Part shown: positions 1-64,000 of the stretch, one piece after another
Numbering within the stretch: the stretch's first letter is position 1
How the letters are laid out: each line of letters opens with the position of its first letter
Origin: an uncultured Synergistales bacterium
GTDB lineage: Bacteria > Synergistota > Synergistia > Synergistales > Aminobacteriaceae
Direction: 5' to 3'
Length of the DNA stretch: 64,000 nucleotides
Assembly: GCA_905233565.1 (NCBI GenBank)
Contig: CAJOCL010000010.1
Coordinates: forward strand, 18,832 to 82,831
The notes under the pieces: generated by a model
What the model saw: the letters and a program-made list of their open reading frames with translations, nothing else
The model's database searches: none
What the model was told of the DNA's origin: nothing
Program-made: the position numbers and the translations under genes

Positions 1-435
1 TTTTGATATTTGAAGCGAGATTTTGCCTGTGCTGTCAAGTATCACAAAATACTGTCCGCAGTATACTAATGCCGTATTTTTATTACATTCATTGAATTTT
101 GAGAGCTGCTTCTCTAACTTTTCCGGCAGCCATTCATCATCATCATCAAGATATGCAATAAATTCAAAGCCTTCTTTTTCTGCAATTTTAAGAGCGTTAT
201 TTCTGGCTCTCTGTGCGCCGTAATTCTTATCGTGAGGGTAATAACGAATCCTTTTATCATTCTCGGAATATCCTTCAACCATTTTTCTGACATCTTCACG
301 AAATTCATAATCCGCCGGGCTGTCATCAACGACTAAAAGATTCCAGTCCTTATACGTCTGATTAACAACGCTCTTTAATGCGCGTTCAAGCATTTCAGGC
401 TTCCGCTTACATGTCGTTATCGCTGCAAGTATCAA
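1..435 (-). CDS. Family-2 glycosyltransferase, N-terminal ~145 codons (gene continues past the window start)
   Basis: My own minus-strand translation from TTG at 435 reads LILAAITTCKRKPEMLERALKSVVNQTYKDWNLLVVDDSPADYEF...YGAQRARNNALKIAEKEGFEFIAYLDDDDEWLPEKL. This is the GT2 nucleotide-sugar-binding core with DDS and DDDD (DxD-type) motifs. The frame stays open to base 1. The ORF track shows only a different-frame fragment because the start is not ATG. Confidence 0.6.
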   Translation of the reverse strand, partial: MILAAITTCKRKPEMLERALKSVVNQTYKDWNLLVVDDSPADYEFREDVRKMVEGYSENDKRIRYYPHDKNYGAQRARNNALKIAEKEGFEFIAYLDDDDEWLPEKLEKQLSKFNECNKNTALVYCGQYFVILDSTGKISLQISK

Positions 436-548
436 ATTATCTTTTTCCCTTCAAAAAATTTTTTTCCGTGTAATTATATCTTAAGCATTGCAACACGTGT
501 ATAATTGTGACGGCACAAATTTTATTTTTCAGGAGGTTATTTCTTAAT

Positions 549-1472
549 ATGCAAAAATTCTTATTGTCAATAATTCTTTTTATGCTCATTTTAACCCCTT
601 CCCTGTCATCGGCTAATGAAGCTGACGAAATAAAATCAGCAATGCTTGTAGTTTCATTCGGAACATCAGTACCGCAGGCACGCAAGGCAATCGACAATCT
701 TGTTGAAGCAGTGAAAAATGAATTTCCGAGCGTTGATGTAAGGCTTTCTTTCACGTCAAACATAATACGCCGTAAAATCCAGAAAGAACAGGGGCAGTTC
801 ATTCCCAACCCTTCACAGGCTTTGGCACAGCTGAACGATGAGGGATATTCTCATGTAATAGTAATCCCAACCCACATGATACCGGGCGAAGAATATGACG
901 AAATCAAAGATGTCGTTGAATCTTTCGGCAGCATGTCGGGAAAATTCGGCTTTGATGAGTTAGTCCTGTGCAGGCCGTCCCTTGACGGCGTAAAAGACTG
1001 CGAGCGCATTGCAGATATATTAATCAAGAGATTTGAACAGCAGTTAAAAGACAAAGATACCGCAATAGTCTTAATGGGTCATGGAACGCCCGAACATTTC
1101 GCAAATTCACAGTATCTTCAGTTACAGCTCGCATTAAATCAGAAGGCTTACGGAAGATTCTTTATCGGAACTGTAGAGGCTGCGCCGATGATTGATGATG
1201 TTCTTGCTGACTTGAAGAGGCATCAGGAAATCAAAAAATTAGTATTGTCGCCCTTGATGATAGTTGCGGGAGATCACGCACATAATGACCTTGCCGGAAA
1301 AGATGATCCCGATTCATGGCTCAATATTCTCAAGAAAAACGGTTATAACAACATAAGCACTTATCTTGTAGGATTGGGAGAAGATGAGAATTTCGCACGG
1401 TATTTTGTCCGCAAAGTCTATGATGTTGTACTTGAAAACGCTGATTTAGCATTGTCAGGAGAAAGCGATTAA
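549..1472 (+). CDS. cbiK: Sirohydrochlorin cobaltochelatase CbiK family protein with an N-terminal signal peptide (periplasmic CbiK-type)
   Basis: ORF track 507..1472. I place the start at ATG 549, with AGGAGG 12 nt upstream. MQKFLLSIILFMLILTPSLSSA|NE looks like a Sec signal peptide. The mature part (MLVVSFGTSVPQARKAI, VLMGHGTPEH, MIVAGDHAHND) matches the anaerobic class II chelatase CbiK. Confidence 0.75.
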   Translation: MQKFLLSIILFMLILTPSLSSANEADEIKSAMLVVSFGTSVPQARKAIDNLVEAVKNEFPSVDVRLSFTSNIIRRKIQKEQGQFIPNPSQALAQLNDEGYSHVIVIPTHMIPGEEYDEIKDVVESFGSMSGKFGFDELVLCRPSLDGVKDCERIADILIKRFEQQLKDKDTAIVLMGHGTPEHFANSQYLQLQLALNQKAYGRFFIGTVEAAPMIDDVLADLKRHQEIKKLVLSPLMIVAGDHAHNDLAGKDDPDSWLNILKKNGYNNISTYLVGLGEDENFARYFVRKVYDVVLENADLALSGESD

Positions 1473-1475
1473 TTT

Positions 1476-2396
1476 TTGTTTCCTGTTTTAATCCTGATAT
1501 TAATATCAATATGGCGGATTTCATCGGGCGAGTGGGATATTTCATTCCCTGACGTAATCCGCTTTTTGCTGACTGAAAGCAATTCCCCAGAAGCTATCGT
1601 AATAAAATCCGTGAGGCTGCCGAGATTATTATGTTCATTATGTACGGGAGGCATTCTCAGCGTTTCGGGCGTAACTCTTCAGGCACTTTTAGCAAATCCG
1701 CTTGCTGAACCTTACACTCTCGGCATTGCTTCAGGTGCTGCGTTCGGTGCTGCAATAGGAATCATGACGGGGGCTTTTATGATAATGCCCTGCGCGTTTA
1801 TAGGGGCTTTATGCGCGTTAATTCTTACGGGGATAATTTCATATCACGGCGGTAACGGGAAAATAATTCTTGCAGGAGTAATTTCAAACGCAATACTTTC
1901 ATCGGGCGTAACTTTCCTGAAGGCTGTTGCGGGTGATAAATTAGGAGCTGTTGTTCTATGGCTTATGGGTAGTTTTTCAGGCTCAGGAATTAATGACGTT
2001 TGGGCAGTTCTCGCAGGTTCAATAATTGTTATAGTCCCGGCGTATTTAATGGGCAATAATCTCGATGTCATGTCGCTTGGAAAGAACAGGGCTTCAGTTT
2101 TAGGAGTGAATGAAAATCTTGTGCGTTTTATTTTGCTTCTGACTACTTCAATGGGCGTTGCTCTCTGCGTCAGTTCATTCGGTGTAATAGGTTTTGTAGG
2201 GCTTGTCGTCCCTCATATTTCGAGAGGGCTTTCAGGGGCTTCACACAGAAGGTTAATACTTCATTCGTTCGTAACAGGTGCAGTTCTCATGTGTCTTGCT
2301 GACGGTATAGCCCAGAAAATCGGGGAACTTCCGGCCGGAACAATTACCGCGCTGGCCGGAGGTCCTTTTTTCTGTTACGTTCTTGCGAAAGATTAA
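1476..2396 (+). CDS. FecCD/BtuC-family ABC transporter permease (iron-chelate / haem / corrinoid type)
   Basis: 306-aa polytopic membrane protein starting 3 nt after the cbiK stop. RLPRLLCSLCTGGILSVSGVTLQALLANPLAEPYTLGIASGAAFGAA and the C-terminal LPAGTITALAGGPFFCYVL are typical of FecCD-family permeases. Confidence 0.8.
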   Translation: MFPVLILILISIWRISSGEWDISFPDVIRFLLTESNSPEAIVIKSVRLPRLLCSLCTGGILSVSGVTLQALLANPLAEPYTLGIASGAAFGAAIGIMTGAFMIMPCAFIGALCALILTGIISYHGGNGKIILAGVISNAILSSGVTFLKAVAGDKLGAVVLWLMGSFSGSGINDVWAVLAGSIIVIVPAYLMGNNLDVMSLGKNRASVLGVNENLVRFILLLTTSMGVALCVSSFGVIGFVGLVVPHISRGLSGASHRRLILHSFVTGAVLMCLADGIAQKIGELPAGTITALAGGPFFCYVLAKD

Positions 2397-2881
2397 TTAT
2401 TTTCGTTTCGTGAAATGAGATTGCGTTTTTCAAGTATTTTTATCAGCGGAATGCCGACAATGTAACATGCTCCGGCCTCACCAAGTCCGACATAAAGGCA
2501 TGTTGCCAATAAGGGAACATCAATCAGGTAGTGCAGCATTGCGCCGATTATCACGGCATTTGAAAGCACCGGCCAGAATGCAGCAATATATATATTCGAT
2601 GATTTACGTGTCAATATAGCCGCTATCAGTGTTGCAAGACTTCCGAAGACCATATCTGTAAGCCCGAATCCCCCGAAAAAGTTCGAGAATATACAGCCTA
2701 TGAAAAGTCCGGGTATTGCTTCAGGCATGTAAAACGGCAGCAAAGTCAAGGCTTCTGATACTCTGAACTGAACGGGCCCGTATGATATGGGCGCGAGTGA
2801 AACCGTCAAAACTGTATAAACTGCCGCGATTAAAGCCCCTATTGCGGTTTTTTTTGCTTTTTTGTCAATATTAAAATTCAT
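2393..2881 (-). CDS. queT: QueT-family queuosine-precursor transporter (ECF S-component-like membrane protein)
   Basis: 162-aa membrane protein. AIGALIAAVYTVLTVSLAPISYGPVQFRVSEALTLLPF and DMVFGSLATLIAA fit the QueT family signature. Confidence 0.7.
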   Translation of the reverse strand: MNFNIDKKAKKTAIGALIAAVYTVLTVSLAPISYGPVQFRVSEALTLLPFYMPEAIPGLFIGCIFSNFFGGFGLTDMVFGSLATLIAAILTRKSSNIYIAAFWPVLSNAVIIGAMLHYLIDVPLLATCLYVGLGEAGACYIVGIPLIKILEKRNLISRNENN

Positions 2882-2887
2882 TCTTGT

Positions 2888-4651
2888 TCATTCATTCCTT
2901 ACTGTAATTTTTATATATTTATTTTTCGTGTTTCTGATTAACATTTCAGGCTCAATTAACTTTCTTACTGTTTCGATTGAGTCAGTATTAACATAAATCG
3001 GCAGTTTATCATCTCCCGGATCCATTACAAAAATGCCTGCATTCATGAAAGTATCGAGCATATTTTCACGCGTTTTTTTGCTGCTGAATAAAATTTCAAT
3101 AATATAACCATAAGGAGGAAGCATAAATTCATATCTGTTTTTTAATTCGTCAGGTATAAATCTGCTCCAGCCTTGCGAAAGAAATTCGGCGATTTTCATT
3201 CCTGTTTTTCTTGACTGTATTAAAACTTTTCTTTCCGGGTTATTCTCTCTTCCTCGCCAGTATGATTCCATGAGCATATTGAAAACGTTGAATCTTGTTC
3301 CGTAATCCTGACTCCATAACTCAGCATCGAGATCAAGCCATGAAATTAAATTTACGTCAATTTTTCCGCAAAGTTCAAGCCCTCTTTGTGTCGACAAAAT
3401 TAAACCGTGAACGCTTGAACTTTTAACGCCTTCAGAATAAATATGAACGTCATTGTAATATTTCCCCGTTATTTTTGCGAGTGCATCAAGTCCAGGCCGT
3501 CTTCCCGTCAGAAAATCACAGCCGCATTTACTGCACTTTTCTGGAAGTCTGCAGATAAAGCCGCATTTACGGCATCGCAAAATATTGCCGTCATTTCTTG
3601 CCTGCATAATTCCGCCGCATTTTTGGCAGGTGATAATATTTCCGCATTTTTCACAGAAAATTTCTGACGCTTCGCCCTTCCTGTTGAGTATCCATATTAC
3701 ATTATGCCCTTTTGATAATTCCCTGTAAGTGTTTTTTATGAGCGAGTATGTAAGGGGAATATTTCCTTTTACGCCGTTAATCTCTTCTTTTTTCGTGCGC
3801 GAGTGATATATATCTGACAGGATAATATATTTTCGTTCGGGAATAATTATCTCTTTGGGATTTTTGCGCATATAAGTTTTAAGGGACGGCATTCTGCCGG
3901 CAGTTATAAATTCTGCATTGATAAATGATGCTCTGTGTCCTGCGAGGCTTCGGGCTGAAAGATTCAGGTTATAGGGCAGAATATAAGCCGGGTTTGCCTC
4001 ATCGTCAACAATAATTTTTTCAGGCATTAACGGTGCTGATATTCCGCCGGGAGGGGCGATAACTATACGGAATTTCTTTTCATGAATTAATTTCCATGAC
4101 TGCCATAATTTTTTGCTGTTGTCTGACGGCCATAACAACGCCTCAGATTTTAATTTATCAGGCAGATTCTTGAAAAATGATTTTGCCGTTTCCTTCTGAG
4201 GGAATAATATTAAAGTTCGTCCGGGCTTCTCAAGTTCTGAGATGAAAAATTTAACCCGTTCGCTGTCTAAAGGATGAAAGAAATTTTTTTCGTTAAATTT
4301 CCCGTTCACGCTGACGCTTATTTCAGGAGAATTAATAATCTTACCCATATAGAACGGGCGCGGTATAAAAGCCTTCAAAGCCTCAGCAGTTCCGCACATG
4401 CAGACTTTAGCGGCCCACAGGGACATATTCCAAATATCAGGGTCAATTAAACACTCATTGTCAATTATCCCCTCAACAGGCTTAATAATTATGTCCGATG
4501 ACAATTTTTTTTCTGAACGGCCTATAACAAAGCCTGTGTGCAGACTTCCTACAACTTCAACTATAACGCGGCTGCCCTCCTGAAGATTTATGCTGCTCTC
4601 ATAAGTCAGAGAGTTAAGCGACATTTCAGGGACTGCAACATCAATCAGCAA
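2888..4651 (-). CDS. priA: Primosomal protein N' (PriA)-like protein lacking a Walker A motif
   Basis: 587 aa. It has four CxxC pairs (CEKCGNIITCQKCGG...CRKCGFICRLPEKCSKCGC) as in the PriA Cys-rich zinc region, and a DExx-like IIVDDEANPAY. Synteny rpoZ-coaBC-priA is conserved. No GxxxxGK[ST] occurs anywhere in the protein (see findings). Confidence 0.7.
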   Translation of the reverse strand: MLIDVAVPEMSLNSLTYESSINLQEGSRVIVEVVGSLHTGFVIGRSEKKLSSDIIIKPVEGIIDNECLIDPDIWNMSLWAAKVCMCGTAEALKAFIPRPFYMGKIINSPEISVSVNGKFNEKNFFHPLDSERVKFFISELEKPGRTLILFPQKETAKSFFKNLPDKLKSEALLWPSDNSKKLWQSWKLIHEKKFRIVIAPPGGISAPLMPEKIIVDDEANPAYILPYNLNLSARSLAGHRASFINAEFITAGRMPSLKTYMRKNPKEIIIPERKYIILSDIYHSRTKKEEINGVKGNIPLTYSLIKNTYRELSKGHNVIWILNRKGEASEIFCEKCGNIITCQKCGGIMQARNDGNILRCRKCGFICRLPEKCSKCGCDFLTGRRPGLDALAKITGKYYNDVHIYSEGVKSSSVHGLILSTQRGLELCGKIDVNLISWLDLDAELWSQDYGTRFNVFNMLMESYWRGRENNPERKVLIQSRKTGMKIAEFLSQGWSRFIPDELKNRYEFMLPPYGYIIEILFSSKKTRENMLDTFMNAGIFVMDPGDDKLPIYVNTDSIETVRKLIEPEMLIRNTKNKYIKITVRNE

Positions 4652-5834
4652 TTAACGAACTCCATACATCGAATGATATATCGTCTTTAAGTCCTGAAAA
4701 AGTCTTGACGGGCATATTTTCATTTTTTGAAATTAAATGAAGCGTGTTATTATCGCTTGAAAAGCCTGAATTTTCATTGCTCACGTCATTAGCGAGGACG
4801 TAATCGAGATTTTTCCGTAAAATTTTAGCCCTTGCATTCTCGGATATGTTATCAGTTTCAGCTGCAAAACCGATTAAGATTTGATCTTTCCGCTTGATTT
4901 TCCCGATTTCAGAGGCTATGTCGGGATTTTGAACAAGTTCAAGAGTTATTGTGTCTTTTCCCTCACGCTTTATTTTATGGGACGAGTAATCTTTTGCCCT
5001 GAAATCACCGACAGCGGCAGCCTTGACGATGTAATCAGCCCATTCAAGATTATTCATGACTGATGACAGCATATCTTCAGCTGATTTTACGTGAATAACT
5101 TTCATTCCGTAGCCGTCAACATTAACGGGGCCTGCAACAATTTTAACGTCCGCGCCCCTGTACCATGCTGCTCTGGCCATAGAAACGCCCATTTTCCCGC
5201 TTGAAGGGTTTGAAATATAGCGCACAGGGTCAATATATTCATGTGTCGGCCCGGCTGTAACAAGTACATTTTTCCCCTCCATGTCATGAAAAGGACTTAA
5301 AGCCCTGAAGATTTCGTGCATAATTTCATCAGGTTCGGGCATTCTCCCTTTTCCTGAAGTTCCGCAGGCCAATGATCCTGATGAAGGCTCAATAACTTTA
5401 AGGCCGCGCGATTTCAGCCTGTTTATATTTTCCTGAACCGACGGATTAATGTACATGTTTTCATTCATGGCCGGAAATACGAGAATTTGGCGTACTGAAG
5501 CCGTTACCGTTGAAGTCAGAAGATTATCGCTTATTCCATTTGAAATTTTTGCCAAAGTATTCGCCGTGCATGGAGCAATAACGATTAAATCAGCCCATTG
5601 GGATAATTTTATGTGGGGTATCCTGAAATCAAAAGAGCCGTCATCCCAGATTTTACGGCCTGATAAAACCTCAAGCGTCATGGGTGAGACGAAATTTTTT
5701 GCACATTCAGTAAGTATTATTTCACATTCACAGTCTGACTTTCTGATTAAGCGGACAAGTGAAGGCATTTTATAGGCCGCAATTCCGCCGGTTATGCAGA
5801 GCAGGATTTTACGGCCTTTTTTCCAGTTAATCAT
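4641..5834 (-). CDS. coaBC: Bifunctional phosphopantothenoylcysteine decarboxylase / phosphopantothenate-cysteine ligase
   Basis: 397 aa. N-terminal flavoprotein domain (KILLCITGGIAAYK, VFPAMNENM) and C-terminal ligase domain (VLVTAGPTHEYIDPVRYISNPSSGKMG, IGFAAET). It overlaps the priA start by 11 nt. Confidence 0.9.
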   Translation of the reverse strand: MINWKKGRKILLCITGGIAAYKMPSLVRLIRKSDCECEIILTECAKNFVSPMTLEVLSGRKIWDDGSFDFRIPHIKLSQWADLIVIAPCTANTLAKISNGISDNLLTSTVTASVRQILVFPAMNENMYINPSVQENINRLKSRGLKVIEPSSGSLACGTSGKGRMPEPDEIMHEIFRALSPFHDMEGKNVLVTAGPTHEYIDPVRYISNPSSGKMGVSMARAAWYRGADVKIVAGPVNVDGYGMKVIHVKSAEDMLSSVMNNLEWADYIVKAAAVGDFRAKDYSSHKIKREGKDTITLELVQNPDIASEIGKIKRKDQILIGFAAETDNISENARAKILRKNLDYVLANDVSNENSGFSSDNNTLHLISKNENMPVKTFSGLKDDISFDVWSSLIAD

Positions 5835-6049
5835 ACGGCTTTTTTGGCAGTTTCAACATTAATGGGACTTTTTCCCTCTTCAATCTCAAAAAGAACATTT
5901 GAGATATAACGCTCACTGGCAGGATTAGATTTTTCGCCGTAAGACTCTTCACTTTTCCGGCGAGCCTCAGCGGCTACTTTTGCCGTTATTTCGTATTTGT
6001 TGTCAGTTCCGCATCTTTTAGCGAGCCACTCTAAATCATAAAATTTCAT
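5831..6049 (-). CDS. rpoZ: Probable RNA polymerase omega subunit
   Basis: 72-aa ORF with AAAGGAGGAA upstream and a 4-nt overlap with coaBC. DNKYEITAKVAAEARRKS resembles the omega N-R-Y-x-L-x-x-x-A-x-x-R-A core. Its position immediately upstream of coaBC-priA is the common bacterial synteny. Confidence 0.55.
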   Translation of the reverse strand: MKFYDLEWLAKRCGTDNKYEITAKVAAEARRKSEESYGEKSNPASERYISNVLFEIEEGKSPINVETAKKAV

Positions 6050-6100
6050 TATTAAATTCCTCCTTTAGGTTTCCCGCGTATATTTTACAGCACTGAACGG

Positions 6101-6718
6101 CTAAACAAACCTTTTTGCAAGTTCCGAAATGCTGTTGTCAGTAACAGCCTGACCGATTGCGTTAAATCTCCACTGGCCGTTACGGAGATATATTTCACCG
6201 AATATCATTGCGGTCATGTTGTCATAGTTCTCGGAAAGATTGTAGCGGCATAATTCCTGATGGTTATCGTTGTCGCATATCCTGATAAAAGCGTTCTTAA
6301 TCATTCCGAAATGCTGCTTACGTTCGCGTGCCTTGTAAATATTGACAACGAATATTATTTTGTCGTAACGTGACGGAAGGGACTTCAGGTCAACAAATAT
6401 CTGCTCATCATCGCCCTCGCCTTCACCGGTTAAGTTGTCGCCCATATGTTTTACTGCTCCCGACTCATGCTCAAGATTCCCGAAGTATATGATGTCGTCA
6501 GAGTTTTCAATTTTTCCGTTCACGCATAAGAACGCTGAGGCATCGCAGTCTATATCACGATGATTCTCGCCGCCGAACAATGCCCCGAAAAGTCCCTTTT
6601 TGCTGCCTGATGACTTTTCCGCTTCGTCCCAGCCTAAACCGACCATTACTTTTTTAAGTTCTGAGCCGTCAGACTTTCTTAAATCTACTTTCTGGCCTTT
6701 CTGCAGATTTACCGCCAT
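6101..6718 (-). CDS. terD: TerD-family stress (tellurium-resistance-type) protein
   Basis: 205 aa. MAVNLQKGQKVDL, VMVGLGWD, DIDCDASAFL, GDNLTGEGEGDDEQIFVDL and WRFNAIGQ are the characteristic TerD/TerZ calcium-binding beta-sandwich motifs. Confidence 0.85.
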   Translation of the reverse strand: MAVNLQKGQKVDLRKSDGSELKKVMVGLGWDEAEKSSGSKKGLFGALFGGENHRDIDCDASAFLCVNGKIENSDDIIYFGNLEHESGAVKHMGDNLTGEGEGDDEQIFVDLKSLPSRYDKIIFVVNIYKARERKQHFGMIKNAFIRICDNDNHQELCRYNLSENYDNMTAMIFGEIYLRNGQWRFNAIGQAVTDNSISELAKRFV

Positions 6719-6845
6719 TGTTTACGCCTCCTTTTGAGTAGCATTTAAGCTATCATCTTTTTCAGAGGCTGTCAAGATTTTGCTGATGTGCTAGAATTTG
6801 AGCAAAATAAAATTTCCGTATAAAAAAGGAGAATTTTTTACAATT

Positions 6846-7274
6846 ATGCCAATGCAGATAGGACTTGATGAACTTCTCGGAATGCTTGTATCACGGGTTG
6901 AAGAGATGTCCATTGACAACGAGAACCAGAAAAGCCGCTTTAATATCATGTTCAGAATGCTCTATAAAAAAGGGCTGTTCAACGAGAATGACGCACTCGA
7001 AGCCATCCGCGAGGAGAACAAAATACTTCTTGAACTTGGAATGATTAAGGAAATGCCCGATGAAAAAACCATAAAAGCCGCCGCAGATAATTTAATGCTC
7101 TGGATAAAGGGCGATGCAAAAGAGATTAAGCGTTCAATCGAGGAACTTCAGAAAAGACTTCAGGAAGCAGCTCAGAAACAGAACAAGCCTAGAATTGAAA
7201 CAGCTCCCGCAGGCGTGCTGAATGAGCTTGACCGTATCGGAGCAGGTAACTCAGGCAAAAAATTAATACTTTAA
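6846..7274 (+). CDS. Hypothetical protein, predicted helical/coiled-coil
   Basis: The ORF track starts at TTG 6798. I prefer ATG 6846 because AAAAGGAGAA lies just upstream. An extended -10-like TGCTAGAAT sits at about 6788-6796. I recognise no family. Confidence 0.45.
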   Translation: MPMQIGLDELLGMLVSRVEEMSIDNENQKSRFNIMFRMLYKKGLFNENDALEAIREENKILLELGMIKEMPDEKTIKAAADNLMLWIKGDAKEIKRSIEELQKRLQEAAQKQNKPRIETAPAGVLNELDRIGAGNSGKKLIL

Positions 7275-7282
7275 TTCAGGCC

Positions 7283-9130
7283 ATGTCATTTACTTCGCTG
7301 TTAAAAGATTTCTGGCGCAAAGTTTCAGTACGGGTTTACATTGTTGCACTCCTTGATTTTCTGCTTCTTTCGCTTGCCGTATATTTAGGTTACGTTATAA
7401 GATTCGGGATATTTATTCCTTATTATATAGATGACTGGTTAAAAGTAGGTTTCGCTCTGCCTTTAGTCTGCGTTGTCGTCTTTGCGCTTGCAGGAGAATA
7501 TAAAACGATATGGCCTCATGCAGGAACTGAAGATTATGTAAAATTTTTATGGGTCTATATGATCGCAGTTTTGATTTTCCTTATTGGGATAACAATGACT
7601 GAAATGGCCGTTTTCCCCAGAACTTCTTTCGCAATTTCGTTTTTTGTCGGTTTATTTTTATGCGGCGGACTGCGTTTTTCATGGCTCATGGCTAAATCCG
7701 TTCATGTCCGTTCTAATTCTAAACGTCTGAGAACTTTTATAGTCGGCGCGGGCGAGGCTGGGGCGTTCCTTGCACGTGATTTAATGCGTACTGAAGAGTC
7801 TGATTTAATCCCCGTAGGTTTTATTGATGACAACGAGGACAAAAAGGGCAAGTATGTATCAGGACTCAGAGTTTACGGCGACACGTCAGAAATCTGCGCA
7901 CTTGCTGAACGCGAAAATATTCAGGTTGTCTTAATTGCCATACCTTCAGTAAGAGGCCGAAAAATCAGGGAGATTTATAACGCTCTTGCCTCGATAAATA
8001 TTCAGGTACGAATACTTCCGAGTTTGTGGGAACTTGCTGACGGCAGAATTTCAGTATCAGGCGTAAGGAAAGTTAAACTTGAGGACCTTTTAGGCCGTGA
8101 ACCCGTAAGAATAGACCTTGACCCGTCAATGAATTATATCGGCGGAAAAAGAGTATTAATAACAGGTGCAGGAGGTTCAATCGGAAGCGAAATCGTAAGG
8201 CAGGTTCTTCACAACAGACCCTTAGAAGTTTTTGTTTTGGGACACGGCGAGCAGTCTATATATCTCTTAATGGAAGAGATCAACAGAATGAAGGTAAATA
8301 TTCCCGTTCACCCCGTTATCGCTGATGTTGCCGACGAGATAGCAATCGATAATTTGTTCAGGGCTAATGATATTCAGGTCGTATTTCATGCTGCAGCACA
8401 CAAGCACGTCCCTTTAATGGAATTTTCACCGCGTGAGGCCATGCGCGTAAACGGCTTGGGGACGAGGACAATTGCAAGGTGTGCGGGGAAATACAACGCT
8501 CAAAGAATGGTCATGATCTCAACTGACAAGGCCGTAAACCCATCAAGCATAATGGGAGCAACAAAGAGGCTTGCTGAAAAGGTCTTGGAACATGAGCAGT
8601 CAAATTACCCTGAGACAAAATATATGGCTGTCAGATTCGGTAACGTCTTGGGAAGCAGGGGAAGTGTTATCCCTAAATTTGAAGAGCAGATCGCTGCAGG
8701 AGGCCCCGTTACGGTTACGCATAGGGATATGAAACGTTACTTTATGCTTATTCCTGAAGCCGTAAGCCTCGTTATTCAGGCAGGAGCTTTGGGACACGGC
8801 GGTGAATTGTTCGTCCTTGACATGGGAGAACCCGTAGTAATCCGCGAAATGGCAGAATTGCTAATCAGGCTTTCAGGTTATGAGCCTTACAAAGATATAA
8901 ATATCGTATATTCAGGAATAAGAAAGGGCGAAAAGTTATACGAAGAGTTATTTTATGACGAAAACTCGGTACACGGAACTTTACACCCTAAAATCTTTGT
9001 GAGCAAAATAAAGGCTGAAAGTTCAAAGAACATACAAAATATTGATGACACTCTTGAATATGCCCTGCGTTATCCTGACGAAGCACTGGGCATTCTGAAA
9101 AAGTTAGTACCCGAATTTTCACACGAATAA
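7283..9130 (+). CDS. Membrane-anchored nucleotide-sugar 4,6-dehydratase (CapD/PglF/WbpM-type polysaccharide biosynthesis protein)
   Basis: 615 aa. It has N-terminal TM helices, a first Rossmann-like region (FIVGAGEAGAFLARDL) and an SDR domain (LITGAGGSIGSEI, FHAAAHKHVPLME, MGATKRLAE, VRFGNVLGSRGSVIP). Confidence 0.85.
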   Translation: MSFTSLLKDFWRKVSVRVYIVALLDFLLLSLAVYLGYVIRFGIFIPYYIDDWLKVGFALPLVCVVVFALAGEYKTIWPHAGTEDYVKFLWVYMIAVLIFLIGITMTEMAVFPRTSFAISFFVGLFLCGGLRFSWLMAKSVHVRSNSKRLRTFIVGAGEAGAFLARDLMRTEESDLIPVGFIDDNEDKKGKYVSGLRVYGDTSEICALAERENIQVVLIAIPSVRGRKIREIYNALASINIQVRILPSLWELADGRISVSGVRKVKLEDLLGREPVRIDLDPSMNYIGGKRVLITGAGGSIGSEIVRQVLHNRPLEVFVLGHGEQSIYLLMEEINRMKVNIPVHPVIADVADEIAIDNLFRANDIQVVFHAAAHKHVPLMEFSPREAMRVNGLGTRTIARCAGKYNAQRMVMISTDKAVNPSSIMGATKRLAEKVLEHEQSNYPETKYMAVRFGNVLGSRGSVIPKFEEQIAAGGPVTVTHRDMKRYFMLIPEAVSLVIQAGALGHGGELFVLDMGEPVVIREMAELLIRLSGYEPYKDINIVYSGIRKGEKLYEELFYDENSVHGTLHPKIFVSKIKAESSKNIQNIDDTLEYALRYPDEALGILKKLVPEFSHE

Positions 9131-9140
9131 TAAACAAAAA

Positions 9141-9174
9141 CCCCTCCGCTTTTAATTAAATTAATTTGGAGGGG
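9141..9174. terminator. Bidirectional hairpin between convergent genes
   Basis: CCCCTCC (9141-9147) pairs with GGAGGGG (9168-9174) around an AT-rich loop. An A-run lies upstream and T-rich sequence downstream. It sits between the stop at 9130 (+) and the stop at 9181 (-). Confidence 0.6.
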
Positions 9175-9180
9175 TAAATT

Positions 9181-10533
9181 TTATCTGACTAAACAGGGTT
9201 TCTTGCTGTCAAATTTCCAATTAGGTATTAAATACTGCATTGCTTCAGCGTCGTTTCTGTCATGGCTGGGAAGCTTATTATAAAGTGCGTTTGCCTCTTC
9301 AAGCCTCTTCATGTTCAGTGTTACGCCCAAGCCCGGACGTTCAGGGACTTCAAGATAACCATTCCTAATTGACGGGGCATCATCAAGCAAATTCTGGCCG
9401 TCCTGCCATATCCAATGCGTATCGAGTGCCGTCGGATTTCCGGGAGCCGCTGCACCGACCTGAGCAAATGCCGAGAGAGTTATATCAAAATGATTATTGC
9501 TGTGGCTTCCCCACGTCAAACCCCAGTCGTTCAATAACTGCGCAATTCTTATGCTTCCGCCGAATCCCCAGAAATGCGGATCTGCGAGGACTATATCAAC
9601 AGCTTTCAATGCCGCTGAATGATAGAACTGCCGCCAGTCCGTAGCTATCATGTTTGTTGCGACAGGAAGATGTACGGCGTTTTTGAACTCGGCCATTATT
9701 TCACGGCTTGAATATCCCGACTCAGGGCCGCAGGGGTCTTCAATATATGTCAGAACGCTCTCAAGGGGCTTGCAAAGTTCTACGGCTTCCGACAGACTCC
9801 AGGCACCGTTAGGATCAATGTTAATTCTGCCTTCAGGGAATGCCTTTTTCAAGGCACAAACGGCTTTCATTTCTTCATGTCCCGCTAAAACTCCGCCTTT
9901 TAACTTGAAATTCCTGAATCCGTATTTTTCGTGCAGGCATTGAGCCTGTGAGACTATTGCATCGGGCGTAAGCATTTCTTTGCGCCTCATTCTGAACCAT
10001 AAGTCAGAACTTGAAGACTCATCGAGATAGCCGAGCGGTTTCGCTTTTTCCTTGTCGCTGACGTAGAATAAATATCCCAGCGTTTCGACTTTATCGCGCT
10101 GTTTCCCGTCTCCTAAAAGATCGCACATCTGAAGCCCAAGAGCCTGACCCAATAAATCAAGCAAGGCGCATTCAATAGCCCATTCAGCTTTTACGACAAA
10201 TTTTAACTTTGAGATGTCAAGCGTCTGTATTCCCTCGCCGTCATCTTCCTTTGCGCGTTTCGTGTTCTTGTGAATGCTGTCGAGTATTGATCTGTATTTC
10301 CCGACCTGCTGGCCGACAACAAGGCTTTCACAGGCTCTTAATGCCTCACATGTGTAATCACCGCCGTGAATTTCGCCGATTCCCTGATGTCCTGCGCTGT
10401 CCTCAAGTATTACTATGTTGCGCGTGAAGTAAGGGGCATGGGCTCCCGAAAGCGTCATCAGCATACTGTCATATCCGGCAACGGGTACAACTTTCATGCT
10501 CTTTACTGTCGGTGTTGTTCCGTAAGTACTCAT
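9181..10533 (-). CDS. gudD: Glucarate dehydratase (enolase superfamily)
   Basis: 450 aa. The N-terminus TPTVKSMKVVPVAGYDSMLMTLSGAHAPYFTRNIVILEDSAGHQGIGEIHGG is nearly colinear with E. coli GudD ([37 protein letters not shown]). Confidence 0.9.
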   Translation of the reverse strand: MSTYGTTPTVKSMKVVPVAGYDSMLMTLSGAHAPYFTRNIVILEDSAGHQGIGEIHGGDYTCEALRACESLVVGQQVGKYRSILDSIHKNTKRAKEDDGEGIQTLDISKLKFVVKAEWAIECALLDLLGQALGLQMCDLLGDGKQRDKVETLGYLFYVSDKEKAKPLGYLDESSSSDLWFRMRRKEMLTPDAIVSQAQCLHEKYGFRNFKLKGGVLAGHEEMKAVCALKKAFPEGRINIDPNGAWSLSEAVELCKPLESVLTYIEDPCGPESGYSSREIMAEFKNAVHLPVATNMIATDWRQFYHSAALKAVDIVLADPHFWGFGGSIRIAQLLNDWGLTWGSHSNNHFDITLSAFAQVGAAAPGNPTALDTHWIWQDGQNLLDDAPSIRNGYLEVPERPGLGVTLNMKRLEEANALYNKLPSHDRNDAEAMQYLIPNWKFDSKKPCLVR

Positions 10534-10565
10534 AAAATTTCACCTCATTAAAATTAAAAATAAAT

Positions 10566-10590
10566 CCCCCCTGCAGTTTTCACAGGAGGG
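10566..10590 (-). terminator. Rho-independent terminator candidate after tctC
   Basis: Minus strand reads CCCTCCTG-tgaaaactg-CAGGGGGG followed by ATTTATTTTTAATTT. There is one mismatch in the 8-bp stem. Confidence 0.6.
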
Positions 10591-10608
10591 ATTGAATTTT
10601 TCATGTTA

Positions 10609-11550
10609 TTACTTTGCTAACTGTTCAGCGATTGACTTGAAAATCGCAAAATACTCAGCATCATGCTTTTCGCTGTCTGCACCTGAAAGGTAGTAAGGCA
10701 TCATTTCAACTTTTCTGATTGCCTCGACACATTCCGGCTTGCTGTGCATTTCCTTGACGATGTTTTCATACCATGTGATAACTTCGTCGGGCGTTTCCTT
10801 CGGGAAGTAGAACGAGAAGTCGCAGTCAGGATAAACAAGATCTATTCCCTGTTCCCTGAATGTCGGAATATCCTTGATTATGTCGTAGCGTTCAGCCGTA
10901 GGAACTCCAAGCGCGACAAACTGGCCTGATTCAAGATAATCTTTGCAGTTTATGTACGCGCCGGGCATCATGTCAACCTGTCCTGAAAGCATACCGACTA
11001 TTTTGTCAGAATTTGAGCCGTAGTCGACTAAATCGAGCTGAATACCGGCGAGATCCTGGAACTTCAGAATTTCATAGTACGTGTAAGCTCCGACTTCAGT
11101 GCATGCTACGAGTTCGCCGGGCTTCTCTTTCGCTGCCTTCAGGAACTCTTCGAGATTCTTGTACTTCTTGGGATTCGCGTAGAACTGCTGCGCCGGGTCT
11201 TTTGCGAAAGTCGGGCCGAGCTTGAATGCCGTGTAGTTATAATCCGTAATTCCTGCTACGTTTGCGACGTTTACCAGATTATGGCCGTAAAGGAACGTAT
11301 GGCCGTCCGGTGCTGCACTGCGTACCTGGTCGGCAGCGATTGAACCTGCTGCGCCGTTTGCGTTGACAACGATGAAATCACAGCCTGAAAGCTCTTTTGC
11401 ATACTGTGCGAAAACTCTCGCGCTCAGGTCGGTATTTCCGCCGGCACCGGCAGGAACGATGATTGAAACTGTTGTTGTCGGCTTCCATTCAGCAAATGAA
11501 CAGCCTGCGACTGCTAATACTACGAGTAATGCTAATAACGCTTTTTTCAT
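10609..11550 (-). CDS. tctC: Tripartite tricarboxylate transporter (TTT) substrate-binding protein, TctC/Bug family
   Basis: ORF track 10609..11613. Start moved to ATG 11550 (AGGAG upstream), giving MKKALLALLVVLAVAGCSF, a lipoprotein-type signal. VPAGAGGNTDLSARVFAQY and GAAGSIAADQV are Bug-family motifs. Confidence 0.85.
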   Translation of the reverse strand: MKKALLALLVVLAVAGCSFAEWKPTTTVSIIVPAGAGGNTDLSARVFAQYAKELSGCDFIVVNANGAAGSIAADQVRSAAPDGHTFLYGHNLVNVANVAGITDYNYTAFKLGPTFAKDPAQQFYANPKKYKNLEEFLKAAKEKPGELVACTEVGAYTYYEILKFQDLAGIQLDLVDYGSNSDKIVGMLSGQVDMMPGAYINCKDYLESGQFVALGVPTAERYDIIKDIPTFREQGIDLVYPDCDFSFYFPKETPDEVITWYENIVKEMHSKPECVEAIRKVEMMPYYLSGADSEKHDAEYFAIFKSIAEQLAK

Positions 11551-11616
11551 TGAAAATAACAACTCCTGTAAAAATATTTTTTCCCCGCAGAATTTCACGG
11601 GGTAAATCAACAAATT

Positions 11617-13113
11617 TTAATGCTTATCCGCTCTGGCAGCCTTGATTTCTTTATATACTGACCAAAGTATAACAGCTACTGCAATTCCAAAGAATACGCA
11701 GAAAATCGGACGCGTGAAAAATGCCCCGAACGTCTTAAATCTCATAAGTCCCCTGCGTAAATACTCCTCAGTCATACGGCCGATTAAGAAGCATAACACG
11801 AACGGCGTTGTAGGCAGCTTGAACTTGTGATAAAGATAACCGATTACGCCGAAGACAACGATTGACTGAACGTCAAAAATTCTGTTGTTCGTTGCATATG
11901 CACCGACAGCGCAGAGAACGAGAATTAACGGTAATAATACGTGCTTCGGGACTTTAAGAACCTGAACGAATGCTTTAATACATGTCCATTCAACAATGAG
12001 CATTATTAACGCGCAGACCATGCAGGCCGCGAAAATTCCGTAAACAACATCAGCGTTCTTTACGAAAAGAAGAGGCCCTGCTGATAATCCGTGAATTAAA
12101 AATCCTCCGAGCATCATGGCCGTAACTCCGTCTCCCGGTATTCCCAGAACCAGAAGGGGAATTAAAGCACCGCCTATTGTCGCGTTGTTCGCGCACTCAG
12201 TGGCAACGATGCCCTCAGGCTCACCCTGCCCGAAAGTCTCAGGGTGTTTGCTCATGTTCTTGGCCGTAACGTAAGAAAGCATGCCCGACGTTGAGCCGCC
12301 GATACCTGGTAAAATGCCGATCCCCGTACCGATTAAAGCCGCTCTTATTGCGCCCGGTATCCACTTGAAAAATTCTCCGAGACTGAAGCCGAATCCGCGA
12401 ACTTTTTTGACGGGGATTGTCTTTATTCCATGCCCGATCGTTTCAGCACTTACGAGAATGTCAGCAACGGCAAAAATTCCGATTAATGTCGTAAGAGTGT
12501 TGAAGCCTCCGCGCATTTCAGGAATACCGAAAGTGAATCTCGCCGTCCCGTCAATCGGTGCAAGCCCGACCATTGCGAAGACAAGCCCTAACATTCCTGC
12601 TAAAAGACCCTTTACCATGTTTCCTGACGAGAGAACTGCAACCATCGTTAATGCAAAGAAGCAGATTCCGAAATTGTCAGGAGCGGCGAATTTCAAGGCA
12701 ACGTCAGCAAGCCACGGCGCAAAGAACGTCAATATAATAAATGAAAATACTGAACCCAAGAACGAGAAGACTATACCGACCCCAAGTGCCTTCATTGCCT
12801 CACCCTTCTGAGCCATCGGGTAACCGTCAAAAGTCGTTGCTATTGATGACGCTGTGCCGGGCATGTTCAACAGAATTGCTGAGATTAGACCGCCCGAAAT
12901 TCCGCCGATGTAGACAGCGACAAGAACATTCATTCCGAGTGATGAACTCATTGAGAATGTTAAAGGCAGGAACAGGGCAACGGCCATTGACGCACTCAGG
13001 CCGGGTATTGAACCGAAAATTATTCCGACCGTAACGCCCGCAATCATCAACAATAATGACGTAGGTTCACAAACTCTGAGTATTGCTGATCCCAATTGTG
13101 ATAAAGCTCCCAT
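11617..13113 (-). CDS. tctA: TTT large permease TctA
   Basis: 498-aa polytopic protein (GIIFGSIPGLSASMAVALFLP, GIGILPGIGGSTSGMLSY, LGIPGDGVTAMMLG) lying directly between tctB and tctC. Confidence 0.9.
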   Translation of the reverse strand: MGALSQLGSAILRVCEPTSLLLMIAGVTVGIIFGSIPGLSASMAVALFLPLTFSMSSSLGMNVLVAVYIGGISGGLISAILLNMPGTASSIATTFDGYPMAQKGEAMKALGVGIVFSFLGSVFSFIILTFFAPWLADVALKFAAPDNFGICFFALTMVAVLSSGNMVKGLLAGMLGLVFAMVGLAPIDGTARFTFGIPEMRGGFNTLTTLIGIFAVADILVSAETIGHGIKTIPVKKVRGFGFSLGEFFKWIPGAIRAALIGTGIGILPGIGGSTSGMLSYVTAKNMSKHPETFGQGEPEGIVATECANNATIGGALIPLLVLGIPGDGVTAMMLGGFLIHGLSAGPLLFVKNADVVYGIFAACMVCALIMLIVEWTCIKAFVQVLKVPKHVLLPLILVLCAVGAYATNNRIFDVQSIVVFGVIGYLYHKFKLPTTPFVLCFLIGRMTEEYLRRGLMRFKTFGAFFTRPIFCVFFGIAVAVILWSVYKEIKAARADKH

Positions 13114-13125
13114 GATTGCACCTCC

Positions 13126-13617
13126 TTAAAGTGTGAAAAGACCCGAAGGCAGTACGATTTTGAAGCCGTAACGGAACAGGAAAAAGACGGCAAAGACGAA
13201 TATTACATCAATGACTGCATACATGAGAATATTCTTTGAGTTTCTCCTGTCATTGGGAGCGAGTACGACAATCTGAAGGAACAGATAGCACAGAGTCGAC
13301 AAAATAAATCCCACAGGTGCGAGAATGTTTACGTAAATTACGACAAGCACCAGTGAGGCAAGCACCCTTTTGTAATCGGCAGTATCAGGGGGCATTGACT
13401 CTGCTTTTTCAGCATTCGCCTTAAAATTCTTTAACGACTGAAAAAGAAGCATTAAGGCAAGAACGAGAATTAATACGCCTATAACCATAGGCATGAAGTC
13501 GGGGCCTATTTTCATTACGCGGGATTTCGGAAGCTGCGTAGCAAAATAAATTGTTGCAGCTCCTAAAGCAGTATAGAACAATCCTGTAATGATGTCCCCG
13601 TATTTCCTGAAGAACAA
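13126..13617 (-). CDS. tctB: TTT small permease TctB
   Basis: 163-aa protein with four predicted TM helices. It is the first gene of the tctB-A-C order. Confidence 0.7.
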   Translation of the reverse strand: MFFRKYGDIITGLFYTALGAATIYFATQLPKSRVMKIGPDFMPMVIGVLILVLALMLLFQSLKNFKANAEKAESMPPDTADYKRVLASLVLVVIYVNILAPVGFILSTLCYLFLQIVVLAPNDRRNSKNILMYAVIDVIFVFAVFFLFRYGFKIVLPSGLFTL

Positions 13618-13691
13618 ACTTCTACACTTCCTTCCATAAAAATAAAATAAAATTATTTTGGGAATTTTAATTGCTTAATATTATAGCAAAA

Positions 13692-13729
13692 ATAAAAAAA
13701 ATCCCCTCTGTTTTTTTACACAAAGGGGA
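13692..13729 (-). terminator. Rho-independent terminator candidate after the flavoprotein gene
   Basis: Minus strand reads TCCCCTTTG-tgtaaaaaaa-CAGAGGGGA followed by TTTTTTTTATTTTT. Confidence 0.65.
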
Positions 13730-13737
13730 AAATTTAT

Positions 13738-14358
13738 TTACCTTATAAAATTTGTCAGTATATGCTCTTCCATTTCAGGCTCAGGGACTTTTGCTTTGCG
13801 CCCGGCCTCAATGCACTTCAGCAGATAGGCCATGTTCTCGCCCAGCGTCCTCATTGTCTGCAGACCTTCAAGATCTTTGCGGACATCATCAGGCGTGAAA
13901 CCGTGTACCATGTTCCAGTATTGCGACGATACTACGGGCATGTTCATAATAGTGAAGTACTTGTTGAGACGGTCAAAAGATGCCGTAGCACCTCCGCGCC
14001 TGCATGATACGACACAGGCTGCGGGCTTTCCGAACCATTTTTCACCGCCCGAAAAGAAAAGCCTGTCCAAGAAAGCGCAAAGACTTCCTGCAGGGCCGCC
14101 GTAATAGACGGGTGAACCGATAATTAAGCCATCAATTTCATCTAAACGTGAGTTTATATCATTAACGCCGTCATTGAAGACGCAGCGTCCCAGCTTTGAA
14201 CAGCCCATACATGCAACACAGCCTTGAACGGGCTTTTTGCCTATCTGAAAAATTTCAGTTTCAATGCCGTGCTTCTGCAATGTCGCTGATACTTCGCTCA
14301 ATGCCGTGAACGTACAGCCGTTTTCATTCGGCGAACCGTTAATCATTAAAACCTTCAT
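13738..14358 (-). CDS. Flavodoxin-like fold FMN reductase / iron-sulfur flavoprotein family protein
   Basis: 206 aa. MKVLMINGSPNENGCT and GSPVYYGGPAGSL are NADPH-dependent FMN reductase-type motifs. A Cys cluster is present (CVACMGCSKLGRC). Confidence 0.7.
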   Translation of the reverse strand: MKVLMINGSPNENGCTFTALSEVSATLQKHGIETEIFQIGKKPVQGCVACMGCSKLGRCVFNDGVNDINSRLDEIDGLIIGSPVYYGGPAGSLCAFLDRLFFSGGEKWFGKPAACVVSCRRGGATASFDRLNKYFTIMNMPVVSSQYWNMVHGFTPDDVRKDLEGLQTMRTLGENMAYLLKCIEAGRKAKVPEPEMEEHILTNFIR

Positions 14359-14364
14359 TAAAAA

Positions 14365-15621
14365 TTACCCCTTAATTAATGCTATTGCTACATCGTTTAC
14401 GTTTGTACCTGTCGGGCCTGTCATCAAGAGTGCGTCAGCGGCCTTCAGTGCGTTGTAAGCGTCATTATTCTTGAGGACTTCGGGAATGCTGATACCTTTT
14501 GATTTCAATACGGCTTCTGTTTTTCCGTCAACAATTCCTCCTGCTGCATCTGTCGGGCCGTCCGTACCGTCAGAACCTAACGAGGCAATAACGACATTTT
14601 CAAGCCCTGAAATCCCCTGAGCTGCTGAGAGTGCAAATTCCTGATTACGTCCTCCCATTCCCTTACCCGTTAAATGCACGACAGTTTCACCGCCCGCAAT
14701 GATTGCACAGGGAGCTTTTACCGGCCTGCCTGATGTCAGGACTTCACGGGCAATGCTGGCCATTAACGAACCTGCTTCACGCGCTTCACATGCCATTGTC
14801 GTAGTTAATATCAGGGGCGTGTAACCTTTGCTTTCTGAAATTTCGCCGGCTGCCTTGCAAAGTGCCGTAACACTTCCCGTTATTACTGATGTAACGTTGT
14901 CGAGATTTTTCGGTGTTTCCTGAGCGAGGACTTTCAACAGTTCGGGCTTGACATTGAGGCCGTATTTTTTGATTATGGCTAATGCTTCTTCACTTGTTGA
15001 CATGTCGGGAGCTGCAGGGCCTGAAGCAATGCTGTCTAACCTGTCGCCTAAAACATCGCTCAATACAACCATGAAGACATGGGCAGGAGCGCATAACTTT
15101 GCGAATTTTCCGCCCTTAACGCCTGATAAGTGCTTGCGTATCGTGTTGATTTCGACAATATCGGCACCGCATGCCAATAACTGACTTGTAATATTTTGCA
15201 TGTCATCAAGCGTAACGCCCTCTGCAGGGAGTTCAAAAAGTGCAGAGCCTCCGCCCGAAACAAGAAATAAAACTGTGTCATCAGCCGTTAAATTCCTGAC
15301 GTGTTCAAGAAGAGCCCTAGTGCCTTTTAGGGTGTTTTCGTCAAGAACGGGGTGTCCTGCCTCGAAGATTTCAAGTCCTGAAATATCGCCCATTGAGTGA
15401 TCATATTTTGTTATGACTGTTCCTGTTATGCCCGAACCGAGAATATCGCTTGCTGCTTTTGCCATTCTCCAGGCTGCTTTGCCGATTGATGAGACGATTA
15501 ATTTTCCCTTGCCTTTTCTTGAAGTGAAAGCAGGGTTATTAAGGGCTTCTTTGACGGCGTTTTCAGGGAGTACGGCTTCAATTGCCTTGTCGATAATATA
15601 TTTCATGTCGTCTTTGAGCAT
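14365..15621 (-). CDS. Glycerate 2-kinase (DUF4147 + MOFRL family)
   Basis: 418 aa. LVSGGGSALFELP, IAGGETVVHLTGKGMGGRNQEFAL, LGSDGTDGPTDAAGGIVD and TGPTGTNVNDVAI are hallmark MOFRL-family motifs. Confidence 0.85.
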   Translation of the reverse strand: MLKDDMKYIIDKAIEAVLPENAVKEALNNPAFTSRKGKGKLIVSSIGKAAWRMAKAASDILGSGITGTVITKYDHSMGDISGLEIFEAGHPVLDENTLKGTRALLEHVRNLTADDTVLFLVSGGGSALFELPAEGVTLDDMQNITSQLLACGADIVEINTIRKHLSGVKGGKFAKLCAPAHVFMVVLSDVLGDRLDSIASGPAAPDMSTSEEALAIIKKYGLNVKPELLKVLAQETPKNLDNVTSVITGSVTALCKAAGEISESKGYTPLILTTTMACEAREAGSLMASIAREVLTSGRPVKAPCAIIAGGETVVHLTGKGMGGRNQEFALSAAQGISGLENVVIASLGSDGTDGPTDAAGGIVDGKTEAVLKSKGISIPEVLKNNDAYNALKAADALLMTGPTGTNVNDVAIALIKG

Positions 15622-15699
15622 GATTAAACATCTCCTTTAATTTGCGGTTACTTTTAACTTAACGGAATTTTGTATATTTTATCATTAAAAAGCAGCTGC

Positions 15700-15736
15700 A
15701 AAATAAAAACGGCGTCCCTTAAAACTTCAGGACACC
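15700..15736 (-). terminator. Rho-independent terminator candidate after pckA
   Basis: Minus strand reads GGTGTCC-tgaagttttaag-GGACGCC followed by GTTTTTATTTT. Confidence 0.55.
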
Positions 15737-15771
15737 GTAAATTTTTTCTTAAATCTCTTTACTGAAAACTG

Positions 15772-17430
15772 TTAGCCTATTTCGGCGATGAGTTTTTCTA
15801 CAGCCTCGTGAGCATCGGCAGGCAGTTTATCAATTCCGCCTCTTTCAGTATCACGCGACTTTATGAAGTTCAATCTGTCCTGGAAACGCTTCTTTAACTG
15901 CGTTCTGTATTCCTCGTTCTTGAGGTCTGCGTCAAAGCCCGGTATTTCCATCGTCTTAATGCCGCTCAAATTCCCGAACGGTACCCATTTGGCTTTGTTC
16001 TCGACAATGCGTTCAATAATCATGAGCGTATTTTCTTTGCCTACGGGCTTGCCCATGAAGTTGCCTGTGTTGAGAATGTAGCAGTCAACGCCGTCAGAAA
16101 TAAGCTGCTTGAATCTCTCGTAGTCCATTCCGAGCGGGTAAGTCCTGAACGGGTTTGCGTAAGGTTCGCAGACAAGAGCATCAGGATCAACGCCGGGAGC
16201 TAAGTTTTCGGCACTCGTTCTCTTTGTTGCCAGAGTTGCGCCGAGTACGGAAGCAAGTGAAGGCCCTTCAAGTTTCAAAACAGGCGGCAACGTAGGATCC
16301 CTCATGAGCCAGAATATTGCGTTCAAAGGCTCGTCGATTCTGTCAACCCTGTTCGGCGACCATAAACGCGATTTGATTGCGCGTCCGTTTCCGTTTCTTA
16401 CGTCTTCGGTTACGGCGATTAATTTTCCGTCAGCGTCTTTAACACAGCCGCAGTTCTGAAGTGTAAGCAGGAATTTGTTATCAGGGCAGCCTATCGGGTA
16501 ATCCGCAACTTTATCGAAATATGTCGGTTCAAGTGCAATTGCGTATTTGTCTTTTACGTTTACGACAAATGCGTCATCATGAAGTACCATGACATCATAT
16601 TTTCCGTCATGCTTTGCGTGTGTAATCGTTGATTTTCCTGAACCTGAAAGACCGAATGCTGCCATGACGTATTTTTTGTTGCTGCCGTCTTTCAGCGTGT
16701 AACGCTTTAATCCGCCGTGACATGACGCGTAACCGTTTCTTGCGGCGATACCCCATGCGAGTGTCAGGGTGCCTTTTTTCAATTCTCCGAAATATCTAAG
16801 GCCGAGAACGATTGCGCAGTTCTCTTCGGGTGAGAAGAATGCCAATCCTAACGGGAAATCAGGGTGTGACCAGTCAGGATCTGCAACAAAGAATATATCT
16901 CCATCATGGTCTGAAATTCTGCGCGATTTTTCATAGCGCGGCTTATATGCCTCGTTTGCATACTGGAAATTAATCATCCAGTTGTAAAGGTTATTTTCAT
17001 AGCCTTCAGGGAGAATTATGTGTGCTGCGGTCATGAAATCTTCGTCAAGTCCGACGTAAGCATCTGCCTGATAAAGTTTCTTGTAACGCATATTGTAGAC
17101 TGCTTCGCGTATTATTTTGCAGTATTTATTAACATCTACATCGGGATATCCTACTATGCGTCTTGCTGCGGCTGTTCTGCCGAAGATTGCGCCGTCATTG
17201 AAAAGAAGTACATTTGCATTCTGCGGTAATTCCTGCTCTGTCGGCTTGTAAACCGGCATTCCAGTAAGTTCGATTGTTCCGGGCGAATTCTTTGCGAGCG
17301 TGTAGGCTTCTTTCAGGTCAAGAACATGATGAACGTTATTACCGTAAAACAGCGTTTCAATCGTTGTTCTGGGCTGTGCGTGATAAATTTTTTTGAAATT
17401 TTCAGGATCATAATATCCGATTGTTGACAT
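15772..17430 (-). CDS. pckA: Phosphoenolpyruvate carboxykinase (ATP)
   Basis: ORF track 15772..17451. ATG 17430 is preferred because AAAGGGG lies upstream. Kinase-1a P-loop FGLSGSGKSTITH; NTGNFMGK is also typical of ATP-PEPCK. Confidence 0.85.
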   Translation of the reverse strand: MSTIGYYDPENFKKIYHAQPRTTIETLFYGNNVHHVLDLKEAYTLAKNSPGTIELTGMPVYKPTEQELPQNANVLLFNDGAIFGRTAAARRIVGYPDVDVNKYCKIIREAVYNMRYKKLYQADAYVGLDEDFMTAAHIILPEGYENNLYNWMINFQYANEAYKPRYEKSRRISDHDGDIFFVADPDWSHPDFPLGLAFFSPEENCAIVLGLRYFGELKKGTLTLAWGIAARNGYASCHGGLKRYTLKDGSNKKYVMAAFGLSGSGKSTITHAKHDGKYDVMVLHDDAFVVNVKDKYAIALEPTYFDKVADYPIGCPDNKFLLTLQNCGCVKDADGKLIAVTEDVRNGNGRAIKSRLWSPNRVDRIDEPLNAIFWLMRDPTLPPVLKLEGPSLASVLGATLATKRTSAENLAPGVDPDALVCEPYANPFRTYPLGMDYERFKQLISDGVDCYILNTGNFMGKPVGKENTLMIIERIVENKAKWVPFGNLSGIKTMEIPGFDADLKNEEYRTQLKKRFQDRLNFIKSRDTERGGIDKLPADAHEAVEKLIAEIG

Positions 17431-17504
17431 AAAAATATTTGCCCCTTTCATTAATTTTCAGGCTAGTTTACTGAATTATACAGAACTCAAAGCAAAAATC
17501 AAGG

Positions 17505-17542
17505 ATAAAAAAACGGGACACCTTTATCAAAAAAGCGTCCCG
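17505..17542 (-). terminator. Rho-independent terminator candidate after the surface-protein gene
   Basis: Minus strand reads GGGAC-gcttttttgataaaggt-GTCCC followed by GTTTTTTTAT. Confidence 0.5.
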
Positions 17543-17550
17543 AAAAACTA

Positions 17551-20500
17551 TCAGCGTTTTTTCCTCAAAATTAACAGCCCTGTGAGCATTAACCCAAGTG
17601 TCAGGCCGCTGTCACAACCGCCGCTTGAACTTGAAACTCCCTGCGCTGCTTCCGAACTTTCCATAGTTACGACAGGTGAGTAAATTTTCCCCGCTTCAAG
17701 ATAAGCAGCTACATTAACATGCTTGTTTGCAGGTACGGTTGAAACTTCATCGCCGTCATCATTCAGGAACGTGTAATCCCCAGTGTACTCTTCTGAAGAG
17801 TAAACAGAGCCTGTTACTTCCCTTGTCGTCATGTCAAGGAAAATTTTTGTCCCTTCAGCAAGATTATCAAGGCTCACTCCGAACACGTAAACAGCTGCAA
17901 CATCTACACTGATTTCAGGCAAAACAACTGCCGGTTCCCGTCCCTGTGCCATGATTGAGTTTAACTGTCCCGTTGAAAGGTTGCTTATCCCCCTGCTGTG
18001 TCCCGATGCCCTTTCAGGCAAAATATCAACGCTGATATTCGGACGGCTCAGCAAACGTCTCAGATTATCGGCAACAGTATCAACATTTACTGACGGAGCG
18101 TGAGGCATTGAAGACTCAGGAGTTATTGTCTTGTCAGGGCTTGTTGTCGCCGGAATATCGGGGCTTGACGGTGCAGGAATATCAGGACTCGTTGGATCCG
18201 GTTCAGGTTTAGGCTCAGGAATAACTGAATTTTCAAGTATCAGCTCAACATCACGAGATGTTGCTGACGCTAAGAGAAGAGGCCTGTATGTGCCTGCCAT
18301 GAAATAAGCAGCTACGTTGATGAATTTTTCCCCTGAAACTGCACCGGTTATGTTGCCCTCATCATCAACAAACATTACCCGGCTGACTTCCTGCCACTGC
18401 TCCTCGCTGTAAGTCCTAAAGAATATTTCAGTGTCTTCAAGCGTTATATTCTCTGTCGGCAGCCTGAACATGTATAAACCGTCAGTAAATATACGAATTT
18501 CAGGAAGTACAACGGCTATAAGTTTCGGATTTTCACCGCTCACTAAATCCGCGCTCAGTTCGTTAAACACCGCAACGGCATCACGGGACGCAATTATCAG
18601 GGAATTTTCAGCCGTCAGCATATTGACACCGTACTGAAGATTCATAGTGTCCACGAAACTCCAGACTTCATTATAAGCATCTTCTGAAGGATCCTGCGGA
18701 ACTGCGTATCTCGGATAAACTGAGAGGCCGTCAATTCCCATTTTATGCGGTGCTTCAGGCTCAGGGATTACGGGCGGCTCAACCGGCGTAACGCTCTCTT
18801 CTGAGTACTGAACCCAGCCGTAAACGTTAGCGTCCATTGAAGCAAGAGATTTCATGAACGCCTCAGCATCATCAGTCAGTCCGGGTATGACGTACTTTCC
18901 TGTCGAAACATCAAGCGATGCTACCCATATTTCAATAGGTCTGCCGAGATATATTTCTGAATGGCCGTAGTTATACCTAGCCGTAAATGTTGTTCCAAGC
19001 GTTGTTATTCCCGCTGATTTCCCGGTTAATCTGATTTTTACCGTCCTGTCATCGCTGGAAATTATATCGAACGAAAGTATATCCGAATTTCCGACATATG
19101 CGAGGAGATTGTCAAAATTTTCGTCCTCTAAGCTCAGAGTAATGTCACAGCTTTCGCCTGCTTTCAGGAAGCCCGGGAACGCCGAAAAGTCCGCAGAAAC
19201 TACTAAATTGCTATGATAATCATCAGGAACATCTACAGGCTGGAAATTCCACGTACGCACAATATTACCGTCATCATGCGTGAAAACTATGCTGTTTATG
19301 GAGATTTCAGGGATATTCAGCACTATAGAACCATTGAGGCCGTTTGCATGGAATGAAGACGAATAACTACTGTTTACGTCAACGCTAAGAACTCCTGAAC
19401 CGTTAAGCGTCCATTCAAGGGATTTTGCGTTCAGGCCGTCAGCAACAATCTTGAATTTCGGCCTCAAATTTTCCGAAATTTCCGGGATTGCAGGCATTGT
19501 ATAATCTCCTGAATTGAAAAAGCCTGAAGGAAATTCACATCTGAATTTTTGACCTCCCCTTAAGAGCGGCAGGTTATATTTCAACCTGTAAAACAATCCG
19601 TCCATTCCCCCCTCCAAAGTGTAATCAGGGTAAATGGTGTAAACGTCTTCGGGGTCTTCGCCCTCTTCGTAGTAATCGCGTGAGACGTAGACATTGCATC
19701 TAAAGGAGTATATTCCATTGTCCCAGAATACTGATCCCGATATTCTTCCATTGCACACAAGATATACGGAAGGACCGCCTCTAACATTGTTATAATCAGG
19801 AACGCCGCCGATTACTGGCCCGTTGAAATTCATGTCTATTTCAACACTAAAATCATCGCTTGTAACGTCCTTTGTTGTGCTTGAGCCGCTGTAAGAGAAC
19901 ATCCAATAATAGCGTATGCCGTCATAAACGTATTCAAAGTCTATGCCGCCACTGTTACTGTAAGGCTGTCCACTCGGGAAATTAAGAGTTCCTGAGGTTC
20001 CGTTTAAGCTGATGCCGTTAATCGAGATGTCGGAAATTTCCGAAGGATTAACCTGCGACAAGTTCGACGATTTAACGAATGACCATTCTATTGCCGAAAT
20101 GTAATTTTTATCCTCAGAGAAAATCGGCCTTACAAACGGAACGAAATCTTCAAGCTGTTCTGATGTTGAGCGTATTTTATCGGCTGAAATCAGAGACGAC
20201 AGTTTTATCGGCGAGCTGTTAAGATCCGGGCTTTCAGGAAATTCATACCACAGCGTTATTTCTGAAAAGTCATCGGGAATATGGACAGGTGATAAAGAAT
20301 ATTCTCCGTTATCATTGCTGTCAAGAGTATTAAAACTTACGCCTTCGGTAGAAAAAGGGTAAACGTACGAGAAAAGGCCGTATCCTGTAATGCTATCGAT
20401 GCAGAACATATATTCATCATCGCTGACGTTATAGGCTTGAACGTTCATGATTTCATGCGTTGAGCCATTGACGATACCAAGATGACCGCTCAACGGAAGC

Positions 20501-21900
20501 ATTAATGAGATTGTTCTGGTACCGCCGATTGAATCATAAAAGGTACGTTCTGAAACCGTGAAGACATCTGAGCTTTTAGCTTTTAAGCCGCTGAGAGAGT
20601 GAAGTATTAATCCCCTATCAGAAGCTGAATTGTATTTCGGTATATCACCGCTGAATACAACACTTGTTGCGTGTTCGAGCAGAGGTTTAAGAACAGAATT
20701 TTTTTCCTCGAAATTCATATCTCCGCTCTCATCCGTAACTATTATTTCACGGTAAAAAGCCTCTTTGTCATAATGCTCTCCCGTTATATTCGGAATGTAA
20801 ACTTTCAGGGCCGTAACTCCCGGTTCTCCGGCAATCAGCGTAAACGATAATTCTGACTTGTTCTCGCGCCAGTTCATGCCATTCCATGTTCCCGAACCCT
20901 GTTTGAAATTCAGATCATCAACTTCAAGAACTGAGGAGTTTCCGACTTCAACGGCATCACTGCTGAGGCTGAACTTGTACCATGACGGTATCTTTATCAC
21001 TATGTCCCTGCTCTCGCCCGTCCTGAGGGTTAAGGGCTGTTTTGAAAGCGCAAGATCTCCCCAGTTTATGCTTGAGAAGTGTCCGCCGACAGGTTCAAAG
21101 TTCCACGTGAAATTTTTCCCGTCCTTCATATAGCTGACTGTTACTCCTTGCAATAAGTCTTCAGTCATTTCAAAGTAATGGCTCTGGCGTACAGGATAGG
21201 GCTTTGAAAACTCCGTAAACGTATGAGACGGTGAGTCCCAATTCATAACAACTCCTAATGTTACAGAAGGCAGATTTACTGCTACGGGGACGCTCCAATC
21301 GCCTGACTTCACGAACCATAAGTCAATACGCCCGATTTCGTCAGGCTTGTCATCCCTGTGATTGACCCTGACAAACGGCACAATATCATTAACATCTATG
21401 CTTATCGGCTCAAGTTCTGAAATTTTTTTGATAACTGCACTCCCGACCGTAACATCAGGCGAGGTGTACAAGTTCCAGAGAACTTTACTCCCTGCAAGGT
21501 ATTGAATACCATAATAAAAAGAGCCAACATTATAACCCTGAAATGTCCCTGCATAACTGCCATAATTATAACTGTATAACCCTATCGGACTTATGTAATA
21601 ATTCTGTCCGTCCGGAAACCGATCACTGCTCACAACGGTTAATGTACCTAGCGGCAATACGTTGCTCTCATAATCCTTCCTGACTGTTCCGCCCAAACTC
21701 ACGCCGTTTGGTTTGAATTGCTGAACACCCGAATAGTCAGGTTCTCCGTCAATCCTTAATCTCACGCTTCCGCTCGTTACGTATTCATAACAAAGTCCGA
21801 AACCCGAAAAAGGATTTGAAGGAACTTCCGCGCCGCTTGAGACAGTGCAGGTTACGCATAAAATCATAACAAGTACTGTCAGCAAAAAGAACTTACGCAT
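17551..21900 (-). CDS. Giant secreted/cell-surface protein with a Synergistetes-type C-terminal sorting signal
   Basis: ORF track 17551..21939. ATG 21900 gives MRKFFLLTVLVMILCVTCTVSSGAEV, a signal peptide. The protein is 1449 aa with several reiterated modules and a Pro-rich linker. The extreme C-terminus is SSSGGCDSGLTLGLMLTGLLILRKKR (GC motif, TM helix, basic tail). Confidence 0.75.
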   Translation of the reverse strand: MRKFFLLTVLVMILCVTCTVSSGAEVPSNPFSGFGLCYEYVTSGSVRLRIDGEPDYSGVQQFKPNGVSLGGTVRKDYESNVLPLGTLTVVSSDRFPDGQNYYISPIGLYSYNYGSYAGTFQGYNVGSFYYGIQYLAGSKVLWNLYTSPDVTVGSAVIKKISELEPISIDVNDIVPFVRVNHRDDKPDEIGRIDLWFVKSGDWSVPVAVNLPSVTLGVVMNWDSPSHTFTEFSKPYPVRQSHYFEMTEDLLQGVTVSYMKDGKNFTWNFEPVGGHFSSINWGDLALSKQPLTLRTGESRDIVIKIPSWYKFSLSSDAVEVGNSSVLEVDDLNFKQGSGTWNGMNWRENKSELSFTLIAGEPGVTALKVYIPNITGEHYDKEAFYREIIVTDESGDMNFEEKNSVLKPLLEHATSVVFSGDIPKYNSASDRGLILHSLSGLKAKSSDVFTVSERTFYDSIGGTRTISLMLPLSGHLGIVNGSTHEIMNVQAYNVSDDEYMFCIDSITGYGLFSYVYPFSTEGVSFNTLDSNDNGEYSLSPVHIPDDFSEITLWYEFPESPDLNSSPIKLSSLISADKIRSTSEQLEDFVPFVRPIFSEDKNYISAIEWSFVKSSNLSQVNPSEISDISINGISLNGTSGTLNFPSGQPYSNSGGIDFEYVYDGIRYYWMFSYSGSSTTKDVTSDDFSVEIDMNFNGPVIGGVPDYNNVRGGPSVYLVCNGRISGSVFWDNGIYSFRCNVYVSRDYYEEGEDPEDVYTIYPDYTLEGGMDGLFYRLKYNLPLLRGGQKFRCEFPSGFFNSGDYTMPAIPEISENLRPKFKIVADGLNAKSLEWTLNGSGVLSVDVNSSYSSSFHANGLNGSIVLNIPEISINSIVFTHDDGNIVRTWNFQPVDVPDDYHSNLVVSADFSAFPGFLKAGESCDITLSLEDENFDNLLAYVGNSDILSFDIISSDDRTVKIRLTGKSAGITTLGTTFTARYNYGHSEIYLGRPIEIWVASLDVSTGKYVIPGLTDDAEAFMKSLASMDANVYGWVQYSEESVTPVEPPVIPEPEAPHKMGIDGLSVYPRYAVPQDPSEDAYNEVWSFVDTMNLQYGVNMLTAENSLIIASRDAVAVFNELSADLVSGENPKLIAVVLPEIRIFTDGLYMFRLPTENITLEDTEIFFRTYSEEQWQEVSRVMFVDDEGNITGAVSGEKFINVAAYFMAGTYRPLLLASATSRDVELILENSVIPEPKPEPDPTSPDIPAPSSPDIPATTSPDKTITPESSMPHAPSVNVDTVADNLRRLLSRPNISVDILPERASGHSRGISNLSTGQLNSIMAQGREPAVVLPEISVDVAAVYVFGVSLDNLAEGTKIFLDMTTREVTGSVYSSEEYTGDYTFLNDDGDEVSTVPANKHVNVAAYLEAGKIYSPVVTMESSEAAQGVSSSSGGCDSGLTLGLMLTGLLILRKKR
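18142..18189 (-). repeat. 2 x 24-nt imperfect tandem repeat inside the surface-protein gene
   Basis: Minus strand reads agtcctgatattcctgcaccgtca / agccccgatattccggcgacaaca, encoding SPDIPAPS / SPDIPATT within the linker PEPKPEPDPTSPDIPAPSSPDIPATTSPD. Confidence 0.85.
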
Positions 21901-21985
21901 TAAAAATAGCCTTCTTTCTTTGATTTTTTTTGGAAACAATTTAGTAAATTTTAATTCCCCTCCCCCAATACGTCAACCTACTAAT

Positions 21986-22005
21986 CTGCTATATTCTGCT
22001 ATACT
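21986..22005 (+). promoter_or_regulatory. 10-bp tandem direct repeat (CTGCTATATT CTGCTATACT), Pho-box-like, upstream of the Na/Pi-PhoU gene
   Basis: The direct repeat was read from the sequence. A TATTAT -10-like hexamer at 22017-22022 lies 11 nt downstream of it, and the TTG start with GGAGG is at 22056. Confidence 0.35.
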
Positions 22006-22055
22006 TTAACATGAAATATTATTTTTTAATTTTAATTAATCGGAGGATTTATAAC

Positions 22056-23678
22056 TTGGATCTTCAAACGTTCTTTAACATTGCAGGTGGTGTAGCCCTT
22101 TTCCTGTACGGCATAAAACTGATGAGCGAGGCTCTGCAATTCATAGCCGGCGACAAAATGAGGCAGTTAATCGGAACTCTCACAAAAACACCGTTAAGAG
22201 GCATTTTTGTCGGCATTCTTGTAACCGTGTTAATTCAGTCAAGTACAGGTACTACAGTTATGACAGTCAGTTTCGTAAATACCGGTCTGCTCAATCTAAA
22301 TCAGGCTCTCGGCATAATCATGGGCGCAAACATCGGTACAACGGTAACGGCTCAGATTATAGCCTTCAAAATTGAAGCGTTCGCTTTGCCTCTGGTATTC
22401 TTCGGGGTCTTCCTGTCAATATTCGCAAAGAAAAAGCAAATTACATATCTTTCAAGCGGCATTATCGGCTTGGGGTTATTATTTATGGGTATGCAGACTA
22501 TGAGCAGCGCAACCCACGTAATTTCACGCCACAAAGACATGTTGTTGATACTCAGCCAAAACCCTATAACAGGCGTTCTTGCAGGAATGATTTTAACTAT
22601 TCTCATTCAGTCAAGCGCGGCTACTATCGGTCTTACAATGGCCGTAGCCTCTCAGGGCTTAATCGGACTTGACGCGGCCGTCCCAATAATTTTAGGCGAT
22701 AATATAGGCACGACTTTAACTGCTATTGTCGTCTCAATGGGTGCTTCAAGGCCTGCTAAACAAGCCGCCGCCGGTCATGTCCTGTTTAATTTAATAGGTA
22801 CAATAATATTCCTTTTTGCCTTCCCGCTTTACCGCGAGATTATATTATGGAGCAGCCCGGATATAGACCGTCAGATTGCAAACGCTCACACAATTTTTAA
22901 CGTCCTTAACACAGTAATATTTTTCCCGTTCATTTCACTGCTCGCTAAGTTTATTTCAAGAATAATTCCTTTGAGACCTGAAGACAAGCCCGAAGATGTC
23001 ATGTATCTTGATCCAAAGTTAATAACGATTTCGAGCGCTAGTGCAGTTGAAGCAGTAAAAGATGAGTTATTGCACATGGGCGATGTTATTCACAGAATGT
23101 TTGACGTTATACGGACTACGTTTTTTGAGTTCGACGAGTCAAAAAATGAGGAGAGGCGGAAGAAATTTGATAATCTTGAAGACACCGTAAACAAAATAAC
23201 CCGTGCGATCTCGTCATACTCATCTGAAATCTGGCAGAGGGGCGTATCTGATGAAATTTCAACAGTTTTGGGCTGTTACGTAAACGCCTCGCTTGACTTG
23301 GAAAGAATCGGGGACAGAGCCGAAAATTTAATCGAACGCTGCGACGTAATGAATAATTATCTTTCTGATGAAGCTATCGAGGAGTTCAGGGATATGTACG
23401 AAACTACATGCCAGGCAATTGATACTTCACTGTCATCAATTAAAAATGAAAACTCAGAGCAGGCATGGCATGTCATCAGGGATTTAGAAAAGAAGATAGA
23501 CGGTCAGGAAAAGACTTACAGGCAGAGGCACATTGACAGGTTAAACAGGGGTGAATGCGATCCTGAAAAGGGCGTTAATTTCATAACGCTGCTGAGCAAT
23601 CTCGAACGTATCGGAGATCACAGCAACAACATAGCCGGTTACACTCTTGACATTCTGGCACTTAACAAAAAGGCTTAA
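22056..23678 (+). CDS. Na+/phosphate cotransporter family protein with C-terminal PhoU-like domains
   Basis: ORF track 22011..23678. I prefer TTG 22056, which has GGAGG 9 nt upstream. GGVALFLYGIKLMSEAL, VLIQSSTGTTVM and ILIQSSAATIGL are the duplicated NptA-type motifs. The C-terminal ERIGDRAEN and ERIGDHSNN are PhoU repeats. Confidence 0.85.
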   Translation: MDLQTFFNIAGGVALFLYGIKLMSEALQFIAGDKMRQLIGTLTKTPLRGIFVGILVTVLIQSSTGTTVMTVSFVNTGLLNLNQALGIIMGANIGTTVTAQIIAFKIEAFALPLVFFGVFLSIFAKKKQITYLSSGIIGLGLLFMGMQTMSSATHVISRHKDMLLILSQNPITGVLAGMILTILIQSSAATIGLTMAVASQGLIGLDAAVPIILGDNIGTTLTAIVVSMGASRPAKQAAAGHVLFNLIGTIIFLFAFPLYREIILWSSPDIDRQIANAHTIFNVLNTVIFFPFISLLAKFISRIIPLRPEDKPEDVMYLDPKLITISSASAVEAVKDELLHMGDVIHRMFDVIRTTFFEFDESKNEERRKKFDNLEDTVNKITRAISSYSSEIWQRGVSDEISTVLGCYVNASLDLERIGDRAENLIERCDVMNNYLSDEAIEEFRDMYETTCQAIDTSLSSIKNENSEQAWHVIRDLEKKIDGQEKTYRQRHIDRLNRGECDPEKGVNFITLLSNLERIGDHSNNIAGYTLDILALNKKA

Positions 23679-23684
23679 CATTTT

Positions 23685-25874
23685 GTGAAAAAATATAGTA
23701 TTATTGCAATTGTTTTTACAATCCTAGTGTACGGCCTGTGTACGAATATCACCGTAAGTTCTCAGCAGGTTACAACGATATTCGGCTCACAGGTCTTTTA
23801 TGATGTAAACGGGAAATTATTTCATGTCAGGCTTTCACCGTCATCTGAGTGGCAGATTCCCATAAAATTAAACGAGATGGGGAAATGGCTTCCGTTAGTT
23901 GCCGTAAACGCTGAGGACGGGAGATTTTACCGCCATATCGGCATAGATCTTTTGTCAATGCTCAGGGCGTTGATTCAGGACATTTCAAGCGGTGAAATAG
24001 TATCGGGTGCATCAACGATAACCAGTCAGGTTATACGCCTTGCAGTTTCGGAACGTGAAGGGCGTAAGCGTACCCCTATGACGAAAATACGCGAATTTAT
24101 AATGGCCGTTAAACTTGAAAACCAGATAAGCAAGCCTGAAATTTTAGAATGCTATTTAAATCTCGCGCCTTTCGGGGGAAATATAAGGGGAGTACAGGCA
24201 GCAAGTTTAATATATTTCGGGAAGACAGCATCACAGATTTCACCGGGCGAGGCATGTTTATTAATCGGAATGCTGAAGGGACCGACGCTTTACAGGCCGG
24301 ACACGAAGCCAAAGAATGCAATAAAACGCCGTAACGAGATTATTGCTTTAATGGAACGAAAAAAAGTTTTCACGCATGATGAGGCAAAGAGGGCATATCT
24401 TGAGGAACTGCCGGGAAAAAAATTTGAACTTCCTTCACGTGCCTGGCATTATGCAGAACTGGTCTTATCACAAAATCCCGAACACTCCCGGATTTTCAAC
24501 ACTATGTTAAATCTTGAAATACAGACGAAACTTGAAGCTATATTGAAACAGGCATTAAACGGACTACCTGAAGATATAACATTTTCAGCGGGAGTTGTTG
24601 ACAATGAGACAGCCTCACTTGCTGCATGGGCAGGAAATGCGCGTTTCAGCTACAGGGCAGGGAACGATAAAAATTCAGCGTCATGGGTAGACTGCGGGCG
24701 TTCATTGCGTTCACCGGGTTCAACGCTGAAGCCGTTTGCTTATCTTTCGGCTATTGAACAGGGTATATTAACGCCGTCAACTTTGCTTGCTGATACGTCG
24801 ACAGCTTTTTCAGGAAGAGCCCCACGAAATTTTGATTTACAGTATCGCGGAGCCGTTACGGCAAGAAATGCACTTCATGAGTCTCTTAATGCACCGGCGG
24901 TGAGAGTTTTGCGGACAACGGGGAATGACAGGGTGTTGTCAATGATGAGGGCAGCAGGTTTCAGGCATTTATCTCAGTCAGCAAAATATTACGGAGATTC
25001 GCTGATACTGGGGGGCTGTGATGTAACTTTGCTTGAGGAACTTGAAGCCTACACCACTTTGGCATCGCTTGGACTTCACAGGCCGTTGAAATTGCTGGCT
25101 GAAAACGTACAGAACAGCGAAAGAATTTCAACAGAGGCAGGAGCCTGGATAATCGGCGATATTTTGAAATATAATTCTGAAATTCCCGTGCTGCATAACT
25201 GGCATGTTTCGTTAAAAACGGGGACTTCATACGGACTTCGTGACGCTTGGGCATGTTCATGGACGAAAGATTACACGGTCTGCGTCTGGGCGGGGAAGCC
25301 TGACGGCTCATCATGGGAGGGTTTAATCGGCGCGAGGATTTCGGCACCTGAAGCGGTTAAAATTCTGCGTTTAATAAGCCCCGTTTCAAAATCTTATGAA
25401 CGCCCTGAAGGCTTGATTATGCGGAAAGTATGCACGCTTTCAGGGAAGCCGCCGACTGCTTTGTGTCCGTCAACAAAATTTGAATGGGCTGTCGAAGGGA
25501 TTACCCGGACACTGCCGTGTGATATGCACGTAATAAAATCAGAAGTAAGAATGCCTGCTGAATTTAATAACGCGAAATCTTCAAAGCGTTCAAGATTAAA
25601 AATAATCTCTCCGATTCCCGGAGCTGTTTACATAAATGCACCTCTTGACGAAGCAAGAAATATACCATTGAAGGCCGAAGGTGCATCGGGGCGCGTCTGG
25701 TGGTACATAGACGGGGAATTTTGCGGGACATCGGAAAACGGACATGCCCTCTTTGTCAATATAAATGACGGTGAACACGAAATCAGCGTAACGGACGAAA
25801 CAGGCAGAAGCGACAAATCAGCCGTGAAAGTTTCAACACCTGCGAAAAAAAATACGGGCGATTTATTGTTCTAG
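23685..25874 (+). CDS. pbpC: Penicillin-binding protein 1C (glycosyltransferase + transpeptidase + PbpC C-terminal domain)
   Basis: 729 aa with a GTG start. GT51 motifs are AEDGRFYRHIGID, GASTITSQV and RKIREF. The transpeptidase has SPGSTLKPF (SxxK). A C-terminal Ig-like region (ISPIPGAVYINAP...VWWYIDGEFCG) is typical of PBP1C. Confidence 0.8.
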   Translation: MKKYSIIAIVFTILVYGLCTNITVSSQQVTTIFGSQVFYDVNGKLFHVRLSPSSEWQIPIKLNEMGKWLPLVAVNAEDGRFYRHIGIDLLSMLRALIQDISSGEIVSGASTITSQVIRLAVSEREGRKRTPMTKIREFIMAVKLENQISKPEILECYLNLAPFGGNIRGVQAASLIYFGKTASQISPGEACLLIGMLKGPTLYRPDTKPKNAIKRRNEIIALMERKKVFTHDEAKRAYLEELPGKKFELPSRAWHYAELVLSQNPEHSRIFNTMLNLEIQTKLEAILKQALNGLPEDITFSAGVVDNETASLAAWAGNARFSYRAGNDKNSASWVDCGRSLRSPGSTLKPFAYLSAIEQGILTPSTLLADTSTAFSGRAPRNFDLQYRGAVTARNALHESLNAPAVRVLRTTGNDRVLSMMRAAGFRHLSQSAKYYGDSLILGGCDVTLLEELEAYTTLASLGLHRPLKLLAENVQNSERISTEAGAWIIGDILKYNSEIPVLHNWHVSLKTGTSYGLRDAWACSWTKDYTVCVWAGKPDGSSWEGLIGARISAPEAVKILRLISPVSKSYERPEGLIMRKVCTLSGKPPTALCPSTKFEWAVEGITRTLPCDMHVIKSEVRMPAEFNNAKSSKRSRLKIISPIPGAVYINAPLDEARNIPLKAEGASGRVWWYIDGEFCGTSENGHALFVNINDGEHEISVTDETGRSDKSAVKVSTPAKKNTGDLLF

Positions 25875-25925
25875 CCATTATAATATCTATGAATCGAATA
25901 ATTTATTTATTAAGGAAGGTATTTA

Positions 25926-27674
25926 ATGGCTAGAAATAATCATAACAAAAATAATTCAGCTGACCGCGAAAAATTATGCTTTGTTCCTTTGGGCGGTCTT
26001 GGCGAAATCGGAAAGAACATGTATGTTCTTGAATATCATGACGGGCAGAATGACGAGTTTATAATAATCGACAGCGGTTTGAAATTTCCTGACAGTGAAC
26101 TTCCCGGCGTTGATTATATCGTCCCTGAAATTTCATATCTTGAAGCAAACAGGAATAAAATTCTCGCAATAATCTTAACTCACGGCCATGAAGACCACAC
26201 GGGCGGACTTCCCTACGTTCTGCCGAGATTACGGGTTCCGCTGTACGGTACACAGCTGACGCTCGGACTTGTCAGGAATAAACTTCAGGACGATCTGCCG
26301 ACATTCAGGCCGGATTACCGCGAAATCAGGGCGGGCGATGTTATAAAAATCGGCTCATTCACAATCAGGTTTATAGCCGTAGCGCATTCAATCCCTGACT
26401 GTGTAGCGTTGAGCATTGAGACGCCGTTAGGCAGGATTTTACACACTGGAGACTTCAAACTTGACAGTACGCCGGTTGACGGACGTGTTACGGATTACGG
26501 GGCATTTGCAGAAGAGGGCGACAAGGGAGTAATGCTCCTGTGTTCTGACAGCACTAACGCGGAACGTATAGGCTTTACGCCTTCAGAAAGAATAATTTCA
26601 GGAACTCTTGAAACGCTTTTCAGGACTTACAGGAACAAGAGGATAATAATATCTTCATTCGCCAGCAACGTACACAGGATACAGCAGGTTGCAGATATAG
26701 CGGCAAGGTTTAACAGAAAAATTGCTTTCATGGGGCGAAGTATGCTGCGCAACGCCGAACTTGCAAGGGAAACGGGTTATCTGAAAATTGACAGCAAAAT
26801 GATAATTCAGATTGACGAAATCTGGAAATATTCGGATAATCAGTTAGTTATAGTTACAACGGGAAGTCAGGGAGAACCCTTCAGCGGCCTCGTAACCATG
26901 AGCAGGGGCGAGAATAAACTCGTTGAACTCGGTGAACATGATGCAGTATTTTTATTAGCGTCAGTAATACCGGGCAATGAAAAACTTGTCAACAACACCA
27001 TTAACAGGCTTTTTGCACAGGGCTGTGAAGTCGTCTACGAAAAAGAGCGTCAGATACACGTTTCCGGCCATGCTTCAAGCGAGGAGCTGAAAATAATGTT
27101 AAATCTTACCAGACCCCGATATTTTGTACCGATTCACGGCGAATACAAACACATGGTAAGACATTCACAGTTAGCAATTGAAACGGGAATCCCGCAGCGC
27201 AATATATTTTTAATGAACAACGGCGACATTCTCACCTTCACCCGCAACACCCCTCCAAAGAAACAGGGACATGTTCCGAGCGGGGCGGTAATTGTTGACG
27301 GCAACGCAGCAGGCAGCATAAAGAGCGAAGTTTTGAAAGAGCGCCGCGAAATCGGTGAGGACGGTGTTATCGTCATAGCCGTAGCAGTTGATGAAAAAGG
27401 TAAATTAATGGCACCTGCAGCCGTTGAAACTCAGGGGGTATTTATTCCTGAGGACAGGAACGATATATTTAACGAGATTTACGCGGTCAGTGAGCAGACT
27501 GTTACGGAACTTTCAGGGAAGCGCGCAAATCCTGAGGCTTTGAGGCGTGCGCTGAAATCAAGAGTTATGGACGTTCTGAGAAAGCGTGATACATCGTTCG
27601 CTGTTGTTCTGCCTGTTGTCTCGGTCAAGAATGACAACGATAATGATAATATATTTGAAAAAGATTTCTTTTAG
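25926..27674 (+). CDS. rnj: Ribonuclease J
   Basis: 582 aa. Metallo-beta-lactamase HGHEDHTGG and beta-CASP region; LCFVPLGGLGEIGKNMYVLEY, HVSGHASSEEL and FVPIHGEYKH are as in RNase J1/J2. Confidence 0.9.
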   Translation: MARNNHNKNNSADREKLCFVPLGGLGEIGKNMYVLEYHDGQNDEFIIIDSGLKFPDSELPGVDYIVPEISYLEANRNKILAIILTHGHEDHTGGLPYVLPRLRVPLYGTQLTLGLVRNKLQDDLPTFRPDYREIRAGDVIKIGSFTIRFIAVAHSIPDCVALSIETPLGRILHTGDFKLDSTPVDGRVTDYGAFAEEGDKGVMLLCSDSTNAERIGFTPSERIISGTLETLFRTYRNKRIIISSFASNVHRIQQVADIAARFNRKIAFMGRSMLRNAELARETGYLKIDSKMIIQIDEIWKYSDNQLVIVTTGSQGEPFSGLVTMSRGENKLVELGEHDAVFLLASVIPGNEKLVNNTINRLFAQGCEVVYEKERQIHVSGHASSEELKIMLNLTRPRYFVPIHGEYKHMVRHSQLAIETGIPQRNIFLMNNGDILTFTRNTPPKKQGHVPSGAVIVDGNAAGSIKSEVLKERREIGEDGVIVIAVAVDEKGKLMAPAAVETQGVFIPEDRNDIFNEIYAVSEQTVTELSGKRANPEALRRALKSRVMDVLRKRDTSFAVVLPVVSVKNDNDNDNIFEKDFF

Positions 27675-27696
27675 GTTTAAGGGGGAAAAATAATAA

Positions 27697-28473
27697 TTGC
27701 TTCATTCAATTATATTAGGAGCAGTTCAGGGGTTATGCGAATTTCTGCCCGTCAGCAGTTCGGGGCATTTAGCGATCTTTCAAATTTTCATGGGCTTCAG
27801 CGAAAATCTTGTAGCTTTTGATATTCTTTTGCATTTTGCAACGCTTTTAGACATTCTGAATATATTGACTGACTGGTTTTCGGGCTGGGTGTCAGCAAAT
27901 AAACGCCGTTCGGGCTGGTCATACGGCTGGGCGGTGATAATAGCGTCATTGGTAACTGCAATAATCGGGCTTACGTTGAAATCAACAGTTGAAAAGGCTT
28001 CCGAAAGTTTAATAATTGTCGGAGCTGGTGAACTTTTCACGGCTTTGATATTGCTTCTTGTGCCGCAGTTTTCAAAGTCAAGAAAAAATTCATCCCTCAT
28101 GATTACCGCAATAGCTGTCGGATTTGCTCAGGGCGTTGCAGTAATGCCGGGTATTTCGCGCTCGGGAATGTCAATAGCTATGGGGCTTTTCATGGGGCTT
28201 GGAATAAGTGAGGCTTTCCGGTTTTCTTTCTTAATCTCAATCCCTGCAATACTCGGCGCGACTTTGCTTGAGTGCTTGAAATTCATTAAGGGCGGGGAGG
28301 CTGCCTTTTTGCCTGAAGGCTGGATTTTCGGGGCTGTAACGGCTTTCATACTCGGCTTATTGTCATTGAAATTCATGAAGGGTCTTGTTGATGCAGGAAA
28401 ATGGGCGTATTTCGGCCTTTACTGCCTTATTATCGGTTCAATAGCCGTCTTGATGGGGGCGGGGCTGATATGA
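27697..28473 (+). CDS. uppP: Undecaprenyl-diphosphate phosphatase
   Basis: 258 aa with a TTG start. ILGAVQGLCEFLPVSSSGHL and PGISRSGMSI are the two BacA/UppP signature motifs. Confidence 0.9.
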   Translation: MLHSIILGAVQGLCEFLPVSSSGHLAIFQIFMGFSENLVAFDILLHFATLLDILNILTDWFSGWVSANKRRSGWSYGWAVIIASLVTAIIGLTLKSTVEKASESLIIVGAGELFTALILLLVPQFSKSRKNSSLMITAIAVGFAQGVAVMPGISRSGMSIAMGLFMGLGISEAFRFSFLISIPAILGATLLECLKFIKGGEAAFLPEGWIFGAVTAFILGLLSLKFMKGLVDAGKWAYFGLYCLIIGSIAVLMGAGLI

Positions 28474-29039
28474 GCAAAATTATATTAGCGTCGGGCAGTC
28501 CGAGACGTAAAACGCTGCTTGCAAATCTGGGGCTTACTTTTGAAGTTTTCAAGCCTAAGATAAACGAGGACAGAGTATCAGGGGAACGCCCGGCAAGATA
28601 CTGCGTCAGGCTTGCAAGGACAAAGGCTACGGCAGTCGCTGAAAGATTCAGCAATGATATAGTTATAGCCGCTGATACTATCGTTGTAATTGATGATGAG
28701 ATTCTCGGCAAGCCCTCAGACCGTGAGGACGCAAAAAGAATGCTGAACAAACTTTCAGGCCGTGAACATGAAGTAATGACGGGGCTTTCAGTTATACATG
28801 GCGATAATGTCTACGTTCACTGTGAAAGAACGGGCGTAAAGTTCAGGGAATTAAGCGAAGATGAGATTAACGCGTATTCAGAAACGGGAGAAGGGGACGA
28901 CAAAGCCGGAGCTTATGCCGTACAGGGCAAAGGCGCGCTTTTAATCGAGGGGATAACGGGAGATTATTATAACGTTGTCGGCCTTCCAATCTGCAAATTA
29001 GGCGAAATCCTGAAATCTGAAGGCTTCAAGATTTTGTGA
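28470..29039 (+). CDS. maf: Maf-family nucleoside-triphosphate pyrophosphatase (septum formation protein Maf)
   Basis: The ORF track begins at 28401. ATG 28470 forms an ATGA overlap with the uppP stop and gives MSKIILASGSPRRKTLL. DTIVVIDDEILGKP and GAYAVQGKGALLIEGITGDYYNVVGLP are Maf motifs. Confidence 0.9.
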   Translation: MSKIILASGSPRRKTLLANLGLTFEVFKPKINEDRVSGERPARYCVRLARTKATAVAERFSNDIVIAADTIVVIDDEILGKPSDREDAKRMLNKLSGREHEVMTGLSVIHGDNVYVHCERTGVKFRELSEDEINAYSETGEGDDKAGAYAVQGKGALLIEGITGDYYNVVGLPICKLGEILKSEGFKIL

Positions 29040-29044
29040 TATAA

Positions 29045-29062
29045 CCCCCTTTTTATAGGGGG
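29045..29062. terminator. Short hairpin between convergent maf and lpxK-fusion genes
   Basis: CCCCCT-ttttat-AGGGGG followed by CATTTCAATTTTTT. It overlaps the last codons of the minus-strand gene. Confidence 0.5.
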
Positions 29063-31275
29063 CATTTCAATTTTTTGTATACATTCTCCCTGATTTCCCA
29101 GCCTAAATTTTTGCCTGTAAAATTAACAACGTCATCACAGGCTCCGCAGGTTCCCATTCTTTTCTGTCCCGTAACACTCATGTATTCATAAAGATTTTTA
29201 TCTTCAAGGACTTTCAGGGCACATTCGGATATTGCCTCAGCACTGAAAGACGTTAAAATCTCAGCATCGCCGAGCAGTTTTTTCTGAACGCGTTTTCCCT
29301 TGTTATCGGGGGCGATTACGGGAACTCCCAGCCCTGCACATAACTGGTTTGCAGTTCCTCCCATTCCAAGCAGTATACAGACATCGTTAATTGCTTCCGT
29401 AACATCTTTATCAGTAATTTCTATAATAATGCCTGATTTTATTAAATTATTATTGACATGTTCCCAGCCTTCATTTTTGCAGGACGAATAGAACGGCATT
29501 TCATCGAGCGTCGGGGCAAGTACCATTCTGAATTTGAATTTTCCGCTGCTTCTTGAGTTCAATATTTCTACAGCTGAAAGCAATGTTTTAACGTCATTTG
29601 CCGCACTCTTACGGCTTCCCGGCAGCAATAAAATTACATTGCCCTTTGAATTTTCAGGTTTACTGTTACCGGCCAGATCCATTATCGGACTTCCCGAATA
29701 AACTGCATTTTTACCGATCTGAGAGGCTGTCGGGGCATCCCTTGTCCAAGTTCTGAGGGTGAAATTTCTGATTATCATTCTTTCCGTCTGCCAATGCCCT
29801 GAAATATAAACAGTCTTAGCTGTAGCCATAAATAACGGCCGTTTGCCTGAACCGTAAAGAGCGTGTAAAAGCAGATAAACATCACCGACACAGATCGGAG
29901 TCAATATATTTTTTGAAATTTTCCTCCAGTCTTTTAACTGTTCGCGGACCTGACGTATTAACCCCGCTCTCATGTCGCCCCATAAATCTTTAAGCGAATA
30001 TTTAAGGACACCGCCCGAAGGAGTTACGGATCTTGCCGACAGTACGTTTATTCCCTCCCGTAAATAAGCCTCTCCCCTGCCGACTAAAGGGAACGCGTTA
30101 ATCTCAGCATATTTGTATTTATCCCTTAATTTTTTTGCTAACACGCTTCCGATTGCGTCCTCTCCGTAACCGTTTGAAGATACTATAATTCTCGGCTTTA
30201 ATTTATCAGTTACGGCATTATAGAATTTTTCAGGCTCATTGACTGCGGCTTCAATTTCAGGGACGATTAAAGGGACATCATGAGGCCATGAATGAATCTC
30301 AGGAAGGTTATACAGGTCTTTTTCAGTGCATATTAAAGCGTCTGAATTTGTATCTTTTGCTGCTTTACACAACATCTCAGTATCTTTGAGGGTATATCTG
30401 TGATGATCAGTAAAATTCTTATAGCCTTTTATGTTCAGTCCTAAATCTTTTACTGTATGCTGAAAACTTTCTGGGCTTCCGATTGCCGAAAAAGCAAAAA
30501 CGTTCATTCCTTCATGAGGCTCTATATTTCTGCCGTATTTCAGCCAGCCCGTAAATTTTAGGCATGACGTAAAAATCAGATTTTCAGGGACATATTTCAT
30601 AATTTTTTGTTTCAGGTCATCAAGTTCATGACTGCTTACCATGTCAGATTTTGAAATTATTACAATATCCGAACGCTTCAAGGCTTTTATATTTTCGCGC
30701 AGTATCCCGGCCGGAATTAATTTCCCGTTTCCGAAAGGGCATAAAGCATCAATTAAAACAATGTCGCAGTCCCTTGACATGCCCCTGTGCTGGAAAGCGT
30801 CATCAGCAATTACAAGCTCAATGCCGATTTTCCGAAGTTCATTAACTCCGTCAATCCTTCTTTTAGCTATTGCAACGGGGACATCAGGAAGCTCACGGGA
30901 AAGCATTAAAGGTTCGTCGCCCGTAATATTCCTGTCTCCCTCGCCGCCGTAAAGTATTATTACGCTGTTGTTTTTTCCCGTATAGCCGCGTGTAACTATG
31001 CCGGTTTTAACGCCTTTTGATAACGCCCATTGAGCGAGCATTTTAACGGAAGGGGTTTTATTCGTTCCGCCGTAAGAAAGATTGCCGGCACTTATAACGG
31101 GCAGTGAAGGCTCATCAGTTTTCAATATTCCCCGAAGCCTCAAAAAGTCAGCAAGTTTCACGTAAAGCCCCGTAATCCATGAGGCAGGCGAAAATATAAT
31201 GTTGAAAAGCGTGTTAATCTCTATGCCCCTGACATGACGCATATATAAATCACTGCATTCTGCACAGTTCAGCAT
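29053..31275 (-). CDS. lpxK: Fusion protein: tetraacyldisaccharide 4'-kinase (LpxK)-like N-terminal half + LpxB-related GT-B glycosyltransferase-like C-terminal half
   Basis: 740 aa. The N-terminal half (PVISAGNLSYGGTNKTPSV, GIVTRGYTG, IADDAFQH) is LpxK-like. The C-terminal half begins RIIVSSNGYGEDAIGSVLAKKL, like the lipid-A-disaccharide-synthase-related family. The alternative start ATG 31242 avoids overlap with msbA. Confidence 0.7.
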   Translation of the reverse strand: MLNCAECSDLYMRHVRGIEINTLFNIIFSPASWITGLYVKLADFLRLRGILKTDEPSLPVISAGNLSYGGTNKTPSVKMLAQWALSKGVKTGIVTRGYTGKNNSVIILYGGEGDRNITGDEPLMLSRELPDVPVAIAKRRIDGVNELRKIGIELVIADDAFQHRGMSRDCDIVLIDALCPFGNGKLIPAGILRENIKALKRSDIVIISKSDMVSSHELDDLKQKIMKYVPENLIFTSCLKFTGWLKYGRNIEPHEGMNVFAFSAIGSPESFQHTVKDLGLNIKGYKNFTDHHRYTLKDTEMLCKAAKDTNSDALICTEKDLYNLPEIHSWPHDVPLIVPEIEAAVNEPEKFYNAVTDKLKPRIIVSSNGYGEDAIGSVLAKKLRDKYKYAEINAFPLVGRGEAYLREGINVLSARSVTPSGGVLKYSLKDLWGDMRAGLIRQVREQLKDWRKISKNILTPICVGDVYLLLHALYGSGKRPLFMATAKTVYISGHWQTERMIIRNFTLRTWTRDAPTASQIGKNAVYSGSPIMDLAGNSKPENSKGNVILLLPGSRKSAANDVKTLLSAVEILNSRSSGKFKFRMVLAPTLDEMPFYSSCKNEGWEHVNNNLIKSGIIIEITDKDVTEAINDVCILLGMGGTANQLCAGLGVPVIAPDNKGKRVQKKLLGDAEILTSFSAEAISECALKVLEDKNLYEYMSVTGQKRMGTCGACDDVVNFTGKNLGWEIRENVYKKLKCPL

Positions 31276-32998
31276 AAAGACCCCCTAATTTCAATAATTC
31301 GTCGTGATTTCCGCATTCAGTGAAACGCCCGTCCTGTATCACATAAATTCTGTCGGCATTCCTTATCGTGCTTAACCTGTGAGCTATTATTATTGACGTT
31401 CTGCCCTTCATGGCCTGATTTAACGCTTTTTGAACTGCATGTTCTGACGCAGTATCAAGTGAACTTGTAGCCTCATCGAGTATCAATATTTTAGGATCTC
31501 TTATAACTGCCCTTGCAATAGCTATTCTCTGACGCTGTCCGCCTGAAAGCGTAACGCCCCTTTCGCCGACAAGTGAGTTATAACCGTCCGGGAGGCTTTC
31601 TATAAATTCCCTTATATCCGCAATTTCAGCAGCATTTATTATTTTATTCATGTCATGTTCTCTTAATCCGTAAGCAATGTTAAAAGCTATAGTACCTCTC
31701 ATTAATATACATTCCTGAGGAACTATGCCTATCTGCTGCCGTAAATCTTTGAGGCTGAAATCCTGTATATTATGGCCGTCAATTAATATTTTTCCTGACG
31801 ACGGCTCATAAAATCTGGGTATGAGATCGGCAATCGTTGATTTCCCCGAACCTGTGGGGCCTGCAATCGCTATTTTTTCACCCGCTTCAATCTCAAAATT
31901 TATGTCGTGAAGTATTTCCTGTTTGTCATAACTGAAATTTACATGTTCAAATTTTATATTGCCTTTTACCGTTATATTTTCAGATTTTGAAGTGTTATCA
32001 TCTTCAGCAGGGATATTTAAGACTTCCGAAATCCTCTCCGCGCTCGCAAGTCCCGTCTGCAGATAGCCCATTTGATTCATGACGCTTCTTATAGGCTGTA
32101 CCATGAAAGCAATATAGCCGGTGAATGAAACTAATTCGCCCGGTGTCAAATCGCCGTTGATGACAAGCTGCCCCCCTGCCCTGAAAATTACGGCAAGTGC
32201 AGCTATAAGAAAAACTTCAATAACTCCCGCTAAAATTGACTGAACTGAAACGGCCTGCAAAAGTGCCGAGTAATTTCCCCTTCCTGCCTCTTTGAAGCGT
32301 TCAAGTTCCTCATCTTCATTTGCGAATGACCGCACTACCCTCACCGCGCTGAAAGCCTCCTGAGCCGTTGCGGTAATATCCGCTAAATGTTCCTGTACGC
32401 TGTGTCCGGCAATACGTAATTTTTTCCCTGCGAATGATAACAGCATTCCGACAAACGGAAGGACGATAATAATTAAACATGTTAATTTCCAGTTTATATA
32501 TATAATAAAAGCGAACATTCCAAGAAAAGTGATTAAATTGAACATAAGATCAATAAAAGTTGTCGTTACTATATTCTGAAGTGTCGCAGCGTCCCCAGTG
32601 ATTCTGCTCATAAGTTCGCCGGTTCTTGAAGCGTATATAGTGCCGAGTTTCATTCTCAGCATGTGATTATAAAGCGCGTTCCTTATGTCCATAACAACGC
32701 CCTGCCCGGCCTCGTTCATGAAGTAACGCTGAAAATATGAAGTTATTGATTTAAGTGTGAATATTATGACCAGTGAAATGCAGATTATATTTAACATCAA
32801 AGTATTGCGCTGTATCAGAACATCATCGACAACTGACTTGAACATGTAAGGCGGAAGGACGTTAAGCCCTGAAGACAGCAGCATGAATAAAACAGCAAGA
32901 ATGATTTTCACTCTGTAAACTTTCGTGTAGCTGAACAGCATTTTAACAGGCTCAGAAACCGTCATTTTCAACATCTCCCGTTCCCGTCGCAATATCAC
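31250..32998 (-). CDS. msbA: ABC transporter permease/ATPase, lipid A exporter MsbA-like
   Basis: 582 aa. Six-TM exporter domain plus NBD (GPTGSGKST, LSGGQRQRIAIARA, ILILDEATS). It is embedded between lpxB-like and lpxK-like genes. Confidence 0.75.
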   Translation of the reverse strand: MILRREREMLKMTVSEPVKMLFSYTKVYRVKIILAVLFMLLSSGLNVLPPYMFKSVVDDVLIQRNTLMLNIICISLVIIFTLKSITSYFQRYFMNEAGQGVVMDIRNALYNHMLRMKLGTIYASRTGELMSRITGDAATLQNIVTTTFIDLMFNLITFLGMFAFIIYINWKLTCLIIIVLPFVGMLLSFAGKKLRIAGHSVQEHLADITATAQEAFSAVRVVRSFANEDEELERFKEAGRGNYSALLQAVSVQSILAGVIEVFLIAALAVIFRAGGQLVINGDLTPGELVSFTGYIAFMVQPIRSVMNQMGYLQTGLASAERISEVLNIPAEDDNTSKSENITVKGNIKFEHVNFSYDKQEILHDINFEIEAGEKIAIAGPTGSGKSTIADLIPRFYEPSSGKILIDGHNIQDFSLKDLRQQIGIVPQECILMRGTIAFNIAYGLREHDMNKIINAAEIADIREFIESLPDGYNSLVGERGVTLSGGQRQRIAIARAVIRDPKILILDEATSSLDTASEHAVQKALNQAMKGRTSIIIAHRLSTIRNADRIYVIQDGRFTECGNHDELLKLGGLYAELCRMQ

Positions 32999-34079
32999 AG
33001 AGCCTTGAGGCCGCGCCAGATTTCCCGGATTTTGAAATCATGAGCATGTCTTCGCGTATATTTTTCAGGCTTTCTTTATCGCCCAGACGTTCTCTTAACT
33101 TCTCTGCTATTAATTCAGGCGTTACATTTCCCCATAATTCAGTAAAAATATTTGCCTGGAATGTCCTGTTAGGCAGCGAGATAAACCCGTTCCATTTTTC
33201 AATCGTTTTCATAAGGGCGTAACGTCTCAGACTTTTGCCGATTAACGGCAGATTCGCCGCAATTCCTGCAATTCCTGAAACGGGCATATATTCCAGGAAA
33301 ATTTCAGGAGCCGTAACTATTGCCGGAAGTCCGCAGTACATAAGTTCAAAGTTATTTGTTCCCGGCTGGGTTATGGCAAAGTCAGCATTTGTCATGGCCA
33401 CGCCTGCAGGGATTCTAAAGGGTTCCAGGCCGGCTTTTTTCCATTTCTGAAGCTCAAACTCAGGCATAAACTGAGGGAAAAGAGAACGTATCCTGACATT
33501 CGGAATTTTTGACTGTATGCAGTCCCTTAAATGACAAAGCCAGTTCATAACGGCTGAACGTATATTCGGCCTGCTGCCGGGAAGCAGCAATATTCGCGGT
33601 GATTTTGGATCTTCTTTCCATTTCCAGGAATTTGAAGACGCTGTCATCATGTCAAGCCTCACTGCATCTTTGACTAAATCGCCTATAACGCTTACTGAAT
33701 AAATATTATTGACCTGCTCATTATAAGCTGTCAGAAGTTTAACGCCCGGAATATCTTTTTTGTGCCTGTAACTGAAAACTGTTAAAGGGGCATGAGAATA
33801 TTTTGACATTCTTAAACCGAATGAAATATCTCCGCCCAATTGAATTACCCTGTCAGTATTTTCATGTGTTACGTTTTTCCAGGTTGATGATGCTGATGAA
33901 GGGCCTTCGAGTTTGTCAACGCCCAAGAGTGAAGCGGCCTCACGCTCATGTCCTGATGAAAAAGTACAGGGAAGAAGCCATAAAGATATTGAGTGTCCGC
34001 GCCGCCTTAATTCGTGGGCAACCGGCCTCACCCAGCCCCATAACTCGCCGGGTCCGTTAGTTAATATAGTAATACGCAA
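32952..34079 (-). CDS. Lipid-A-disaccharide synthase-like glycosyltransferase (LpxB/GT19-related, tentative)
   Basis: 375 aa. MRITILTNGPGELWGWVRPVAHEL and LLLPGSRPNIRS resemble the LpxB-type N-terminal Gly-rich loop and the PGSR motif. It is the first gene of the lipid A cluster. Confidence 0.5.
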   Translation of the reverse strand: MRITILTNGPGELWGWVRPVAHELRRRGHSISLWLLPCTFSSGHEREAASLLGVDKLEGPSSASSTWKNVTHENTDRVIQLGGDISFGLRMSKYSHAPLTVFSYRHKKDIPGVKLLTAYNEQVNNIYSVSVIGDLVKDAVRLDMMTASSNSWKWKEDPKSPRILLLPGSRPNIRSAVMNWLCHLRDCIQSKIPNVRIRSLFPQFMPEFELQKWKKAGLEPFRIPAGVAMTNADFAITQPGTNNFELMYCGLPAIVTAPEIFLEYMPVSGIAGIAANLPLIGKSLRRYALMKTIEKWNGFISLPNRTFQANIFTELWGNVTPELIAEKLRERLGDKESLKNIREDMLMISKSGKSGAASRLCDIATGTGDVENDGF

Positions 34080-34173
34080 AGAAAAATCCCCCTTTTTAAG
34101 AAAATAATATAATACTCCAAATCTCCATAATGATAAACGATAATATAATTATTGGTAAGGAGGCTGATTTTTT

Positions 34174-35412
34174 ATGAAAAAGTTAATAGCAGTAATCATT
34201 TTCACATTAACATTAACGGGTACGGTATACGCTTCTGTCTGGGACGATGTAACAGGTTATGCATCGGGCGCGTGGGATTACGTAACGGGTTTTTTCACGG
34301 GAGACAGCAAGGACAAGGAAGTCAAAAAAAATGAAGATACTCTGCCTGATTATATAGCGTCAGACTGGAAGGAACTCAGCGAAAATTTAACGGATGCTCT
34401 TGCTCTCAGGGAAAAAAATGAGACACTCCCCAACAAAACATGGCTGCCGTTCACTGAGGACAAGGAAAGCAATTCAGCAAAGATCAACGCTCTTTTAGAC
34501 CGTGCATTGATAATTTTGTCCGACTCGGGGGCAGGGAATGCAAGAAGAAAAGCAATTCAGTTAAAGGCAAAAATAAACTCACTGCGTTCTGAAATTGACA
34601 CGATGAGAAACCAGAGAATCAATGCGCCTGAAAGCACGTATCTTTTCTGGCGCTTGACGAAGGGGAAAGCCGACGGAAAAATTGCGGAACTTGAGAAAGA
34701 ACTTTCGAGAACTGAGGCCGAGCTGAAATCACTGACCTCACGCCTTACAGCTGAACTCAAGGCAACGGGGCTTGAGCTTACGTCATCACAGGCTGATATA
34801 TTGTTAAACTCCGTAACGGGCGATGACATTCTGAACAACACGATAATTTTCGACAACGTTAAAGCCGTCGTAACGAAACTTGAGGAATTATCGCAGAATG
34901 ACACGAACACTCTTGATATTACAAGACGTTACACGGGAATGTATCTAGTTCTTAACGATATACTGATACATACTCAGGAAGAGTTAATAAAGCGTATAAA
35001 CTCAGAATACAAACCCAGATTACAGGAAATAATCAGGGAGGCCGATACTGTCAGGAAAGAAGCACTTTCACGGAGCAACAGCAAGGATTACACGCCCGAA
35101 CAGCGCAGGGCTTTCGCAATGAACGCAAAATCAAATTCAGCAACGATTGACGCCGCGAAACTTTACGGCGAATATTTGGACAGTCAGAGGCTCGCAATTA
35201 TGGACACGGTTAACCGCCTCAAGAAAAGCAGGGATTTAGCTGAAAATACTTACAAGACAGTCCGCAGCTCAGGAGAATTAAGGGGGCTTATACATTCAGG
35301 GCTGAATATTTTTGACTCAATCGGAAGCCTGACAATGCCGGATCTGAAAATGTTTGAGGGCGGGGCGATGAGACAGGAATTTGACGAAATTAATAGAAGG
35401 TTAAAAAAGTAA
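34174..35412 (+). CDS. Hypothetical secreted coiled-coil protein
   Basis: 412 aa. AAGGAGG lies upstream and MKKLIAVIIFTLTLTGTVYA|S is a signal peptide. Long heptad-like helical stretches follow. I recognise no family. Confidence 0.5.
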   Translation: MKKLIAVIIFTLTLTGTVYASVWDDVTGYASGAWDYVTGFFTGDSKDKEVKKNEDTLPDYIASDWKELSENLTDALALREKNETLPNKTWLPFTEDKESNSAKINALLDRALIILSDSGAGNARRKAIQLKAKINSLRSEIDTMRNQRINAPESTYLFWRLTKGKADGKIAELEKELSRTEAELKSLTSRLTAELKATGLELTSSQADILLNSVTGDDILNNTIIFDNVKAVVTKLEELSQNDTNTLDITRRYTGMYLVLNDILIHTQEELIKRINSEYKPRLQEIIREADTVRKEALSRSNSKDYTPEQRRAFAMNAKSNSATIDAAKLYGEYLDSQRLAIMDTVNRLKKSRDLAENTYKTVRSSGELRGLIHSGLNIFDSIGSLTMPDLKMFEGGAMRQEFDEINRRLKK

Positions 35413-35444
35413 AGACTAAACAAAGAAAAAAGTGAAAAAAAAAT

Positions 35445-35480
35445 ATCTCCTCTGAGACGTTTAATCATTTCAGAGGAGAT
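35445..35480. terminator. Bidirectional rho-independent terminator
   Basis: Perfect 11-bp stem ATCTCCTCTGA / TCAGAGGAGAT with a 14-nt loop. An A-run lies upstream and T-rich sequence downstream. It sits between convergent stops at 35412 (+) and 35491 (-). Confidence 0.8.
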
Positions 35481-35490
35481 TTAATATTAT

Positions 35491-36549
35491 TTACTCCGTA
35501 GTTTCAGGAGCAGTTGCAGGCATCGCGGGATTTTCCGCAACTTCCTCAAGACTCTTCTCAAGTGCGCTTGCAAGGCCGTTTGTGGCAGCGTCAATCTTCT
35601 TGTAAAGATCCCTGACTCCCTGTATTGCAAGAACATCGCTGAAGAACGAATTATCATAATTGATTATCGTCATTCCGCCCTTTTCAAGTATTGCCTTGTT
35701 GCTCTTGTCGATTTCCTCAAGTTTCGGGCGCATCTCCTGAAGTGCTTCAGCTACGGCCTTATCGAGAACCGCTCTGTGTTCGGGCTTTAATGCCTTATAG
35801 AGCTTGTCATTCATACATATCTGATTGCAGTACAGTATATGGTTTGTGCAGGCCAGGAACTTCTGGACTTCCTCGAAATGCGCACCGACACATGTATCTG
35901 CTGCGTTCTCCTGAGCGTTTACTGTACCGTTCTGAAGCGATATATAAAGCTCTGACCACGCAAGCGGTGTGGGCTCGGCACCTATGGCCGTCCAGAATGC
36001 CATATGGTTTGCATTTTCCATCGTACGAATCTGAAGCCCCGCAAAGTCTGAAAGCGTAGCGAGATTCTTGTTAGCCGTCGTCAGTCTGAATGTAGCATTC
36101 TGCATGAAGCCTAAGAGGTGAAGTCCGGCTTTTTCATAAGCTGCCGACATCTGACGGTGGAAATCAGAATCTCCGTTCAGAACTTTGTCGATCGTGTCCC
36201 CGTCATACCTCGCAAAGACCATAGGAAGGTCAAAAACTGCCATTTCAGGAATGAATGAAACTATCGGGGCTGTCTGACATACGGTTATGGCAATATAGCC
36301 CTTCTGAGCCTGACGAATCAAGTCAGCATCTCCGCCGAGTTCGCCGTTAGGGAAATAGTCAATTACAAGTCCTGAATTAGCTGCTTTTACTTTTGCCTGA
36401 ATTAACTGTGCAAATACCTGACCGGCCGCGCCCTTTGCCGTTGTGTCGGCGGTAACGAGCCACGTCTCGTCAAATTCTGACGCTCCGAACGCACTGCATG
36501 AACCCAGAGCCAGAACGAATACCAGCAGGGCAGTGATAAATTTTTTCAT
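35491..36549 (-). CDS. dctP: TRAP transporter substrate-binding protein (DctP family)
   Basis: 352 aa with signal peptide MKKFITALLVFVLALGSCSAFG. FDLPMVFARYD and the IRTMENANHMAFW region are typical of DctP-type SBPs. It is adjacent to dctM and dctQ. Confidence 0.8.
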   Translation of the reverse strand: MKKFITALLVFVLALGSCSAFGASEFDETWLVTADTTAKGAAGQVFAQLIQAKVKAANSGLVIDYFPNGELGGDADLIRQAQKGYIAITVCQTAPIVSFIPEMAVFDLPMVFARYDGDTIDKVLNGDSDFHRQMSAAYEKAGLHLLGFMQNATFRLTTANKNLATLSDFAGLQIRTMENANHMAFWTAIGAEPTPLAWSELYISLQNGTVNAQENAADTCVGAHFEEVQKFLACTNHILYCNQICMNDKLYKALKPEHRAVLDKAVAEALQEMRPKLEEIDKSNKAILEKGGMTIINYDNSFFSDVLAIQGVRDLYKKIDAATNGLASALEKSLEEVAENPAMPATAPETTE

Positions 36550-36565
36550 GATTTCTTGACCCCCT

Positions 36566-37855
36566 TTAACCTACAAGCCACGTGCTTATCGCAGGAATGT
36601 AAACGATCAACGCCAGCGACAGCAGGAACGCAATTATAAACGGTGTAGCCCTTCTTGCAACGCTCATCGGCTGATCCTGCGAGATATTTCCGGCAACGAA
36701 CAAATCAAGCCCGAACGGAGGTGTAGCAAGTCCGATTGACAGGCAGCATACAAGAACAACGCCGAAATGTACTTCATCAACGCCGAGCATTTTCACGGCA
36801 GGGAGAAGGACGGGTGCAAGTATTATTATTGCAGGGCCTGTATCCATAATCATGCCGAGAATTAAGAATATTATCGTGCAGACGCTCAGAACTGAGAATG
36901 AACTATGGAAGTTGTTCACGATGAAATCCTGAACCGCGCTTGTTGCATGTGTCAGTGATAAAACGCGCCCGAATGCCGTTGCAAACGCGAGAACGAATGC
37001 TAATCCGCCGTAAGTCTTAACTGAACTGACAAGGAATGCCGGCAGTGCGCTGAACTTTATTGTACGCTCAATGAACAGGCATACGATAATAGCATAGAAA
37101 ACTGAGACGACAGCCGCTTCGGTAGGTGTGAAAAATCCTGAGTATATACCGCCTAAAATTATAATCGGGCACATTAAAGCCCAGAATGAATCTTTGAACA
37201 ATGCCCAGAAACCGAGTGAGCTTATCTCGTCAAGCCTCGTCTTAATCTTTGCTTTGTCCTCGCCTTTTGTAGCACAGTAAAATACTGCATAAGCCATGAG
37301 GAACAGGCCGATTAAAATTCCGGGAATGACTCCGCCCAAGAATAATTTTCCGGTTGATACGCCCGTAGCCAGTGAATAAAGCACGAAAGGTATTGACGGG
37401 GGAATGATAACGCCCAATCCTCCTGCGACAGCTATTAATCCTGCTGCCCATGTCTTGTTATAGCCCAAGTCGACCATGAAGGGAACGCACATAGCGCCGA
37501 CTGCTGCGGTTGTTGCAGGTCCTGAGCCTGAAATTGCCCCGTAGAAAAGGCACGTAAGAACGACCGCGCAGGGAACTCCGCCTGTGAAACGCCCGACGAA
37601 ATAAGCAAAGAAGTTAAACAGCTTCTTTGAAATTCCGCCCTCTGCCATGATAACGCCGCCGAGAATGAATAACGGCACTGCAAGTATAGGCGTTGAGTTT
37701 GCGCCCGACAAAGTATTGTCAACTATCTGGGGAATAACTCCGCCTCTAGCCATCATGAGAATCGGAGCGACTGAACCCAGTATCATGCTTACGCCGATCG
37801 GTATTGAAAGAATGATTGCTACAAGGAACACTACGAATACTAATAAAGCCGCCAT
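36566..37855 (-). CDS. dctM: TRAP transporter large permease (DctM)
   Basis: 429-aa polytopic protein (PLFILGGVIMAEGGISKKLF, ISGSGPATTAAVG, MIMDTGPAIIILAP). Confidence 0.9.
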   Translation of the reverse strand: MAALLVFVVFLVAIILSIPIGVSMILGSVAPILMMARGGVIPQIVDNTLSGANSTPILAVPLFILGGVIMAEGGISKKLFNFFAYFVGRFTGGVPCAVVLTCLFYGAISGSGPATTAAVGAMCVPFMVDLGYNKTWAAGLIAVAGGLGVIIPPSIPFVLYSLATGVSTGKLFLGGVIPGILIGLFLMAYAVFYCATKGEDKAKIKTRLDEISSLGFWALFKDSFWALMCPIIILGGIYSGFFTPTEAAVVSVFYAIIVCLFIERTIKFSALPAFLVSSVKTYGGLAFVLAFATAFGRVLSLTHATSAVQDFIVNNFHSSFSVLSVCTIIFLILGMIMDTGPAIIILAPVLLPAVKMLGVDEVHFGVVLVCCLSIGLATPPFGLDLFVAGNISQDQPMSVARRATPFIIAFLLSLALIVYIPAISTWLVG

Positions 37856-37858
37856 TGA

Positions 37859-38431
37859 TTACTTCGCCCCCTCTGCTGCCTGTGCCGCTTCAAGTTCTGC
37901 CTTCGCGTCAAGCTGTGTCTGCTCAAGCGTTGTTAATTCCTTCTCGTTAAACTTGCTCAGGTGTATAAAGAACATCTGTACAGCCCTGAGAGTTGCGAGA
38001 ATTAATCCGAAAAGTGCTACGGCATAGAGCCACCACATCGGCCAGTCCATTGCCGGAGAAGTTTCAGCCTTTGCACCGGCAAGCATTTCACCTGCTGACC
38101 ATTTCAGGCACTCGACCGAATGATACGCAAGAAGAGCCATGCACGCAGCAACGATGACATCAACGCATAAATTGATTACTTTGCGCAGTTTCTGCGGCAG
38201 CAGGTCAATAACGACATTGACGCGGAGCATGTTGGCTTTCCTGATCGTGTAGGGAAGCGAAATAAACACGCTCATAATCCACATGAAGCGCGAAAACTCC
38301 TCTGCCCATGTGAGCGACTGGATAAACGGGATCTTCCTGATAACAACCTGAAGCATCATTACACATGCTATCAGTATCAGGAATATGACCATTAAGCACT
38401 CTTCAAAATGCTCATCAAGCCATTTGAACAT
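37859..38431 (-). CDS. dctQ: TRAP transporter small permease (DctQ)
   Basis: 190 aa with four TM helices, immediately upstream of dctM with a 3-nt gap. Confidence 0.75.
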   Translation of the reverse strand: MFKWLDEHFEECLMVIFLILIACVMMLQVVIRKIPFIQSLTWAEEFSRFMWIMSVFISLPYTIRKANMLRVNVVIDLLPQKLRKVINLCVDVIVAACMALLAYHSVECLKWSAGEMLAGAKAETSPAMDWPMWWLYAVALFGLILATLRAVQMFFIHLSKFNEKELTTLEQTQLDAKAELEAAQAAEGAK

Positions 38432-38501
38432 GAAATAAATTCCTCCTGACTAAAAAATTTGTTTAATCCCCGTCATTTTATTGAAGGGATAAAAAACTCT
38501 G

Positions 38502-39431
38502 CTACTCAGCCTGAGACGCTATTAAATCCTTTGAGCGTCCGGCTCTCAGTACATAGCTGTCAAGGCCATGACCGAGCAAATCACTGACTTTTCGGGACAT
38601 TTCCATAACTTTCAGAACGTCAACGCCCGTTGTTATTCCCATTTCGTCAAGCATGTTTATAACGTCTTCTGATGAGATATTTCCTGCTGCTCCGGGAACG
38701 AACGGACAGCCCCCGAGACCTCCGAAAGAGGCATCAAATCTCGTCATTCCTGCCTGCATTGCCGCGAGTATATTCGCCATTGCCGCGCCTCTGGTGTTAT
38801 GGAAATGCAGCCACCATGAAGCCTGCGGGTATTTTTCGCGTACGTGCTTGCATAAGTCATAAACCTGATTCGGAACTGCCTGACCTGAAGCGTCAGAAAG
38901 CGAAATTTCATCAATACCGACCTTCAAATATGCCTCGATTATCGCGTCAACGTCTTCAACCGGAGTTCTGCCCTCCCAAGGGGACGCGAAAGGCATTGAA
39001 ATTGATCCTGAAATCGCTATGTTATTCTCATTCGCCATTTTCACGCAGTCGGCAAAACCTGCAACGCTCTCTTCAGGAGTCCTGTTCAAGTTTTTAAGAT
39101 TGTGCATACGGCTTGCGGAGACGTTTAATTTTACTTTTTTGCATCCGCAGTCTATAGCTCTCTGAACGCCTCTTGTATTAGGGATTAAGGCTCTGAGTTC
39201 GACATCTTCGGGAATTTCGCCAATTCTCTTGAAGATTTCGTCAGTATCTGCCATTTGAGGGACTTTTTTCGGGTGCATGAACGAGCCTACTTCGATAACC
39301 TTGTAACCTGCATCAATAAAGCCCCTCAATAACGCTAACTTCTCATCTGTTGACGGAATTACTTTTTCATTCTGGAGGCCGTCCCTGAGACCGACTTCAC
39401 AAATTGAAACTTTTTCCGGTAAATTCATCAT
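38502..39431 (-). CDS. HMG-CoA lyase-like (HMGL/pyruvate carboxyltransferase family) protein
   Basis: 309 aa. VSICEVGLRDGLQNE, HFHNTRGAAMANILAA and FDASFGGLGGCPFVPGAAGNISSED are the DRE-TIM metallolyase motifs of HMG-CoA lyase. Confidence 0.75.
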   Translation of the reverse strand: MMNLPEKVSICEVGLRDGLQNEKVIPSTDEKLALLRGFIDAGYKVIEVGSFMHPKKVPQMADTDEIFKRIGEIPEDVELRALIPNTRGVQRAIDCGCKKVKLNVSASRMHNLKNLNRTPEESVAGFADCVKMANENNIAISGSISMPFASPWEGRTPVEDVDAIIEAYLKVGIDEISLSDASGQAVPNQVYDLCKHVREKYPQASWWLHFHNTRGAAMANILAAMQAGMTRFDASFGGLGGCPFVPGAAGNISSEDVINMLDEMGITTGVDVLKVMEMSRKVSDLLGHGLDSYVLRAGRSKDLIASQAE

Positions 39432-39434
39432 CTT

Positions 39435-40226
39435 TTATGCTCCTGCCTGTGCATTGTGTATCTTAGTCAGCATGTCTTTCAACTCGCCGACCTGAATCTG
39501 ACCCGGTGCGCTGACCTGTCCTGCTGCCCCGAACGTCATACACGAGCCGGAAAGTTCACAGGCTACCCTGCTCATCATTCCAAGAGGCCCCATTGAAATT
39601 GTCAGAAACGGCCTGTCAGCATCATTTCCGAACTCAACCGAAGCTGAAATGACCGTTAAAACGTCTTCTTTTGATTTCGGCATTACTGCGGCTTTCGGAA
39701 TGTCAGCGCCTGAAAACTTCTGATTTTTGAGAGTTGTTACTATTTCAGATTTTGACGGCGTTGCAGAAAAATTATGACGTGAACCGACAACAAGGCAGCC
39801 TGTTTTGTGAATGTCATCTGTTAATTTCACGGAAACGTCAGAGGCTTTCCCGTTCCAGTCAGTATTTCCCCAGAACATTTCAACGTCTACAAGATCAGCA
39901 TCACCGCTTTTTGAAACAGCCAGATTTGCCGCTGAGTAATCCCCGAATGACGGCGCAACTTCACCGCCTTCAGGTTTCGTCCTAATCGTGAACAGTATCG
40001 GAATATCTTTCAGCACACCGCGCAAAGCCTTCAATGTCTCAAGAAGTTTAGGGGTGTTGAACAAATCCTCGTAGAAATCCGCTCTCCATTCGACCAGATC
40101 CGCAGGAAGCCCCGTAATCTCTTCAGCCTTAGAAAGAATATCAGCCTTAGTTTTTGCGACTATCGGTACTATTGTCTTCGGGACACCTGCGCCGAGTTCT
40201 ACATTTCTGATTTTTAATGCTTTCAT
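39435..40226 (-). CDS. aroD: Type I 3-dehydroquinate dehydratase
   Basis: 263 aa. PKTIVPIVAKT, DLVEWRADFYEDL, VVGSRHNFSATP and PKAAVMPKSKEDVL (Schiff-base Lys context) match type I AroD. Confidence 0.85.
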   Translation of the reverse strand: MKALKIRNVELGAGVPKTIVPIVAKTKADILSKAEEITGLPADLVEWRADFYEDLFNTPKLLETLKALRGVLKDIPILFTIRTKPEGGEVAPSFGDYSAANLAVSKSGDADLVDVEMFWGNTDWNGKASDVSVKLTDDIHKTGCLVVGSRHNFSATPSKSEIVTTLKNQKFSGADIPKAAVMPKSKEDVLTVISASVEFGNDADRPFLTISMGPLGMMSRVACELSGSCMTFGAAGQVSAPGQIQVGELKDMLTKIHNAQAGA

Positions 40227-40236
40227 GGCCTTAATC

Positions 40237-41076
40237 TTATTTTATGCCGTTTTCAGCAAAGTATTTCTTTGCAACGTCAAGGCACTGTTTCGCGTGGCCT
40301 GCAACTCCGCGAGCTTTAATTTCCTTCAGGTTCGGAAGCTCAATCGACAGCGGAATTTCGGGCATTGCTTTGACCATGTCAGCGATTGCCATTACGCCCT
40401 CACCCGGATACATTCTGCCTTCACGGGCGGTGAACAGCATCAGGTCATCTTTGATATTGTCGAGTACGGGATCGCCGTCAGGGCCTGCGGGGCCGTCGCA
40501 AAGGTGAATGAAGTTGAAATATTTTCGCGGTGTCCTTGCAAGTTCCGCGCCCGTAACTCCTGCGCGTCCTGCGTGCAGCGTGTCGACCATTACGAAAACG
40601 TTATCGCGTCCCAAGTCGTCAACAAGCGTAATATCTTCCTGTAAATTCCTTACGCCCGCCCAAGGCAGAAATTCAATGTTGAATTTTAATCCGAACTCTT
40701 TGGCCATGTCAGCAACTTTTCCTGCCGTATCGGTATACCATGCTCTGTCGCGTGTCCAGACTGAGCCGAGAACGTCAGTAGCTCCGAGCTTTGCGGCTGC
40801 CTCAAATGCCGGCTTGTATTCGGCGATGTCCAAATCTTTGCGGATACGTGCAAGTTCAATATCCATAAGGGGCATGTCGTACTCTTTCAGGGCTTTTTTG
40901 ATTGCCTCGAAAAGTTCGGGATCGTCCTGCGGAAGGAATGAGGGTTCACCGGGAAGGTGCATCGGTATTGTTCTGAGACTTACGAAATCGTAACCGGCTT
41001 CTTTTGCGATTTTAATCTGATCCATCGGGTTTGTTCCCGGAATTGTCAGATATGCCAATGAAAACTTGCGTGCCAT
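40237..41076 (-). CDS. Xylose-isomerase-like TIM-barrel protein, candidate 3-dehydroshikimate dehydratase (AsbF/QuiC-like)
   Basis: 279-aa sugar-phosphate isomerase/epimerase-type sequence. The function is suggested only by its position between aroD and a shikimate/quinate dehydrogenase gene. Confidence 0.5.
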   Translation of the reverse strand: MARKFSLAYLTIPGTNPMDQIKIAKEAGYDFVSLRTIPMHLPGEPSFLPQDDPELFEAIKKALKEYDMPLMDIELARIRKDLDIAEYKPAFEAAAKLGATDVLGSVWTRDRAWYTDTAGKVADMAKEFGLKFNIEFLPWAGVRNLQEDITLVDDLGRDNVFVMVDTLHAGRAGVTGAELARTPRKYFNFIHLCDGPAGPDGDPVLDNIKDDLMLFTAREGRMYPGEGVMAIADMVKAMPEIPLSIELPNLKEIKARGVAGHAKQCLDVAKKYFAENGIK

Positions 41077-41167
41077 AAAAAAACTGCTCCTTTCAAATTA
41101 ATTAATTAAATATGATATGAACAAATTTAACCGCCCATGTGATAGCGGCGGTATAATTTCGGAATTA

Positions 41168-42046
41168 CTACTTGCCTTCTTTTTCCTTCATGATTGTTTC
41201 GAGGGTCTGACGCATTACATCAAGCGGAACAGCCTTTCCGCCCGTCCATAACTGAATCTGCCTGAGTCCCTGATAAAGCGACATCCCAAGACCGTTAATC
41301 GTCGTGCAGCCTACTTCAGCGGCTTCTTTAAGGAAACGTGTAGTGGCCGGGTTGTAAGTTGCGTCAAAGCAGATGTGAGAGGGCTTCAGGAATTTCTTGT
41401 CAACGCATGTATATTCTTCTTTGCCCTTCATGCCGAGACCTGAGAGGTTGAGGATAATATCAGTCTCATCAAGAGCCTTTGCGATTCCTGCCTCGTCAGC
41501 TGCTCTTACGGGAACGCAGACACCGGGATAGAATTTGTTGATTTCCGCGCTGAGTGTCTCGCATTTTTCTGAACGTGAGGAGATGTAGATTTTCTTTGCG
41601 CCTTCCTCTGCAAGTTCAAGACATACGCTCCTGCCCGTACCGCCTGCACCGAATGAGAACATTACTTTTCCCTTGATTGTGCAGCCGTGTTCTTTGATGT
41701 CACGCAATGCGCCGTAACCGTCAGTGTTGTAGCCGACGAGCTTTCCGCCTTCGGTCTTTACGACAGTGTTTGAAGATCCGATTTTCTTGCAGAGGGGATC
41801 GAGGTCGTCAAGATACTGCATGACGGCTTCTTTGTTGGGCTTAGTTACCGCGCAGCCCAAGAATGTAGGCATGTAGCGGATACCGTCAATGATTTCCTTG
41901 AGGTGTGTGCTGTCTGCCTCGCAGTAGCAATAGACCATGTTGAAACCTGCTGCCTGATAAGCTGAGTTCTGCATTCTTGCCGCAAATGACTGGCTCAGCG
42001 GTGTACCGATGAGTGCAATGAGTCTGCTGTTAATATCAATCTGCAT
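41168..42046 (-). CDS. Shikimate/quinate 5-dehydrogenase (AroE/YdiB family)
   Basis: ORF track 41168..42067. ATG 42046 is preferred because AGGAG lies upstream. LIGTPLSQSFAARMQN, GCAVTKPNK, NTVV...GYNTDGYG and FGAGGTGRS match the family. Confidence 0.85.
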   Translation of the reverse strand: MQIDINSRLIALIGTPLSQSFAARMQNSAYQAAGFNMVYCYCEADSTHLKEIIDGIRYMPTFLGCAVTKPNKEAVMQYLDDLDPLCKKIGSSNTVVKTEGGKLVGYNTDGYGALRDIKEHGCTIKGKVMFSFGAGGTGRSVCLELAEEGAKKIYISSRSEKCETLSAEINKFYPGVCVPVRAADEAGIAKALDETDIILNLSGLGMKGKEEYTCVDKKFLKPSHICFDATYNPATTRFLKEAAEVGCTTINGLGMSLYQGLRQIQLWTGGKAVPLDVMRQTLETIMKEKEGK

Positions 42047-42171
42047 ACTATAAAACGCTCCTGACATATAAAATTTTAATGAAATACATTATTGAACGTG
42101 ATAATTTTATTCACATTGCCGTTATATTGCAAACATAATTTTACTGGTATTGCAGAGAAAAAATATACATA

Positions 42172-42200
42172 TTGATTTACTATAAATTTCGTGGCATAAT
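42172..42200 (+). promoter_or_regulatory. Sigma-70-like promoter candidate for the cysK leader
   Basis: TTGATT (42172-42177), a 17-nt spacer, then CATAAT (42195-42200). Confidence 0.5.
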
Positions 42201-42235
42201 TCACTTTAATAAAATTCTAACGAGGTGAAAACAGT

Positions 42236-42307
42236 ATGCGAGATTCAATAAAATTCAATGCCATTCATGAGGTCGTATGCTGTTGTTGCCGCTTCCCGGT
42301 CATCTGA
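42236..42307 (+). promoter_or_regulatory. 23-codon leader ORF with four consecutive Cys codons (candidate cysteine attenuation leader peptide)
   Basis: GAGGTGA lies at 42222-42228. ATG 42236 opens MRDSIKFNAIHEVVCCCCRFPVI-stop (tgc tgt tgt tgc). The ORF ends 112 nt upstream of the cysK ATG and is absent from the ORF track because of its size. Confidence 0.55.
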
Positions 42308-42419
42308 AACTTTCACTGTAAACTTTTACGCGCAATTTAATTTTACCGTTAAAGTCCCTGATTCTATTTCAGGCTGAATATTTGTTCATATACACAAGAA
42401 AAAAGGAGAGATTTATACT

Positions 42420-43352
42420 ATGTCAAAGATTTATACGTCAATTGACCAGTTAATCGGACACACACCGCTTCTTGAATTAACAAGGATTGAAAAGCATTTC
42501 GGGCTTAACGCGAAAATACTCGCTAAACTTGAATACTTCAACCCGGCCGGAAGCGTGAAAGACAGAATCGCAAAGGCAATGATTGACGATGCCGAATCAT
42601 CAGGAAAGTTAAAGCCCGGCAGCGTCATAATTGAACCGACAAGCGGAAATACAGGGATCGGGTTATGCTCAGTCGCAGCGTCAAGGGGCTACAGGGTAAT
42701 AATCGTTATGCCTGAGACAATGTCGGTTGAACGCCGTAAATTAATGAAGGCTTACGGTGCTGAACTTGTCCTGACTGAAGGTAAAAAAGGAATGAGGGGA
42801 GCAATCGAAAAAGCGTCAGAGATTGCAACAGAAATTCCAAAAAGTTTCATAGCCGGACAGTTCGTTAATCCTTCAAATCCTCAAATTCACAGGCTCACGA
42901 CGGGGCCGGAAATCTGGCAGGACACTGACGGAAAAGTTGACATTTTCATAGCAGGAGTCGGAACCGGCGGAACTTTGACGGGTACGGGCGAATATCTGCG
43001 ATCCGTAAAGCCTGATATAAAGATTATCGCCGTTGAACCTTCAGGGTCTCCCGTACTTTCTGCGGGACGTTCAGGAACACACAAAATTCAGGGAATCGGA
43101 GCGGGTTTCGTTCCTGATGTTCTGAACACGAGGATATATGACGAGGTTTTCACGGTTAATGATGATGACGCTATAGAAACGGGAAAATTAACGGGAAAAC
43201 TCGAAGGATTCTTAACAGGCATATCATCGGGAGCTGCGTTATATGCTGCGATCGAGACGGCAAAAAAAGCTGAAAATACCGGGAAAAATATAGCCGTAAT
43301 TCTTCCTGATACGGGTGAACGTTACCTTTCTACTGCACTTTTCACGGATTAG
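42420..43352 (+). CDS. cysK: Cysteine synthase A (O-acetylserine sulfhydrylase)
   Basis: 310 aa. IGHTPLLEL, FNPAGSVKDRIA (PLP Lys), EPTSGNTGIGL and GVGTGGTLTG match CysK. Confidence 0.9.
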   Translation: MSKIYTSIDQLIGHTPLLELTRIEKHFGLNAKILAKLEYFNPAGSVKDRIAKAMIDDAESSGKLKPGSVIIEPTSGNTGIGLCSVAASRGYRVIIVMPETMSVERRKLMKAYGAELVLTEGKKGMRGAIEKASEIATEIPKSFIAGQFVNPSNPQIHRLTTGPEIWQDTDGKVDIFIAGVGTGGTLTGTGEYLRSVKPDIKIIAVEPSGSPVLSAGRSGTHKIQGIGAGFVPDVLNTRIYDEVFTVNDDDAIETGKLTGKLEGFLTGISSGAALYAAIETAKKAENTGKNIAVILPDTGERYLSTALFTD

Positions 43353-43355
43353 GCC

Positions 43356-44066
43356 ATGAATATAGACGAGGCACTGAAAAAATCTGAAACAGAATTAACC
43401 GTTCTTAATACAGATAACGGAACTGATTACAACGGCCTGAGAGAGTGCGTTGAATGTGCATTCAGGAGCATTCAGGCCGCAATGTTCCCTTCACATGTGA
43501 ACCCTGAAAGAAAGAATATTGCTGAAAACCTGCGTATTGCGTCAGAAAAGTTACAGTCAGCAATTTCAAAAGAATCAACGACCATGTTAATATCAAAACT
43601 GCCTGCTATCAGACGGGTATTATGGACGGATATTACTGCGGCATATCGCGGAGACCCGGCAGCAAAAAATACAGATGAGATAATTCTTTCTTATCCTGCG
43701 TTTACGGCGATAAGTGCCTACAGGGTAGCTCATGAGCTTTATATTATGGGAGTGCCGTTAGTGCCGCGAATAATAACGGAATATGCACACAGCCTTACGG
43801 GTATAGATATTCATCCGGGCGCGTCAATAGGCGAATACTTTTTCATAGATCACGGCACCGGCGTGGTAATCGGCGAAACTTCAACGATAGGCAGCAGAGT
43901 GAAAATATACCAGAATGTTACGATAGGTGCAAAGAGTTTTGATGTTGCTGATGACGGTTCACTGGTCAAGGGGATTAAGAGACACCCTGACATCGGGAAT
44001 GACGTTGTAATTTACGCAGGTGCTACGATCTTGGGAGGCCAGACGGTTATTTTGTCCCTCCGGTGA
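43356..44066 (+). CDS. cysE: Serine O-acetyltransferase, possibly C-terminally truncated
   Basis: 236 aa. [43 protein letters not shown] and [19 protein letters not shown] are SAT left-handed beta-helix motifs. The ORF stops 11 residues after GATILGG. Confidence 0.75.
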
Positions 44067-44120
44067 ATTACCCCCGCTTATGCCTACGGAGTACCAGCGA
44101 CAGAAGCGGGAGTCTTCCTG

Positions 44121-44489
44121 CTATTTAGGCGGCAGGACTTCGAGCCAGTAACCGTCCGGGTCTTGGATAAAGTAAATTCCCATGTCGTGATTTTCAAAGC
44201 AGATGCAGCCCATTTCTGAGTGAAGTTTGTGGGCTGCCTCGAAATCATCAGCCTCAAAAGCCAGATGAAACTCTTCTTCGCCGATGTCGTATTTCTGAGG
44301 GTGTCCGGCAAGCCAAGTCAGTTCCAGCTCAAAATCTGCCTCATCGTTGCCGATGTAGACGATAATATATGAGCCGTCGGGGGCTTCTTTCCGCCTTTTT
44401 TCAGTGAGGCCGAGTGCCTTGTTGTAGAAGTCAAGCGAGCGGCTGATGTCCTGAACGTTATAATTCTCGTGGATCATCTTGAACTTCAT
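44121..44489 (-). CDS. Glyoxalase I / VOC-family protein
   Basis: The ORF track starts at 44561. ATG 44489 has AGGAGG upstream and gives MKFKMIHENYNVQDISRSLDFYNKALGL...HLAFE...YFIQDPDGYWLEVL, typical of lactoylglutathione lyase. Confidence 0.75.
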   Translation of the reverse strand: MKFKMIHENYNVQDISRSLDFYNKALGLTEKRRKEAPDGSYIIVYIGNDEADFELELTWLAGHPQKYDIGEEEFHLAFEADDFEAAHKLHSEMGCICFENHDMGIYFIQDPDGYWLEVLPPK

Positions 44490-44575
44490 GGTAAAAAATT
44501 CCTCCTGTTTTGATGTGATTTTGTGGTAAGAATATTTTACACTATGAGGCAAGATTAGCATGAAATATTAATAAA

Positions 44576-45070
44576 TCATCTGGATCTCTGTCTAGTCTCT
44601 GAAATTCTAATCCTCCCTTCAGTCGTAGCAATAATAACATCGCATTCACCATCAGCCCCTATTACAGTTATTGTGCCTCCGGCATTAAAACGCTTATTAC
44701 GAGCATTATATGTACCTTTTTTATTTGCAAGTTTATTTTCATATGAACACCCTACTGTGGGTTCTAATTTCGATTTCGGGTATTTATCTCCCCAGCTTAT
44801 AGTTACAACAACTTGACCTGTTTCAACAATGGGACCTACTTCAATATCAAAATTCATATGTCTGCGGTCTGCAGCATCCTTCATACTACTAAGGAACATT
44901 TGGAGACGCTCAGCCTCACGCTTAGCGGTCTGCTTTGCTATTTCAGGGCTGAAAGTCATAACTGAGGCCATAATTCCAAGAATGAGAATTACTACAGCCA
45001 TTTCAACAATTGTAAAACCTTTGCGCTTTTCCACTGAAAAAAGATTATTATTTTCCATGTCCCACGACAC
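44576..45070 (-). CDS. Type IV pilin / pseudopilin with prepilin cleavage-methylation motif (GspH/FimT-like)
   Basis: KRKG|FTIVEMAVVILILGIMASV is the class III signal (G-F-T-x-x-E, Glu at +5) followed by the hydrophobic helix. The protein is at most 164 aa; the internal ATG 45058 is also possible. Confidence 0.8.
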   Translation of the reverse strand: MSWDMENNNLFSVEKRKGFTIVEMAVVILILGIMASVMTFSPEIAKQTAKREAERLQMFLSSMKDAADRRHMNFDIEVGPIVETGQVVVTISWGDKYPKSKLEPTVGCSYENKLANKKGTYNARNKRFNAGGTITVIGADGECDVIIATTEGRIRISETRQRSR

Positions 45071-46460
45071 CTCCCTTCATGAGCAGAATATCTTTAACCC
45101 TCAAAACAAGTTTGAATACCGTTCTTTGTAACTGATCCTTCTGGGATACAGGCAACATAACGCTGTCAAAAAGTCCGCTTTCTTTCAGGCCTTCCGTCAT
45201 TTTTATGATTGCCCCGTCGTCCAGTGATTTCCCGTCAACAACTACATTAACACCGCCTAAAGGACCGATGACAAAATCAGCGTTGTCGAATTTTACTCCT
45301 TCCGGCTGATTTACTTCAAGAGCGTTCATTATTTCAAGGACGGGTATATCACCCTTCAGAAAGTCTATAATCTTTTCTGTATGCTGTCTCTTCTGTTCAA
45401 GTTCCGCATTTTCGCGCTCAAGAGCCTGCCTGCGTATTGTCAAAGCACTTACATTCTCGCGCATATCCTCAATACTTGCGTTGAGATTCCGCATCGTCAT
45501 GAAGGCATATGATATTGTGCCTAATGATGTCATCATAAAACCGGCCAGAAGTCCCCACAAAATCAGCCTGTTAGGATTAAATGAATATCTCCGCCGTTCA
45601 AGCTCTATATACTCGGGCGGTCTTAAATCGAGTCCGTTTTCGGGAGATTCCCTCATTGCCAGGCCAAGCGATGAATAATACGGGTCTGTTATGTTTACTA
45701 TTCCCATCCCTGAGTCCGTGCTTATCTGGAAATCAAGGCCGGCGAGTACTATTTTGTTGATTTCCACGCCCCTGTACTGAGTGCTTATGAACTGTATTGT
45801 ATTCAGTATGTCCTGAAAGTTGCTGAGATTGTTTACAGTCCTGTAGAAAATTCCCCAGCCTTCCCAAGTTGCAATAATATTGTGTTTGTCGGCGAATACG
45901 CAAAGCCCGCTTTGAGCTTCCGGGATTGCCCTTATTGCAGCGAAGTTTGAAGGTTCGATTGATCCGGCAGGGATACCGGTTCTTTTCGATATGTCAAGAA
46001 TTTTATCAACGAGTGATTTTCTTGCCGTTGCAGCGAGTACTGAGACTTTATCTTTGTCGTTTGCGTCGGCAGGTGTCTTTATCACTACGGCATCAAAGAC
46101 AGTATCATTTCTTGAGGTGAAATATTCCTCAAAATTAAGATCAATGGTGCTGCGAATATCTTCAATGCTCATTCTCGGAAAACTGATCGGCCTTCTCAGC
46201 ATTGCATCGCCCGGAGGCAGGCCGATAGTTACAGGCTGCCTTATTCTGCCTGTTTTTTTAACAAGGGCTGAAAAGCCGTTTTCAAGTGCGCTGAAATCCT
46301 TAATACTTCCGTTTACTACACAGCCCTCAGGGAGTGCTGACGCTTCCTGACGCGTTACGGTTCCGTTTTCGTCAATCTCAGTGAAATATAAAAATTCATC
46401 GGTTATTGCAAGTCCTGAATAATTTTTCTGTAATATTTTTTTTCCTGCACCGAACGGCAT
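45048..46460 (-). CDS. Type IV pilus assembly protein, PilM-PilN-PilO-like fusion
   Basis: 470 aa. The N-terminal ~290 aa is PilM-like (actin-like ATPase fold: ITDEFLYFTEID, GLPPGDAMLRRPISFPRMSIEDIRSTIDLNFEEYF). Then come LDLRPPEY, a TM helix (LILWGLLAGFMMTSLGTISYAF) and a coiled coil as in PilN, followed by a ~100-aa C-terminal domain. Confidence 0.7.
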   Translation of the reverse strand: MPFGAGKKILQKNYSGLAITDEFLYFTEIDENGTVTRQEASALPEGCVVNGSIKDFSALENGFSALVKKTGRIRQPVTIGLPPGDAMLRRPISFPRMSIEDIRSTIDLNFEEYFTSRNDTVFDAVVIKTPADANDKDKVSVLAATARKSLVDKILDISKRTGIPAGSIEPSNFAAIRAIPEAQSGLCVFADKHNIIATWEGWGIFYRTVNNLSNFQDILNTIQFISTQYRGVEINKIVLAGLDFQISTDSGMGIVNITDPYYSSLGLAMRESPENGLDLRPPEYIELERRRYSFNPNRLILWGLLAGFMMTSLGTISYAFMTMRNLNASIEDMRENVSALTIRRQALERENAELEQKRQHTEKIIDFLKGDIPVLEIMNALEVNQPEGVKFDNADFVIGPLGGVNVVVDGKSLDDGAIIKMTEGLKESGLFDSVMLPVSQKDQLQRTVFKLVLRVKDILLMKGGVVGHGK

Positions 46461-47128
46461 TATTTATTATCACTCCCGTACCAGATTTCTTGAAATGAGA
46501 GAGTTTCGACTTTATGCGGTGAATCTTCCTGCCTTTTTACGAGTACTTGATACATTATATTTTGACCGTTGAATTTTTCTGGGAGTTTAGCACGTGCCCT
46601 GATGAGATAATATCTACCCGTTATGGGTCTATTGTTTGGATCTTCTCCTTCATTTGCCGATTCTCTTTCAGGGGGCATGGCCGCAAAAACTTTTTGATAT
46701 ATATTCTTGCCACTGTATTGGCCGTCTATCCATTTTTTCCTATCGAATGCTGTGTTAAATGCGTACCATAAGTTATGAACTCTAACATGATATGTTTCAC
46801 CGTATTTGTCTCTCCATTTGTCAGGTATATCATCATCGCCCCATAAATTTGTAGCCTTTGTATTCTCGTAAAAACTTCTTACTCCCGGAACAACGTCATC
46901 GGCGAATGCAGCTTCAGGGATTGTGTCACCAACTCTTATATCGCGCACTGCATCTTTGGCAATTTCGACAAGCTCATCAAGCCTCATTCTGTACTGCATA
47001 ATTTCGCGCTCTTCAGAAACGGACTCAATAGACGTAGCAGTGAAAAAAAACACCTGAGCAGTTACCATACCAGAAAAAAGCAGAAAAATCATAACATTAA
47101 GCAGTGAAACGCCTTTCTTTCGCTTCAT
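46460..47128 (-). CDS. PilX/minor-pseudopilin-like protein (N-terminal hydrophobic helix without Glu+5)
   Basis: 222 aa. MKRKKGVSLLNVMIFLLFSGMVTAQVFFF resembles the PilX/GspK-type N-terminus. ATGA overlap with the upstream nuclease gene and TAATG overlap with the downstream pilMNO-like gene. Confidence 0.5.
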   Translation of the reverse strand: MKRKKGVSLLNVMIFLLFSGMVTAQVFFFTATSIESVSEEREIMQYRMRLDELVEIAKDAVRDIRVGDTIPEAAFADDVVPGVRSFYENTKATNLWGDDDIPDKWRDKYGETYHVRVHNLWYAFNTAFDRKKWIDGQYSGKNIYQKVFAAMPPERESANEGEDPNNRPITGRYYLIRARAKLPEKFNGQNIMYQVLVKRQEDSPHKVETLSFQEIWYGSDNK

Positions 47129-47991
47129 TGTTTACCTCCCCAGTCTTTTATGCAGCTGTTCTTAAACGGACAGACCGAACATAATTTTTTGTCACGCAAA
47201 ATTTCAGGCACCCTCTTTGATAATAACACGCTGAAAGCAGAATGAAATAATTCTGGCAGTTGTGTTTTAATCATTTTTTCAACAAATGACGGCTCAAAAA
47301 TATCAGGCTTTTTTTCAATTTCATCAAGATATATTATCTCAACTGAAGGAAATATCCCTGATTTTTTCCAGATCAGCCACGAATAAATCAAACTCTGCGA
47401 CAGCGGAACAGTAATATCAGATTTCATATGTCCCTTGAACTCAAACAATCTTGCTTCGGCCTTATCAGGATTAAACATCAGTGCATCATAACAGCCTTTA
47501 ACAACAAGAGTGTTTCCGTTGCTGAAATTATAATACGCCTTTAACATTTGTTCAGGCTGAATGAAAATTTTCTGCATGTTTTTTTCAGGATTTTTCAGGA
47601 GAGACGGAATACCCATGAAAAATTCATACATTGCCCGAATCCATACAGTTATGGCTCTGTTCATCGCATCAACCTGTTCTGTCATTAATTGCTCAGAATT
47701 TGAATCCAATAACGGAATTAATATATACTTGCTTATCATAGATTCAAGTGATGACGGATAACGTAAGGAGGCCGCTATTTTTTCGTAAAGAATGCTTTCA
47801 GGGTTTGAGGCACCTTGAAAGAATACTTTAGCTATGTTCTTGTGAAATAATGAACCGTAAGCGTAACCGCTGCCCTTGATTCCGACATGCCATGCAGTTT
47901 TTGCGCCCTTGAAAATCTTATAGGCAAGAAGAGCCGGGCATTTTTGACACAAGGCAAGATCGCTCACCGAGATAGAACGAGATACGCCCAT
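47125..47991 (-). CDS. Stand-alone Cas4-like PD-(D/E)xK nuclease with 4-Cys (Fe-S) signature
   Basis: 288 aa. Motifs in order: N-terminal SVSDLALCQKCP, GSLFH, CYDALMFNPDKAEARLFEFKG (D...ExK), SQSLIYSWL (QxxxY) and C-terminal CSVCPFKNSC (CxxCx5C). Confidence 0.7.
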   Translation of the reverse strand: MGVSRSISVSDLALCQKCPALLAYKIFKGAKTAWHVGIKGSGYAYGSLFHKNIAKVFFQGASNPESILYEKIAASLRYPSSLESMISKYILIPLLDSNSEQLMTEQVDAMNRAITVWIRAMYEFFMGIPSLLKNPEKNMQKIFIQPEQMLKAYYNFSNGNTLVVKGCYDALMFNPDKAEARLFEFKGHMKSDITVPLSQSLIYSWLIWKKSGIFPSVEIIYLDEIEKKPDIFEPSFVEKMIKTQLPELFHSAFSVLLSKRVPEILRDKKLCSVCPFKNSCIKDWGGKQ

Positions 47992-47996
47992 GAATA

Positions 47997-49949
47997 TTAA
48001 TCTGCCGCCTCACTTGATAATGTTACGAGAGTATCTTTATTTTTTGAAGTAAACGTCTTGAACAGATGCGAATTATTATTGATTATTGATATTACGTCAT
48101 TCCGTACTAATTTTATCCCGCGCTGTGATAAGATGTCAGCAGCTTTATCAACCGTAACAATTTTCATCGGAGATGCCGTTATTATATTTTTCAATGTATC
48201 TTTGACTAAAGCATCATCGATAGTTTCTATTTTGCCTGTTTCTTTTTCCTCTGAATACGTTATTGATGGCGGTGAAGGCTCTATATTCTTTATTGTCTTT
48301 GTGTCTATGAGCTTGAGGGTTCGCACAAAGTCTTTTATGTCATTGCGTGTTGCCGTTCTGGGAGTTGAGGAAGTATAGAGATTTACATCTCCGTTGTCTA
48401 TACGGTTTATCAGGGCTGCAAGGGCGTACCAGCTTATGCGCGATTCTTTATCGAGCATTACTGTATGACCTCCCTGAGCCTCAAACTCGTGAAGATTCTC
48501 ATTAGCCTGCTTCCATGTCTTTTTGTGTGTTTGGTCTTCAGTAATGTAAAAACACTCACTGCCGGGATATTTTTTCATGAAAGATATTCCGCTTTTCAGG
48601 GCAGCACTCACTGTTGTATGTCCTTTAGCAGTAATTACCATAAACGCAAGTTTTTTATTGCCGTAAGCTCCTACAAGTTTTATGTACTTATAAGTTCTTT
48701 TCGAGACGCTGAAATTTTCAAATGAGCTTAGAAATACTTCCAGAGCGAGCAAGAGATAATCAGCGTTAGGAGGCCATGCAGAAGGAGCAGACTGAATCTT
48801 TATATAATCCTCGTCGTATATTTCTTGTATGCAATCTTCAGGTTTAATATCTGTCCTTACCGTTCTGTTGGCAAGTTCAATTACTATTCTTGGGGAAAGT
48901 CCGGGAACAAGAAAATCATTCATTCTTGATATAAGCCATTGATATTTTTCTTCCACACCGTCAGTAAAGGCTGCAGCGATTCTGTCATGTATAATACGGC
49001 GTGCCTGAGAGATTGAACAATTGCTGTCAAGCTTTATTGTATTATTTTGCAGACGCTGAGTTATTGAAGGATTCAGAATGTGCCGGAATATATCCCACGT
49101 TTCCCACTTTATGAAACATAATGGAAGTATACCCTCAATGTGATTCATGATAAATCCCACAGCATCCCCCCATGCTGTTATGAGTGTATTATCCCTGATT
49201 GAGTCAATCTCATCAAAACATATAATCATTGGAACGTGTGAATAAGACAAAACAATTCCAAGTGATGTAATGAAATTTTTTGCCGTGCTTTCACATTCTG
49301 CCTCTTCCATCGAATATATATCTCTCAGGGGTAAACCTAATCTTTCAGAATCTTCATCATCAAGACCCTCGCGGAGCCATTCAGTTATTTCATACTTAGT
49401 ACCCTCGTCATCAGCTTCCGAGTAAAGTATGAGACATTTTAGGAAAGTTCTGTTTATGTCAGGCATATCACGCTTTAAGTAAATTTTACGGTCTATTGAT
49501 TCGATATTGCTGAAACCGTCATTCTCTCTTTTTTCGTAATAAGAATCTATCATTCCTTGTATCACGACATCGAATTGTGAACGCCCATCACTGTGAACTT
49601 TATTCATAGACACAATAATTTCAGACCAAAGTTCCTGCATAACCTTTTTAGGATTAGTGAAGGCTCTTACCGTAACGAAAATTACTGACCACGAATTTTT
49701 TCTTATCTTCCGAAGTATTCGTGTGAGCATGTGCGTTTTTCCGGTTCCTGCTCCGCCGATCACAAGTCCTGAAATAGGCAGTGAAGGGTTACGCCTCTTT
49801 TGTCTTATGAGATGTTCAATTTCTTCTGATGCACTTCTGGCAATCTGCTCAATATCAGGAGTTGTATTCCCGAAAGGCATGGGAGAGGATGCAGAAGTAA
49901 AAGGATTATTTTCACGTAACTGATCTTGTATTAATTCACTATTTGACAT
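47997..49949 (-). CDS. AAA+ P-loop ATPase (ORC/Cdc6- or ExeA/MshM-like core) with a large uncharacterised C-terminal region
   Basis: 650 aa. An NPF...PFG N-terminal element is followed by Walker A GLVIGGAGTGKTHML and Walker B MIICFDEIDSI. A lid-like SISQARRIIHDRI follows. The last ~300 aa have no recognisable motifs apart from a possible winged-helix end. Confidence 0.65.
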   Translation of the reverse strand: MSNSELIQDQLRENNPFTSASSPMPFGNTTPDIEQIARSASEEIEHLIRQKRRNPSLPISGLVIGGAGTGKTHMLTRILRKIRKNSWSVIFVTVRAFTNPKKVMQELWSEIIVSMNKVHSDGRSQFDVVIQGMIDSYYEKRENDGFSNIESIDRKIYLKRDMPDINRTFLKCLILYSEADDEGTKYEITEWLREGLDDEDSERLGLPLRDIYSMEEAECESTAKNFITSLGIVLSYSHVPMIICFDEIDSIRDNTLITAWGDAVGFIMNHIEGILPLCFIKWETWDIFRHILNPSITQRLQNNTIKLDSNCSISQARRIIHDRIAAAFTDGVEEKYQWLISRMNDFLVPGLSPRIVIELANRTVRTDIKPEDCIQEIYDEDYIKIQSAPSAWPPNADYLLLALEVFLSSFENFSVSKRTYKYIKLVGAYGNKKLAFMVITAKGHTTVSAALKSGISFMKKYPGSECFYITEDQTHKKTWKQANENLHEFEAQGGHTVMLDKESRISWYALAALINRIDNGDVNLYTSSTPRTATRNDIKDFVRTLKLIDTKTIKNIEPSPPSITYSEEKETGKIETIDDALVKDTLKNIITASPMKIVTVDKAADILSQRGIKLVRNDVISIINNNSHLFKTFTSKNKDTLVTLSSEAAD

Positions 49950-50667
49950 TCCAGGCTACCGTTCCCATTCTGTAATTATTTTCATCAACGAAGCAGTCAT
50001 TAAGTTCATCCTGCGTCATCACAGATTCATCAGCAATATATATCCCTATAATCACTTCGTTGCGTAATTTCCTGATCATTTCGTCAAAAACTTCACGGGG
50101 CCAGCCCAGTTTTCTTCTCAGGTCGCAGATTCGGACGAAAATTCGCCCTTTGTCGAGAGAGTCAAAGGCTTCACGGAATTTTTCCCGCGTGTAATCTCCA
50201 GTATCATCTGATTTATTTTTACTGCTTTCAATCTTTACGGCCTGAATTTTATTTGCTTCAACGCTGAAAAATTTCGGCCTGATGAACTTGTCATCAACTT
50301 TAATTTTTGCTTTCCCCTCATCAACAAGATCATTAATAATTGATATGAAAACTGCCTTAGTGAATGGAAGACTGCTTATCGTTCTTGTATCGAGTGCTTT
50401 TTTCGGCGACAGCAAATTCAGGACAAGTTCCGAAGGTTCACAGGGCGTTAATATGTAAACTATTCTGCCCTTAGCACTGAACATGAAACAATCGCTCAAT
50501 GACTGTTCGAGTTTATGCCTTATGATTTTTCCCGTATCACCGCTTTTTATTCCAAGCTGTGATTTTGCGTCTTTACTCAGAGATGCCATGAGCTTTGAAA
50601 TTGTCATAAAGCCTTTATTTTTGTCGAGAATGCTTTGTATTAAGTCAGATATGCTTTTATCGGACAT
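49939..50667 (-). CDS. Hypothetical protein (possibly winged-helix repeats), first gene of the operon
   Basis: 242 aa. AAAGGAGTGA lies upstream of ATG 50667 and there is an 11-nt overlap with the ATPase gene. I recognise no motif. Segments such as GFMTISKLMASL and GRIFVRICDLRRKLGWPREVFDEMIRKL look wHTH-like (weak inference). Confidence 0.45.
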   Translation of the reverse strand: MSDKSISDLIQSILDKNKGFMTISKLMASLSKDAKSQLGIKSGDTGKIIRHKLEQSLSDCFMFSAKGRIVYILTPCEPSELVLNLLSPKKALDTRTISSLPFTKAVFISIINDLVDEGKAKIKVDDKFIRPKFFSVEANKIQAVKIESSKNKSDDTGDYTREKFREAFDSLDKGRIFVRICDLRRKLGWPREVFDEMIRKLRNEVIIGIYIADESVMTQDELNDCFVDENNYRMGTVAWNVK

Positions 50668-50766
50668 AATAAAAATTTCACTCCTTTAATTTCTTTTTAT
50701 TCAGTTGTGCTATTAGGTATAATTTTAACATTGATATTGACGCAAATTTGAGGTGATTATTAAATT

Positions 50767-51435
50767 ATGTTATCCCCCAGAATTGAAGACTATCTCGAAG
50801 AATTATTCCTGCTTGAAAGCACGGGCAGGAGCGTTACGGTAACAGACCTTGCCGAACGTCTCAAGATAACTAAAGGCACCGTAACGGCAACTGTTCAGAA
50901 ACTTGTGGAACTTGAGCTGCTCAATCATGAACGTTACGGGAATCTGCATCTTACTGACGCAGGAAGACAGAAAGGCATGACCGTATTCAGGAGACACGAG
51001 GGGTTCAGGGCATTTTTTCATGAACTTCTGGGACTTGACCGCGACCACTCGTCGGAAATGGCCTGCTCAATGGAACATTATGTCGACAACGTAACGGAAG
51101 AGAGATTATATGCACTTCTTGAATATTTCAGGAAGGCAAGGGCTGAACATCAGCCGTGGGTTGATGAGGTATTCCTGGCAATCGAAAAACCGATATTGAT
51201 TGTCCCCGTTCCGCTGACACTGTGCGAACCCGGTTCTTCAGGAGCAATACTAAGGCTTACTGCTGATGAGCCTCTAAGAAAAGAAATCGTAAATAAAGGC
51301 TTTGTCAACGGTGCTGAAGTTAAGCTCATTAGCAGTGATGAACAGGTTTTTATCTGCAAAATCGGCCATAACACTTTTGAACTGCCGCTGAATGAAGCCG
51401 CAACAATCTGGATTCAGCAGCCTTCAAAATCTTAA
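50767..51435 (+). CDS. DtxR/MntR-family metal-dependent transcriptional regulator with a C-terminal FeoA/SH3-like domain
   Basis: 222 aa. IEDYLEELFLLE, VTVTDLAERLKITKGTVTATVQKL and LTDAGRQKGMTVFRRHEGFRAFF are DtxR-type HTH and dimerisation motifs. Confidence 0.85.
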   Translation: MLSPRIEDYLEELFLLESTGRSVTVTDLAERLKITKGTVTATVQKLVELELLNHERYGNLHLTDAGRQKGMTVFRRHEGFRAFFHELLGLDRDHSSEMACSMEHYVDNVTEERLYALLEYFRKARAEHQPWVDEVFLAIEKPILIVPVPLTLCEPGSSGAILRLTADEPLRKEIVNKGFVNGAEVKLISSDEQVFICKIGHNTFELPLNEAATIWIQQPSKS

Positions 51436-51440
51436 ACTAA

Positions 51441-51473
51441 TCCCCGCAGAGTTTTCAGGCGGGGTGATTTTTC
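51441..51473 (+). terminator. Rho-independent terminator after the DtxR-like gene
   Basis: TCCCCGC-agagttttcag-GCGGGGT followed by GATTTTTCTTT. It overlaps the 3' end of the convergent sirC-like gene. Confidence 0.7.
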
Positions 51474-51973
51474 TTTGAAAACTCTTCAACCCATAAGGGC
51501 CATACTTTCCGCAGCCGTTCTGATAAATGCCTCGTTAATGACGGCGAAACACCTGCAGTACATACTGATACGGCCGTGCTGCCTGAATTAATCATTGACG
51601 GGAAAAAGAAATCACATTCACTTTGACAGTCAGCGACATTTACGGGAATGGATTTTGATTTTGCGATGTCATGAATAAGCCTGTTAATATCGCGGCTGTT
51701 AGTTGCTGCAATTACGAGCGATAAATCTGTATCCAAGTCTTCCGGCCTGAAACAACGGATAATTCTTTTTGCGGTCTTTGGAAAATCATCGCAGAATTTA
51801 GGACTCACGGCTATGACTTCAGCACCGCAGCGGATTAATGTATCTGCGCGTCTTGAAGCAACGTTCCCGCCCCCTGCAATGAGAATTTTTTTGTCTTTCA
51901 TGTCAATCATCATGGGGAAAAACGGCGGACGTTCTGAATTTTTATACTCTGAGATTTTTTCTGTTGTTGTCAT
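51455..51973 (-). CDS. Precorrin-2 dehydrogenase / sirohydrochlorin ferrochelatase (SirC/CysG N-terminal-domain type)
   Basis: 172 aa. KILIAGGGNVASRRADTLIRCGAEVIAVSP (Rossmann), LVIAATNSRDIN, PVNVADCQSECDFFFPS and CTAGVSPSLTRHL match the family. Confidence 0.8.
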   Translation of the reverse strand: MTTTEKISEYKNSERPPFFPMMIDMKDKKILIAGGGNVASRRADTLIRCGAEVIAVSPKFCDDFPKTAKRIIRCFRPEDLDTDLSLVIAATNSRDINRLIHDIAKSKSIPVNVADCQSECDFFFPSMINSGSTAVSVCTAGVSPSLTRHLSERLRKVWPLWVEEFSKKNHPA

Positions 51974-52027
51974 AATTTTGTTATACTAACACAATTGCTG
52001 TATATCACACGAAGGGAAAATTATATC

Positions 52028-54016
52028 TTGAAAGAATCAAAACATTTCGTCTTACATTCACAGTGGCCGCCATCAGGAGATCAGCCCGAAGCCATTGACG
52101 CATTAATACAGAGCATAAATTCAGGAAACAGATTCCAGACATTAAAGGGAGTTACGGGAAGCGGAAAGACTTTCACGGTCGCAAACGTAATCGCAAAACT
52201 TGACAGGCCCGCTCTTGTCCTCGCTCATAATAAAACTTTGGCAGCTCAATTATATAGTGAATTCAAGGCTTTTTTCCCTGAAAACGCAGTCCGTTATTTC
52301 GTCAGCTATTATGATTATTACCAGCCTGAAGCATATATACCGCAGAGTGATACATATATTGAAAAGGACGCTTCAATAAATGACCGTATTGAAAGATTAA
52401 GGCTCTCAGCCACTAAGGCTTTAATTGAACGTCATGACGTTATAATCATAGCGAGCGTATCATGTATTTACGGCTTGGGCTTAAAGCAGGCTTATGAAGA
52501 CGCTATAATATCATTCAAAGTTAATGAAAAAATAGACGAACGCGAATTCTTGGCGCGTTTAGTCGGAAATTATTACGAACGCAGCGACTTCACTCCCGAA
52601 CCCGGAAAATTCAGGGTAAGGGGCGATACCGTTGAAGTCTTCCCGGCTTATGAAGATGAGACCTGTATACGGATAACATTTTTTGATGATGAGATTGAAC
52701 GGATTGATATTACCCACCCTTTAACCGGCCATGTTATAGAAAACGTAAAAGAGGCTTCAATTTTTCCTGCCCAGCATTATGTTACCCAGTCAGACGCAAT
52801 AGAAAATTCAGCACCTAAAATTAAAGCTGAACTTTCAAAAATTGAGGAAGATTTCAAGGCACAAGGAAAATTAATCGAGGCTCAGCGCATAAAAATGAGA
52901 ACTTTATATGATCTTGAAATGCTTAACGAGGCCGGTTACTGTTCAGGCATTGAAAATTATTCCCTTTACCTTGACGGACGGAATCACGGCGAACCTCCCG
53001 GAACACTTATAGACTTTTTCCCTGATGACTTTATTATGATAATTGATGAATCTCATATAACACTCCCTCAAGTTCACGCAATGTACAACGGTGATCACGC
53101 AAGAAAAAAAGTTCTTGTCGAAAACGGTTTCAGGCTCCCTTCATGTATGGACAACAGGCCTCTTAAATGGGAAGAATTTGAAGGCAGGATTAAACAGGCT
53201 GTATTCGTCTCCGCAACTCCGGGTGATTATGAGCTTCAGTCTTCAAGCGTAATTGCAGAGCAGATTATACGGCCTACAGGTATACCGGATCCCGAAGTTA
53301 AAGTTTTGCCGGCATTAACACAGATTGATGATCTTATTGACCGTCTCAGGGAAAACGTTTCAAAGGGCGAGCGTTCTTTAGTTTTGACGCTGACAAAAAG
53401 AGCCTCTGAAGATTTAGCGGATTATTTGAGCGAGTTGAAATTCAAAGTTAAATATATACATTCAGAGCTGAATACTTTTGAACGTGCCGAGTTAATCCGT
53501 GATTTGAGAGCAGGAAATGTCGATGTCCTTGTCGGGATTAATCTTCTCCGTGAGGGTATGGATCTCCCCGAAGTTACGTTGGTAGCCATTCTTGATGCAG
53601 ACCGTGAAGGTTATCTCCGTTCTTACAGGTCATTGATACAGATTATGGGACGTGCTGCAAGAAATATTAACAGCCGCGTGATACTTTATGCCGATGAAAT
53701 GACGGACAGTATCAGCAGGGCCGTTAATGAAACGATGAGCCGCCGAAAAAAACAGATTTCTTTCAACAAAAAACATAAAATTATCCCAAAGAGCATTAAG
53801 AAAGATGTTTTTGATTTATTACCTCCTGAGCTTGCAGGTGCTTACGCTTCAGGAAAACAGGGGAAAATTTCAGGCACTAATGACAATACGAACGTTAAGG
53901 AAAAAATGAGCATTAAAGACCTTGAACGGGCAATGTGGGAGGCTGTAGAAAGACTTGACTTTGAGAGGGCTGCAGTTCTTAGGGATGCAATTGAAGAAAT
54001 CAGGGAAGGAAAATAA
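52028..54016 (+). CDS. uvrB: Excinuclease ABC subunit B
   Basis: The ORF track starts at 51995. TTG 52028 gives an N-terminus colinear with UvrB (F-x-L-x-S-x-x-x-PSGDQPEAI). GVTGSGKTF, DESHIT, the beta-hairpin YYDYYQPEAY and the C-terminal UVR domain are all present. Confidence 0.95.
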   Translation: MKESKHFVLHSQWPPSGDQPEAIDALIQSINSGNRFQTLKGVTGSGKTFTVANVIAKLDRPALVLAHNKTLAAQLYSEFKAFFPENAVRYFVSYYDYYQPEAYIPQSDTYIEKDASINDRIERLRLSATKALIERHDVIIIASVSCIYGLGLKQAYEDAIISFKVNEKIDEREFLARLVGNYYERSDFTPEPGKFRVRGDTVEVFPAYEDETCIRITFFDDEIERIDITHPLTGHVIENVKEASIFPAQHYVTQSDAIENSAPKIKAELSKIEEDFKAQGKLIEAQRIKMRTLYDLEMLNEAGYCSGIENYSLYLDGRNHGEPPGTLIDFFPDDFIMIIDESHITLPQVHAMYNGDHARKKVLVENGFRLPSCMDNRPLKWEEFEGRIKQAVFVSATPGDYELQSSSVIAEQIIRPTGIPDPEVKVLPALTQIDDLIDRLRENVSKGERSLVLTLTKRASEDLADYLSELKFKVKYIHSELNTFERAELIRDLRAGNVDVLVGINLLREGMDLPEVTLVAILDADREGYLRSYRSLIQIMGRAARNINSRVILYADEMTDSISRAVNETMSRRKKQISFNKKHKIIPKSIKKDVFDLLPPELAGAYASGKQGKISGTNDNTNVKEKMSIKDLERAMWEAVERLDFERAAVLRDAIEEIREGK

Positions 54017-54023
54017 ATTTTTT

Positions 54024-54052
54024 TTGACACATGAAATATTTACATGTAAAAT
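54024..54052 (+). promoter_or_regulatory. Near-consensus sigma-70 promoter for the leuA leader
   Basis: TTGACA (54024-54029), a 17-nt spacer, then TAAAAT (54047-54052). Confidence 0.6.
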
Positions 54053-54201
54053 ATTCACCGCTGAAAATTAAAGTAAAGGAGATTTGCAGGAATTGAAAAT
54101 TATTGATACTTTCATGTCAACGCTCGCACTACGTGAACGCACTGCGGATCTCTGGAGTGTGTCTGTATAGTCAGCGAATTAAAAGCGAATCAGCATATAA
54201 T

Positions 54202-54245
54202 ACCGGGATCTGAGAGTGCAAAAACTTTTCAGACCCGGTTTTATT
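54202..54245 (+). terminator. Intrinsic terminator/attenuator hairpin in the leuA 5' leader
   Basis: ACCGGGATCTGA-gagtgcaaaaacttt-TCAGACCCGGT (one bulged base) followed by TTTTATTAT. It ends about 10 nt before the leuA SD AGGAGGAG. Confidence 0.6.
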
Positions 54246-54273
54246 ATGCAAAAGCAGGAGGAGTAATAATTTT

Positions 54274-55806
54274 ATGAAACAGGTAAAAATTTTCGATACG
54301 ACATTAAGAGACGGCGAACAGTCACCCGGCTGCAGCATGAATCTGAGCGAAAAAATCGTAATGGCCCGTCAGCTTGACAAGCTCGGAGTTGACATAATCG
54401 AGGCAGGATTCGCAATAGCCTCGCCGATGGATTTCAAGAGCATTCAGGCAATCGCTCAGGCAGCTTCAAACTGTACGATAGCCAGCCTTGCACGGGCTAA
54501 CAAGGGCGATATTGACGCGGCATGGGACGCGGTTAAAGACGCAAAGAAACCGCGTATTCACTTATTCATAGCGACAAGCGATGTTCACATGCAGTATAAA
54601 TTACGAATGACGCGTGAACAGGTTCTGCAGACAATAAGCGAAATGACGGCTTATGCAAAATCAAAGTGTAATGACATCGAATTTTCGGCGGAAGATGCCT
54701 CGCGTTCGGACAGGGAATTTCTTGCGAAGTGTTTCACGAACGCCATAGCCGCAGGAGCTACAACGATAAACGTTCCCGACACTGTAGGATATTCAACGCC
54801 TCAGGAAATGGCCGATCTAATCACTTACCTGAGAGAACATGTTGAAGGTATCGACAAGATAGATATTTCCGTACACTGCCATAATGATTTGGGAATGGGC
54901 GTTGCAAATTCTCTGGCATGCGTAAAGGCCGGAGCTACTCAGGTTGAATGCACCGTGAACGGTATCGGAGAACGTGCAGGAAATGCAAGCCTCGAAGAAA
55001 TAGTTATGGCAATAAAGACCAGAAAAGATTTTTACGATGCCGACACGAACATAAACACGCGTGAAATTTACAAGTCAAGCAGACTTCTCAGCAACATTAC
55101 GGGCGTTCCGATTGCGCCGACAAAGCCTATAGTAGGTGCAAACGCATTCGCACACGAAGCAGGCATTCACCAGCATGGAGTTATAGCCAATGCACAGACA
55201 TATGAAATAATGAATCCTGACGACATCGGAATACCTCATAGGGCGTTAGTTCTGGGCAAGCATTCAGGGAAACACGCAATCCGTGAGAGGCTCGAATCAA
55301 TGGGCTATGAGATTCCTGATGAGGAACTTGAGGACATTTTCACGAGGTTCAAGAAACTTGCTGACGAAAAGAAGACAATAACAAGCTCAGACCTTGAGGC
55401 TCTTACGCTTCACAGGTCAAGAATTATTCGTCCTGAAGAAAATTCAGCGTCATCATGCCATTTAATCAGCCATTCTATAACGTCAGGCAGCGACATTCCT
55501 AAAATTTCATACGTAAAACTCAGGAAGGATAATAATATTCTTGAAGGTGTCGAATACGGTGCGGGGCCTCTTGATGCTGCGTTCAAGGCTGTAAATAAAA
55601 TGCTCGGTGTTGATGCGAGGCTTGAAGATTTCAGCGTCCGTGCTGTAACTGAAGGTGAGGACAGTATCGGCGAGGCAGTTGTTAAGATTTCCAGTACGTC
55701 AAGCGGTGAAATGTATACGGGCTCGGGGATTTCAACGGATATTGTTGAAGCGTCATTGCAGGCGTATATCAGCGGTATAAACAAGATGTTTGAGGAAGAG
55801 AGATAA
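54274..55806 (+). CDS. leuA: 2-isopropylmalate synthase
   Basis: 510 aa. IFDTTLRDGEQSPG, HCHNDLGMGVANSLA, ECTVNGIGERAGNASLEE and the C-terminal LeuA allosteric domain are present. Confidence 0.9.
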   Translation: MKQVKIFDTTLRDGEQSPGCSMNLSEKIVMARQLDKLGVDIIEAGFAIASPMDFKSIQAIAQAASNCTIASLARANKGDIDAAWDAVKDAKKPRIHLFIATSDVHMQYKLRMTREQVLQTISEMTAYAKSKCNDIEFSAEDASRSDREFLAKCFTNAIAAGATTINVPDTVGYSTPQEMADLITYLREHVEGIDKIDISVHCHNDLGMGVANSLACVKAGATQVECTVNGIGERAGNASLEEIVMAIKTRKDFYDADTNINTREIYKSSRLLSNITGVPIAPTKPIVGANAFAHEAGIHQHGVIANAQTYEIMNPDDIGIPHRALVLGKHSGKHAIRERLESMGYEIPDEELEDIFTRFKKLADEKKTITSSDLEALTLHRSRIIRPEENSASSCHLISHSITSGSDIPKISYVKLRKDNNILEGVEYGAGPLDAAFKAVNKMLGVDARLEDFSVRAVTEGEDSIGEAVVKISSTSSGEMYTGSGISTDIVEASLQAYISGINKMFEEER

Positions 55807-55822
55807 TAAGAGATAATATTAA

Positions 55823-55848
55823 CCGCCACACAGCGTGGCGGCTTTTCA
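55823..55848 (+). terminator. Rho-independent terminator after leuA
   Basis: CCGCCAC-acagc-GTGGCGG followed by CTTTTCATTTGTT. Confidence 0.75.
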
Positions 55849-55953
55849 TTTGTTGTCCGCTCATGGCCATGTCGCACTGGTTTATAACGGTCAAAATTCT
55901 GTCGGCCTTAATATTCAGTAAAAGCATGTCAACAAAAAGCGGGTACACCGTTC

Positions 55954-56668
55954 CTAGATGCTGTCGCCTAGTCCCGGAGTATCCCAGAAGCGCAGAATAT
56001 CATTCAGCCTGTGTTCGGTTACATTCATTGTCTCAGGTGCAAAGCTGTGCCCAACTTTTGCGGTATCTGCCTCAAATATTGCGTTAGGGTGCTTCCTGAC
56101 CTTCATTGTCATCCTCTTTGTACCCTGCTGAATAATACATAGTCTCAACAGAAATGCCAGTAGTTTGTTCGATTCTGCGCCTGAAAGTATCTGCTCTTCC
56201 GTCAAGCTCTGCGGTTAATTTTTCATCAGGTCTGCTGTTCTCGTAATCCCAATGTCTGGGCATTACGGAATCGCACTTGTTGAGAGCGGCAATAATTCTT
56301 GTCCTTTTGTCGTTTTCATCGCCCAGATTAGGCAGAATAACATCAGTGATAAGGCTGTACGTTGTGCCTAAATCACGTGACGCAGCGTCAGCAATAACAA
56401 GCACCAAGTCAATCATATAGGCTCCTGAATTGTCTTTCTTGTGCAGAAGTTCAACGATTTTACGTGCGTGTTCAGGGTCTTTTCTGCCGTCCCCAAGTCC
56501 CGAAGAATCCCATAAAGTTATTTTGTCGTTCAGCTCGTATGATTTAATTTCCATTGTCTCTGGTTCGGCGTGAATACCAACTCTTGAAATTTCGCGCCCG
56601 AACAACGCATTAATCGTTGAGCTTTTCCCGACACCTGTACCGCCTGTAATAACGCAAAAAAAATCCCC
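55954..56668 (-). pseudogene. Decayed pair of small GTPase genes (YfjP/YeeP-like, MMR_HSR1-type)
   Basis: Fragment 1 is in frame from 56668: GDFFCVITGGTGVGKSSTINALFGREISRVG...LWDSSGLGD...NKCD (G1, G3, G4). It has no plausible start before the P-loop, which abuts the larC terminator T-run. Fragment 2 (56110-55954) is NAIFEADTAKVGHSFAPETMNVTEHRLNDILRFWDTPGLGDSI-stop. It has no P-loop and ends right after G3. Confidence 0.65.
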
Positions 56669-56689
56669 TCAGCATATAACTGAAGGGAT
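56656..56689 (-). terminator. Rho-independent terminator after larC
   Basis: Minus strand reads ATCCCTTCAG-ttatatg-CTGAGGGGAT followed by TTTTTTTT. Confidence 0.75.
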
Positions 56690-56706
56690 AAAATTTATGT
56701 TTCTGT

Positions 56707-57912
56707 TTATATTTCTTTAGATATTAAATTCCTTATTTCCCATACCGGTTTATCATTAATCTTTGCCAGTTCTTTCAAGTCCTCATATTCCGGGACTTTC
56801 CGCAAAATTTTCCCGTCAAGCTCCGTAACTTTAACATGTATCTTTCCAAGCGTCGTAGCAGCCTCTTCAATTTTCCAATTCAGCCTTAACCTGTCATATT
56901 CCTTAACTCTTACGCCCTGAGTTGTCGTCTGGGCAAGTATAATCCTGCTGAGTTTGAACGTATCATCAGGACGCGCAAGACAGCAGAGCTTAACGCCCGG
57001 CCTTCCCTTTTTCATGTATATATTTTCAAGCCATACATCAAGGCCGCCCGACTCGAATAATTTTCCGAAAACAGGCTCGTAATCCTGCGGGTTCATGTCA
57101 TCAATATTGCATTCTATAAGTGTTACGTTTTCACGGACAAGGCCGCCGACTTCTCCTGAAGTCTCAAGCATGACAGCGCGCAACGCGTTGGGCATGTCAT
57201 TGCTGTTACGGTTACCCAATCCGAAACCTGACGCGATAATTTTGCCTGAAGGCATGGTGCTGAAACCGTCAGCAATGCACTTAACGATAAGCGCACCCGT
57301 CGGGGTAGTTCTTTCCATAGGCTCGCCATTTGAAAAGACAGGGAGGCCGTGCAGAAGATATTCAGCTGCCGGAGCAGGTACCGGCAATATACCGTGAGCG
57401 CATTCAACCGTCCCTGAACCTACGTTTACGGCTGAACAGAGAACTCTCGGCCAGTTCAGAATATCCATGAGTATGAACGCCCCCGCAATGTCAATAATTG
57501 AGTCTACGGCTCCGACCTCGTGAAAATGAATCTTGTCGGCCGTTGTCCCGTGAACATGTGCCTCAGCGTCAGCAAGCATTGAAAAAGCCCTCAAAGTCTC
57601 GCGCTTAACTCTCTGCGTCAAATCGCTGCCGATTATCATCGCTTCAATGTCTGATAAATGCCTGTGATGATGATGTTCGTGTTCATGATCATCATGGCCG
57701 TGTAAGTTCTTTAATTGAACATCGAAATTTATTCCTGCTATGCCGTTCTTCGTCGTATGCTCGATTATCAGCTTGTATTCGTCAGGGTCGAGGGCGTGGA
57801 TTTTCAAGATTTCGTCCTTGATTATTTCAGGATTAGGCACGAGATTAAGCAGTGCGCCTATGAACATATCGCCCGCAATTCCGGCGAAACAGTCTAAATA
57901 TAACGTTTTCAA
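56707..57912 (-). CDS. larC: Nickel insertion protein LarC (DUF111 family, nickel-pincer cofactor biosynthesis)
   Basis: 401 aa. MKTLYLDCFAGIAGDMFIGALL, the His-rich HGHDDHEHEHHHHRH, FHEVGAVDSIIDI and the C-terminal KKGRPG region match LarC. Confidence 0.85.
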   Translation of the reverse strand: MKTLYLDCFAGIAGDMFIGALLNLVPNPEIIKDEILKIHALDPDEYKLIIEHTTKNGIAGINFDVQLKNLHGHDDHEHEHHHHRHLSDIEAMIIGSDLTQRVKRETLRAFSMLADAEAHVHGTTADKIHFHEVGAVDSIIDIAGAFILMDILNWPRVLCSAVNVGSGTVECAHGILPVPAPAAEYLLHGLPVFSNGEPMERTTPTGALIVKCIADGFSTMPSGKIIASGFGLGNRNSNDMPNALRAVMLETSGEVGGLVRENVTLIECNIDDMNPQDYEPVFGKLFESGGLDVWLENIYMKKGRPGVKLCCLARPDDTFKLSRIILAQTTTQGVRVKEYDRLRLNWKIEEAATTLGKIHVKVTELDGKILRKVPEYEDLKELAKINDKPVWEIRNLISKEI

Positions 57913-57919
57913 TTAAAAA

Positions 57920-58792
57920 TTAACCTTCTTTCTTGTGTCTTGTATATGATAATAATTCCTCAAATGGATTTTTCTCACGCGTTTCATTATTATCTTTTAA
58001 TATAACTTTTTCATTATCTCTGTGATACGGCCTCGCACTTCCTGAAATGCTCTGAAGCACGTTATGCCCTTCACTTTCTGACAGAACGGGGACAACTGTA
58101 GAAACATCGCTCTGACATGAAAATGAAATGTCATCATTGTAGCCTATCTGTTCCAAATATTTTGCATGGGTTGACAGCCTGATGAATTTTTCAAGATTAA
58201 CATCCCTGTTCTGCCATAAAGTTAATGACATTCTCGCGCTGTCTGACATTAAAACTTCACCGCGTTCACCGAGCCTCTCAATTATTGCGCCTGCACAAAG
58301 AGTATCTTCCCATGAAGGGCGGGACTTTCTGCCCGAACAAAGAAGGCCGATACGTTTGCCGATAGTCAGGGCGTAATCAAGGCAGGCTGAATAATTCCTG
58401 AAACTCGCGGCGATGACGGGACAGCCCGTTGATGCTGCCTCTGATAAAGCGACAGTGCCGTTAGTTGTTGACATTACACCGCAGTAATGCCCCCTGACAA
58501 TATCGTATGTTAATTCAATCGGCGAATTTCCTGCGTCAAAACCTTCAGGGGGAATGCCGTTTACTTCACCCATTAAGAGCGGTGTAGAGCCCCTGCCTTT
58601 CAGTTCCTGAACTAATTCGCGCGCATTGTCAGGAGTTTTAACGGGGTATAATTCCGTTCCGCCCAGTTCAAACCATCTTGTAATAACAGTAGTGGCTCGC
58701 AGAACGTCTATAACGAGCCACACATCAGCGGAGGGCAGATAATTTCCTTCACCGCACGAAAAGACTAAATCAGCCTCGTAATTTTCAGCCAT
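57920..58792 (-). CDS. 2-phosphosulfolactate phosphatase (ComB) family protein
   Basis: 290 aa. VIDVLRATTVIT and GEVNGIPPEGFDAGNSP are ComB-family motifs. Confidence 0.7.
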   Translation of the reverse strand: MAENYEADLVFSCGEGNYLPSADVWLVIDVLRATTVITRWFELGGTELYPVKTPDNARELVQELKGRGSTPLLMGEVNGIPPEGFDAGNSPIELTYDIVRGHYCGVMSTTNGTVALSEAASTGCPVIAASFRNYSACLDYALTIGKRIGLLCSGRKSRPSWEDTLCAGAIIERLGERGEVLMSDSARMSLTLWQNRDVNLEKFIRLSTHAKYLEQIGYNDDISFSCQSDVSTVVPVLSESEGHNVLQSISGSARPYHRDNEKVILKDNNETREKNPFEELLSYTRHKKEG

Positions 58793-58795
58793 AAT

Positions 58796-60232
58796 TTAAT
58801 AAGCCTTTGCAAAAACCGTGAGCCTTGCGCCGTCATTTCCGGTGATGATACATTTTCCGTTATTTCCGCCGGGCAGGACAACTCTTGGAGTTGCGCCAGT
58901 CTCCTCACGTATACGGACTTCATCTTCAGGAGTGCCGCCGAAATATGCGCGTACGAAACCGCCCTTATTCTCGATAATTTCTTTCAGTTCCTCATAACTT
59001 GAGGCATCGCGGGTATTTTCATCCCTGAAATTCTTTGCGCGCGCGTAAAGATTGCTTTGAATGTCATCAAGCAGCTTTTTAACTGTAGTTATTACTGCTT
59101 CATTTTTAACGTCGATTTTTTCGCCGGTGTCTCTGCGTACGATTCTGACAGTGCCTGCTGCCAAATCCTTTTCGCCGAGTTCAAGCCTCAATGGTACGCC
59201 CTTCTGAAGGTGAGCGAAAAATCTGTCGCCCGGCCTTGCGTGGAAATCAGTATCAACCTTAGTAAACATTCCGCCTAATTCGTCATCAAGTTTTGCTGAT
59301 AACTCTTTAGCTTTGGGCAGTATTTCATTTTCTGCAATGCTTTCATCTTTTGAAATCGGGAGAATGACGGCTTTAACGGGTGCAATTCTGGGAGGAATTA
59401 TGAGACCGTCATCGTCTGAATGCGTCATGATTAACGCGCCTACCGATCTTGTCGAAAGTCCCCAGCTTGTAGTCCAGCAGTAAGATAATTCGCCTTCCCT
59501 GTTCTGGAACTGAATTTCAAAAGCCTTTGCGAAATTCTGGCCTAAGAAGTGGCTTGTTGCTGACTGCAAGGCTCTTGTATCGCTCATCATCGCTTCACAT
59601 GTGTAAGTGTCAACGGCACCGGGGAATCTTTCGCCTGCAGTTTTTTCACCTGAGAGAACGGGAATTGCTAACTCTTCCTCGAGAACTTTCCTGTAAACCT
59701 CAAGCATTTTCAGAGTTTCTTCACGTGCTTCCTTTTCAGTCTCGTGTGCGGTGTGTCCTTCCTGCCATAAAAATTCGGACGTTCTCAAAAATAATCTTGG
59801 TCTTTTTTCCCAGCGCATGACGTTGCACCATTGATTAATTAAGACGGGAAGATCGCGCCATGACTGTATCCACTTTGAATACATATGACCGATTATAGTT
59901 TCTGATGTCGGACGGACGGCAAAAGGCTCTTCAAGTTCCTCACCGCCCGCGTGCGTAACCATAGCAAGCTCAGGGGCGAAACCTTCAACGTGTTCCGCCT
60001 CTTTCTGAAAAAATGACGCAGGTATAAGGACAGGGAAATACGCATTTACATGTCCCGTTTTTTTGAACTCTGAATCAAGTTTTGCCTGGATATTTTCCCA
60101 GATTGAGTAGCCTGTCGGACGTATAACCATACAGCCGCGAACGGGTGCATAATCTGCTAGTTCAGCGGCTTTAATTACATCAAGATACCACTGTGAATAA
60201 TTTTCTTTTCTGGGTGTTATGTTTCTTGCCAA
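58796..60232 (-). CDS. proS: Prolyl-tRNA synthetase (archaeal/eukaryote-like ~480-aa type)
   Basis: 478 aa with a TTG start and AAGGAGGA upstream. FSQWY-type N-terminus (NYSQWYLDVIKAAELADYAPVRGCMVIRPTGY), class II motifs and the C-terminal ProRS-C domain ending FAKAY. Confidence 0.9.
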   Translation of the reverse strand: MARNITPRKENYSQWYLDVIKAAELADYAPVRGCMVIRPTGYSIWENIQAKLDSEFKKTGHVNAYFPVLIPASFFQKEAEHVEGFAPELAMVTHAGGEELEEPFAVRPTSETIIGHMYSKWIQSWRDLPVLINQWCNVMRWEKRPRLFLRTSEFLWQEGHTAHETEKEAREETLKMLEVYRKVLEEELAIPVLSGEKTAGERFPGAVDTYTCEAMMSDTRALQSATSHFLGQNFAKAFEIQFQNREGELSYCWTTSWGLSTRSVGALIMTHSDDDGLIIPPRIAPVKAVILPISKDESIAENEILPKAKELSAKLDDELGGMFTKVDTDFHARPGDRFFAHLQKGVPLRLELGEKDLAAGTVRIVRRDTGEKIDVKNEAVITTVKKLLDDIQSNLYARAKNFRDENTRDASSYEELKEIIENKGGFVRAYFGGTPEDEVRIREETGATPRVVLPGGNNGKCIITGNDGARLTVFAKAY

Positions 60233-60235
60233 TTT

Positions 60236-60637
60236 TTACTTATCCTCCTTGTTTATCTGCCAGAGTGTTTTTACTCCGTCATACTTAACTATATTGCTGT
60301 CTTTTGTCAGGAGCGTTAAAATTTTTTCGATTGCCGTTGCCATTATGATACGGTCAAAAGGGTCTTTGTGTATAAGCGGCAATTTCTTTACGCGCTCGAA
60401 ATATTCACACTGCAATGGAAGCACGGTAATATTTTCTTTTTTGCATTTATCATCAAGTTCAAAGCTGGTCATATTAAGGTTAATTTTCCCGATAGTCTGT
60501 TTAATTACGATTTCCCAGAACGTAGCCTGACTGAGATAAATATTTTCGCTGTTATCGATTATTTCCCTTACTGCAGCCGGAAGCCTGTTGCCGCTCTCAA
60601 TATACCAAAGGAATGTGCAAGTATCCATTAAGTACAT
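60236..60637 (-). CDS. vapC: PIN-domain toxin (VapC-type, type II toxin-antitoxin)
   Basis: 133 aa. MYLMDTCTFLW (Asp near the N-terminus), ATFWEIVIK and HKDPFDRIIMATA are PIN acidic-residue motifs. There is a 1-nt overlap with the antitoxin gene. Confidence 0.8.
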   Translation of the reverse strand: MYLMDTCTFLWYIESGNRLPAAVREIIDNSENIYLSQATFWEIVIKQTIGKINLNMTSFELDDKCKKENITVLPLQCEYFERVKKLPLIHKDPFDRIIMATAIEKILTLLTKDSNIVKYDGVKTLWQINKEDK

Positions 60638-60903
60638 TAGACGGCGGCCTCCTGTATTTTTTCATCACGCATTGCCTCTAAAATGCGCATCTCGCTTTCT
60701 GAAACAAATTCCATAGGGTCATCAAAATCATCAGACATCAATATTTCACCCTGTATCCATTTGCCGGAACGATAAGGCTTTTTACTCTCTTTGCCAGACG
60801 CCTCAGAATTACTTATCAGGAAACGCACAAACTGAAGCAGGGTTTGAAGGCTGCTTTCAGGAACATCGTTAATATCGTGTAGGATTTCTTCCTTCAGTGT
60901 CAT
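60637..60903 (-). CDS. Type II antitoxin (DUF2281/VapB-like)
   Basis: ATG 60903 with GAGGAGGG upstream. This 88-aa small acidic protein lies immediately upstream of, and overlaps, vapC. Confidence 0.6.
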   Translation of the reverse strand: MTLKEEILHDINDVPESSLQTLLQFVRFLISNSEASGKESKKPYRSGKWIQGEILMSDDFDDPMEFVSESEMRILEAMRDEKIQEAAV

Positions 60904-60931
60904 GATTAATCCCTCCTCATTCAATGTCGGT

Positions 60932-63037
60932 TTACGGCAACGGATAGTGATCCCATATCGGGACGCCCAAGAAAAATCCTGCTTTCAGTTCTTCAGAACC
61001 GTACATAATGGCCAGTTTCATATCAACTATATTATTCGGGAAGTTCACCGCAGCTCCTATTTCCCACGGAGCATCTACCTTGTGCCATTCTTTGTCCATA
61101 GCGTAGCCCCAGCTTGCGAAAACCTCGCCGGCAATAACTCCCATAGCCGTACGGTTAAGTACCCGTCTGACAGCCAGATTAGCCCAGAACATCCTTTCAG
61201 CCTCTATAGGGCTTGACGCAACAGAATATAATTCTTCAGCAGCCCCCAAATATACTGCATGGCTTCTCCTGTTCATGTCCCCTTCGGCAAAACCTGCACG
61301 GAAGTACGTTCTCCATACATTCCAGACTTCAAGAGGCTTAAAGTATGTAACTCTGTAATTTATCTCGTCAAAATCAGGCCACCACGCGTTAATCTTCCAT
61401 GCGTAACCTCTTGTCGGGTCTGACGGCATGTCAAGAGTGTCATACTCGGCAAAGAATGTAATTCCTCCGGCTTCAGTCCCGTCTTTTGCCGATACTGAAT
61501 CACCGTCAACATGTTCATATGCGTAGCCCAATCCCAAATTTACATCGCCCCAAGTGAACAGTCTTGCTATTCCTATTGCGTACCTGTCCCAATCCCTGAC
61601 AACGTCATCTTTCACTACGGGCTGCCAGTTCTGTGCCGAAAGCGTAAACTGCCATGCGTCCATAGGCTGGGGAGCAGTCTGGTAAGTCAGGTCAATCCCC
61701 CATTGTTCGCCGAGCTTTGCAACACCTATTAACGAGTCATATTCTGATAATATCCCGTTAAGTTCGCCTTTAACATAAAGCCACCTGTTCGGGTGAAGGT
61801 TCGTTGTGTAGCCTGAAAGGCCGATTTTCAGTTCCGGAGATCTCCTGAGGTCTATACGTACGAGAATATCGCCTGAATCTGTACGCCCCAACTGGTAATC
61901 AGCCATTTCAACGCCTACGGATTCTGATAATTTGTCTACGGCTTCTTTCAGTTTGTTATCATCTACCGGCTTCCCTACCCAGCGCAATACCCTTTTTCTG
62001 ATAAATTCTGCCATTTTCGGCGGTACTCCGTGAACTTCAACATCCCCGACTATGTTGCTTAAATTCCTGTTCTCATTCTCAAACGTTAAAAGTGAAGGGC
62101 CTTTTTCTGACAGTTCTTTTATTTCGTCAATTTTTTTCATGGCCGCTTCAACGCCCAGAGCTACGACTACTTCAGGATCAATGTTATCAAGCGTCCCTAA
62201 GCCTGAAACATCAGGGGTTATAAGTATGTCTGCCGCTGCCCCTTCCTCGTCCGTCGTTCGCCTCATAAGTATAGTCAGTGATTGATTAAGAACGTCAAGA
62301 TATGAATTAACTTTGCTTTCCATGTTGCCCGAAATGTCTACGGCAACAATCGGAATGCCCGGAAATAATTCTTTTGCCGTGTAAACAGGAAGGTTTGAAA
62401 CGATTCCGCCGTCAACAAGAAGATGATCATCAATCTTCCAAGGCTCAAATACTAAAGGAATTGACATTGATGCCCTCATTGCCGCTGCAAGGTTGCCTTC
62501 TTTTAACACGACCTTTTCACCCGTGTTTATATCCGTAGCTACTGCAGCATAAGGAATGGGAAGATGATAGAAATCTGTCTCCGTAACGTGTCTCATGAGA
62601 TGCGAAAAATACGTGAACAGTTTATCACCCGTCAAAAGTCCTTTAGGCCCGACCTGTCCCCCCTGCTTCTTGTAAGTCAGTGCCGGGATAGTGCTTGTCT
62701 TTGCGCGTCTGTCATTCCCCGTAAAAACAAACATGGGGCCCGTGTTTTCACTAAGCAGGCTCGGAAGGTCAAGTTCCTGCAGTATCTTGTGCATGTCCTG
62801 AGTTGAATAACCGCTTGCCCTCAATGCACCCATTAATGCGCCCATGCTTGTACCGACTATTCCGATTATCGGTACTCCGTTAAGTTCGAGAGTTTCCATA
62901 ACTCCAAGATGTGCAAATCCCTTTGTTCCTCCGCCTGAAAGAACTAATACAACTCCGGCATCACCCTGAAGCGGACTCAGAACAAGAACGAGCGCAGCTA
63001 CGGAAAAGCAGATCAGACGTTTCAATTTCAAATTCAT
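60932..63037 (-). CDS. Patatin-like phospholipase fused to POTRA + Omp85-type beta-barrel (PlpD-like, type Vd secretion architecture)
   Basis: ATG 63037 (GGAAGGAG upstream) gives signal peptide MNLKLKRLICFSVAALVLVLSPLQGDAG. Patatin motifs are GGGTKGFAHLGV, GTSMG (GxSxG) and LVDGGIVSN (DGG). A POTRA-like segment follows, then a ~330-aa Gly/Tyr/Trp-rich beta-strand region. Confidence 0.75.
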   Translation of the reverse strand: MNLKLKRLICFSVAALVLVLSPLQGDAGVVLVLSGGGTKGFAHLGVMETLELNGVPIIGIVGTSMGALMGALRASGYSTQDMHKILQELDLPSLLSENTGPMFVFTGNDRRAKTSTIPALTYKKQGGQVGPKGLLTGDKLFTYFSHLMRHVTETDFYHLPIPYAAVATDINTGEKVVLKEGNLAAAMRASMSIPLVFEPWKIDDHLLVDGGIVSNLPVYTAKELFPGIPIVAVDISGNMESKVNSYLDVLNQSLTILMRRTTDEEGAAADILITPDVSGLGTLDNIDPEVVVALGVEAAMKKIDEIKELSEKGPSLLTFENENRNLSNIVGDVEVHGVPPKMAEFIRKRVLRWVGKPVDDNKLKEAVDKLSESVGVEMADYQLGRTDSGDILVRIDLRRSPELKIGLSGYTTNLHPNRWLYVKGELNGILSEYDSLIGVAKLGEQWGIDLTYQTAPQPMDAWQFTLSAQNWQPVVKDDVVRDWDRYAIGIARLFTWGDVNLGLGYAYEHVDGDSVSAKDGTEAGGITFFAEYDTLDMPSDPTRGYAWKINAWWPDFDEINYRVTYFKPLEVWNVWRTYFRAGFAEGDMNRRSHAVYLGAAEELYSVASSPIEAERMFWANLAVRRVLNRTAMGVIAGEVFASWGYAMDKEWHKVDAPWEIGAAVNFPNNIVDMKLAIMYGSEELKAGFFLGVPIWDHYPLP

Positions 63038-63153
63038 AGTAATATTAAACTCCTTCCCATATTTTAAGGAAAAACGATTCCGGCCCATTCAGACCAGAAT
63101 CGTTCCGGCAAAATCTTTCTGTTCTTTTTTACTTTTACTTGCTGTAATGGCCG

Positions 63154-63645
63154 TCAGTCAATCTTGAAAGAAAGCACTAAATAAAGCCCTCCAGAAGGCT
63201 CAAGCGTAAAAGGCAGAGTAAAACTTCTCATTCCATTATCTTCTTTTGTTACATTCCTGATATTCTCCCCTACGATTAATTGCGGCGGTGTTACGTCAAC
63301 AGTCCCTAAAGCACTCTGAACAAGCGCACGTCCCCCTATCATGTTGGACAGCTCGCCGATTACGCTCATTGAGACATCATCGCCGAGAACTGGGGCAATC
63401 ATTCCGCCCGACATTGCCTTGATGATATTATCGAAACCGTCCTTGTCCAGCATTATATTGACCGTCCCTCGAGACCCTACCCCTACGACTCCGATTAAGG
63501 CAGTTGTGCAGATATTATTGACCTTTATGCCCGGAGAGACCTTTGACTTGTTGAGGGTGATATTAAGCCCCACCTCTCGCCCTACTGAAAGAACAGCCGA
63601 TGCAAAACTATTTACTAGAGCGATAAGTTTATCATTACCGGCCAT
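63154..63645 (-). CDS. CheX/CheC-like chemotaxis phosphatase domain protein
   Basis: 163 aa. TALIGVVGVGSRGTVNIMLD and ELSNMIGGRA are typical of the CheX/CheC fold. Confidence 0.6.
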   Translation of the reverse strand: MAGNDKLIALVNSFASAVLSVGREVGLNITLNKSKVSPGIKVNNICTTALIGVVGVGSRGTVNIMLDKDGFDNIIKAMSGGMIAPVLGDDVSMSVIGELSNMIGGRALVQSALGTVDVTPPQLIVGENIRNVTKEDNGMRSFTLPFTLEPSGGLYLVLSFKID

Positions 63646-63707
63646 CTGAATTAAATCTCCCTCCCTGTAGTAAATAAAAATTATGACTTTGATTTGAATT
63701 TTTCATA

Positions 63708-64000
63708 TTATAGCTTATTCCCGCTTATATCTCTATATTTTTTCAGACCTCTTAAAGCTATTGACCACGCCGCAAGATCATCAAGCACCCTTGAAGGCAC
63801 TCTTAAACCCTCCGGCAGAAGTCTCATAAAAAAAGAAGGCCTGCTAATTTCCCAGTAAAGACCGCGAGCCTCAAGCGTCGTATTCTTTTCGTCAACCGTA
63901 AGAATTTCACATGAAATTTTATTTTTTACGTATTCAGTAAATTCTCTGCTGTGAGTTCCGTTCCCGATTGATACAAATTTAACATGAGACATTAAATCTT
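63708..64000 (-). CDS. RuvX/YqgF-like RNase H-fold nuclease, 3' part (5' end probably outside the window)
   Basis: ILTVDEKNTTLEARGL and VLDDLAAWSIALRGL resemble the V-DER-TT-x-A and D-x-x-AA-x-IL motifs of YqgF/RuvX. The reading frame is still open upstream of ATG 63992 at the window edge. Confidence 0.4.
   Translation of the reverse strand, partial: DLMSHVKFVSIGNGTHSREFTEYVKNKISCEILTVDEKNTTLEARGLYWEISRPSFFMRLLPEGLRVPSRVLDDLAAWSIALRGLKKYRDISGNKL

Follow-up and report, generated by a model that had tools for sequence, protein, structure and literature searches.

Control of cysteine biosynthesis is usually ascribed to CysB, CymR, T-box or S-box systems. In the 64,000 nt stretch of Synergistales DNA analysed here (the window), a short leader ORF with four consecutive Cys codons lies upstream of cysK, which raises the question of whether ribosomes translating this leader sense the supply of cysteine and, if they do, by what route the outcome reaches the downstream genes. 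The leader is probably a ribosome-mediated cysteine sensor controlling cysK-cysE, and one that is built unlike the trp/his-type attenuators.

Promoter, leader ORF and downstream genes

The main features of the locus are listed below.

42172–42200, + strand: promoter, with −35 TTGATT (42172–42177), a 17 nt spacer and −10 CATAAT (42195–42200)
42222–42228, + strand: leader Shine–Dalgarno sequence (SD) GAGGTGA, 7 nt 5′ of the ATG at 42236, read from the sequence
42236–42307, + strand: leader ORF of 23 codons, MRDSIKFNAIHEVVCCCCRFPVI*, read from the sequence, with homologous ORFs in relatives
42269–42272, + strand: internal SD-like GAGG, 5 nt 5′ of the first Cys codon, from the alignment
42278–42289, + strand: four Cys codons, TGC TGT TGT TGC, the presumed sensor, read from the sequence, with runs kept in relatives
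42403–42410, + strand: cysK SD, AAGGAGAG, with a CA-rich stretch 5′ of it, from sequence and alignment
42420–43352, + strand: cysK, O-acetylserine sulfhydrylase A (TIGR01139, PF00291)
43356–44066, + strand: cysE-like serine O-acetyltransferase (hexapeptide repeat), beginning 4 nt past the cysK stop

The promoter proposed in an earlier, sequence-only reading of this DNA (TTGATT-17-CATAAT) was found again by a consensus scan, with 9/12 consensus matches, and a TG at 42192–42193 gives it an extended −10 (TG-G-CATAAT). The promoter block, CATATTGATTTAGTG...TCGTGGCATAATT, is kept in Synergistaceae relatives, and its conservation reaches past the −35 and −10 hexamers. Three of the relatives carry the block yet have no leader. 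From the position of the promoter, transcription would start near 42207 and give a leader transcript of about 215 nt.

The same reading had given the leader SD, the 23-codon ORF, the tgc tgt tgt tgc run and a 112 nt gap to cysK, all of which are exact to the base; the leader stop, TGA, occupies 42305–42307, and the cysK ATG (42420) lies 112 nt further on. The leader ORF holds the sole intergenic run of at least three TGY codons in the 64 kb. All other such runs in the window fall inside the spans of long ORFs on either strand, and no further intergenic poly-Cys ORF that might mark another regulon member was found within it.

Downstream, the cysK product scores 447.7 bits against TIGR01139 (cut-off 351). 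The best NCBIfam matches of the following gene are cysE and EpsC, both under their cut-offs. This second gene is closest to CysE/EpsC. A hexapeptide-repeat gene follows cysK in every fetched Synergistaceae locus with gene calls (L161–L175). The leader was seen only directly 5′ of cysK and the cysE-like gene, while the neighbours on the other side differ where examined, being aroE in the window and LysE, Ysc84 or an aminotransferase in relatives. Searches against Rfam, covering T-box, S-box/SAM and other cis-regulatory RNAs, gave no credible match at E ≤ 10 in 41900–42600, nor any match at the gathering score over the leader in nine related loci.

Conservation of the leader and the predicted hairpin H1

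The comparison set comprised 13 distinct Synergistaceae cysK leaders, that of the window and those of 12 further loci. The relatives were reached by protein search and exact-protein look-ups; a metagenome scan with CysK gave almost only Clostridial loci. The CysK proteins of the leader-bearing relatives are 82–91% identical to that of the window, and the mean column identity of the leader DNA across the 13 leaders is only 46%. Every one of the distinct leaders recovered (13/13) has an SD-led, in-frame ORF of 22–24 codons, and frame, SD, start, stop and Cys run are all retained. Twelve have three to five consecutive Cys codons (CCC, CCCC or CCCCC), the exception being L173, which reads C-F-CC. 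The last Cys codon is three to five codons from the stop, again in 12 of the 13, with L173 carrying an extra Cys two codons before its stop. The Cys codons differ only by U or C at the third position, a synonymous change.

Two short sequences are invariant in the 13 leaders, AGGTGAA in the leader SD region and, in the alignment, (G/A)AGG ahead of the Cys run. The internal GAGG could keep a ribosome at the Cys codons or make it pause there. Apart from the Cys run the peptide shows little conservation, and RNA pairing accounts for what there is. The sequence-only reading had proposed a Cys-codon leader acting as a candidate ribosome-mediated cysteine attenuator, to be given up if relatives did not conserve the small ORF and its Cys run; both are conserved in 13/13, and this supports the proposal. 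In two loci (L174 and L175), about 100 nt are inserted between the cysK SD and the leader elements.

The pairing that constrains the leader is a predicted hairpin, H1, in which the Cys codons and their surroundings pair with the leader's own ribosome-binding site (RBS). Its arms are as follows.

42222–42241, + strand: 5′ arm of H1, SD GAGGUG (42222–42227) and AACAGUAUGCGA (42230–42241), with the start codon inside; predicted fold
42273–42295, + strand: 3′ arm of H1, UCGUAUGCUGUU (42273–42284) and CGCUUC (42290–42295); predicted fold

The first part of the 3′ arm, UCGUAUGCUGUU, spans Cys codons 1 and 2 and the first base of codon 3, and CGCUUC corresponds to the two codons after the run. H1 has about 20 bp, with interruptions, and is preceded by an A/U-rich, single-stranded 5′ tail. 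For the window (42220–42298) it is both the MFE and the centroid structure (−22.3 kcal/mol, z = −2.47), with 1 of 200 shuffles as good, and it is the predicted MFE fold in 13/13 leaders, with z values from −0.99 to −3.12, all negative, and 1–30 of 200 shuffles per leader folding as well. In 12 of them the paired fraction of Cys-codon bases exceeds one half (L002 has 4/9). Across the alignment, 83.7% of cells in the H1 arms are paired, compared with 39–64% in a control with the partner slid, and cognate arms pair better than non-cognate ones (−9.5 vs. −7.8 kcal/mol, p = 0.003).

Classical covariation in H1 did not exceed that of shuffled alignments of the 13 leaders, because the paired columns are nearly invariant; they are doubly constrained, by the SD and start codon and by the identity of the Cys codons. 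A covariance model (R1) combined with pair counting kept the H1 pairs, and the inner helix was not re-registered by the model. Fold energies over longer spans are unremarkable against shuffles, at z = −0.51 for the whole leader and +0.79 for 42290–42425. A ribosome stalled on the Cys run and H1 are predicted to be mutually exclusive, as they could not coexist on the same RNA. H1, the main conserved structure, had been missed in the sequence-only reading.

The spacer and the read-out to cysK

Three elements stand out between the leader stop codon and the cysK SD.

42311–42316, + strand: UUUCAC, 3 nt past the stop codon, exactly complementary to GUGAAA, which is invariant in the leader RBS
42341–42349, + strand: U-rich/CCGU motif UUUUACCGU, just 5′ of H2, the predicted partner of the leader RBS in the stalled state
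42357–42373, + strand: hairpin H2, CCUGA-N7-UCAGG, recognised by eye in 11/13 leaders, with U-A to U·G changes

The distance from stop codon to cysK SD is 83–116 nt in 11 of the 13 spacers (full range 66–149 nt). C exceeds G in all 13, and the composition of the window spacer (C 0.18, G 0.12) does not stand out from the other intergenic regions of the window. UUCAC is the most widely shared 5-mer of the 13 spacers, with 18 occurrences observed and 5.5 ± 2.0 expected (3.3-fold enrichment), a count reached by 0/1000 shuffles; UUUCAC occurs 10 times, with 2.4 expected. Its complementarity to the leader RBS suggests that UUUCAC may act in the read-out as an anti-RBS element. The U-rich/CCGU motif recurs as UUUUUCCGU or a near variant in most relatives. 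In the stalled-state ensemble computed for the window it pairs with 42222–42238 (P ~0.75), hinting that it might capture the leader RBS that is freed once a ribosome occupies the Cys codons.

Two spacer structures described earlier, a 12/14 stem (42309–42322 with 42342–42355) and the CCTGA-N7-TCAGG hairpin (H2), are both present in the MFE fold of the window. The stem was not found in relatives. The hairpin is widely kept and has no terminator tail in the window; its stem is 5–6 bp, and since a U-rich tail follows it in only 3/13 leaders (L004, L167 and L173), H2 is not an intrinsic terminator. An alternative pairing of TCAGG with CTGAAA at the leader stop, also suggested earlier, is not general, as the relatives mostly stop at UAA or UAG. 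The 12/14 stem and this alternative can both be drawn in the window, but were rejected because neither is conserved. The earlier remark that a canonical GC-rich stem with a U tract is missing was borne out: no intrinsic terminator lies between leader and cysK in the window, and the 13 leaders yield weak hairpin-plus-U candidates in three cases.

The core of the cysteine-sensor reading is the ORF, its conserved Cys run, an H1 predicted in all relatives and the lack of a terminator, and from these we infer translation of the ORF, stalling on the Cys run, the regulatory direction and the entire read-out. A ribosome would load on the strong SD GAGGUGA and translate the 23 codons. The Cys codons and the two codons on each side are complementary to the leader SD and start codon, and would form H1 with them. 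When Cys-tRNA(Cys) is plentiful, the ribosome would pass the run and terminate, H1 would close, and the leader would be shut to further ribosomes. When Cys-tRNA(Cys) is scarce, the ribosome would stall on the Cys run, blocking H1 and leaving its purine-rich 5′ arm, GAGGUGAAA, free. The freed arm could then capture the UUUCAC/UUCC elements of the spacer, which would otherwise compete for the cysK SD, and more cysK would be translated.

This last step, an RNA relay like those of erm and Ms5788A that frees the cysK RBS, is the read-out we slightly favour, and only tentatively. A 30 nt ribosome footprint placed on the Cys run lowers the computed cost of opening the cysK RBS in 12/13 leaders (mean −0.72 kcal/mol), an effect not seen when it is moved to the stop codon or codon 5 (means −0.06 and +0.09 kcal/mol), and the averaged sliding profile within the ORF reaches its minimum at offsets of 0 to +12 nt relative to the first Cys codon. 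The effect is small (~0.7 kcal/mol) and runs in the opposite direction in L173, and per-nucleotide accessibility of the SD under a sliding ribosome mask is inconsistent among relatives. Duplexes between the Cys region and the cysK RBS were not significant in the Synergistaceae leaders (z −2.3 to +1.5, only L173 lying below −1), nor was complementarity between the leader RBS and the spacer, and no conserved structure sequestering the cysK RBS was found in these leaders. Pairing of the cysK SD with an anti-SD located within the Cys run or 3′ of it was rejected for the Synergistaceae, its duplex energies being no better than those of shuffles. The insertion of about 100 nt in L174 and L175 would not be easily tolerated by a direct SD relay.

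Alternatively, the same sensor could act by way of Rho, which would terminate transcription within the spacer in the manner of tnaC, speFL and mgtL, a route that we consider unlikely, if not by far. Once a ribosome had terminated normally on the ORF, Rho would load on the roughly 100 nt of untranslated spacer, and RNA polymerase would be stopped before cysK; a ribosome stalled near the ORF end, together with the freed leader RBS lying on UUUCAC, would hide the loading site. The scarcity of terminator candidates, the length of most spacers and their excess of C over G are in keeping with this, as is a Cys run that is always 3–5 codons from the stop. Rho would also be compatible with the insertion in L174, it has been proposed for the terminator-less cys leaders of Actinobacteria (PMC1262725), and a leader limited by H1 to one co-transcriptional round of translation would suit a transcriptional decision. 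However, the spacer of the window resembles its other intergenic DNA, a stalled ribosome would cover little RNA past the stop codon, and the sole Cys leader tested experimentally is translational (10.1101/834739). A read-out through mRNA stability, which could likewise tolerate spacer insertions such as that of L174, appears quite improbable. Either a stalled ribosome near the 5′ end, or a 30S subunit on the unmasked SD, would shield the cysK-cysE mRNA from 5′-end-dependent decay, comparable to erm stabilisation or STAB-SD, or the closed H1 would be the target of a double-strand RNase whose cleavage starts decay. The way in which H1 ties access to a very strong SD to the position of the ribosome, the single-stranded 5′ tail before it, and the lack of a conserved structure sequestering the cysK RBS would all suit such a mechanism, but the case for it is purely inferential and leaves the conserved H2 and UUCAC elements unexplained. 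We know of no amino-acid-sensing leader that works through mRNA stability.

Two readings that depart further from the proposed sensor and relay fare worse. Classical attenuation, with a weak terminator (the CCUGA hairpin and a U-rich tail) opposed by an antiterminator, was the earlier working picture; in its favour are regulatory codons that cluster late in a short leader ORF and the recurrence of H2, with a U-rich stretch after it in three leaders. Against it, the stem of H2 is short and has no U tract after it in 10/13 leaders including the window, the 12/14 stem was not found in relatives and does not overlap H2, and 42290–42425 folds no more stably than its shuffles. By this comparison with relatives, classical attenuation is largely refuted, and we give it hardly any credence. 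It is also very unlikely that the ORF is no sensor at all, being instead a Cys-rich micropeptide gene or a frame incidental to an H1 that binds a protein or ligand, while a CymR/Rrf2-type factor controls the promoter in response to cysteine. The promoter block, conserved beyond its hexamers and kept in the leaderless relatives, would fit promoter control, an Rrf2-family gene follows cysK-cysE in one Clostridial relative, and H1 lacks classical covariation. Set against this are the retention of frame, SD, start, stop and Cys run throughout the set, a peptide whose conserved parts beyond the Cys run are accounted for by RNA pairing, the confinement of the element to the position directly 5′ of cysK, and the Rfam searches, which gave no match; moreover, promoter control by a transcription factor would complement a leader mechanism, not exclude it.

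A second Cys leader family and known systems

A different Cys leader family (CGA-UGU) was found in 64 distinct loci, mostly of gut Clostridia, in which a Cys codon sits beside an anti-SD predicted to pair with the SD of cysK. Over the 64 loci z averages −1.13 and is below −2 in 33%, and 86% have a covered SD. The Clostridial GAUGUYG:CRACAUC helix showed no significant Y/R covariation (p = 0.09).

To our knowledge, ribosome-mediated sensing of cysteine has been demonstrated only in mycobacteria. If the readings given here are right, two architecturally distinct forms, one in Synergistaceae and one in many Clostridia of rumen and gut, would carry the principle into further phyla and provide two candidate Rfam-type families for annotating the cysK regulons of metagenomes; the Synergistaceae leader would also be a compact test case for a leader ORF acting without a terminator. 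In its broadest form, the proposal is of a 'self-gated' leader in which the sensor codons form a lid on their own RBS, so that a pioneer ribosome reads each transcript once and the outcome is passed to cysK-cysE without a terminator, by Rho, mRNA decay or the UUUCAC anti-RBS relay. That this is a previously undescribed class of sensor and that, with the Clostridial family, cysteine sensing of this kind is widespread and overlooked is possible, and is offered as conjecture.

Cys-codon leaders, taken as unusual in the sequence-only reading, are known from Actinobacteria and Rhodobacterales; the present one belongs to another phylum. They were predicted in 2005 in Actinobacteria, namely Mycobacterium, P. 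acnes and B. longum (PMC1262725), and in 2021 upstream of cysS in Rhodobacterales (PMC8632094), and in M. smegmatis it was shown experimentally in 2020 that ribosomes stalled in a polycysteine sORF free a downstream SD (10.1101/834739). The principle is therefore already known, and what is new here is the predicted H1 architecture and the Synergistaceae cysK target, for which there is no Rfam family. In the literature searched, we found no description of sensor codons that pair with the RBS of their own leader.

The mycobacterial leader Ms5788A (Canestrari et al. 2020, 10.1101/834739) is alike in having a run of Cys codons in a short uORF before cysteine-metabolism genes, no intrinsic terminator, and Cys codons that are base-paired at rest until a stalled ribosome remodels the RNA. 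It differs in being leaderless, whereas the ORF described here is SD-led, with a 5′ UTR of about 29 nt (from the putative start site) and a −10 box 35 nt 5′ of the ATG. Its Cys tract pairs with the downstream SD, whereas the predicted partner here is the SD and start codon of the leader itself, and it has no detectable sequence relationship to the present leader, which comes from another phylum, Synergistota. The actinobacterial cys/cbs leaders (Seliverstov et al. 2005, PMC1262725) share Cys runs near the stop, the lack of a conserved terminator hairpin and a proposed role for Rho, but no H1-like hairpin was described for them, and the present family is confined to the Synergistaceae cysK clade. 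In uORFC-8-2 (Brewer et al. 2021, PMC8632094), tandem Cys codons also lie inside a conserved stem, read as ribosome-mediated attenuation. That leader has two Cys codons, ends in a U run as an intrinsic terminator would, and acts on the tRNA synthetase gene cysS, whereas the leaders described here have three to five Cys codons and no terminator, with the leader RBS as the stem partner and cysK-cysE as the target.

Among leaders that sense other signals, the ermC/cat type is similar in that a leader-stalled ribosome opens one helix and refolding exposes a downstream RBS, with no terminator needed. Stalling there is caused by a drug and the nascent peptide, and not, as proposed here, by a shortage of charged tRNA, and the four-segment pairing of erm is well defined, while support for the third and fourth segments is weak in the present case. 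In tnaC, speFL and mgtL the ribosome stalls near the leader end with no intrinsic terminator, and masking of a Rho site, by alternative RNA pairing or by the ribosome, would fit the anatomy of the present leader; however, tnaC and speFL sense a free ligand through the nascent peptide and not codon supply, and the window spacer is not unusually C-rich. The E. coli trp leader is likewise a short ORF with regulatory codons in tandem, but it works through a G+C-rich, U-tract terminator and an antiterminator that exclude each other, and both of these are missing here. Das et al. (1983) are reported to have found the trpL RBS, too, covered by a complementary segment further downstream, which limits repeated translation.

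Architecture and conservation of the cysK leader

The promoter, Shine-Dalgarno sequence (SD), 23-codon ORF, 112 nt spacer and cysK-cysE genes described in the sequence-only reading were all exact in the window sequence.

Features of the locus, read from the sequence down to the spacer
42172-77 and 42195-200: sigma-70-type promoter, -35 TTGATT, 17 nt spacer, -10 CATAAT, with TG at 42192-93
42222-28: leader SD, GAGGTGA
42236-42307: leader ORF, MRDSIKFNAIHEVVCCCCRFPVI*, opening with ATG at 42236
Leader ORF to cysK: spacer, 112 nt
42420-43352: cysK (TIGR01139, 447.7 bits, cut-off 351)
43356-44066: hexapeptide acyltransferase nearest to CysE/EpsC (CysE 144 bits, EpsC 137 bits, both below the NCBIfam cut-offs)
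Upstream neighbour of the leader: aroE, divergently oriented

The Cys run (TGC TGT TGT TGC, 42278-42289) is the sole intergenic run of at least three TGY codons in the 64 kb window. Rfam gave nothing credible at this leader, and its overall fold energy is ordinary. About 90 N-terminal residues of the cysE-like product are without any match; in relatives, its homologues encoded beside cysK measure 253-273 aa. About 310 nt 3′ of cysE, a terminator-like hairpin and T run (CGGGGGCTTCTTTCCG CCTTTTT; 44378-44400, + strand) may be the end of the cysK-cysE transcript.

A scan of a genome collection with CysK as query returned 80 loci. The closest Synergistota loci (L001, L002 and L004) carry MHNMRTLNAKFEAVCCCCPFTF, MLNHRTFKAIFEAVYCCCPFTF and MSIRFYSNIQAFHEAALCCCRFPF, respectively, in the same place as the window leader. 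A protein search added many CysK proteins of Synergistaceae (82-91% identity), and the loci of ten of these, fetched by exact-sequence look-up, all have a poly-Cys leader. The leader of L169 duplicates that of L002, giving 13 distinct leaders in total.

Leader peptide ends in Synergistaceae loci found by look-up
L161: ...KASCCCCSFGL
L163: ...KALYCCCPFKL
L164: ...EAVCCCRPLTL
L165: ...KAVHCCCPFTL
L167: ...EGFVCCCRFLF
L170: ...KALCCCCCLTF
L172: ...EASCCCCPSSL
L173: ...EVVCFCCRFCTL
L174: ...EVLCCCCCLTF

All 13 ORFs have an SD and are 22-24 codons long, with 3-5 codons from the Cys run to the stop and only U or C in the third position of the Cys codons; the mean column identity of the leader DNA is only 46%. 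The sequence-only reading had made its case depend on the small ORF and Cys run being present in relatives. Both are kept in 13/13 distinct leaders, so that the leader ORF is, judged by comparison of sequences, a real feature under selection. More distant Synergistota (L003, L008, L015) retain the promoter and lack the leader ORF. Their promoter block (L003 2960-3000, L008 2960-3000, L015 2920-3000) reads CATATTG...TATAATTC or TCGTGGCATAATT; conservation reaches past the hexamers, a hint of a transcription-factor site working in parallel.

Hairpin H1 and the spacer

The leader SD and start codon are predicted to pair with the Cys codons and the next two codons, forming a hairpin (H1).

Pairings of H1 in the window
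42222-27 with 42290-95: outer pairing, SD GAGGUG with CGCUUC (the two codons 3′ of the Cys run)
42230-41 with 42273-84: further pairing, AACAGUAUGCGA (including the start codon) with UCGUAUGCUGUU (including Cys codons 1-2)

H1 is common to all leaders, being the predicted MFE fold in 13/13, and its z scores are all negative (-2.47, -1.53, -2.21, -2.66, -3.05, -2.71, -3.12, -1.78, -0.99, -2.93, -1.97, -1.92 and -2.10). RNAalifold recovered the outer and middle helices, and in a model-guided alignment 83.7% of H1 cells were paired, compared to 39-64% with the partner slid. The variable inner helix, formed by codons 2-4 and the codons 5′ of the Cys run, is more stable with a leader's own partner than with those of other leaders (-9.5 vs -7.8 kcal/mol, permutation p = 0.003). 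Classical covariation was not demonstrable in the 13-leader alignment, since paired columns are nearly invariant and constrained by the SD, start codon and Cys-codon identity. The (P/R)-F residues conserved 3′ of the Cys run are likewise explained by H1, as CCUUUC and CGCUUC are anti-SD sequences.

Seven of the 13 leaders (window 42269-42279, L001, L161, L164, L172, L173 and L174) contain an out-of-frame AUG 4-5 nt 3′ of an invariant internal GAGG. Its frame would decode the Cys run as Leu (MLLL...), and the AUG probably results from the near-palindromic pairing with the real start region.

The 12/14 spacer stem of the sequence-only reading was not found in relatives, and the alternative pairing with CTGAAA proposed in that reading is not general because the ORF stop is UAA or UAG in most of them. 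The CCUGA-N7-UCAGG hairpin (H2, 42357-73) is kept in 11/13 leaders but does not hold up as an intrinsic terminator, having only 5-6 bp and a U-rich 3′ tail in just 3/13. That reading saw no canonical terminator, and no terminator-like site lies between leader and cysK in the window. What it found is genuine and the core of its interpretation is supported; the structural details were wrong.

No 5-mer is more widespread in the 13 spacers than UUCAC (18 observed vs 5.5 ± 2.0 expected), and UUUCAC perfectly complements the invariant GUGAAA in the leader ribosome-binding site. One or other occurs in 12/13 spacers (window copy 42311-42316), directly 3′ of the stop, 5′ of H2 or close to the cysK SD. 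Pyrimidine-rich elements are found around and 3′ of the leader stop codon. L174 (580-700) and L175 have some 100 nt inserted between H2 and cysK, with a duplicated cysK ribosome-binding site (CAAAAGGAAAG...ATG) and a new 12-codon ORF (MRSMACLYQHNV).

Probable sensing and candidate read-outs

From established knowledge of leader-peptide attenuation and the mycobacterial experiments, ribosomes would slow or stall on the consecutive Cys codons when Cys-tRNA(Cys) is scarce. A ribosome on 42278-89 would be incompatible with H1, and the sensor state would therefore become an open or closed leader ribosome-binding site. The leader ORF is probably translated and acts on cysK-cysE as a Cys sensor; that it is no sensor at all is very improbable.

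The read-out is, tentatively, a translational relay, a reading that falls somewhat short of an even chance, in which refolding similar to that of erm or Ms5788A (an M. smegmatis polycysteine sORF) would free the cysK ribosome-binding site. The pyrimidine-rich and UUUCAC elements could pair with the cysK SD or with the leader ribosome-binding site when the latter is free. With a 30 nt footprint on the Cys run, the cysK ribosome-binding site was predicted to open at lower cost in 12/13 leaders (mean -0.72 kcal/mol). Footprints over the stop codon or codon 5 brought no comparable change, and the averaged sliding profile of in-ORF ribosome positions has its minimum at 0 to +12 nt relative to the first Cys codon. 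The footprint effect is small, and duplex statistics between the leader ribosome-binding site and spacer gave the relay no backing. Occlusion of the Ms5788A type, with the Cys region covering the cysK SD directly, was not supported (z -2.3 to +1.5, only L173 below -1). Intrinsic termination was rejected, given the lack of terminator-like sites in the window and the rarity of U-rich tails after H2, and a classical terminator read-out is barely conceivable. Rho-dependent termination is unlikely; C exceeds G in 13/13 spacers, as it would favour, although the composition of the window spacer is ordinary. Control through mRNA stability is less likely again. The L174/L175 insertion, with its duplicated ribosome-binding site, would favour a transcript-level read-out.

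Relation to other leaders and a second cysK leader family

Cys-codon leaders without terminators have been predicted in Actinobacteria (PMC1262725), those of M. smegmatis are proven translational attenuators (10.1101/834739), and Rhodobacterales have a cysS uORF motif with a terminator (PMC8632094). Full-text literature searches found nothing on Cys-codon leaders for Synergistota or Clostridia cysK. The window leader, unlike the mycobacterial family (10.1101/834739), is not leaderless; unlike in Ms5788A, the SD of cysK is no partner of its Cys codons; and unlike the cysS uORF (PMC8632094), it has no terminator. Its own distinctive feature, from the predicted folds, appears to be the pairing of sensor codons with the leader's own ribosome-binding site. 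It shares the principle but lacks features that define each of the named families, lies outside every described family, and appears to work like a ribosome-mediated Cys attenuator. Such leaders are not categorically new; the architecture is undescribed, testable and in new phyla, alongside a second widespread family.

This different cysK leader was found in 64 distinct loci (labels within L005-L160) of the CysK-related set, most of whose members are from Clostridia of gut and rumen (Oscillospiraceae, Faecalibacterium, Lawsonibacter and others). Examples are L077 (~2890-3003), L006, L021, L032 and L033.

Parts of the CGA-UGU leader, 5′ to 3′
Promoter TTGACA-17-TATAAT
Conserved 5′ hairpin containing the leader SD
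ORF of 6-31 codons (median 14) with nucleotide-invariant CGA-UGU-YG (R-C)
CA-rich spacer
CRACAUC directly 5′ of the cysK AGGAGG

Cys and Arg make up 12% and 20% of the residues of these peptides, 28 of which (64 loci) have a single Cys. The codon 5′ of CGA yields CCUCC or CUUCC (anti-SD), and therefore the anti-SD plus GAUGUYG is complementary to CRACAUC ... GGAGG. The duplex has a mean z of -1.13 (z < -2 in 33% of loci) and covers the SD in 86%; ACAU lies close to the SD in 36/64 loci (17.5 ± 3.6 expected). As in Ms5788A, the Cys codon is within the SD sequestor, and the invariant rare-type Arg codon CGA before it may sensitise decoding. These leaders lend support to a function for the Cys codons found 5′ of cysK genes of this lineage. 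Rfam matched neither the H1-type nor the CGA-UGU leader.

The window CysK shares 75-79% identity with those of Oscillospiraceae and other Clostridia (L005-L080), and similar cysK genes occur in bins labelled Bacteroides, Fibrobacter, Spirochaetia and Desulfovibrionaceae, a distribution that suggests movement of cysK-cysE as a unit between phyla, or errors of binning. In an Anaerovoracaceae bin (L005, 5060-5340), an Rrf2-family (CymR/IscR-like) regulator gene lies 3′ of cysK-cysE; the start region of this gene (AGAGGTGAACAGCATG) is much like that of the Synergistaceae leaders, which may be chance. An Oscillospiraceae locus (L014) carries a T-box leader (RF00230, 117.8 bits; 37-277, minus strand) about 2.7 kb 5′ of its cysK leader, on the opposite strand and unrelated to that leader.

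What the first reader, a model, noticed from the sequence alone, without database searches (positions are those of the whole stretch)
44576..50667. Six-gene translationally coupled operon joining an unknown protein, an AAA+ ATPase and a solo Cas4-like nuclease to type IV pilus-like components
On the minus strand six ORFs run without any recognisable internal terminator and with tight junctions. In order of transcription they are:
- Unknown 242-aa protein (50667-49939), with an 11-nt overlap onto the next gene.
- 650-aa P-loop ATPase (49949-47997), followed by a 5-nt gap.
- 288-aa Cas4-like Fe-S PD-(D/E)xK nuclease (47991-47125), with an ATGA overlap.
- PilX-like protein (47128-46460), with a TAATG overlap.
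- PilM/N/O fusion (46460-45048), overlapping the next gene.
- Prepilin-motif pilin (45070-44576).

ATPase plus nuclease pairs are the typical core of anti-phage or anti-plasmid systems. I cannot match this trio (wHTH-like, ORC/ExeA-like AAA+, Cas4-like) to any named system I know. No CRISPR, cas1/cas2, methyltransferase or helicase gene accompanies it.

Its direct translational coupling to pilus-assembly and pilin genes is unusual and suggests two hypotheses:
(a) A DNA-processing module acting with a DNA-uptake or competence-type pilus, for example degrading or trimming incoming DNA.
(b) A defence cassette that has inserted at the head of a pilus operon and now drives or shares its transcript.

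Either would be undescribed as far as I can tell. No PilB/PilT ATPase, PilC platform or secretin gene is present in the window.
Basis: partly seen in the sequence, partly recalled or inferred. Interest (0 to 1): 0.85.

Follow-up and report, generated by a model that had tools for sequence, protein, structure and literature searches.

The report
Pilus-tethered Orc–Cas4 DNA-restriction module
A six-gene operon kept intact across Synergistaceae gut bacteria joins a predicted DNA-restriction trio (a DNA-binding protein, an Orc/Cdc6-type ATPase and a Cas4-type nuclease), which in other bacteria comes fused to a DNA pump, to type IV pilus-like membrane proteins instead. In most species the nuclease and a pilin-like protein are one polypeptide, which suggests a nuclease stationed at a DNA entry gate.

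Summary
The six minus-strand ORFs and their tight junctions are real. The whole block is conserved in the same order in all 25 Synergistaceae loci long enough to show it.

Decisive new facts:
1. In 24 of 35 loci the Cas4-like nuclease (g3) and the "PilX-like" protein (g4) are a single ORF. The coupling to pilus-like parts is therefore physical, not just transcriptional.
[quoted passage not shown] In other phyla g1–g2 sit beside the same nuclease fused to a HerA- or FtsK-type DNA pump of the DndH/SspH/mad8 kind, or g2 itself is fused to the pump.

This matches the computationally described "Orc/CDC6–REase HerA/FtsK capture" counter-invader systems (Rakesh, Aravind & Krishnan, NAR 2024), so the trio is not unknown.

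What is undescribed is the Synergistaceae variant. The pump is replaced by a class-III-signal pilin-like anchor, a PilM–PilN fusion and one or two pseudopilins. The cluster is fixed in a mostly conserved chromosomal site (dcw / yceG–ftsK).

The most likely function is a membrane-tethered nuclease complex that intercepts DNA crossing the inner membrane. This function is inferred, not shown.

Verdict: new variant of a known kind.

The parts
50668..50766 (-). Divergent intergenic region upstream of g1 (99 bp). Presumed operon promoter and the g1 ribosome-binding site (AAAGGAG).
   Evidence: Read directly from the sequence. Promoter-like hexamers occur on both strands but are not diagnostic.
49939..50667 (-). 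g1: 242-aa protein of three tandem winged-helix domains (about residues 1-75, 77-136 and 160-240). Predicted DNA-recognition subunit.
   Evidence: No Pfam, NCBIfam or PADLOC hit. AF2 model pLDDT 87. Foldseek matches to tandem-wH proteins: ESCRT-II, SelB C-terminus, ScpB, MecI/MarR. Weak profile hits to Z-alpha/MarR wHTH. Conserved next to g2 in Synergistaceae and in other phyla.
47997..49949 (-). g2: 650-aa Orc/Cdc6-clade AAA+ ATPase with intact Walker A (GGAGTGKT) and Walker B (CFDE).
   Evidence: AF2 model pLDDT 89.5. Foldseek top hits are Cdc6/Orc1/Orc4, and also RdrA. Invariant G65, G68, G70, K71 and D246. Only weak AAA_22/KAP Pfam hits. No PDB relative by sequence.
48315..48737 (-). g2 residues about 405-545: alpha/beta domain inserted between the AAA+ core and the C-terminal wHTH. 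Candidate 'inactive REase' insert.
   Evidence: Secondary-structure order alpha-beta-beta-beta-alpha-beta in the model. No sequence-level support. Weak Foldseek matches of the whole model to small phage endonucleases. Inconclusive.
48000..48218 (-). g2 residues about 578-650: C-terminal winged-helix-like domain.
   Evidence: Helix-strand-helix-helix-strand-strand pattern with pLDDT above 90. Replaced by FtsK-alpha plus an FtsK motor in the roughly 1000-aa relatives.
47125..47991 (-). g3: 288-aa Cas4/AddB-type Fe-S PD-(D/E)xK nuclease, predicted cytoplasmic and catalytically competent.
   Evidence: PDDEXK_1 at 27 bits over the full length; Cas4 models weak and below cut-off. C18, H50, D169, E184, K186, Q199, Y203, C271, C274 and C280 are invariant in 39-42 of 42 homologues. 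Alignment.
47125..47145 (-). g3/g4 junction: GGGGAGG Shine-Dalgarno followed by an ATGA stop/start overlap. This is the site that is an in-frame fusion in most relatives.
   Evidence: Sequence read. g3 and g4 share one ORF in 24 of 35 loci. By length, about 95 of 120 database homologues are the fused form.
46460..47128 (-). g4: 222-aa bitopic protein with an N-terminal class-III-signal-like segment (MKRKKG|VSLLNVMIF..AQVFFF, residues 1-30, nt 47128-47039) and a fast-evolving extracytoplasmic domain ending in ...LSFQEIWY.
   Evidence: G6, S8 and L9 are invariant, position +5 is S or N and never E, and the C-terminal motif is conserved. No Pfam or PDB relative.
45048..46460 (-). g5: PilM-PilN fusion (GspL-like architecture). 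Cytoplasmic actin-like PilM domain (about 1-290), a TM helix near 296-318, a coiled coil, and a periplasmic PilN-like domain (about 377-449).
   Evidence: PilM_2 at 34 bits, PilN weak. Profile against PDB: Thermus competence protein PilM 2ych E 4e-11, Myxococcus PilM E 3e-10. PilM_2 in 16 of 16 orthologues and PilN in 12 of 16; no PilO.
44576..45070 (-). g6: pseudopilin with a canonical class III signal (..KRKG|FTIVE..).
   Evidence: N_methyl at 26.9 bits. IV_pilin_GFxxxE above cut-off, plus GspH/GspG N-terminal hits. The G|F[TS]x[IV]E motif is conserved in orthologues.

Best explanation
The operon encodes a membrane-tethered derivative of the Orc/CDC6-REase 'capture' counter-invader systems.

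Shown:
- g1 (three wHTH domains), g2 (Orc/Cdc6 AAA+ ATPase) and g3 (Cas4-type Fe-S nuclease with all catalytic and cluster residues intact) form a conserved trio.
- In other phyla, and in two Fretibacterium loci, the trio has the nuclease or the ATPase fused to a HerA- or FtsK-type dsDNA pump of the DndH/SspH/mad8 kind.
- In most Synergistaceae the pump is absent. The nuclease is instead fused to, or translationally coupled with, a pilin-like membrane anchor (g4), followed by a PilM-PilN fusion (g5) and one or two pseudopilins (g6).

Inferred:
- g4, g5 and g6 form an inner-membrane type IV filament-like subcomplex. It holds the nuclease at the cytoplasmic face of the membrane, next to the PilM domain.
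- g1 and g2 bind duplex DNA and use ATP to license or position the nuclease.
- The complex cuts DNA that enters through or beside this gate: phage DNA, transforming DNA or conjugative DNA. The pilus-like machine thus replaces the pump as the DNA-handling partner.
- The system has been domesticated as a vertically inherited core locus in this family.
For: Operon structure.

Co-occurrence: all six genes occur in the same order in 25 of 25 Synergistaceae loci that are long enough. The block is kept intact in three unrelated genomic contexts.

Fusion: g3-g4 form a single ORF in 24 of 35 loci and in about 79% of database homologues by length.

Nuclease: the active site and the four Fe-S cysteines are invariant.

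Folds: g2 is Orc/Cdc6-like. g1 is tandem wHTH.

Pump fusions in relatives:
- Nuclease-FtsK in L038/L040.
- Nuclease-HerA in L046, L053 and (split by an IS) L044.
- g2-HerA and g2-FtsK single chains.
- The pump domains score as DndH (126 bits), SspH (194 bits) and mad8.
- One g2-HerA gene sits beside an SNF2 helicase and an Eco57I-type methylase.

Literature: the domain set matches the description in PMC10853773, section 22, restated in PMC12839542.

Pilus-like parts: g5 is PilM+PilN. g6 has a canonical class III signal. The g4 N-terminal motif is conserved.
Against: - No experiment or expression data exists; function is inferred from architecture alone.
- The locus behaves like a core gene set, not a typical defence island. 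Its position is conserved between the dcw genes and yceG-ftsK in about 22 loci. Its distances track those of flanking housekeeping genes (Pearson 0.62-0.80). Its neighbours in the window are housekeeping genes.
- No PilB/PilC/PilD/secretin, ComEC or any pump lies nearby. It is therefore unknown whether a filament machine, or DNA uptake, exists in these organisms.
- The globular domain of g4 has no detectable pilin homology.
- The 'inactive REase' insert that defines the parent family could not be confirmed in g2.
- g1 shows no detectable similarity to DndG models.
Confidence: 0.45

Rival explanations
1. Envelope-sensing immunity. The pseudopilin/PilM-PilN subcomplex is not a DNA gate. It is a sensor of phage attack on the envelope or on pili, and it activates the cytoplasmic g1-g2-nuclease effector. 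From my own knowledge, this would be analogous to membrane-anchored defences such as Zorya or Kiwa.
For: Same architectural evidence as the best explanation. The extracytoplasmic parts of g4 and g6 are the fastest-evolving parts of the cluster, at 24-47% identity, as expected for surfaces in an arms race.
Against: There is no homology to any known sensor. The core-like, syntenic inheritance is unusual for such systems. Nothing distinguishes sensing from tethering in silico.
Confidence: 0.15
2. Pro-transformation accessory. The module belongs to a competence-type pseudopilus and trims or hands over incoming DNA for recombination rather than destroying it.
For: The best solved match for g5 is the Thermus 'competence protein PilM'. 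From my own knowledge, Cas4-type nucleases process DNA ends. The cluster is core-like and vertically inherited, as competence genes often are.
Against: All relatives outside the family sit in pump-plus-nuclease architectures related to DndH, SspH and MADS restriction components. These architectures are predicted to be anti-invader systems. No ComEC, DprA or ComF genes lie in the neighbourhood.
Confidence: 0.15
3. Divisome/FtsK-linked chromosome surveillance. The membrane-tethered nuclease works in trans with the cellular FtsK and the division machinery. For example, it could deal with DNA trapped at the septum, or with foreign replicons during segregation.
For: In about 22 loci the cluster lies between a divergent rsmH-ftsL-ftsI-murE block and co-directional yceG-ftsK. 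Both g2 and g3 are repeatedly fused to FtsK-alpha plus an FtsK motor in relatives. PMC10853773 proposes that such FtsK domains were captured from the cellular segregation FtsK.
Against: The window, L008 and L018 keep the six genes but have lost this neighbourhood. The FtsK domain fused in L038/L040 is only 28-31% identical to the neighbouring cellular FtsK type. Pseudopilins have no known role in division.
Confidence: 0.12
4. Independent neighbours. A defence cassette landed upstream of a pilus operon and merely shares its transcript, with no functional coupling.
For: The trio exists without pilus genes in other phyla.
Against: The nuclease and the pilin-like protein share one polypeptide in 24 of 35 loci. 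All six genes are retained together in every sufficiently long Synergistaceae locus and through relocations. No g4- or g5-type genes were found apart from the trio in any fetched locus.
Confidence: 0.04
5. Pilus/secretion assembly factor. g2 is a GspA/ExeA/MshM-type AAA_22 ATPase that helps assemble a T2SS or T4P, and the nuclease fold is non-catalytic.
For: There is a weak AAA_22 hit. The genes lie next to T2SS/T4P-like genes.
Against: Foldseek places g2 with Orc/Cdc6 and RdrA. No ExeA, GspA or MshM model scored. The nuclease catalytic residues are invariant. g2 relatives are fused to DNA pumps.
Confidence: 0.02

Closest known systems
Orc/CDC6-REase 'HerA/FtsK capture' counter-invader systems (Rakesh, Aravind & Krishnan, NAR 2024, PMC10853773; computational prediction)
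   Same: [quoted passage not shown] Relatives of g2 and g3 carry the HerA or FtsK(alpha) pump exactly as described.
   Different: The window and most Synergistaceae have no HerA/FtsK domain in the module. The nuclease is joined to a pilin-like anchor with a PilM-PilN fusion and pseudopilins. The locus is syntenic and core-like rather than a 'mobile gene neighbourhood'. The paper's text and its held supplement do not mention pilin, PilM or Synergistaceae.
DndFGH / SspFGH restriction modules and MADS (mad8)
   Same: The pump domains fused to this nuclease family in other phyla score as DndH C-terminus (126 bits), SspH C-terminus (194 bits) and mad8 (66-94 bits).
   Different: g1, g2 and g3 themselves match no Dnd, Ssp or MADS model. 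No phosphorothioation or methylase genes accompany the Synergistaceae cluster.
Type IV pilus alignment subcomplex PilM-PilN(-PilO) / T2SS GspL, with minor pseudopilins
   Same: g5 has a PilM actin-like domain, a TM helix and a PilN-like domain. g6 has a canonical class III signal. g4 has a G|(A/V)S(L/M) hydrophobic N-terminus lacking Glu+5; from my own knowledge this is also the case in GspK/PilX-type minor pilins.
   Different: No PilO, PilB/GspE, PilC/GspF, PilD or secretin lies in the locus or within +/-10 kb in about 40 relatives. The pilin-like protein carries a roughly 290-aa cytoplasmic nuclease upstream of its signal-like segment. I know of no precedent for this, and the searches found none.
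Cas4 / AddB-type Fe-S RecB-family nucleases
   Same: D...ExK...QxxxY motifs, one N-terminal cysteine and a C-terminal CxxCx5C. There are weak Cas4 model hits.
   Different: It scores 15 bits against a 65-bit cut-off for TIGR00372. It is about 100 residues longer than Cas4. There is no CRISPR array or cas gene.
HerA-NurA and ORC/Cdc6-Cdt1 ring loading (analogies from my own knowledge)
   Same: A nuclease coupled to a HerA/FtsK ring in the non-Synergistaceae relatives. An Orc-type ATPase paired with a multi-wH partner.
   Different: There is no sequence relationship beyond the superfamily level. No ring translocase is present in the window's operon.

Membership tests
Orc/CDC6-REase HerA/FtsK capture systems (PMC10853773) | Orc/CDC6-clade AAA+ ATPase | tested here: met
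   The AF2 model (pLDDT 89.5) matches Cdc6/Orc1/Orc4 best (E 3e-5 to 1e-3). Walker A and B are invariant.
Orc/CDC6-REase HerA/FtsK capture systems (PMC10853773) | Inactive REase domain inserted between the AAA+ core and the C-terminal wHTH | tested here: inconclusive
   An alpha/beta domain with alpha-beta-beta-beta-alpha-beta order sits at residues 405-545. hhalign against the nuclease family gives probability 0.2. There is no PDB sequence hit. The only support is weak Foldseek hits of the whole model to small phage endonucleases.
Orc/CDC6-REase HerA/FtsK capture systems (PMC10853773) | Active REase (PD-(D/E)xK) effector | tested here: met
   PDDEXK_1. D169, E184, K186, Q199 and Y203 are invariant in 42 of 42 homologues.
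Orc/CDC6-REase HerA/FtsK capture systems (PMC10853773) | HerA/FtsK pumping ATPase in the module | tested here: not met
   Absent from the window operon and from 25 of 27 informative Synergistaceae loci. Present in relatives L038/L040, L044, L046, L053, L065 and L068, and in g2-pump fusions.
Orc/CDC6-REase HerA/FtsK capture systems (PMC10853773) | [quoted passage not shown] | tested here: met
   g1 has three wH domains in the AF2 model, and mean identity between species is about 44%. A specific relationship to DndG is not shown.
Orc/CDC6-REase HerA/FtsK capture systems (PMC10853773) | Mobile, variable gene neighbourhood | tested here: not met
   The Synergistaceae copies are syntenic next to dcw and yceG-ftsK and co-vary with their flanks. 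The non-Synergistaceae relatives do have variable, IS-associated or RM-associated contexts.
CRISPR-associated Cas4 | Score above the curated Cas4 cut-off and association with cas genes or a CRISPR array | tested here: not met
   TIGR00372 scores 15 bits against a 65-bit cut-off. No cas genes appear in the annotated neighbours. No repeats were found.
Type IV pilus / T2SS machinery | PilM actin-like domain and PilN domain | tested here: met
   (PilM_2 in 16 of 16, PilN in 12 of 16).
Type IV pilus / T2SS machinery | PilO component | tested here: not met
   No PilO hit in any of the 16 g5 orthologues.
Type IV pilus / T2SS machinery | Pilin with a class III signal (Gly-1, Glu+5) | tested here: met
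   g6: N_methyl 26.9 bits and TIGR02532 above cut-off. The motif is conserved in orthologues. g4 has Gly-1 but Ser/Asn at +5.
Type IV pilus / T2SS machinery | Extension ATPase (PilB/GspE), platform (PilC/GspF), prepilin peptidase, secretin | tested here: not met
   None is present in the covered parts of the window or within +/-10 kb of about 40 orthologous loci. Their presence elsewhere in these genomes could not be tested with these tools.
GspA/ExeA/MshM AAA_22 assembly ATPases | Orthology to ExeA, GspA or MshM | tested here: not met
   There is only a 27-bit AAA_22 P-loop match, no such NCBIfam model scored, and the fold is Orc/Cdc6.
Named anti-phage systems in PADLOC-DB v2 | Significant match of the component proteins to system models | tested here: not met
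   g1 has none. g2 has only P-loop-level hits (E above 3e-5, covering about 70 residues). g3 has only weak Cas4 hits.

The most novel reading that the evidence does not exclude
The Cas4-type nuclease is the giant cytoplasmic 'leader' of a prepilin-like protein. In the fused forms, about 290 residues precede a conserved [KR][KR]RG|(A/V)S(L/M) class-III-like site. In the split forms (including this window) the pilin-like protein starts only 5-8 residues before that Gly. Prepilin-peptidase cleavage, or docking to the PilM-PilN platform, would then release or gate the nuclease. That would give a restriction system wired to a type IV filament machine. It would be the first 'capture' system whose DNA-handling partner is a pilus or competence-like apparatus rather than a HerA/FtsK pump, and it would act as a gatekeeper for DNA entering the cell.
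Probability: 0.25. Interest if true: 0.85.

Novelty: new variant of a known kind. Interest (0 to 1): 0.65.

Why it matters
If the model holds, this variant shows that Orc/CDC6-nuclease anti-invader modules can swap their DNA pump for a type IV filament-like membrane platform. That extends the 'capture' idea from DNA segregation, packaging and conjugation to DNA entry at the envelope.

It also gives pilus biology an unprecedented architecture: a 290-residue Fe-S enzyme upstream of a class-III-like signal segment.

The system is a conserved, single-copy feature of a whole family of gut and rumen bacteria. A g2 homologue is present in an isolate, Fretibacterium sp. OH1220_COT-178, so the hypotheses are experimentally reachable.

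The finding also gives concrete annotations to genes now labelled 'hypothetical', 'ATP-binding protein' or 'PD-(D/E)XK nuclease family protein'.

Tried and rejected
- Pfam, NCBIfam and PADLOC scans of the six proteins named no system.
- Profile searches of g1, g2, the g2 insert and g4 against PDB sequences gave nothing beyond a P-loop or weak wHTH.
- hhalign of the g2 insert against the nuclease family was negative, so the 'inactive REase' feature stays unconfirmed.
- A Pfam scan of 13 g4 orthologues found no PilX, GspK or pilin domain, so I dropped the 'PilX' label.
- The idea that the nuclease-FtsK fusion of L038/L040 arose by deletion between g3 and the neighbouring cellular ftsK was rejected. 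Its FtsK part is only 28-31% identical to that FtsK type, whereas the cellular orthologues are 51-59% identical to each other.
- The window's g3/g4 split as a sequencing error was rejected. It has a proper SD and ATGA junction, appears in 14 independent assemblies, and the split form clusters among the window's nearer relatives.
- Literature searches found nothing for Synergistetes pili, for Cas4-like + FtsK + ORC, or for pilin-nuclease fusions.

Full report
**Observation.**
- Junctions: g1/g2 overlap by 11 nt and g2/g3 are 5 nt apart. g3/g4 share ATGA, preceded by a GGGGAGG ribosome-binding site. g4/g5 share TAATG, and g5/g6 overlap by 23 nt.
- An independent gene call on the source contig gives the same six genes. 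It starts g6 at the ATG at 45058.
- No terminator-like hairpin lies on the minus strand inside the operon.
- The organism is an uncultured Synergistaceae bacterium: every named homologue of g1, g2 and g3 comes from Synergistaceae, Synergistales or Fretibacterium MAGs.
- The surrounding genes are ordinary housekeeping genes (DtxR/FeoA regulator, UvrB, LeuA, glyoxalase, CysE/CysK, shikimate dehydrogenase). There is no mobile element, CRISPR array or core pilus gene.

**What the six proteins are.**
- g1 has no family hit. A confident AF2 model (pLDDT 87) shows three winged-helix domains that match tandem-wH proteins.
- g2 gives only weak AAA_22/KAP hits. Its model (pLDDT 89.5) matches Cdc6/Orc1/Orc4 best, and also the RADAR ATPase RdrA. 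After the AAA+ core it has an alpha/beta domain (residues 405-545) and a C-terminal winged helix. Walker A and B are invariant.
- g3 is a full-length PDDEXK_1 nuclease with weak, sub-threshold Cas4 similarity. D169, E184-x-K186, Q199xxxY203 and the cysteines C18, C271xxC274x5C280 are invariant across 39-42 of 42 homologues. From my own knowledge this is the Cas4/AddB Fe-S pattern, so the enzyme is very probably active and cytoplasmic.
- g5 is a PilM-PilN fusion. It matches PilM structures at E 4e-11, with PilM_2 in 16 of 16 orthologues and PilN in 12 of 16. There is no PilO.
- g6 is a pseudopilin with a canonical G|FTIVE class III signal.
- g4 has only a conserved class-III-like N-terminus (KRKKG|VSLLNVMIF...AQVFFF) and a fast-evolving extracytoplasmic domain with no detectable relatives. 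'PilX-like' is therefore a resemblance, not a demonstrated membership.

**The six genes are one unit.**
- A scan of species-representative genomes with the ATPase profile returned 36 Synergistaceae-type loci.
- All six genes occur in the same order in each of the 25 loci whose contig reaches far enough.
- g3 and g4 lie in a single open reading frame in 24 of 35 loci. About 95 of the 120 best database homologues of the nuclease have the fused length of 440-518 aa.
- The junction of the fused forms reads ...CxxCx5C-(10-25 aa)-[KR][KR]RG(A/V)S(L/M).... In the split forms, including the window, g4 starts just 5-8 residues before that Gly.
- The split is real. It has its own SD and start codon, and the 288-aa form recurs in 14 independent assemblies.

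**Genomic position.**
- In about 22-23 loci the cluster lies between a divergently transcribed rsmH-ftsL-ftsI-murE block and co-directional yceG and ftsK.
- Pairwise distances of g2 correlate with those of FtsI, YceG and FtsK (Pearson 0.62-0.80; the housekeeping control pair gives 0.84). This is consistent with mostly vertical inheritance, but the rank correlations are weaker and it is not proof.
- The window, L008 and L018 have lost this neighbourhood and have unrelated flanks, yet they keep g1-g6 intact.
- This argues against a recent insertion of a cassette in front of a pilus operon.

**The wider family.**
- Two Fretibacterium loci (L038, L040) have g1-g2 followed by the same nuclease fused to FtsK-alpha plus an FtsK/SpoIIIE motor, with no g4-g6.
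- Desulfobacterota-type MAGs have g1-like and g2-like genes followed by the nuclease fused to a HerA/TrwB-like ATPase. In L044 that gene is split by an IS21/ParB insertion.
- A metagenome scan with the distant ATPases, mapped with local HMMs, showed these recurrent architectures:
  - g1 + g2 + nuclease-HerA
  - g1 + g2 + nuclease-FtsK
  - g1 + g2 + solo nuclease
  - single-chain g2-HerA (about 1100 aa)
  - single-chain g2-FtsK
- None of the non-Synergistaceae loci had g4- or g5-like genes.
- An exhaustive profile search found a small family: 159 representatives at E <= 1e-30 out of 1.84 billion. It includes roughly 1000-aa g2-FtsK fusions in Planctomycetaceae and Limnocylindrales.
- The fused pumps score as the C-terminal domains of DndH (126 bits), SspH (194 bits) and MADS mad8.
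- One g2-HerA gene is followed by an SNF2 helicase and an Eco57I-type methylase.

**Comparison with what is known.** Rakesh, Aravind and Krishnan (NAR 2024, PMC10853773) described 'HerA/FtsK capture systems' by comparative genomics.
- In one class the pump is coupled to a specific Orc/CDC6 ATPase. That ATPase carries an inactive REase inserted before its C-terminal wHTH.
- They propose that the Orc-type ATPase localises the apparatus on DNA while the pump intercepts invading DNA. The idea is restated in PMC12839542.
- g1, g2 and g3 fit this description feature by feature, with two exceptions. I could not confirm the REase fold of the g2 insert. The defining pump is absent from the window's module.
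- Neither paper's text, nor the one held supplement, mentions pilins, PilM or Synergistaceae. Literature searches found no pilin-nuclease fusion.
- The trio therefore belongs to a known, computationally predicted kind. The pilus-linked, pump-less, chromosomally fixed form appears to be undescribed.

**Most likely mechanism (inferred).**
- g4, g5 and g6 form an inner-membrane type IV filament-like subcomplex.
- The positive-inside segment before the g4 helix, and the Fe-S cluster, place the nuclease on the cytoplasmic face beside the PilM domain.
- g1 and g2 bind duplex DNA and use ATP to position or license the nuclease.
- The complex then cleaves DNA arriving at the membrane, so the filament-like machine takes the role the HerA/FtsK pump plays elsewhere.
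- I put this at about 0.45.
- Rivals: an envelope-sensing version of the same immunity (0.15); a pro-transformation end-processing role (0.15); co-operation with the cellular FtsK and divisome, suggested by the dcw/yceG-ftsK synteny and the repeated FtsK fusions (0.12); mere co-transcription (0.04); and an ExeA-like assembly ATPase (0.02).
- The main weaknesses are the total lack of experimental data, the core-gene-like behaviour of the locus, and the fact that I could not determine whether these genomes encode a prepilin peptidase, a filament motor or ComEC anywhere.

**Verdict.** Novelty: a new variant of a known, predicted kind. Interest 0.65. The conserved nuclease-pilin fusion and the replacement of a DNA pump by pilus-like parts would surprise specialists in both defence systems and type IV filaments, and they are directly testable. 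Function remains inferential.

Noticed in passing
L044:12042-17885 (Desulfomonilaceae chromosome contig): The nuclease-HerA gene of the related module is interrupted, after the QxxxY region, by about 3.8 kb carrying a ParB/KorB-like gene and IS21 istA/istB. The CxxCx5C motif and the HerA domain resume in ORF 16629-17885. An IS630-like transposase lies upstream at 5160-6362.
   Followed up: partly
L045:9992-13813 (Planctomycetota MAG): A 1135-aa single-chain Orc-like + HerA-like ATPase is immediately followed by a 133-aa ORF that looks like a PemK/MazF-type toxin, judged by eye from GDIVLVEFPYSD...KKRPALVV.
   Followed up: no
L084:9932-20743 (metagenome contig): A 1113-aa g2-HerA fusion is followed by a 1084-aa SNF2/ResIII helicase and a 1397-aa Eco57I/MmeI-type methylase. 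This looks like a larger composite RM-like system built around the Orc-HerA protein.
   Followed up: partly
Synergistaceae loci, e.g. L001:13008-13963, L007:14890-15851, L016:14938-15842: Most relatives carry two consecutive N-methyl pseudopilin genes after the PilM-PilN gene. The window and L018 have only one.
   Followed up: partly
About 22 Synergistaceae loci, e.g. L001:130-7222 and 14013-17467: The cluster has a conserved position between a divergent rsmH-ftsL-ftsI-murE-murF-mraY block and co-directional yceG (mltG) and ftsK. The window has lost this context.
   Followed up: yes
window:17551-21939 (-): A 1462-aa ORF (about 1449 aa as called on the source contig) with no Pfam family on record, next to PEP carboxykinase.
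   Followed up: no
window:6101-6718 (-): A TerD-family gene sits beside PriA and CoaBC (flavoprotein/DFP) genes, in an otherwise housekeeping context.
   Followed up: no
window:29053-32998 (-): Two adjacent large ORFs (740 and 582 aa). The second has an ABC-type Walker A (GPTGSGKST) at about 31861. This was the only hit of the PilB/GspE Walker A regex in the window, and it is not a secretion ATPase.
   Followed up: partly
P0393 cluster: A 674-aa g2 homologue (WP_124887652.1, 'ATP-binding protein') is present in Fretibacterium sp. OH1220_COT-178. It has RefSeq/UniRef records (WP_124887652.1) and no MAG label, so it is probably an isolate and a possible experimental host. I could not look up its gene neighbourhood.
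   Followed up: no

Follow-up and report, generated by a model that had tools for sequence, protein, structure and literature searches.

A Cas4-like PD-(D/E)XK nuclease in a horizontally spread three-gene cassette with a predicted anti-invader role, joined to a pilus gene in its source genus

In the stretch of DNA analysed here (64 kb, hereafter the window), the nuclease encoded by gene C is probably, in our moderately confident reading, the cutting part of a predicted anti-invader cassette of three genes (A, B and C), which in the source genus has lost its pump and has been joined to a pilus gene. The Orc/CDC6-coupled capture class to which this cassette is compared below has already been predicted; the loss of the motor, the insertion upstream of a pseudopilin gene and the fusion of the nuclease with the pseudopilin are new here. 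Since the class is so far known from prediction only, any tractable member is useful for testing it.

Sequence and predicted structure of the nuclease

Gene C lies on the reverse strand (47125..47991) and encodes a 288-aa Cas4-like nuclease (PDDEXK_1, RecB-type) with candidate Fe-S cysteines, an assignment that draws on the ORF, Pfam, invariant residues and the predicted fold. The ORF starts with ATG and ends with TGA, and its stop codon shares the tetranucleotide ATGA with the ATG of the downstream pseudopilin gene. The motifs, all on the reverse strand, follow one another in the protein. Family alignments contain C15-Q-K-C18 (LCQKCP; 47938..47949), in which C18, the cysteine of the 'CP' motif, is conserved family-wide and is the candidate N-terminal Fe-S ligand, and C15 is a local extra conserved among close relatives only. 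It is followed by G46-S-L-F-H50 (G-x3-H; 47842..47856), with G46, F49 and H50 invariant; this element aligns with GNLIH of the AddA-like domain encoded in the same genome. The catalytic core (47434..47487) consists of the invariant residues D169 (47485-47487) and E184-F-K186 (47434-47442), which are found in consecutive beta strands of the model (strands E170-174 and E179-186) and have D and D-F-K as their aligned counterparts in a true PDDEXK_1 domain. According to the alignments and the model, Q199-S-L-I-Y203 (QxxxY; 47383..47397) is placed on the helix after the ExK strand. The C-terminal cysteine triad, C271-x2-C274-x5-C280 (47152..47181), is invariant and aligns with its counterparts in true Cas4 and the AddA-like domain.

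All of these motifs are invariant in 26 homologues with 45–64% identity; in relatives with 17–32% identity, C18 and the three C-terminal cysteines are still invariant, and the catalytic D and K and the Q and Y of QxxxY are nearly so. This invariance, together with the profile, alignment and model matches, indicates that the motifs are not a product of chance. The Pfam model PDDEXK_1 (PF12705) scores 27.2 bits against gene C, with a cut-off of 22, and the match spans residues 7-280 of the protein and positions 2-246 of the 247 in the profile; relatives of gene C score up to 58 bits. It was also found that the motifs align residue for residue with the bona fide PDDEXK_1 domain of a helicase-nuclease from the same genome. 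The complete Cas4/AddB-type motif set that a preliminary description had read from this ORF is thus borne out motif by motif and is conserved in homologues; the catalytic D/E/K fall into register with the family, and the profile search that it proposed gives the PDDEXK_1 match above the cut-off.

The AlphaFold model of gene C has a pLDDT of 84.8. When it was compared with the PDB by Foldseek, it matched ACE1, AdnA/AdnB, AddB, the SSO0001 Cas4 and Dna2, with E values of 7.5e-6 to 1e-3 and TM scores (normalised to the query) of 0.35-0.49; a sequence-profile search of the PDB with the nuclease family returned nothing relevant. Judged by its sequence and its model, gene C is a PD-(D/E)XK nuclease of the Fe-S RecB-like fold class, and its four cysteines would be expected to hold a 4Fe-4S cluster.

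The three-gene cassette and its predicted role

Gene B (47997..49949, reverse strand), upstream of the nuclease, encodes a 650-aa Orc/Cdc6-like AAA+ ATPase, as assigned from Pfam AAA_22/KAP/AAA_16 matches and the model. Its Walker A (GGAGTGKT; 49734-49757, reverse strand) and Walker B (IICFDEID; 49206-49229, reverse strand) motifs are invariant. The model of gene B has a pLDDT of 86.2, and its top Foldseek matches are Cdc6 (1fnn), Orc4 and Orc1, followed by NLR/CED-4; on the strength of the predicted fold, gene B is an Orc/Cdc6-type AAA+ ATPase. The model also contains an alpha/beta domain at residues ~395-535 and then a small helix-strand domain at 579-644, which gives a winged-helix-like C-terminus. 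The alpha/beta domain is a candidate inactive REase; no conserved D...ExK was seen in this region in the family alignment, and a Pfam search of the C-terminal half of gene B gave no match. An ExeA/MshM-type pilus ATPase was also considered for gene B and rejected, as the fold is Orc/Cdc6-like; this reading is contradicted as well by cassettes, archaeal ones included, that have no adjacent pilus genes.

Gene A (49939..50667, reverse strand), the first gene of the cassette, encodes 242 aa and overlaps gene B by 11 nt. Its position is conserved: all cassettes examined, that of Methanospirillum among them, have it upstream of gene B, with only 25-50% identity. Members of the gene A family give weak, scattered matches to MarR, TrmB, DnaD_N, SelB-wing and AbiEi wHTH models, and gene A probably consists of three winged-helix units, to judge from these sequence matches.

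In the window, genes A, B and C follow one another in one orientation, with short gaps or overlaps between them. Eight other Synergistaceae genera have the same A-B-C arrangement, as has Methanospirillum (25-33% identity); in Planctomycetes, related nuclease-FtsK genes are found on short contigs that do not extend to the upstream genes. The housekeeping genes that flank the cassette are different in each case, and the cassette stands among them, not in a defence island. Its GC content is 0.39-0.40, compared with 0.41-0.48 elsewhere in the window. The cassette is present in 55 of the 106 genomes of the family and in none of the other 12 families of the phylum; within the genus, genes B and C are both found in the same 41 of the 47 genomes searched and are both absent from the same six, and the cassette, being near-universal there, behaves as a core gene. 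The cassette has spread horizontally across bacteria and archaea. No member of the gene C family was found in plasmid, phage and IMG/VR collections, an absence that argues against recent carriage by mobile elements but lends no positive support to the predicted defence role either.

Outside the source genus, gene C is accompanied by C-terminal FtsK_alpha and FtsK_SpoIIIE domains or by HerA/DUF87, usually fused to it. Pfam found no HerA/FtsK domain among the six genes described here from the window, and in the gene C tree the motor-less clade of the genus is nested inside FtsK-fused lineages: the motor was lost in the source genus. It has been predicted computationally that Orc/CDC6-coupled 'HerA/FtsK capture' systems act against invaders (Nucleic Acids Res 2024;52:1005; PMC10853773), and that paper calls such systems 'mobile gene neighbourhoods'. 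With its motor absent and its clade nested in FtsK-fused lineages, the cassette in the window is a derivative of this class and not a full member. Several motor-less lineages retain an intact, conserved nuclease and ATPase, so the pump is dispensable. In the literature searched, no experimental test of any member of the capture systems was found, and 'defence' is accordingly to be read as a prediction only.

Under the proposed mechanism, gene A, which is fast-evolving and has several winged-helix units, would probably recognise DNA; gene B would probably load on or sense the target DNA and license the nuclease in an ATP-dependent manner; and gene C, a metal-dependent enzyme of the RecB/Cas4 fold, would be the DNA-cutting effector. 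In most lineages, the FtsK/HerA pump for double-stranded DNA on gene C would feed the nuclease with foreign DNA that has been captured. In the source genus, the pump has been lost and the cassette has inserted with rsmH on one side and the start of the type IV pilus operon (pilX-like, pilMN, pilin) on the other; there, the nuclease would be co-translated with the PilX/GspK-like pseudopilin, and most sister species make the two as one in-frame fusion. We only infer the defence role and this division of labour among genes A, B and C. Points against a defence role are the housekeeping surroundings of the cassette, the lack of a significant PADLOC system match, the core-gene behaviour within the genus and the absence of the motor that would feed DNA to the nuclease.

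The horizontal spread across bacteria and archaea and the AT-rich composition of the cassette would also agree with A-B-C belonging to a small selfish element integrated in the genome and serving its replication, segregation or transfer, not the defence of the host, with gene B as Orc-like initiator, gene A as DNA-binding protein and gene C as nuclease-translocase; so would the roles that Orc/Cdc6 and FtsK-type proteins have in the replication and DNA transfer of many elements and the very term 'mobile gene neighbourhoods' (PMC10853773). This explanation is nevertheless unlikely, as just three genes travel together, the cassette showed neither integrase or transposase genes nor a repeat boundary or tRNA target, the plasmid, phage and viral contig collections gave no match, and the cassette is inherited stably within the genus.

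The pilus operon and the nuclease–pseudopilin junction

Downstream of gene C and on the same strand, the window encodes a PilX/GspK-like minor pseudopilin of 222 aa (46460..47128), whose start overlaps the nuclease stop as described above; a PilM-PilN fusion protein of 470 aa (45048..46460), recognised by Pfam PilM_2 and PilN; and a canonical prepilin/pseudopilin of 164 aa with the signal KRKGFTIVEM... (44576..45070), recognised by N_methyl and GspH/GspG matches. Of the 20 genera of the family, 19 have homologues of pilM and pilN as separate genes, and the remaining pilus parts are encoded elsewhere in the genome.

GspK/PilX-type minor pilins lack E5, and the 222-aa protein, which presumably resembles GspK/XcpX, has no N_methyl or other Pfam pilin match. 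Its class-III-like signal, KRKKG/VSLLNVMIFLLF... (47042-47125, reverse strand; the slash separates positions -1 and +1), was identified by reading the junction. As in GspK/PilX-type minor pseudopilins, a basic stretch and a hydrophobic helix are present, -1 is G and +5 is not Glu; unlike them, it has, in most species of the genus, an enzyme of ~280 residues where a leader usually measures between a few and a few tens of residues. Nuclease and pseudopilin are fused into one protein of 438-503 aa in 88 of the 120 homologue clusters. Among the 87 junctions that can be read, G stands at -1 in 84; position +5 is N or S in 84 and G or T in the others, and E does not occur there.

In sister genera, a homologue of the pseudopilin gene is found directly upstream of pilM, and cassette-less genomes of the genus, like the sister genera, have pilX-like, pilM and pilN genes without A-B-C; in one cassette-less genome, a divergent rsmH-like gene lies upstream, as it does in the cassette-bearing locus L013. 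The cassette was thus inserted at the head of the pilus operon, upstream of the pseudopilin gene, and the pseudopilin is a secondary acquisition limited to the source genus and outside the ancestral system. The preliminary description had named the ATPase upstream and the pseudopilin-like gene downstream as partners of the nuclease. Both neighbours are present; gene B holds its place as a partner, being part of the conserved cassette, but the pseudopilin is a neighbour of the nuclease only within the genus. Its statement that the partners of such genes are poorly characterised no longer applies, since the cassette fits the class predicted in PMC10853773.

Gene C adjoins pilMN and the prepilin gene in all loci of the genus that were opened (the window, L013 and L015), and its adjacency to pilMN is also found by coordinates wherever both genes share one contig in the genus. 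This adjacency in every opened locus, the in-frame PilX/GspK-like fusion in so many clusters and the presence of the rest of the pilus machinery in the genome would suit a pilus-coupled nuclease that works as part of the type IV pilus or competence machine, is tethered by the pseudopilin at the cytoplasmic face and processes the DNA that the pilus brings in during natural transformation. However, the nuclease is always accompanied by genes A and B, the cassettes of other genera and of archaea have no pilus genes nearby, and the pilus operons of sister genera and of six genomes of the genus are free of the cassette. In addition, the gene C tree requires at least four changes from fused to split or back, a pattern to be expected of a join of nuclease and pseudopilin that has little function. 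A role in promoting uptake is therefore quite improbable.

Within the reading of the cassette as a predicted anti-invader module, it is possible, if rather unlikely, that the nuclease serves as a giant prepilin leader of ~280 residues at the cytoplasmic face of the pilus, either cut free by prepilin peptidase at the conserved site G/[AS]S or kept tethered, and that the pilus base takes the place of the FtsK pump in meeting incoming DNA, whether from uptake or from pilus-dependent phages. If this were true, it would be the first prepilin to carry an enzyme, and a defence nuclease would be posted where DNA enters the cell. The literature contained no paper relevantly linking Cas4 to pseudopilins. 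The junction is a natural experiment in which a nuclease and a membrane-anchored pilus protein meet at a site of the prepilin-peptidase type: a functional join would link anti-invader nucleases to the route of DNA entry and widen the concept of the prepilin leader, and a neutral one would be a case of a gene fusion that is tolerated thanks to the processing site between its parts.

Relation to repair nucleases, Cas4 and capture systems

The fold of gene C is nearest to the nuclease domains of AdnAB, AddB and Dna2, and the gene is near-universal in the genus, as would be expected of a housekeeping nuclease of repair or recombination that carries out AddB/RecB/Dna2-like end resection with a helper ATPase. 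Such a role is highly improbable, because half of the genomes of the family and every other family of the phylum lack the gene, a methanogen has it too, and three large AddA/AddB-type helicase-nucleases are already encoded in the genome. The likeness to the AddB, AdnA, AdnB and Dna2 domains extends to the fold, the motif order, the cysteine pattern and the PDDEXK_1 match; gene C differs from them in being a stand-alone protein of 288 aa instead of the C-terminal domain of a helicase, and in its patchy, horizontal distribution, which is unlike that of a repair gene.

The Cas4 model TIGR00372 gives gene C 15 bits, with a cut-off of 65, and PF01930 (Cas4) matches neither gene C nor anything else in the whole assembly; across Synergistota, the same PF01930 model picks up true Cas4 in 60 of 151 genomes. 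When the gene C family was aligned with true Cas4 by hhalign, the E value was 0.008 and the alignment covered the C-terminal 72 columns only (the part from QxxxY to CX2CX5C). Given these scores below both thresholds and the partial profile–profile alignment, gene C lies, as far as sequence profiles can tell, outside the Cas4 family proper. As for CRISPR, no tandem repeats and no array were found within the 64-kb window, and the Cas1, Cas7e and PF01930 profiles had no match in the 96.5%-complete assembly, in which Cas3_HD reached only a sub-threshold 17.7 bits. The sole array of the genome, with 34 I-E-like repeats, is at the start of contig C20. The synteny of the nuclease with genes A and B is kept regardless of the CRISPR content of the genome. 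PADLOC returned no significant system match, only weak matches to Cas4, Nhi and an AbiO P-loop, and PHROGs returned only a weak 'CRISPR/Cas associated' match.

To our knowledge, type I-E CRISPR does not use Cas4. There is next to no chance that gene C is a true Cas4 working in trans for the array on contig C20: its full Cas4-type motif set and the existence of the array invite the idea, but it fails both Cas4 models, the assembly has no cas1, cas7e or significant cas3 match, the repeat is I-E-like, and the synteny with genes A and B is independent of CRISPR content, so that this reading was rejected. The label 'Cas4-family' of the preliminary description is therefore right for the Fe-S type motifs and the fold and wrong for the family as defined by the two models; its view of a stand-alone nuclease outside CRISPR-Cas holds for this 288-aa ORF, and its claim that CRISPR-Cas context is lacking is good for the repeats in the window and for the Cas profiles searched in the assembly, with the array on contig C20 as the exception. 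The lesson is that proteins with a D-ExK-QxxxY-CX2CX5C pattern should not all be labelled 'Cas4'.

Gene C shares with Cas4 (SSO0001, 4ic1; Foldseek E 4.5e-4 for the gene C model) the RecB-type fold, the order D...ExK...QxxxY and the 1+3 cysteine pattern. It exceeds Cas4 in length by ~100 residues, the model having a helical insert at about residues 45-145, and differs from it also in a profile–profile likeness confined to the C-terminal third, and in having no cas1/cas2 context. The gene C family is also tied to FtsK/HerA motors, in contrast to solo-Cas4 proteins, in the account of which (PMC5704561) FtsK/HerA are not mentioned. The best structural match of gene C is ACE1, an Argonaute-associated Cas4-family enzyme (9iab/9iac; PMC12094033), with an E value of 7.5e-6 and a TM score of ~0.46-0.49. 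ACE1 is likewise a nuclease of Cas4 fold that has become an accessory to an anti-invader system other than CRISPR, the defence role of gene C being predicted; however, its sequence identity to gene C is only 10-11%, and the cassette has no Argonaute, its partners being an Orc/Cdc6 ATPase and a wHTH protein.

The capture systems (PMC10853773) are likewise compact operons spread horizontally in bacteria and archaea. They have an AAA+ ATPase of the Orc/Cdc6 clade, to which gene B corresponds in predicted fold and Walker motifs, and an active REase-fold nuclease, to which gene C corresponds; FtsK-alpha and the FtsK motor, as described there, are found in the cassettes of sister genera and of Methanospirillum. 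Their ATPase has an inactive REase as an insert that separates its AAA+ core from its C-terminal wHTH; for this insert, gene B has a candidate counterpart only. Unlike the capture systems, the cassette in the window is without any HerA/FtsK domain; its nuclease is of the Cas4/AddB Fe-S type, whereas neither Cas4 nor Fe-S is mentioned in PMC10853773, and this nuclease is linked, by coupling or by fusion, to a minor pseudopilin of the type IV pilus.

Gene C as a Cas4-like nuclease

Gene C (47125–47991, minus strand) is a nuclease frame of 288 aa with an ATG start codon; at the other end its TGA stop and the start codon of the following gene share an ATGA, with GGGAGG just upstream. The full motif set read from this frame in the preliminary description was recovered: C15/C18 (LCQKCP), G46–H50, D169, E184-x-K186, Q199-x3-Y203 and C271-x2-C274-x5-C280. 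These motifs are invariant across 26 unfused homologues (45–64% identity), and in a wider alignment reaching 17–32% identity D, K, Q and Y are nearly invariant, while C18, the cysteine of the 'CP' pair, and the C-terminal Cys triad remain invariant, so that C18, not C15, is the candidate for the family-wide N-terminal ligand. Pfam PDDEXK_1 is matched end to end (27.2 bits, cut-off 22). The same genome encodes an AddA-like helicase-nuclease in an open frame of 1410 aa, whose genuine PDDEXK_1 domain served as a reference. Profiles of the gene C family match this domain position by position at CP, G-x3-H, D, (D/E)-x-K, QxxxY and CX2CX5C, and the catalytic residues thus agree with the family consensus.

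In the AlphaFold2 model of gene C (pLDDT 84.8, pTM 0.83), D169 lies on one strand and E184/K186 on the next, with QxxxY in the helix that comes after. A Foldseek search of the PDB with this model returned ACE1 (9iab), AdnA/AdnB, AddB, SSO0001 Cas4 and Dna2 (E 7.5e-6 to 1e-3); sequence-profile search returned no solved structure of relevance to the family. Gene C is Cas4-like by fold and mechanism, with a predicted nuclease activity and a predicted Fe–S cluster. The earlier reading therefore stands as to motifs and ORF and in part as to interpretation: the fold is Cas4-like, but the 'Cas4-family' label fails, since NCBIfam and Pfam models place gene C outside the Cas4 family proper. The NCBIfam Cas4 equivalog gives it 15 bits where 65 are required, and Pfam Cas4 (PF01930) has zero matches in the source genome, true Cas4 being detected in 60 of 151 Synergistota genomes. 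In profile–profile comparison with nine true Synergistota Cas4 proteins, only the QxxxY...CX2CX5C part was aligned (E 0.008).

The three-gene cassette

Gene C belongs to six tightly packed minus-strand genes with overlaps or a 5-nt gap between them, in the order gene A (49939–50667, 242 aa), gene B (47997–49949, a 650-aa ATPase), gene C, a 222-aa PilX-like pseudopilin gene (46460–47128), a PilM–PilN fusion and a prepilin; the ATPase upstream and the pseudopilin-like gene downstream had been named as neighbours at the outset, correctly. The working unit of gene C is the three-gene cassette A-B-C. Within the window's genus, the gene C family is present in 41 of 47 genomes, and gene B occurs in the same 41 and is missing from the same six. 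The three genes also stand side by side in Methanospirillum genomes at 25–33% identity, a complete genome among them, and Planctomycetes MAGs hold related nuclease-FtsK genes. The cassette genes are co-inherited, and the cassette has spread horizontally.

Several variants were observed. Genome G145 carries two cassette copies (contigs C25 and C45; loci L069 and L070), one with a 663-aa nuclease-FtsK fusion and one with a motor-less nuclease of 296 aa. In two termite-gut Synergistaceae MAGs (L079:5630–7042 and L080:6311–7888), homologous genes of 470–525 aa, with 48% mutual identity and no Pfam match, lie between the ATPase and the nuclease-FtsK gene and could represent either an insertion or a fourth component that is optional; a 108-aa fragment resembling the gene A N-terminus occurs in L079 as well. 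Gene B homologues with no detected nuclease homologue occur in G108 (C1:1878391–1880049) and in three genomes of genus g17 (G095–G097), and may be nuclease-less cassette variants; the G108 ATPase lies in an open frame of 1132 aa, which makes its fusion with a further domain probable.

Insertion into a pilus operon, fusion and motor loss

In sister genera of the family, the pseudopilins are followed by the PilX-like gene (MRRRPGVALLAVMLF...), pilM, pilN, pilO and pilQ, and the cassette is absent. Three cassette-less genomes of the window's genus have the PilX-like gene, pilMN and pilin, with yceG and ftsK next in two of the three and, in one, a divergent rsmH-like gene on the upstream side; matching flanks occur at cassette-bearing loci (rsmH upstream in L013, yceG-ftsK downstream in L015). 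These shared flanks show that A-B-C was inserted directly upstream of the PilX-like gene. At 45048–46460 (minus strand) PilM and PilN, with a PilO-like part, form a single 470-aa polypeptide in the window's genus; in most other sampled genera of the family pilM and pilN are separate but adjacent (~320 and ~210 aa).

In 88 of the 120 homologue clusters listed, nuclease and pseudopilin share one frame of 438–503 aa. At the junction the last Cys is followed by a basic linker of 11–28 residues; position −1 is G in 84 of the 87 cases, [AS]-S-[LM]-[VI]-[NS]-V-[LM]-V-F-F comes next, and Glu never stands at +5, as in prepilin signals of the GspK/PilX kind. A maximum-likelihood tree built from 74 nuclease domains puts the window's split form near the base of the genus clade and requires the fused and split states to have interchanged four times or more. 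This repeated switching favours the pilus link as a neutral by-product of insertion, tolerated via a peptidase-type site at the junction or a simple cytoplasm–membrane–periplasm topology.

Outside the window's genus, gene C typically has 640–720 aa, comprising nuclease, FtsK_alpha and an FtsK/SpoIIIE motor (113 bits); a deeper branch joins the nuclease to HerA/DUF87. In the tree, successive FtsK-fused branches enclose the 27 rows of the window's genus, a clade with 100/100 support. Under the midpoint root, which serves only to draw the tree, this clade lost its motor; L067, L068 and L070 are further motor-less versions. As an unlikely though appreciable alternative to the neutral reading, the nuclease could have a functional position at the pilus base and stand in for the lost pump.

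Predicted mechanism and relation to known systems

Of the readings considered, a defence role for A-B-C has the most support: gene A would recognise DNA, gene B would serve as a loader or switch of the Orc/Cdc6 type, driven by ATP, to position or license gene C, and gene C would cut DNA as a metal-dependent effector nuclease. Captured DNA would be pumped by the FtsK or HerA domain in those versions that have one. Gene B matches AAA_22, AAA_16 and KAP, and BrxC/BrxD-type models in a relative; its model (pLDDT 86.2) is nearest to Cdc6, Orc4 and Orc1, then to the STAND proteins NLR and CED-4, with an alpha/beta domain (~395–535) and a small C-terminal helix-strand domain past the AAA+ part. Gene A is fast-evolving (25–50% identity), and its members weakly match assorted winged-helix models.

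It is quite unlikely that A-B-C is a selfish-element module, searches of plasmid, phage and IMG/VR collections having found no member of the nuclease family, although the cassette is the most AT-rich part of the window (GC 0.39–0.40 vs 0.41–0.48 elsewhere). The nuclease family is small: a search of 1.84 billion representatives gave 116 clusters at E ≤ 1e-3. Little credence is given to a competence or uptake role for gene C. The rest of a pilus/secretion apparatus is encoded in the same genome, with PilB and a PilT-PilC fusion on contig C7, GspD/E/F on C5, a secretin on C2, a prepilin peptidase on C3 and about a dozen prepilins elsewhere; eight other genera conserve only A-B-C, without pilus genes, flanked by unrelated housekeeping genes (e.g., gatB, purD). 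On C7, a PilT/T2SSE-like ATPase part and two T2SSF (PilC platform) domains are joined in one open frame of 788 aa (35465–37831, minus strand), which adjoins a 560-aa PilB-like ATPase; such an ATPase–platform fusion would be unusual. A housekeeping repair role is very improbable for a family that, within the phylum, is confined to Synergistaceae, where 55 of 106 genomes and 10 of the 20 sampled genera have it.

That gene C is a true Cas4 working in trans deserves almost no weight, its synteny with A and B being independent of CRISPR. The claimed lack of CRISPR-Cas context is accurate for the 64-kb window, which has no tandem repeats or tRNA genes, but not for the genome: on contig C20 (1–2053), 34 I-E-like repeats of 29 nt (CTTTTCCCCACACACGTGGGGGTGATCC) and spacers of ~32 nt make up a CRISPR array that starts at the contig edge, its leader end running off the contig and its final repeat degenerate. 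In the 2.02-Mb assembly (96.5% complete) Cas1 and Cas7e have no match and the sole Cas3_HD match is below threshold, so the cas operon for this array is unassembled or absent; type I-E systems are not known to use Cas4. On contig C17 (~2000–4000), a 63-nt unit recurs in long tandem arrays (13 and 9 copies), which are not CRISPR and probably encode a 21-residue repeat.

Orc/CDC6-coupled 'HerA/FtsK capture' systems, described by comparative genomics, consist of an Orc/CDC6 ATPase that carries a wHTH and an inactive REase insert, an active REase and a HerA/FtsK domain; some carry an FtsK-alpha captured from cellular FtsK, a subset has a protein with 2–4 wHTH, and they were proposed to intercept and cut invading DNA (PMC10853773). 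No experimental test of them was found in a literature search. The cassette family matches this architecture in its Orc/Cdc6-like ATPase, its REase-fold nuclease and, outside the window's genus, its FtsK or HerA motor; the alpha/beta domain of gene B is a candidate for the inactive REase, and gene A is probably the multi-wHTH protein. The window's version lacks the motor and is joined to a pilus gene; it is a derivative, motor-less, pilus-joined version of this predicted class.
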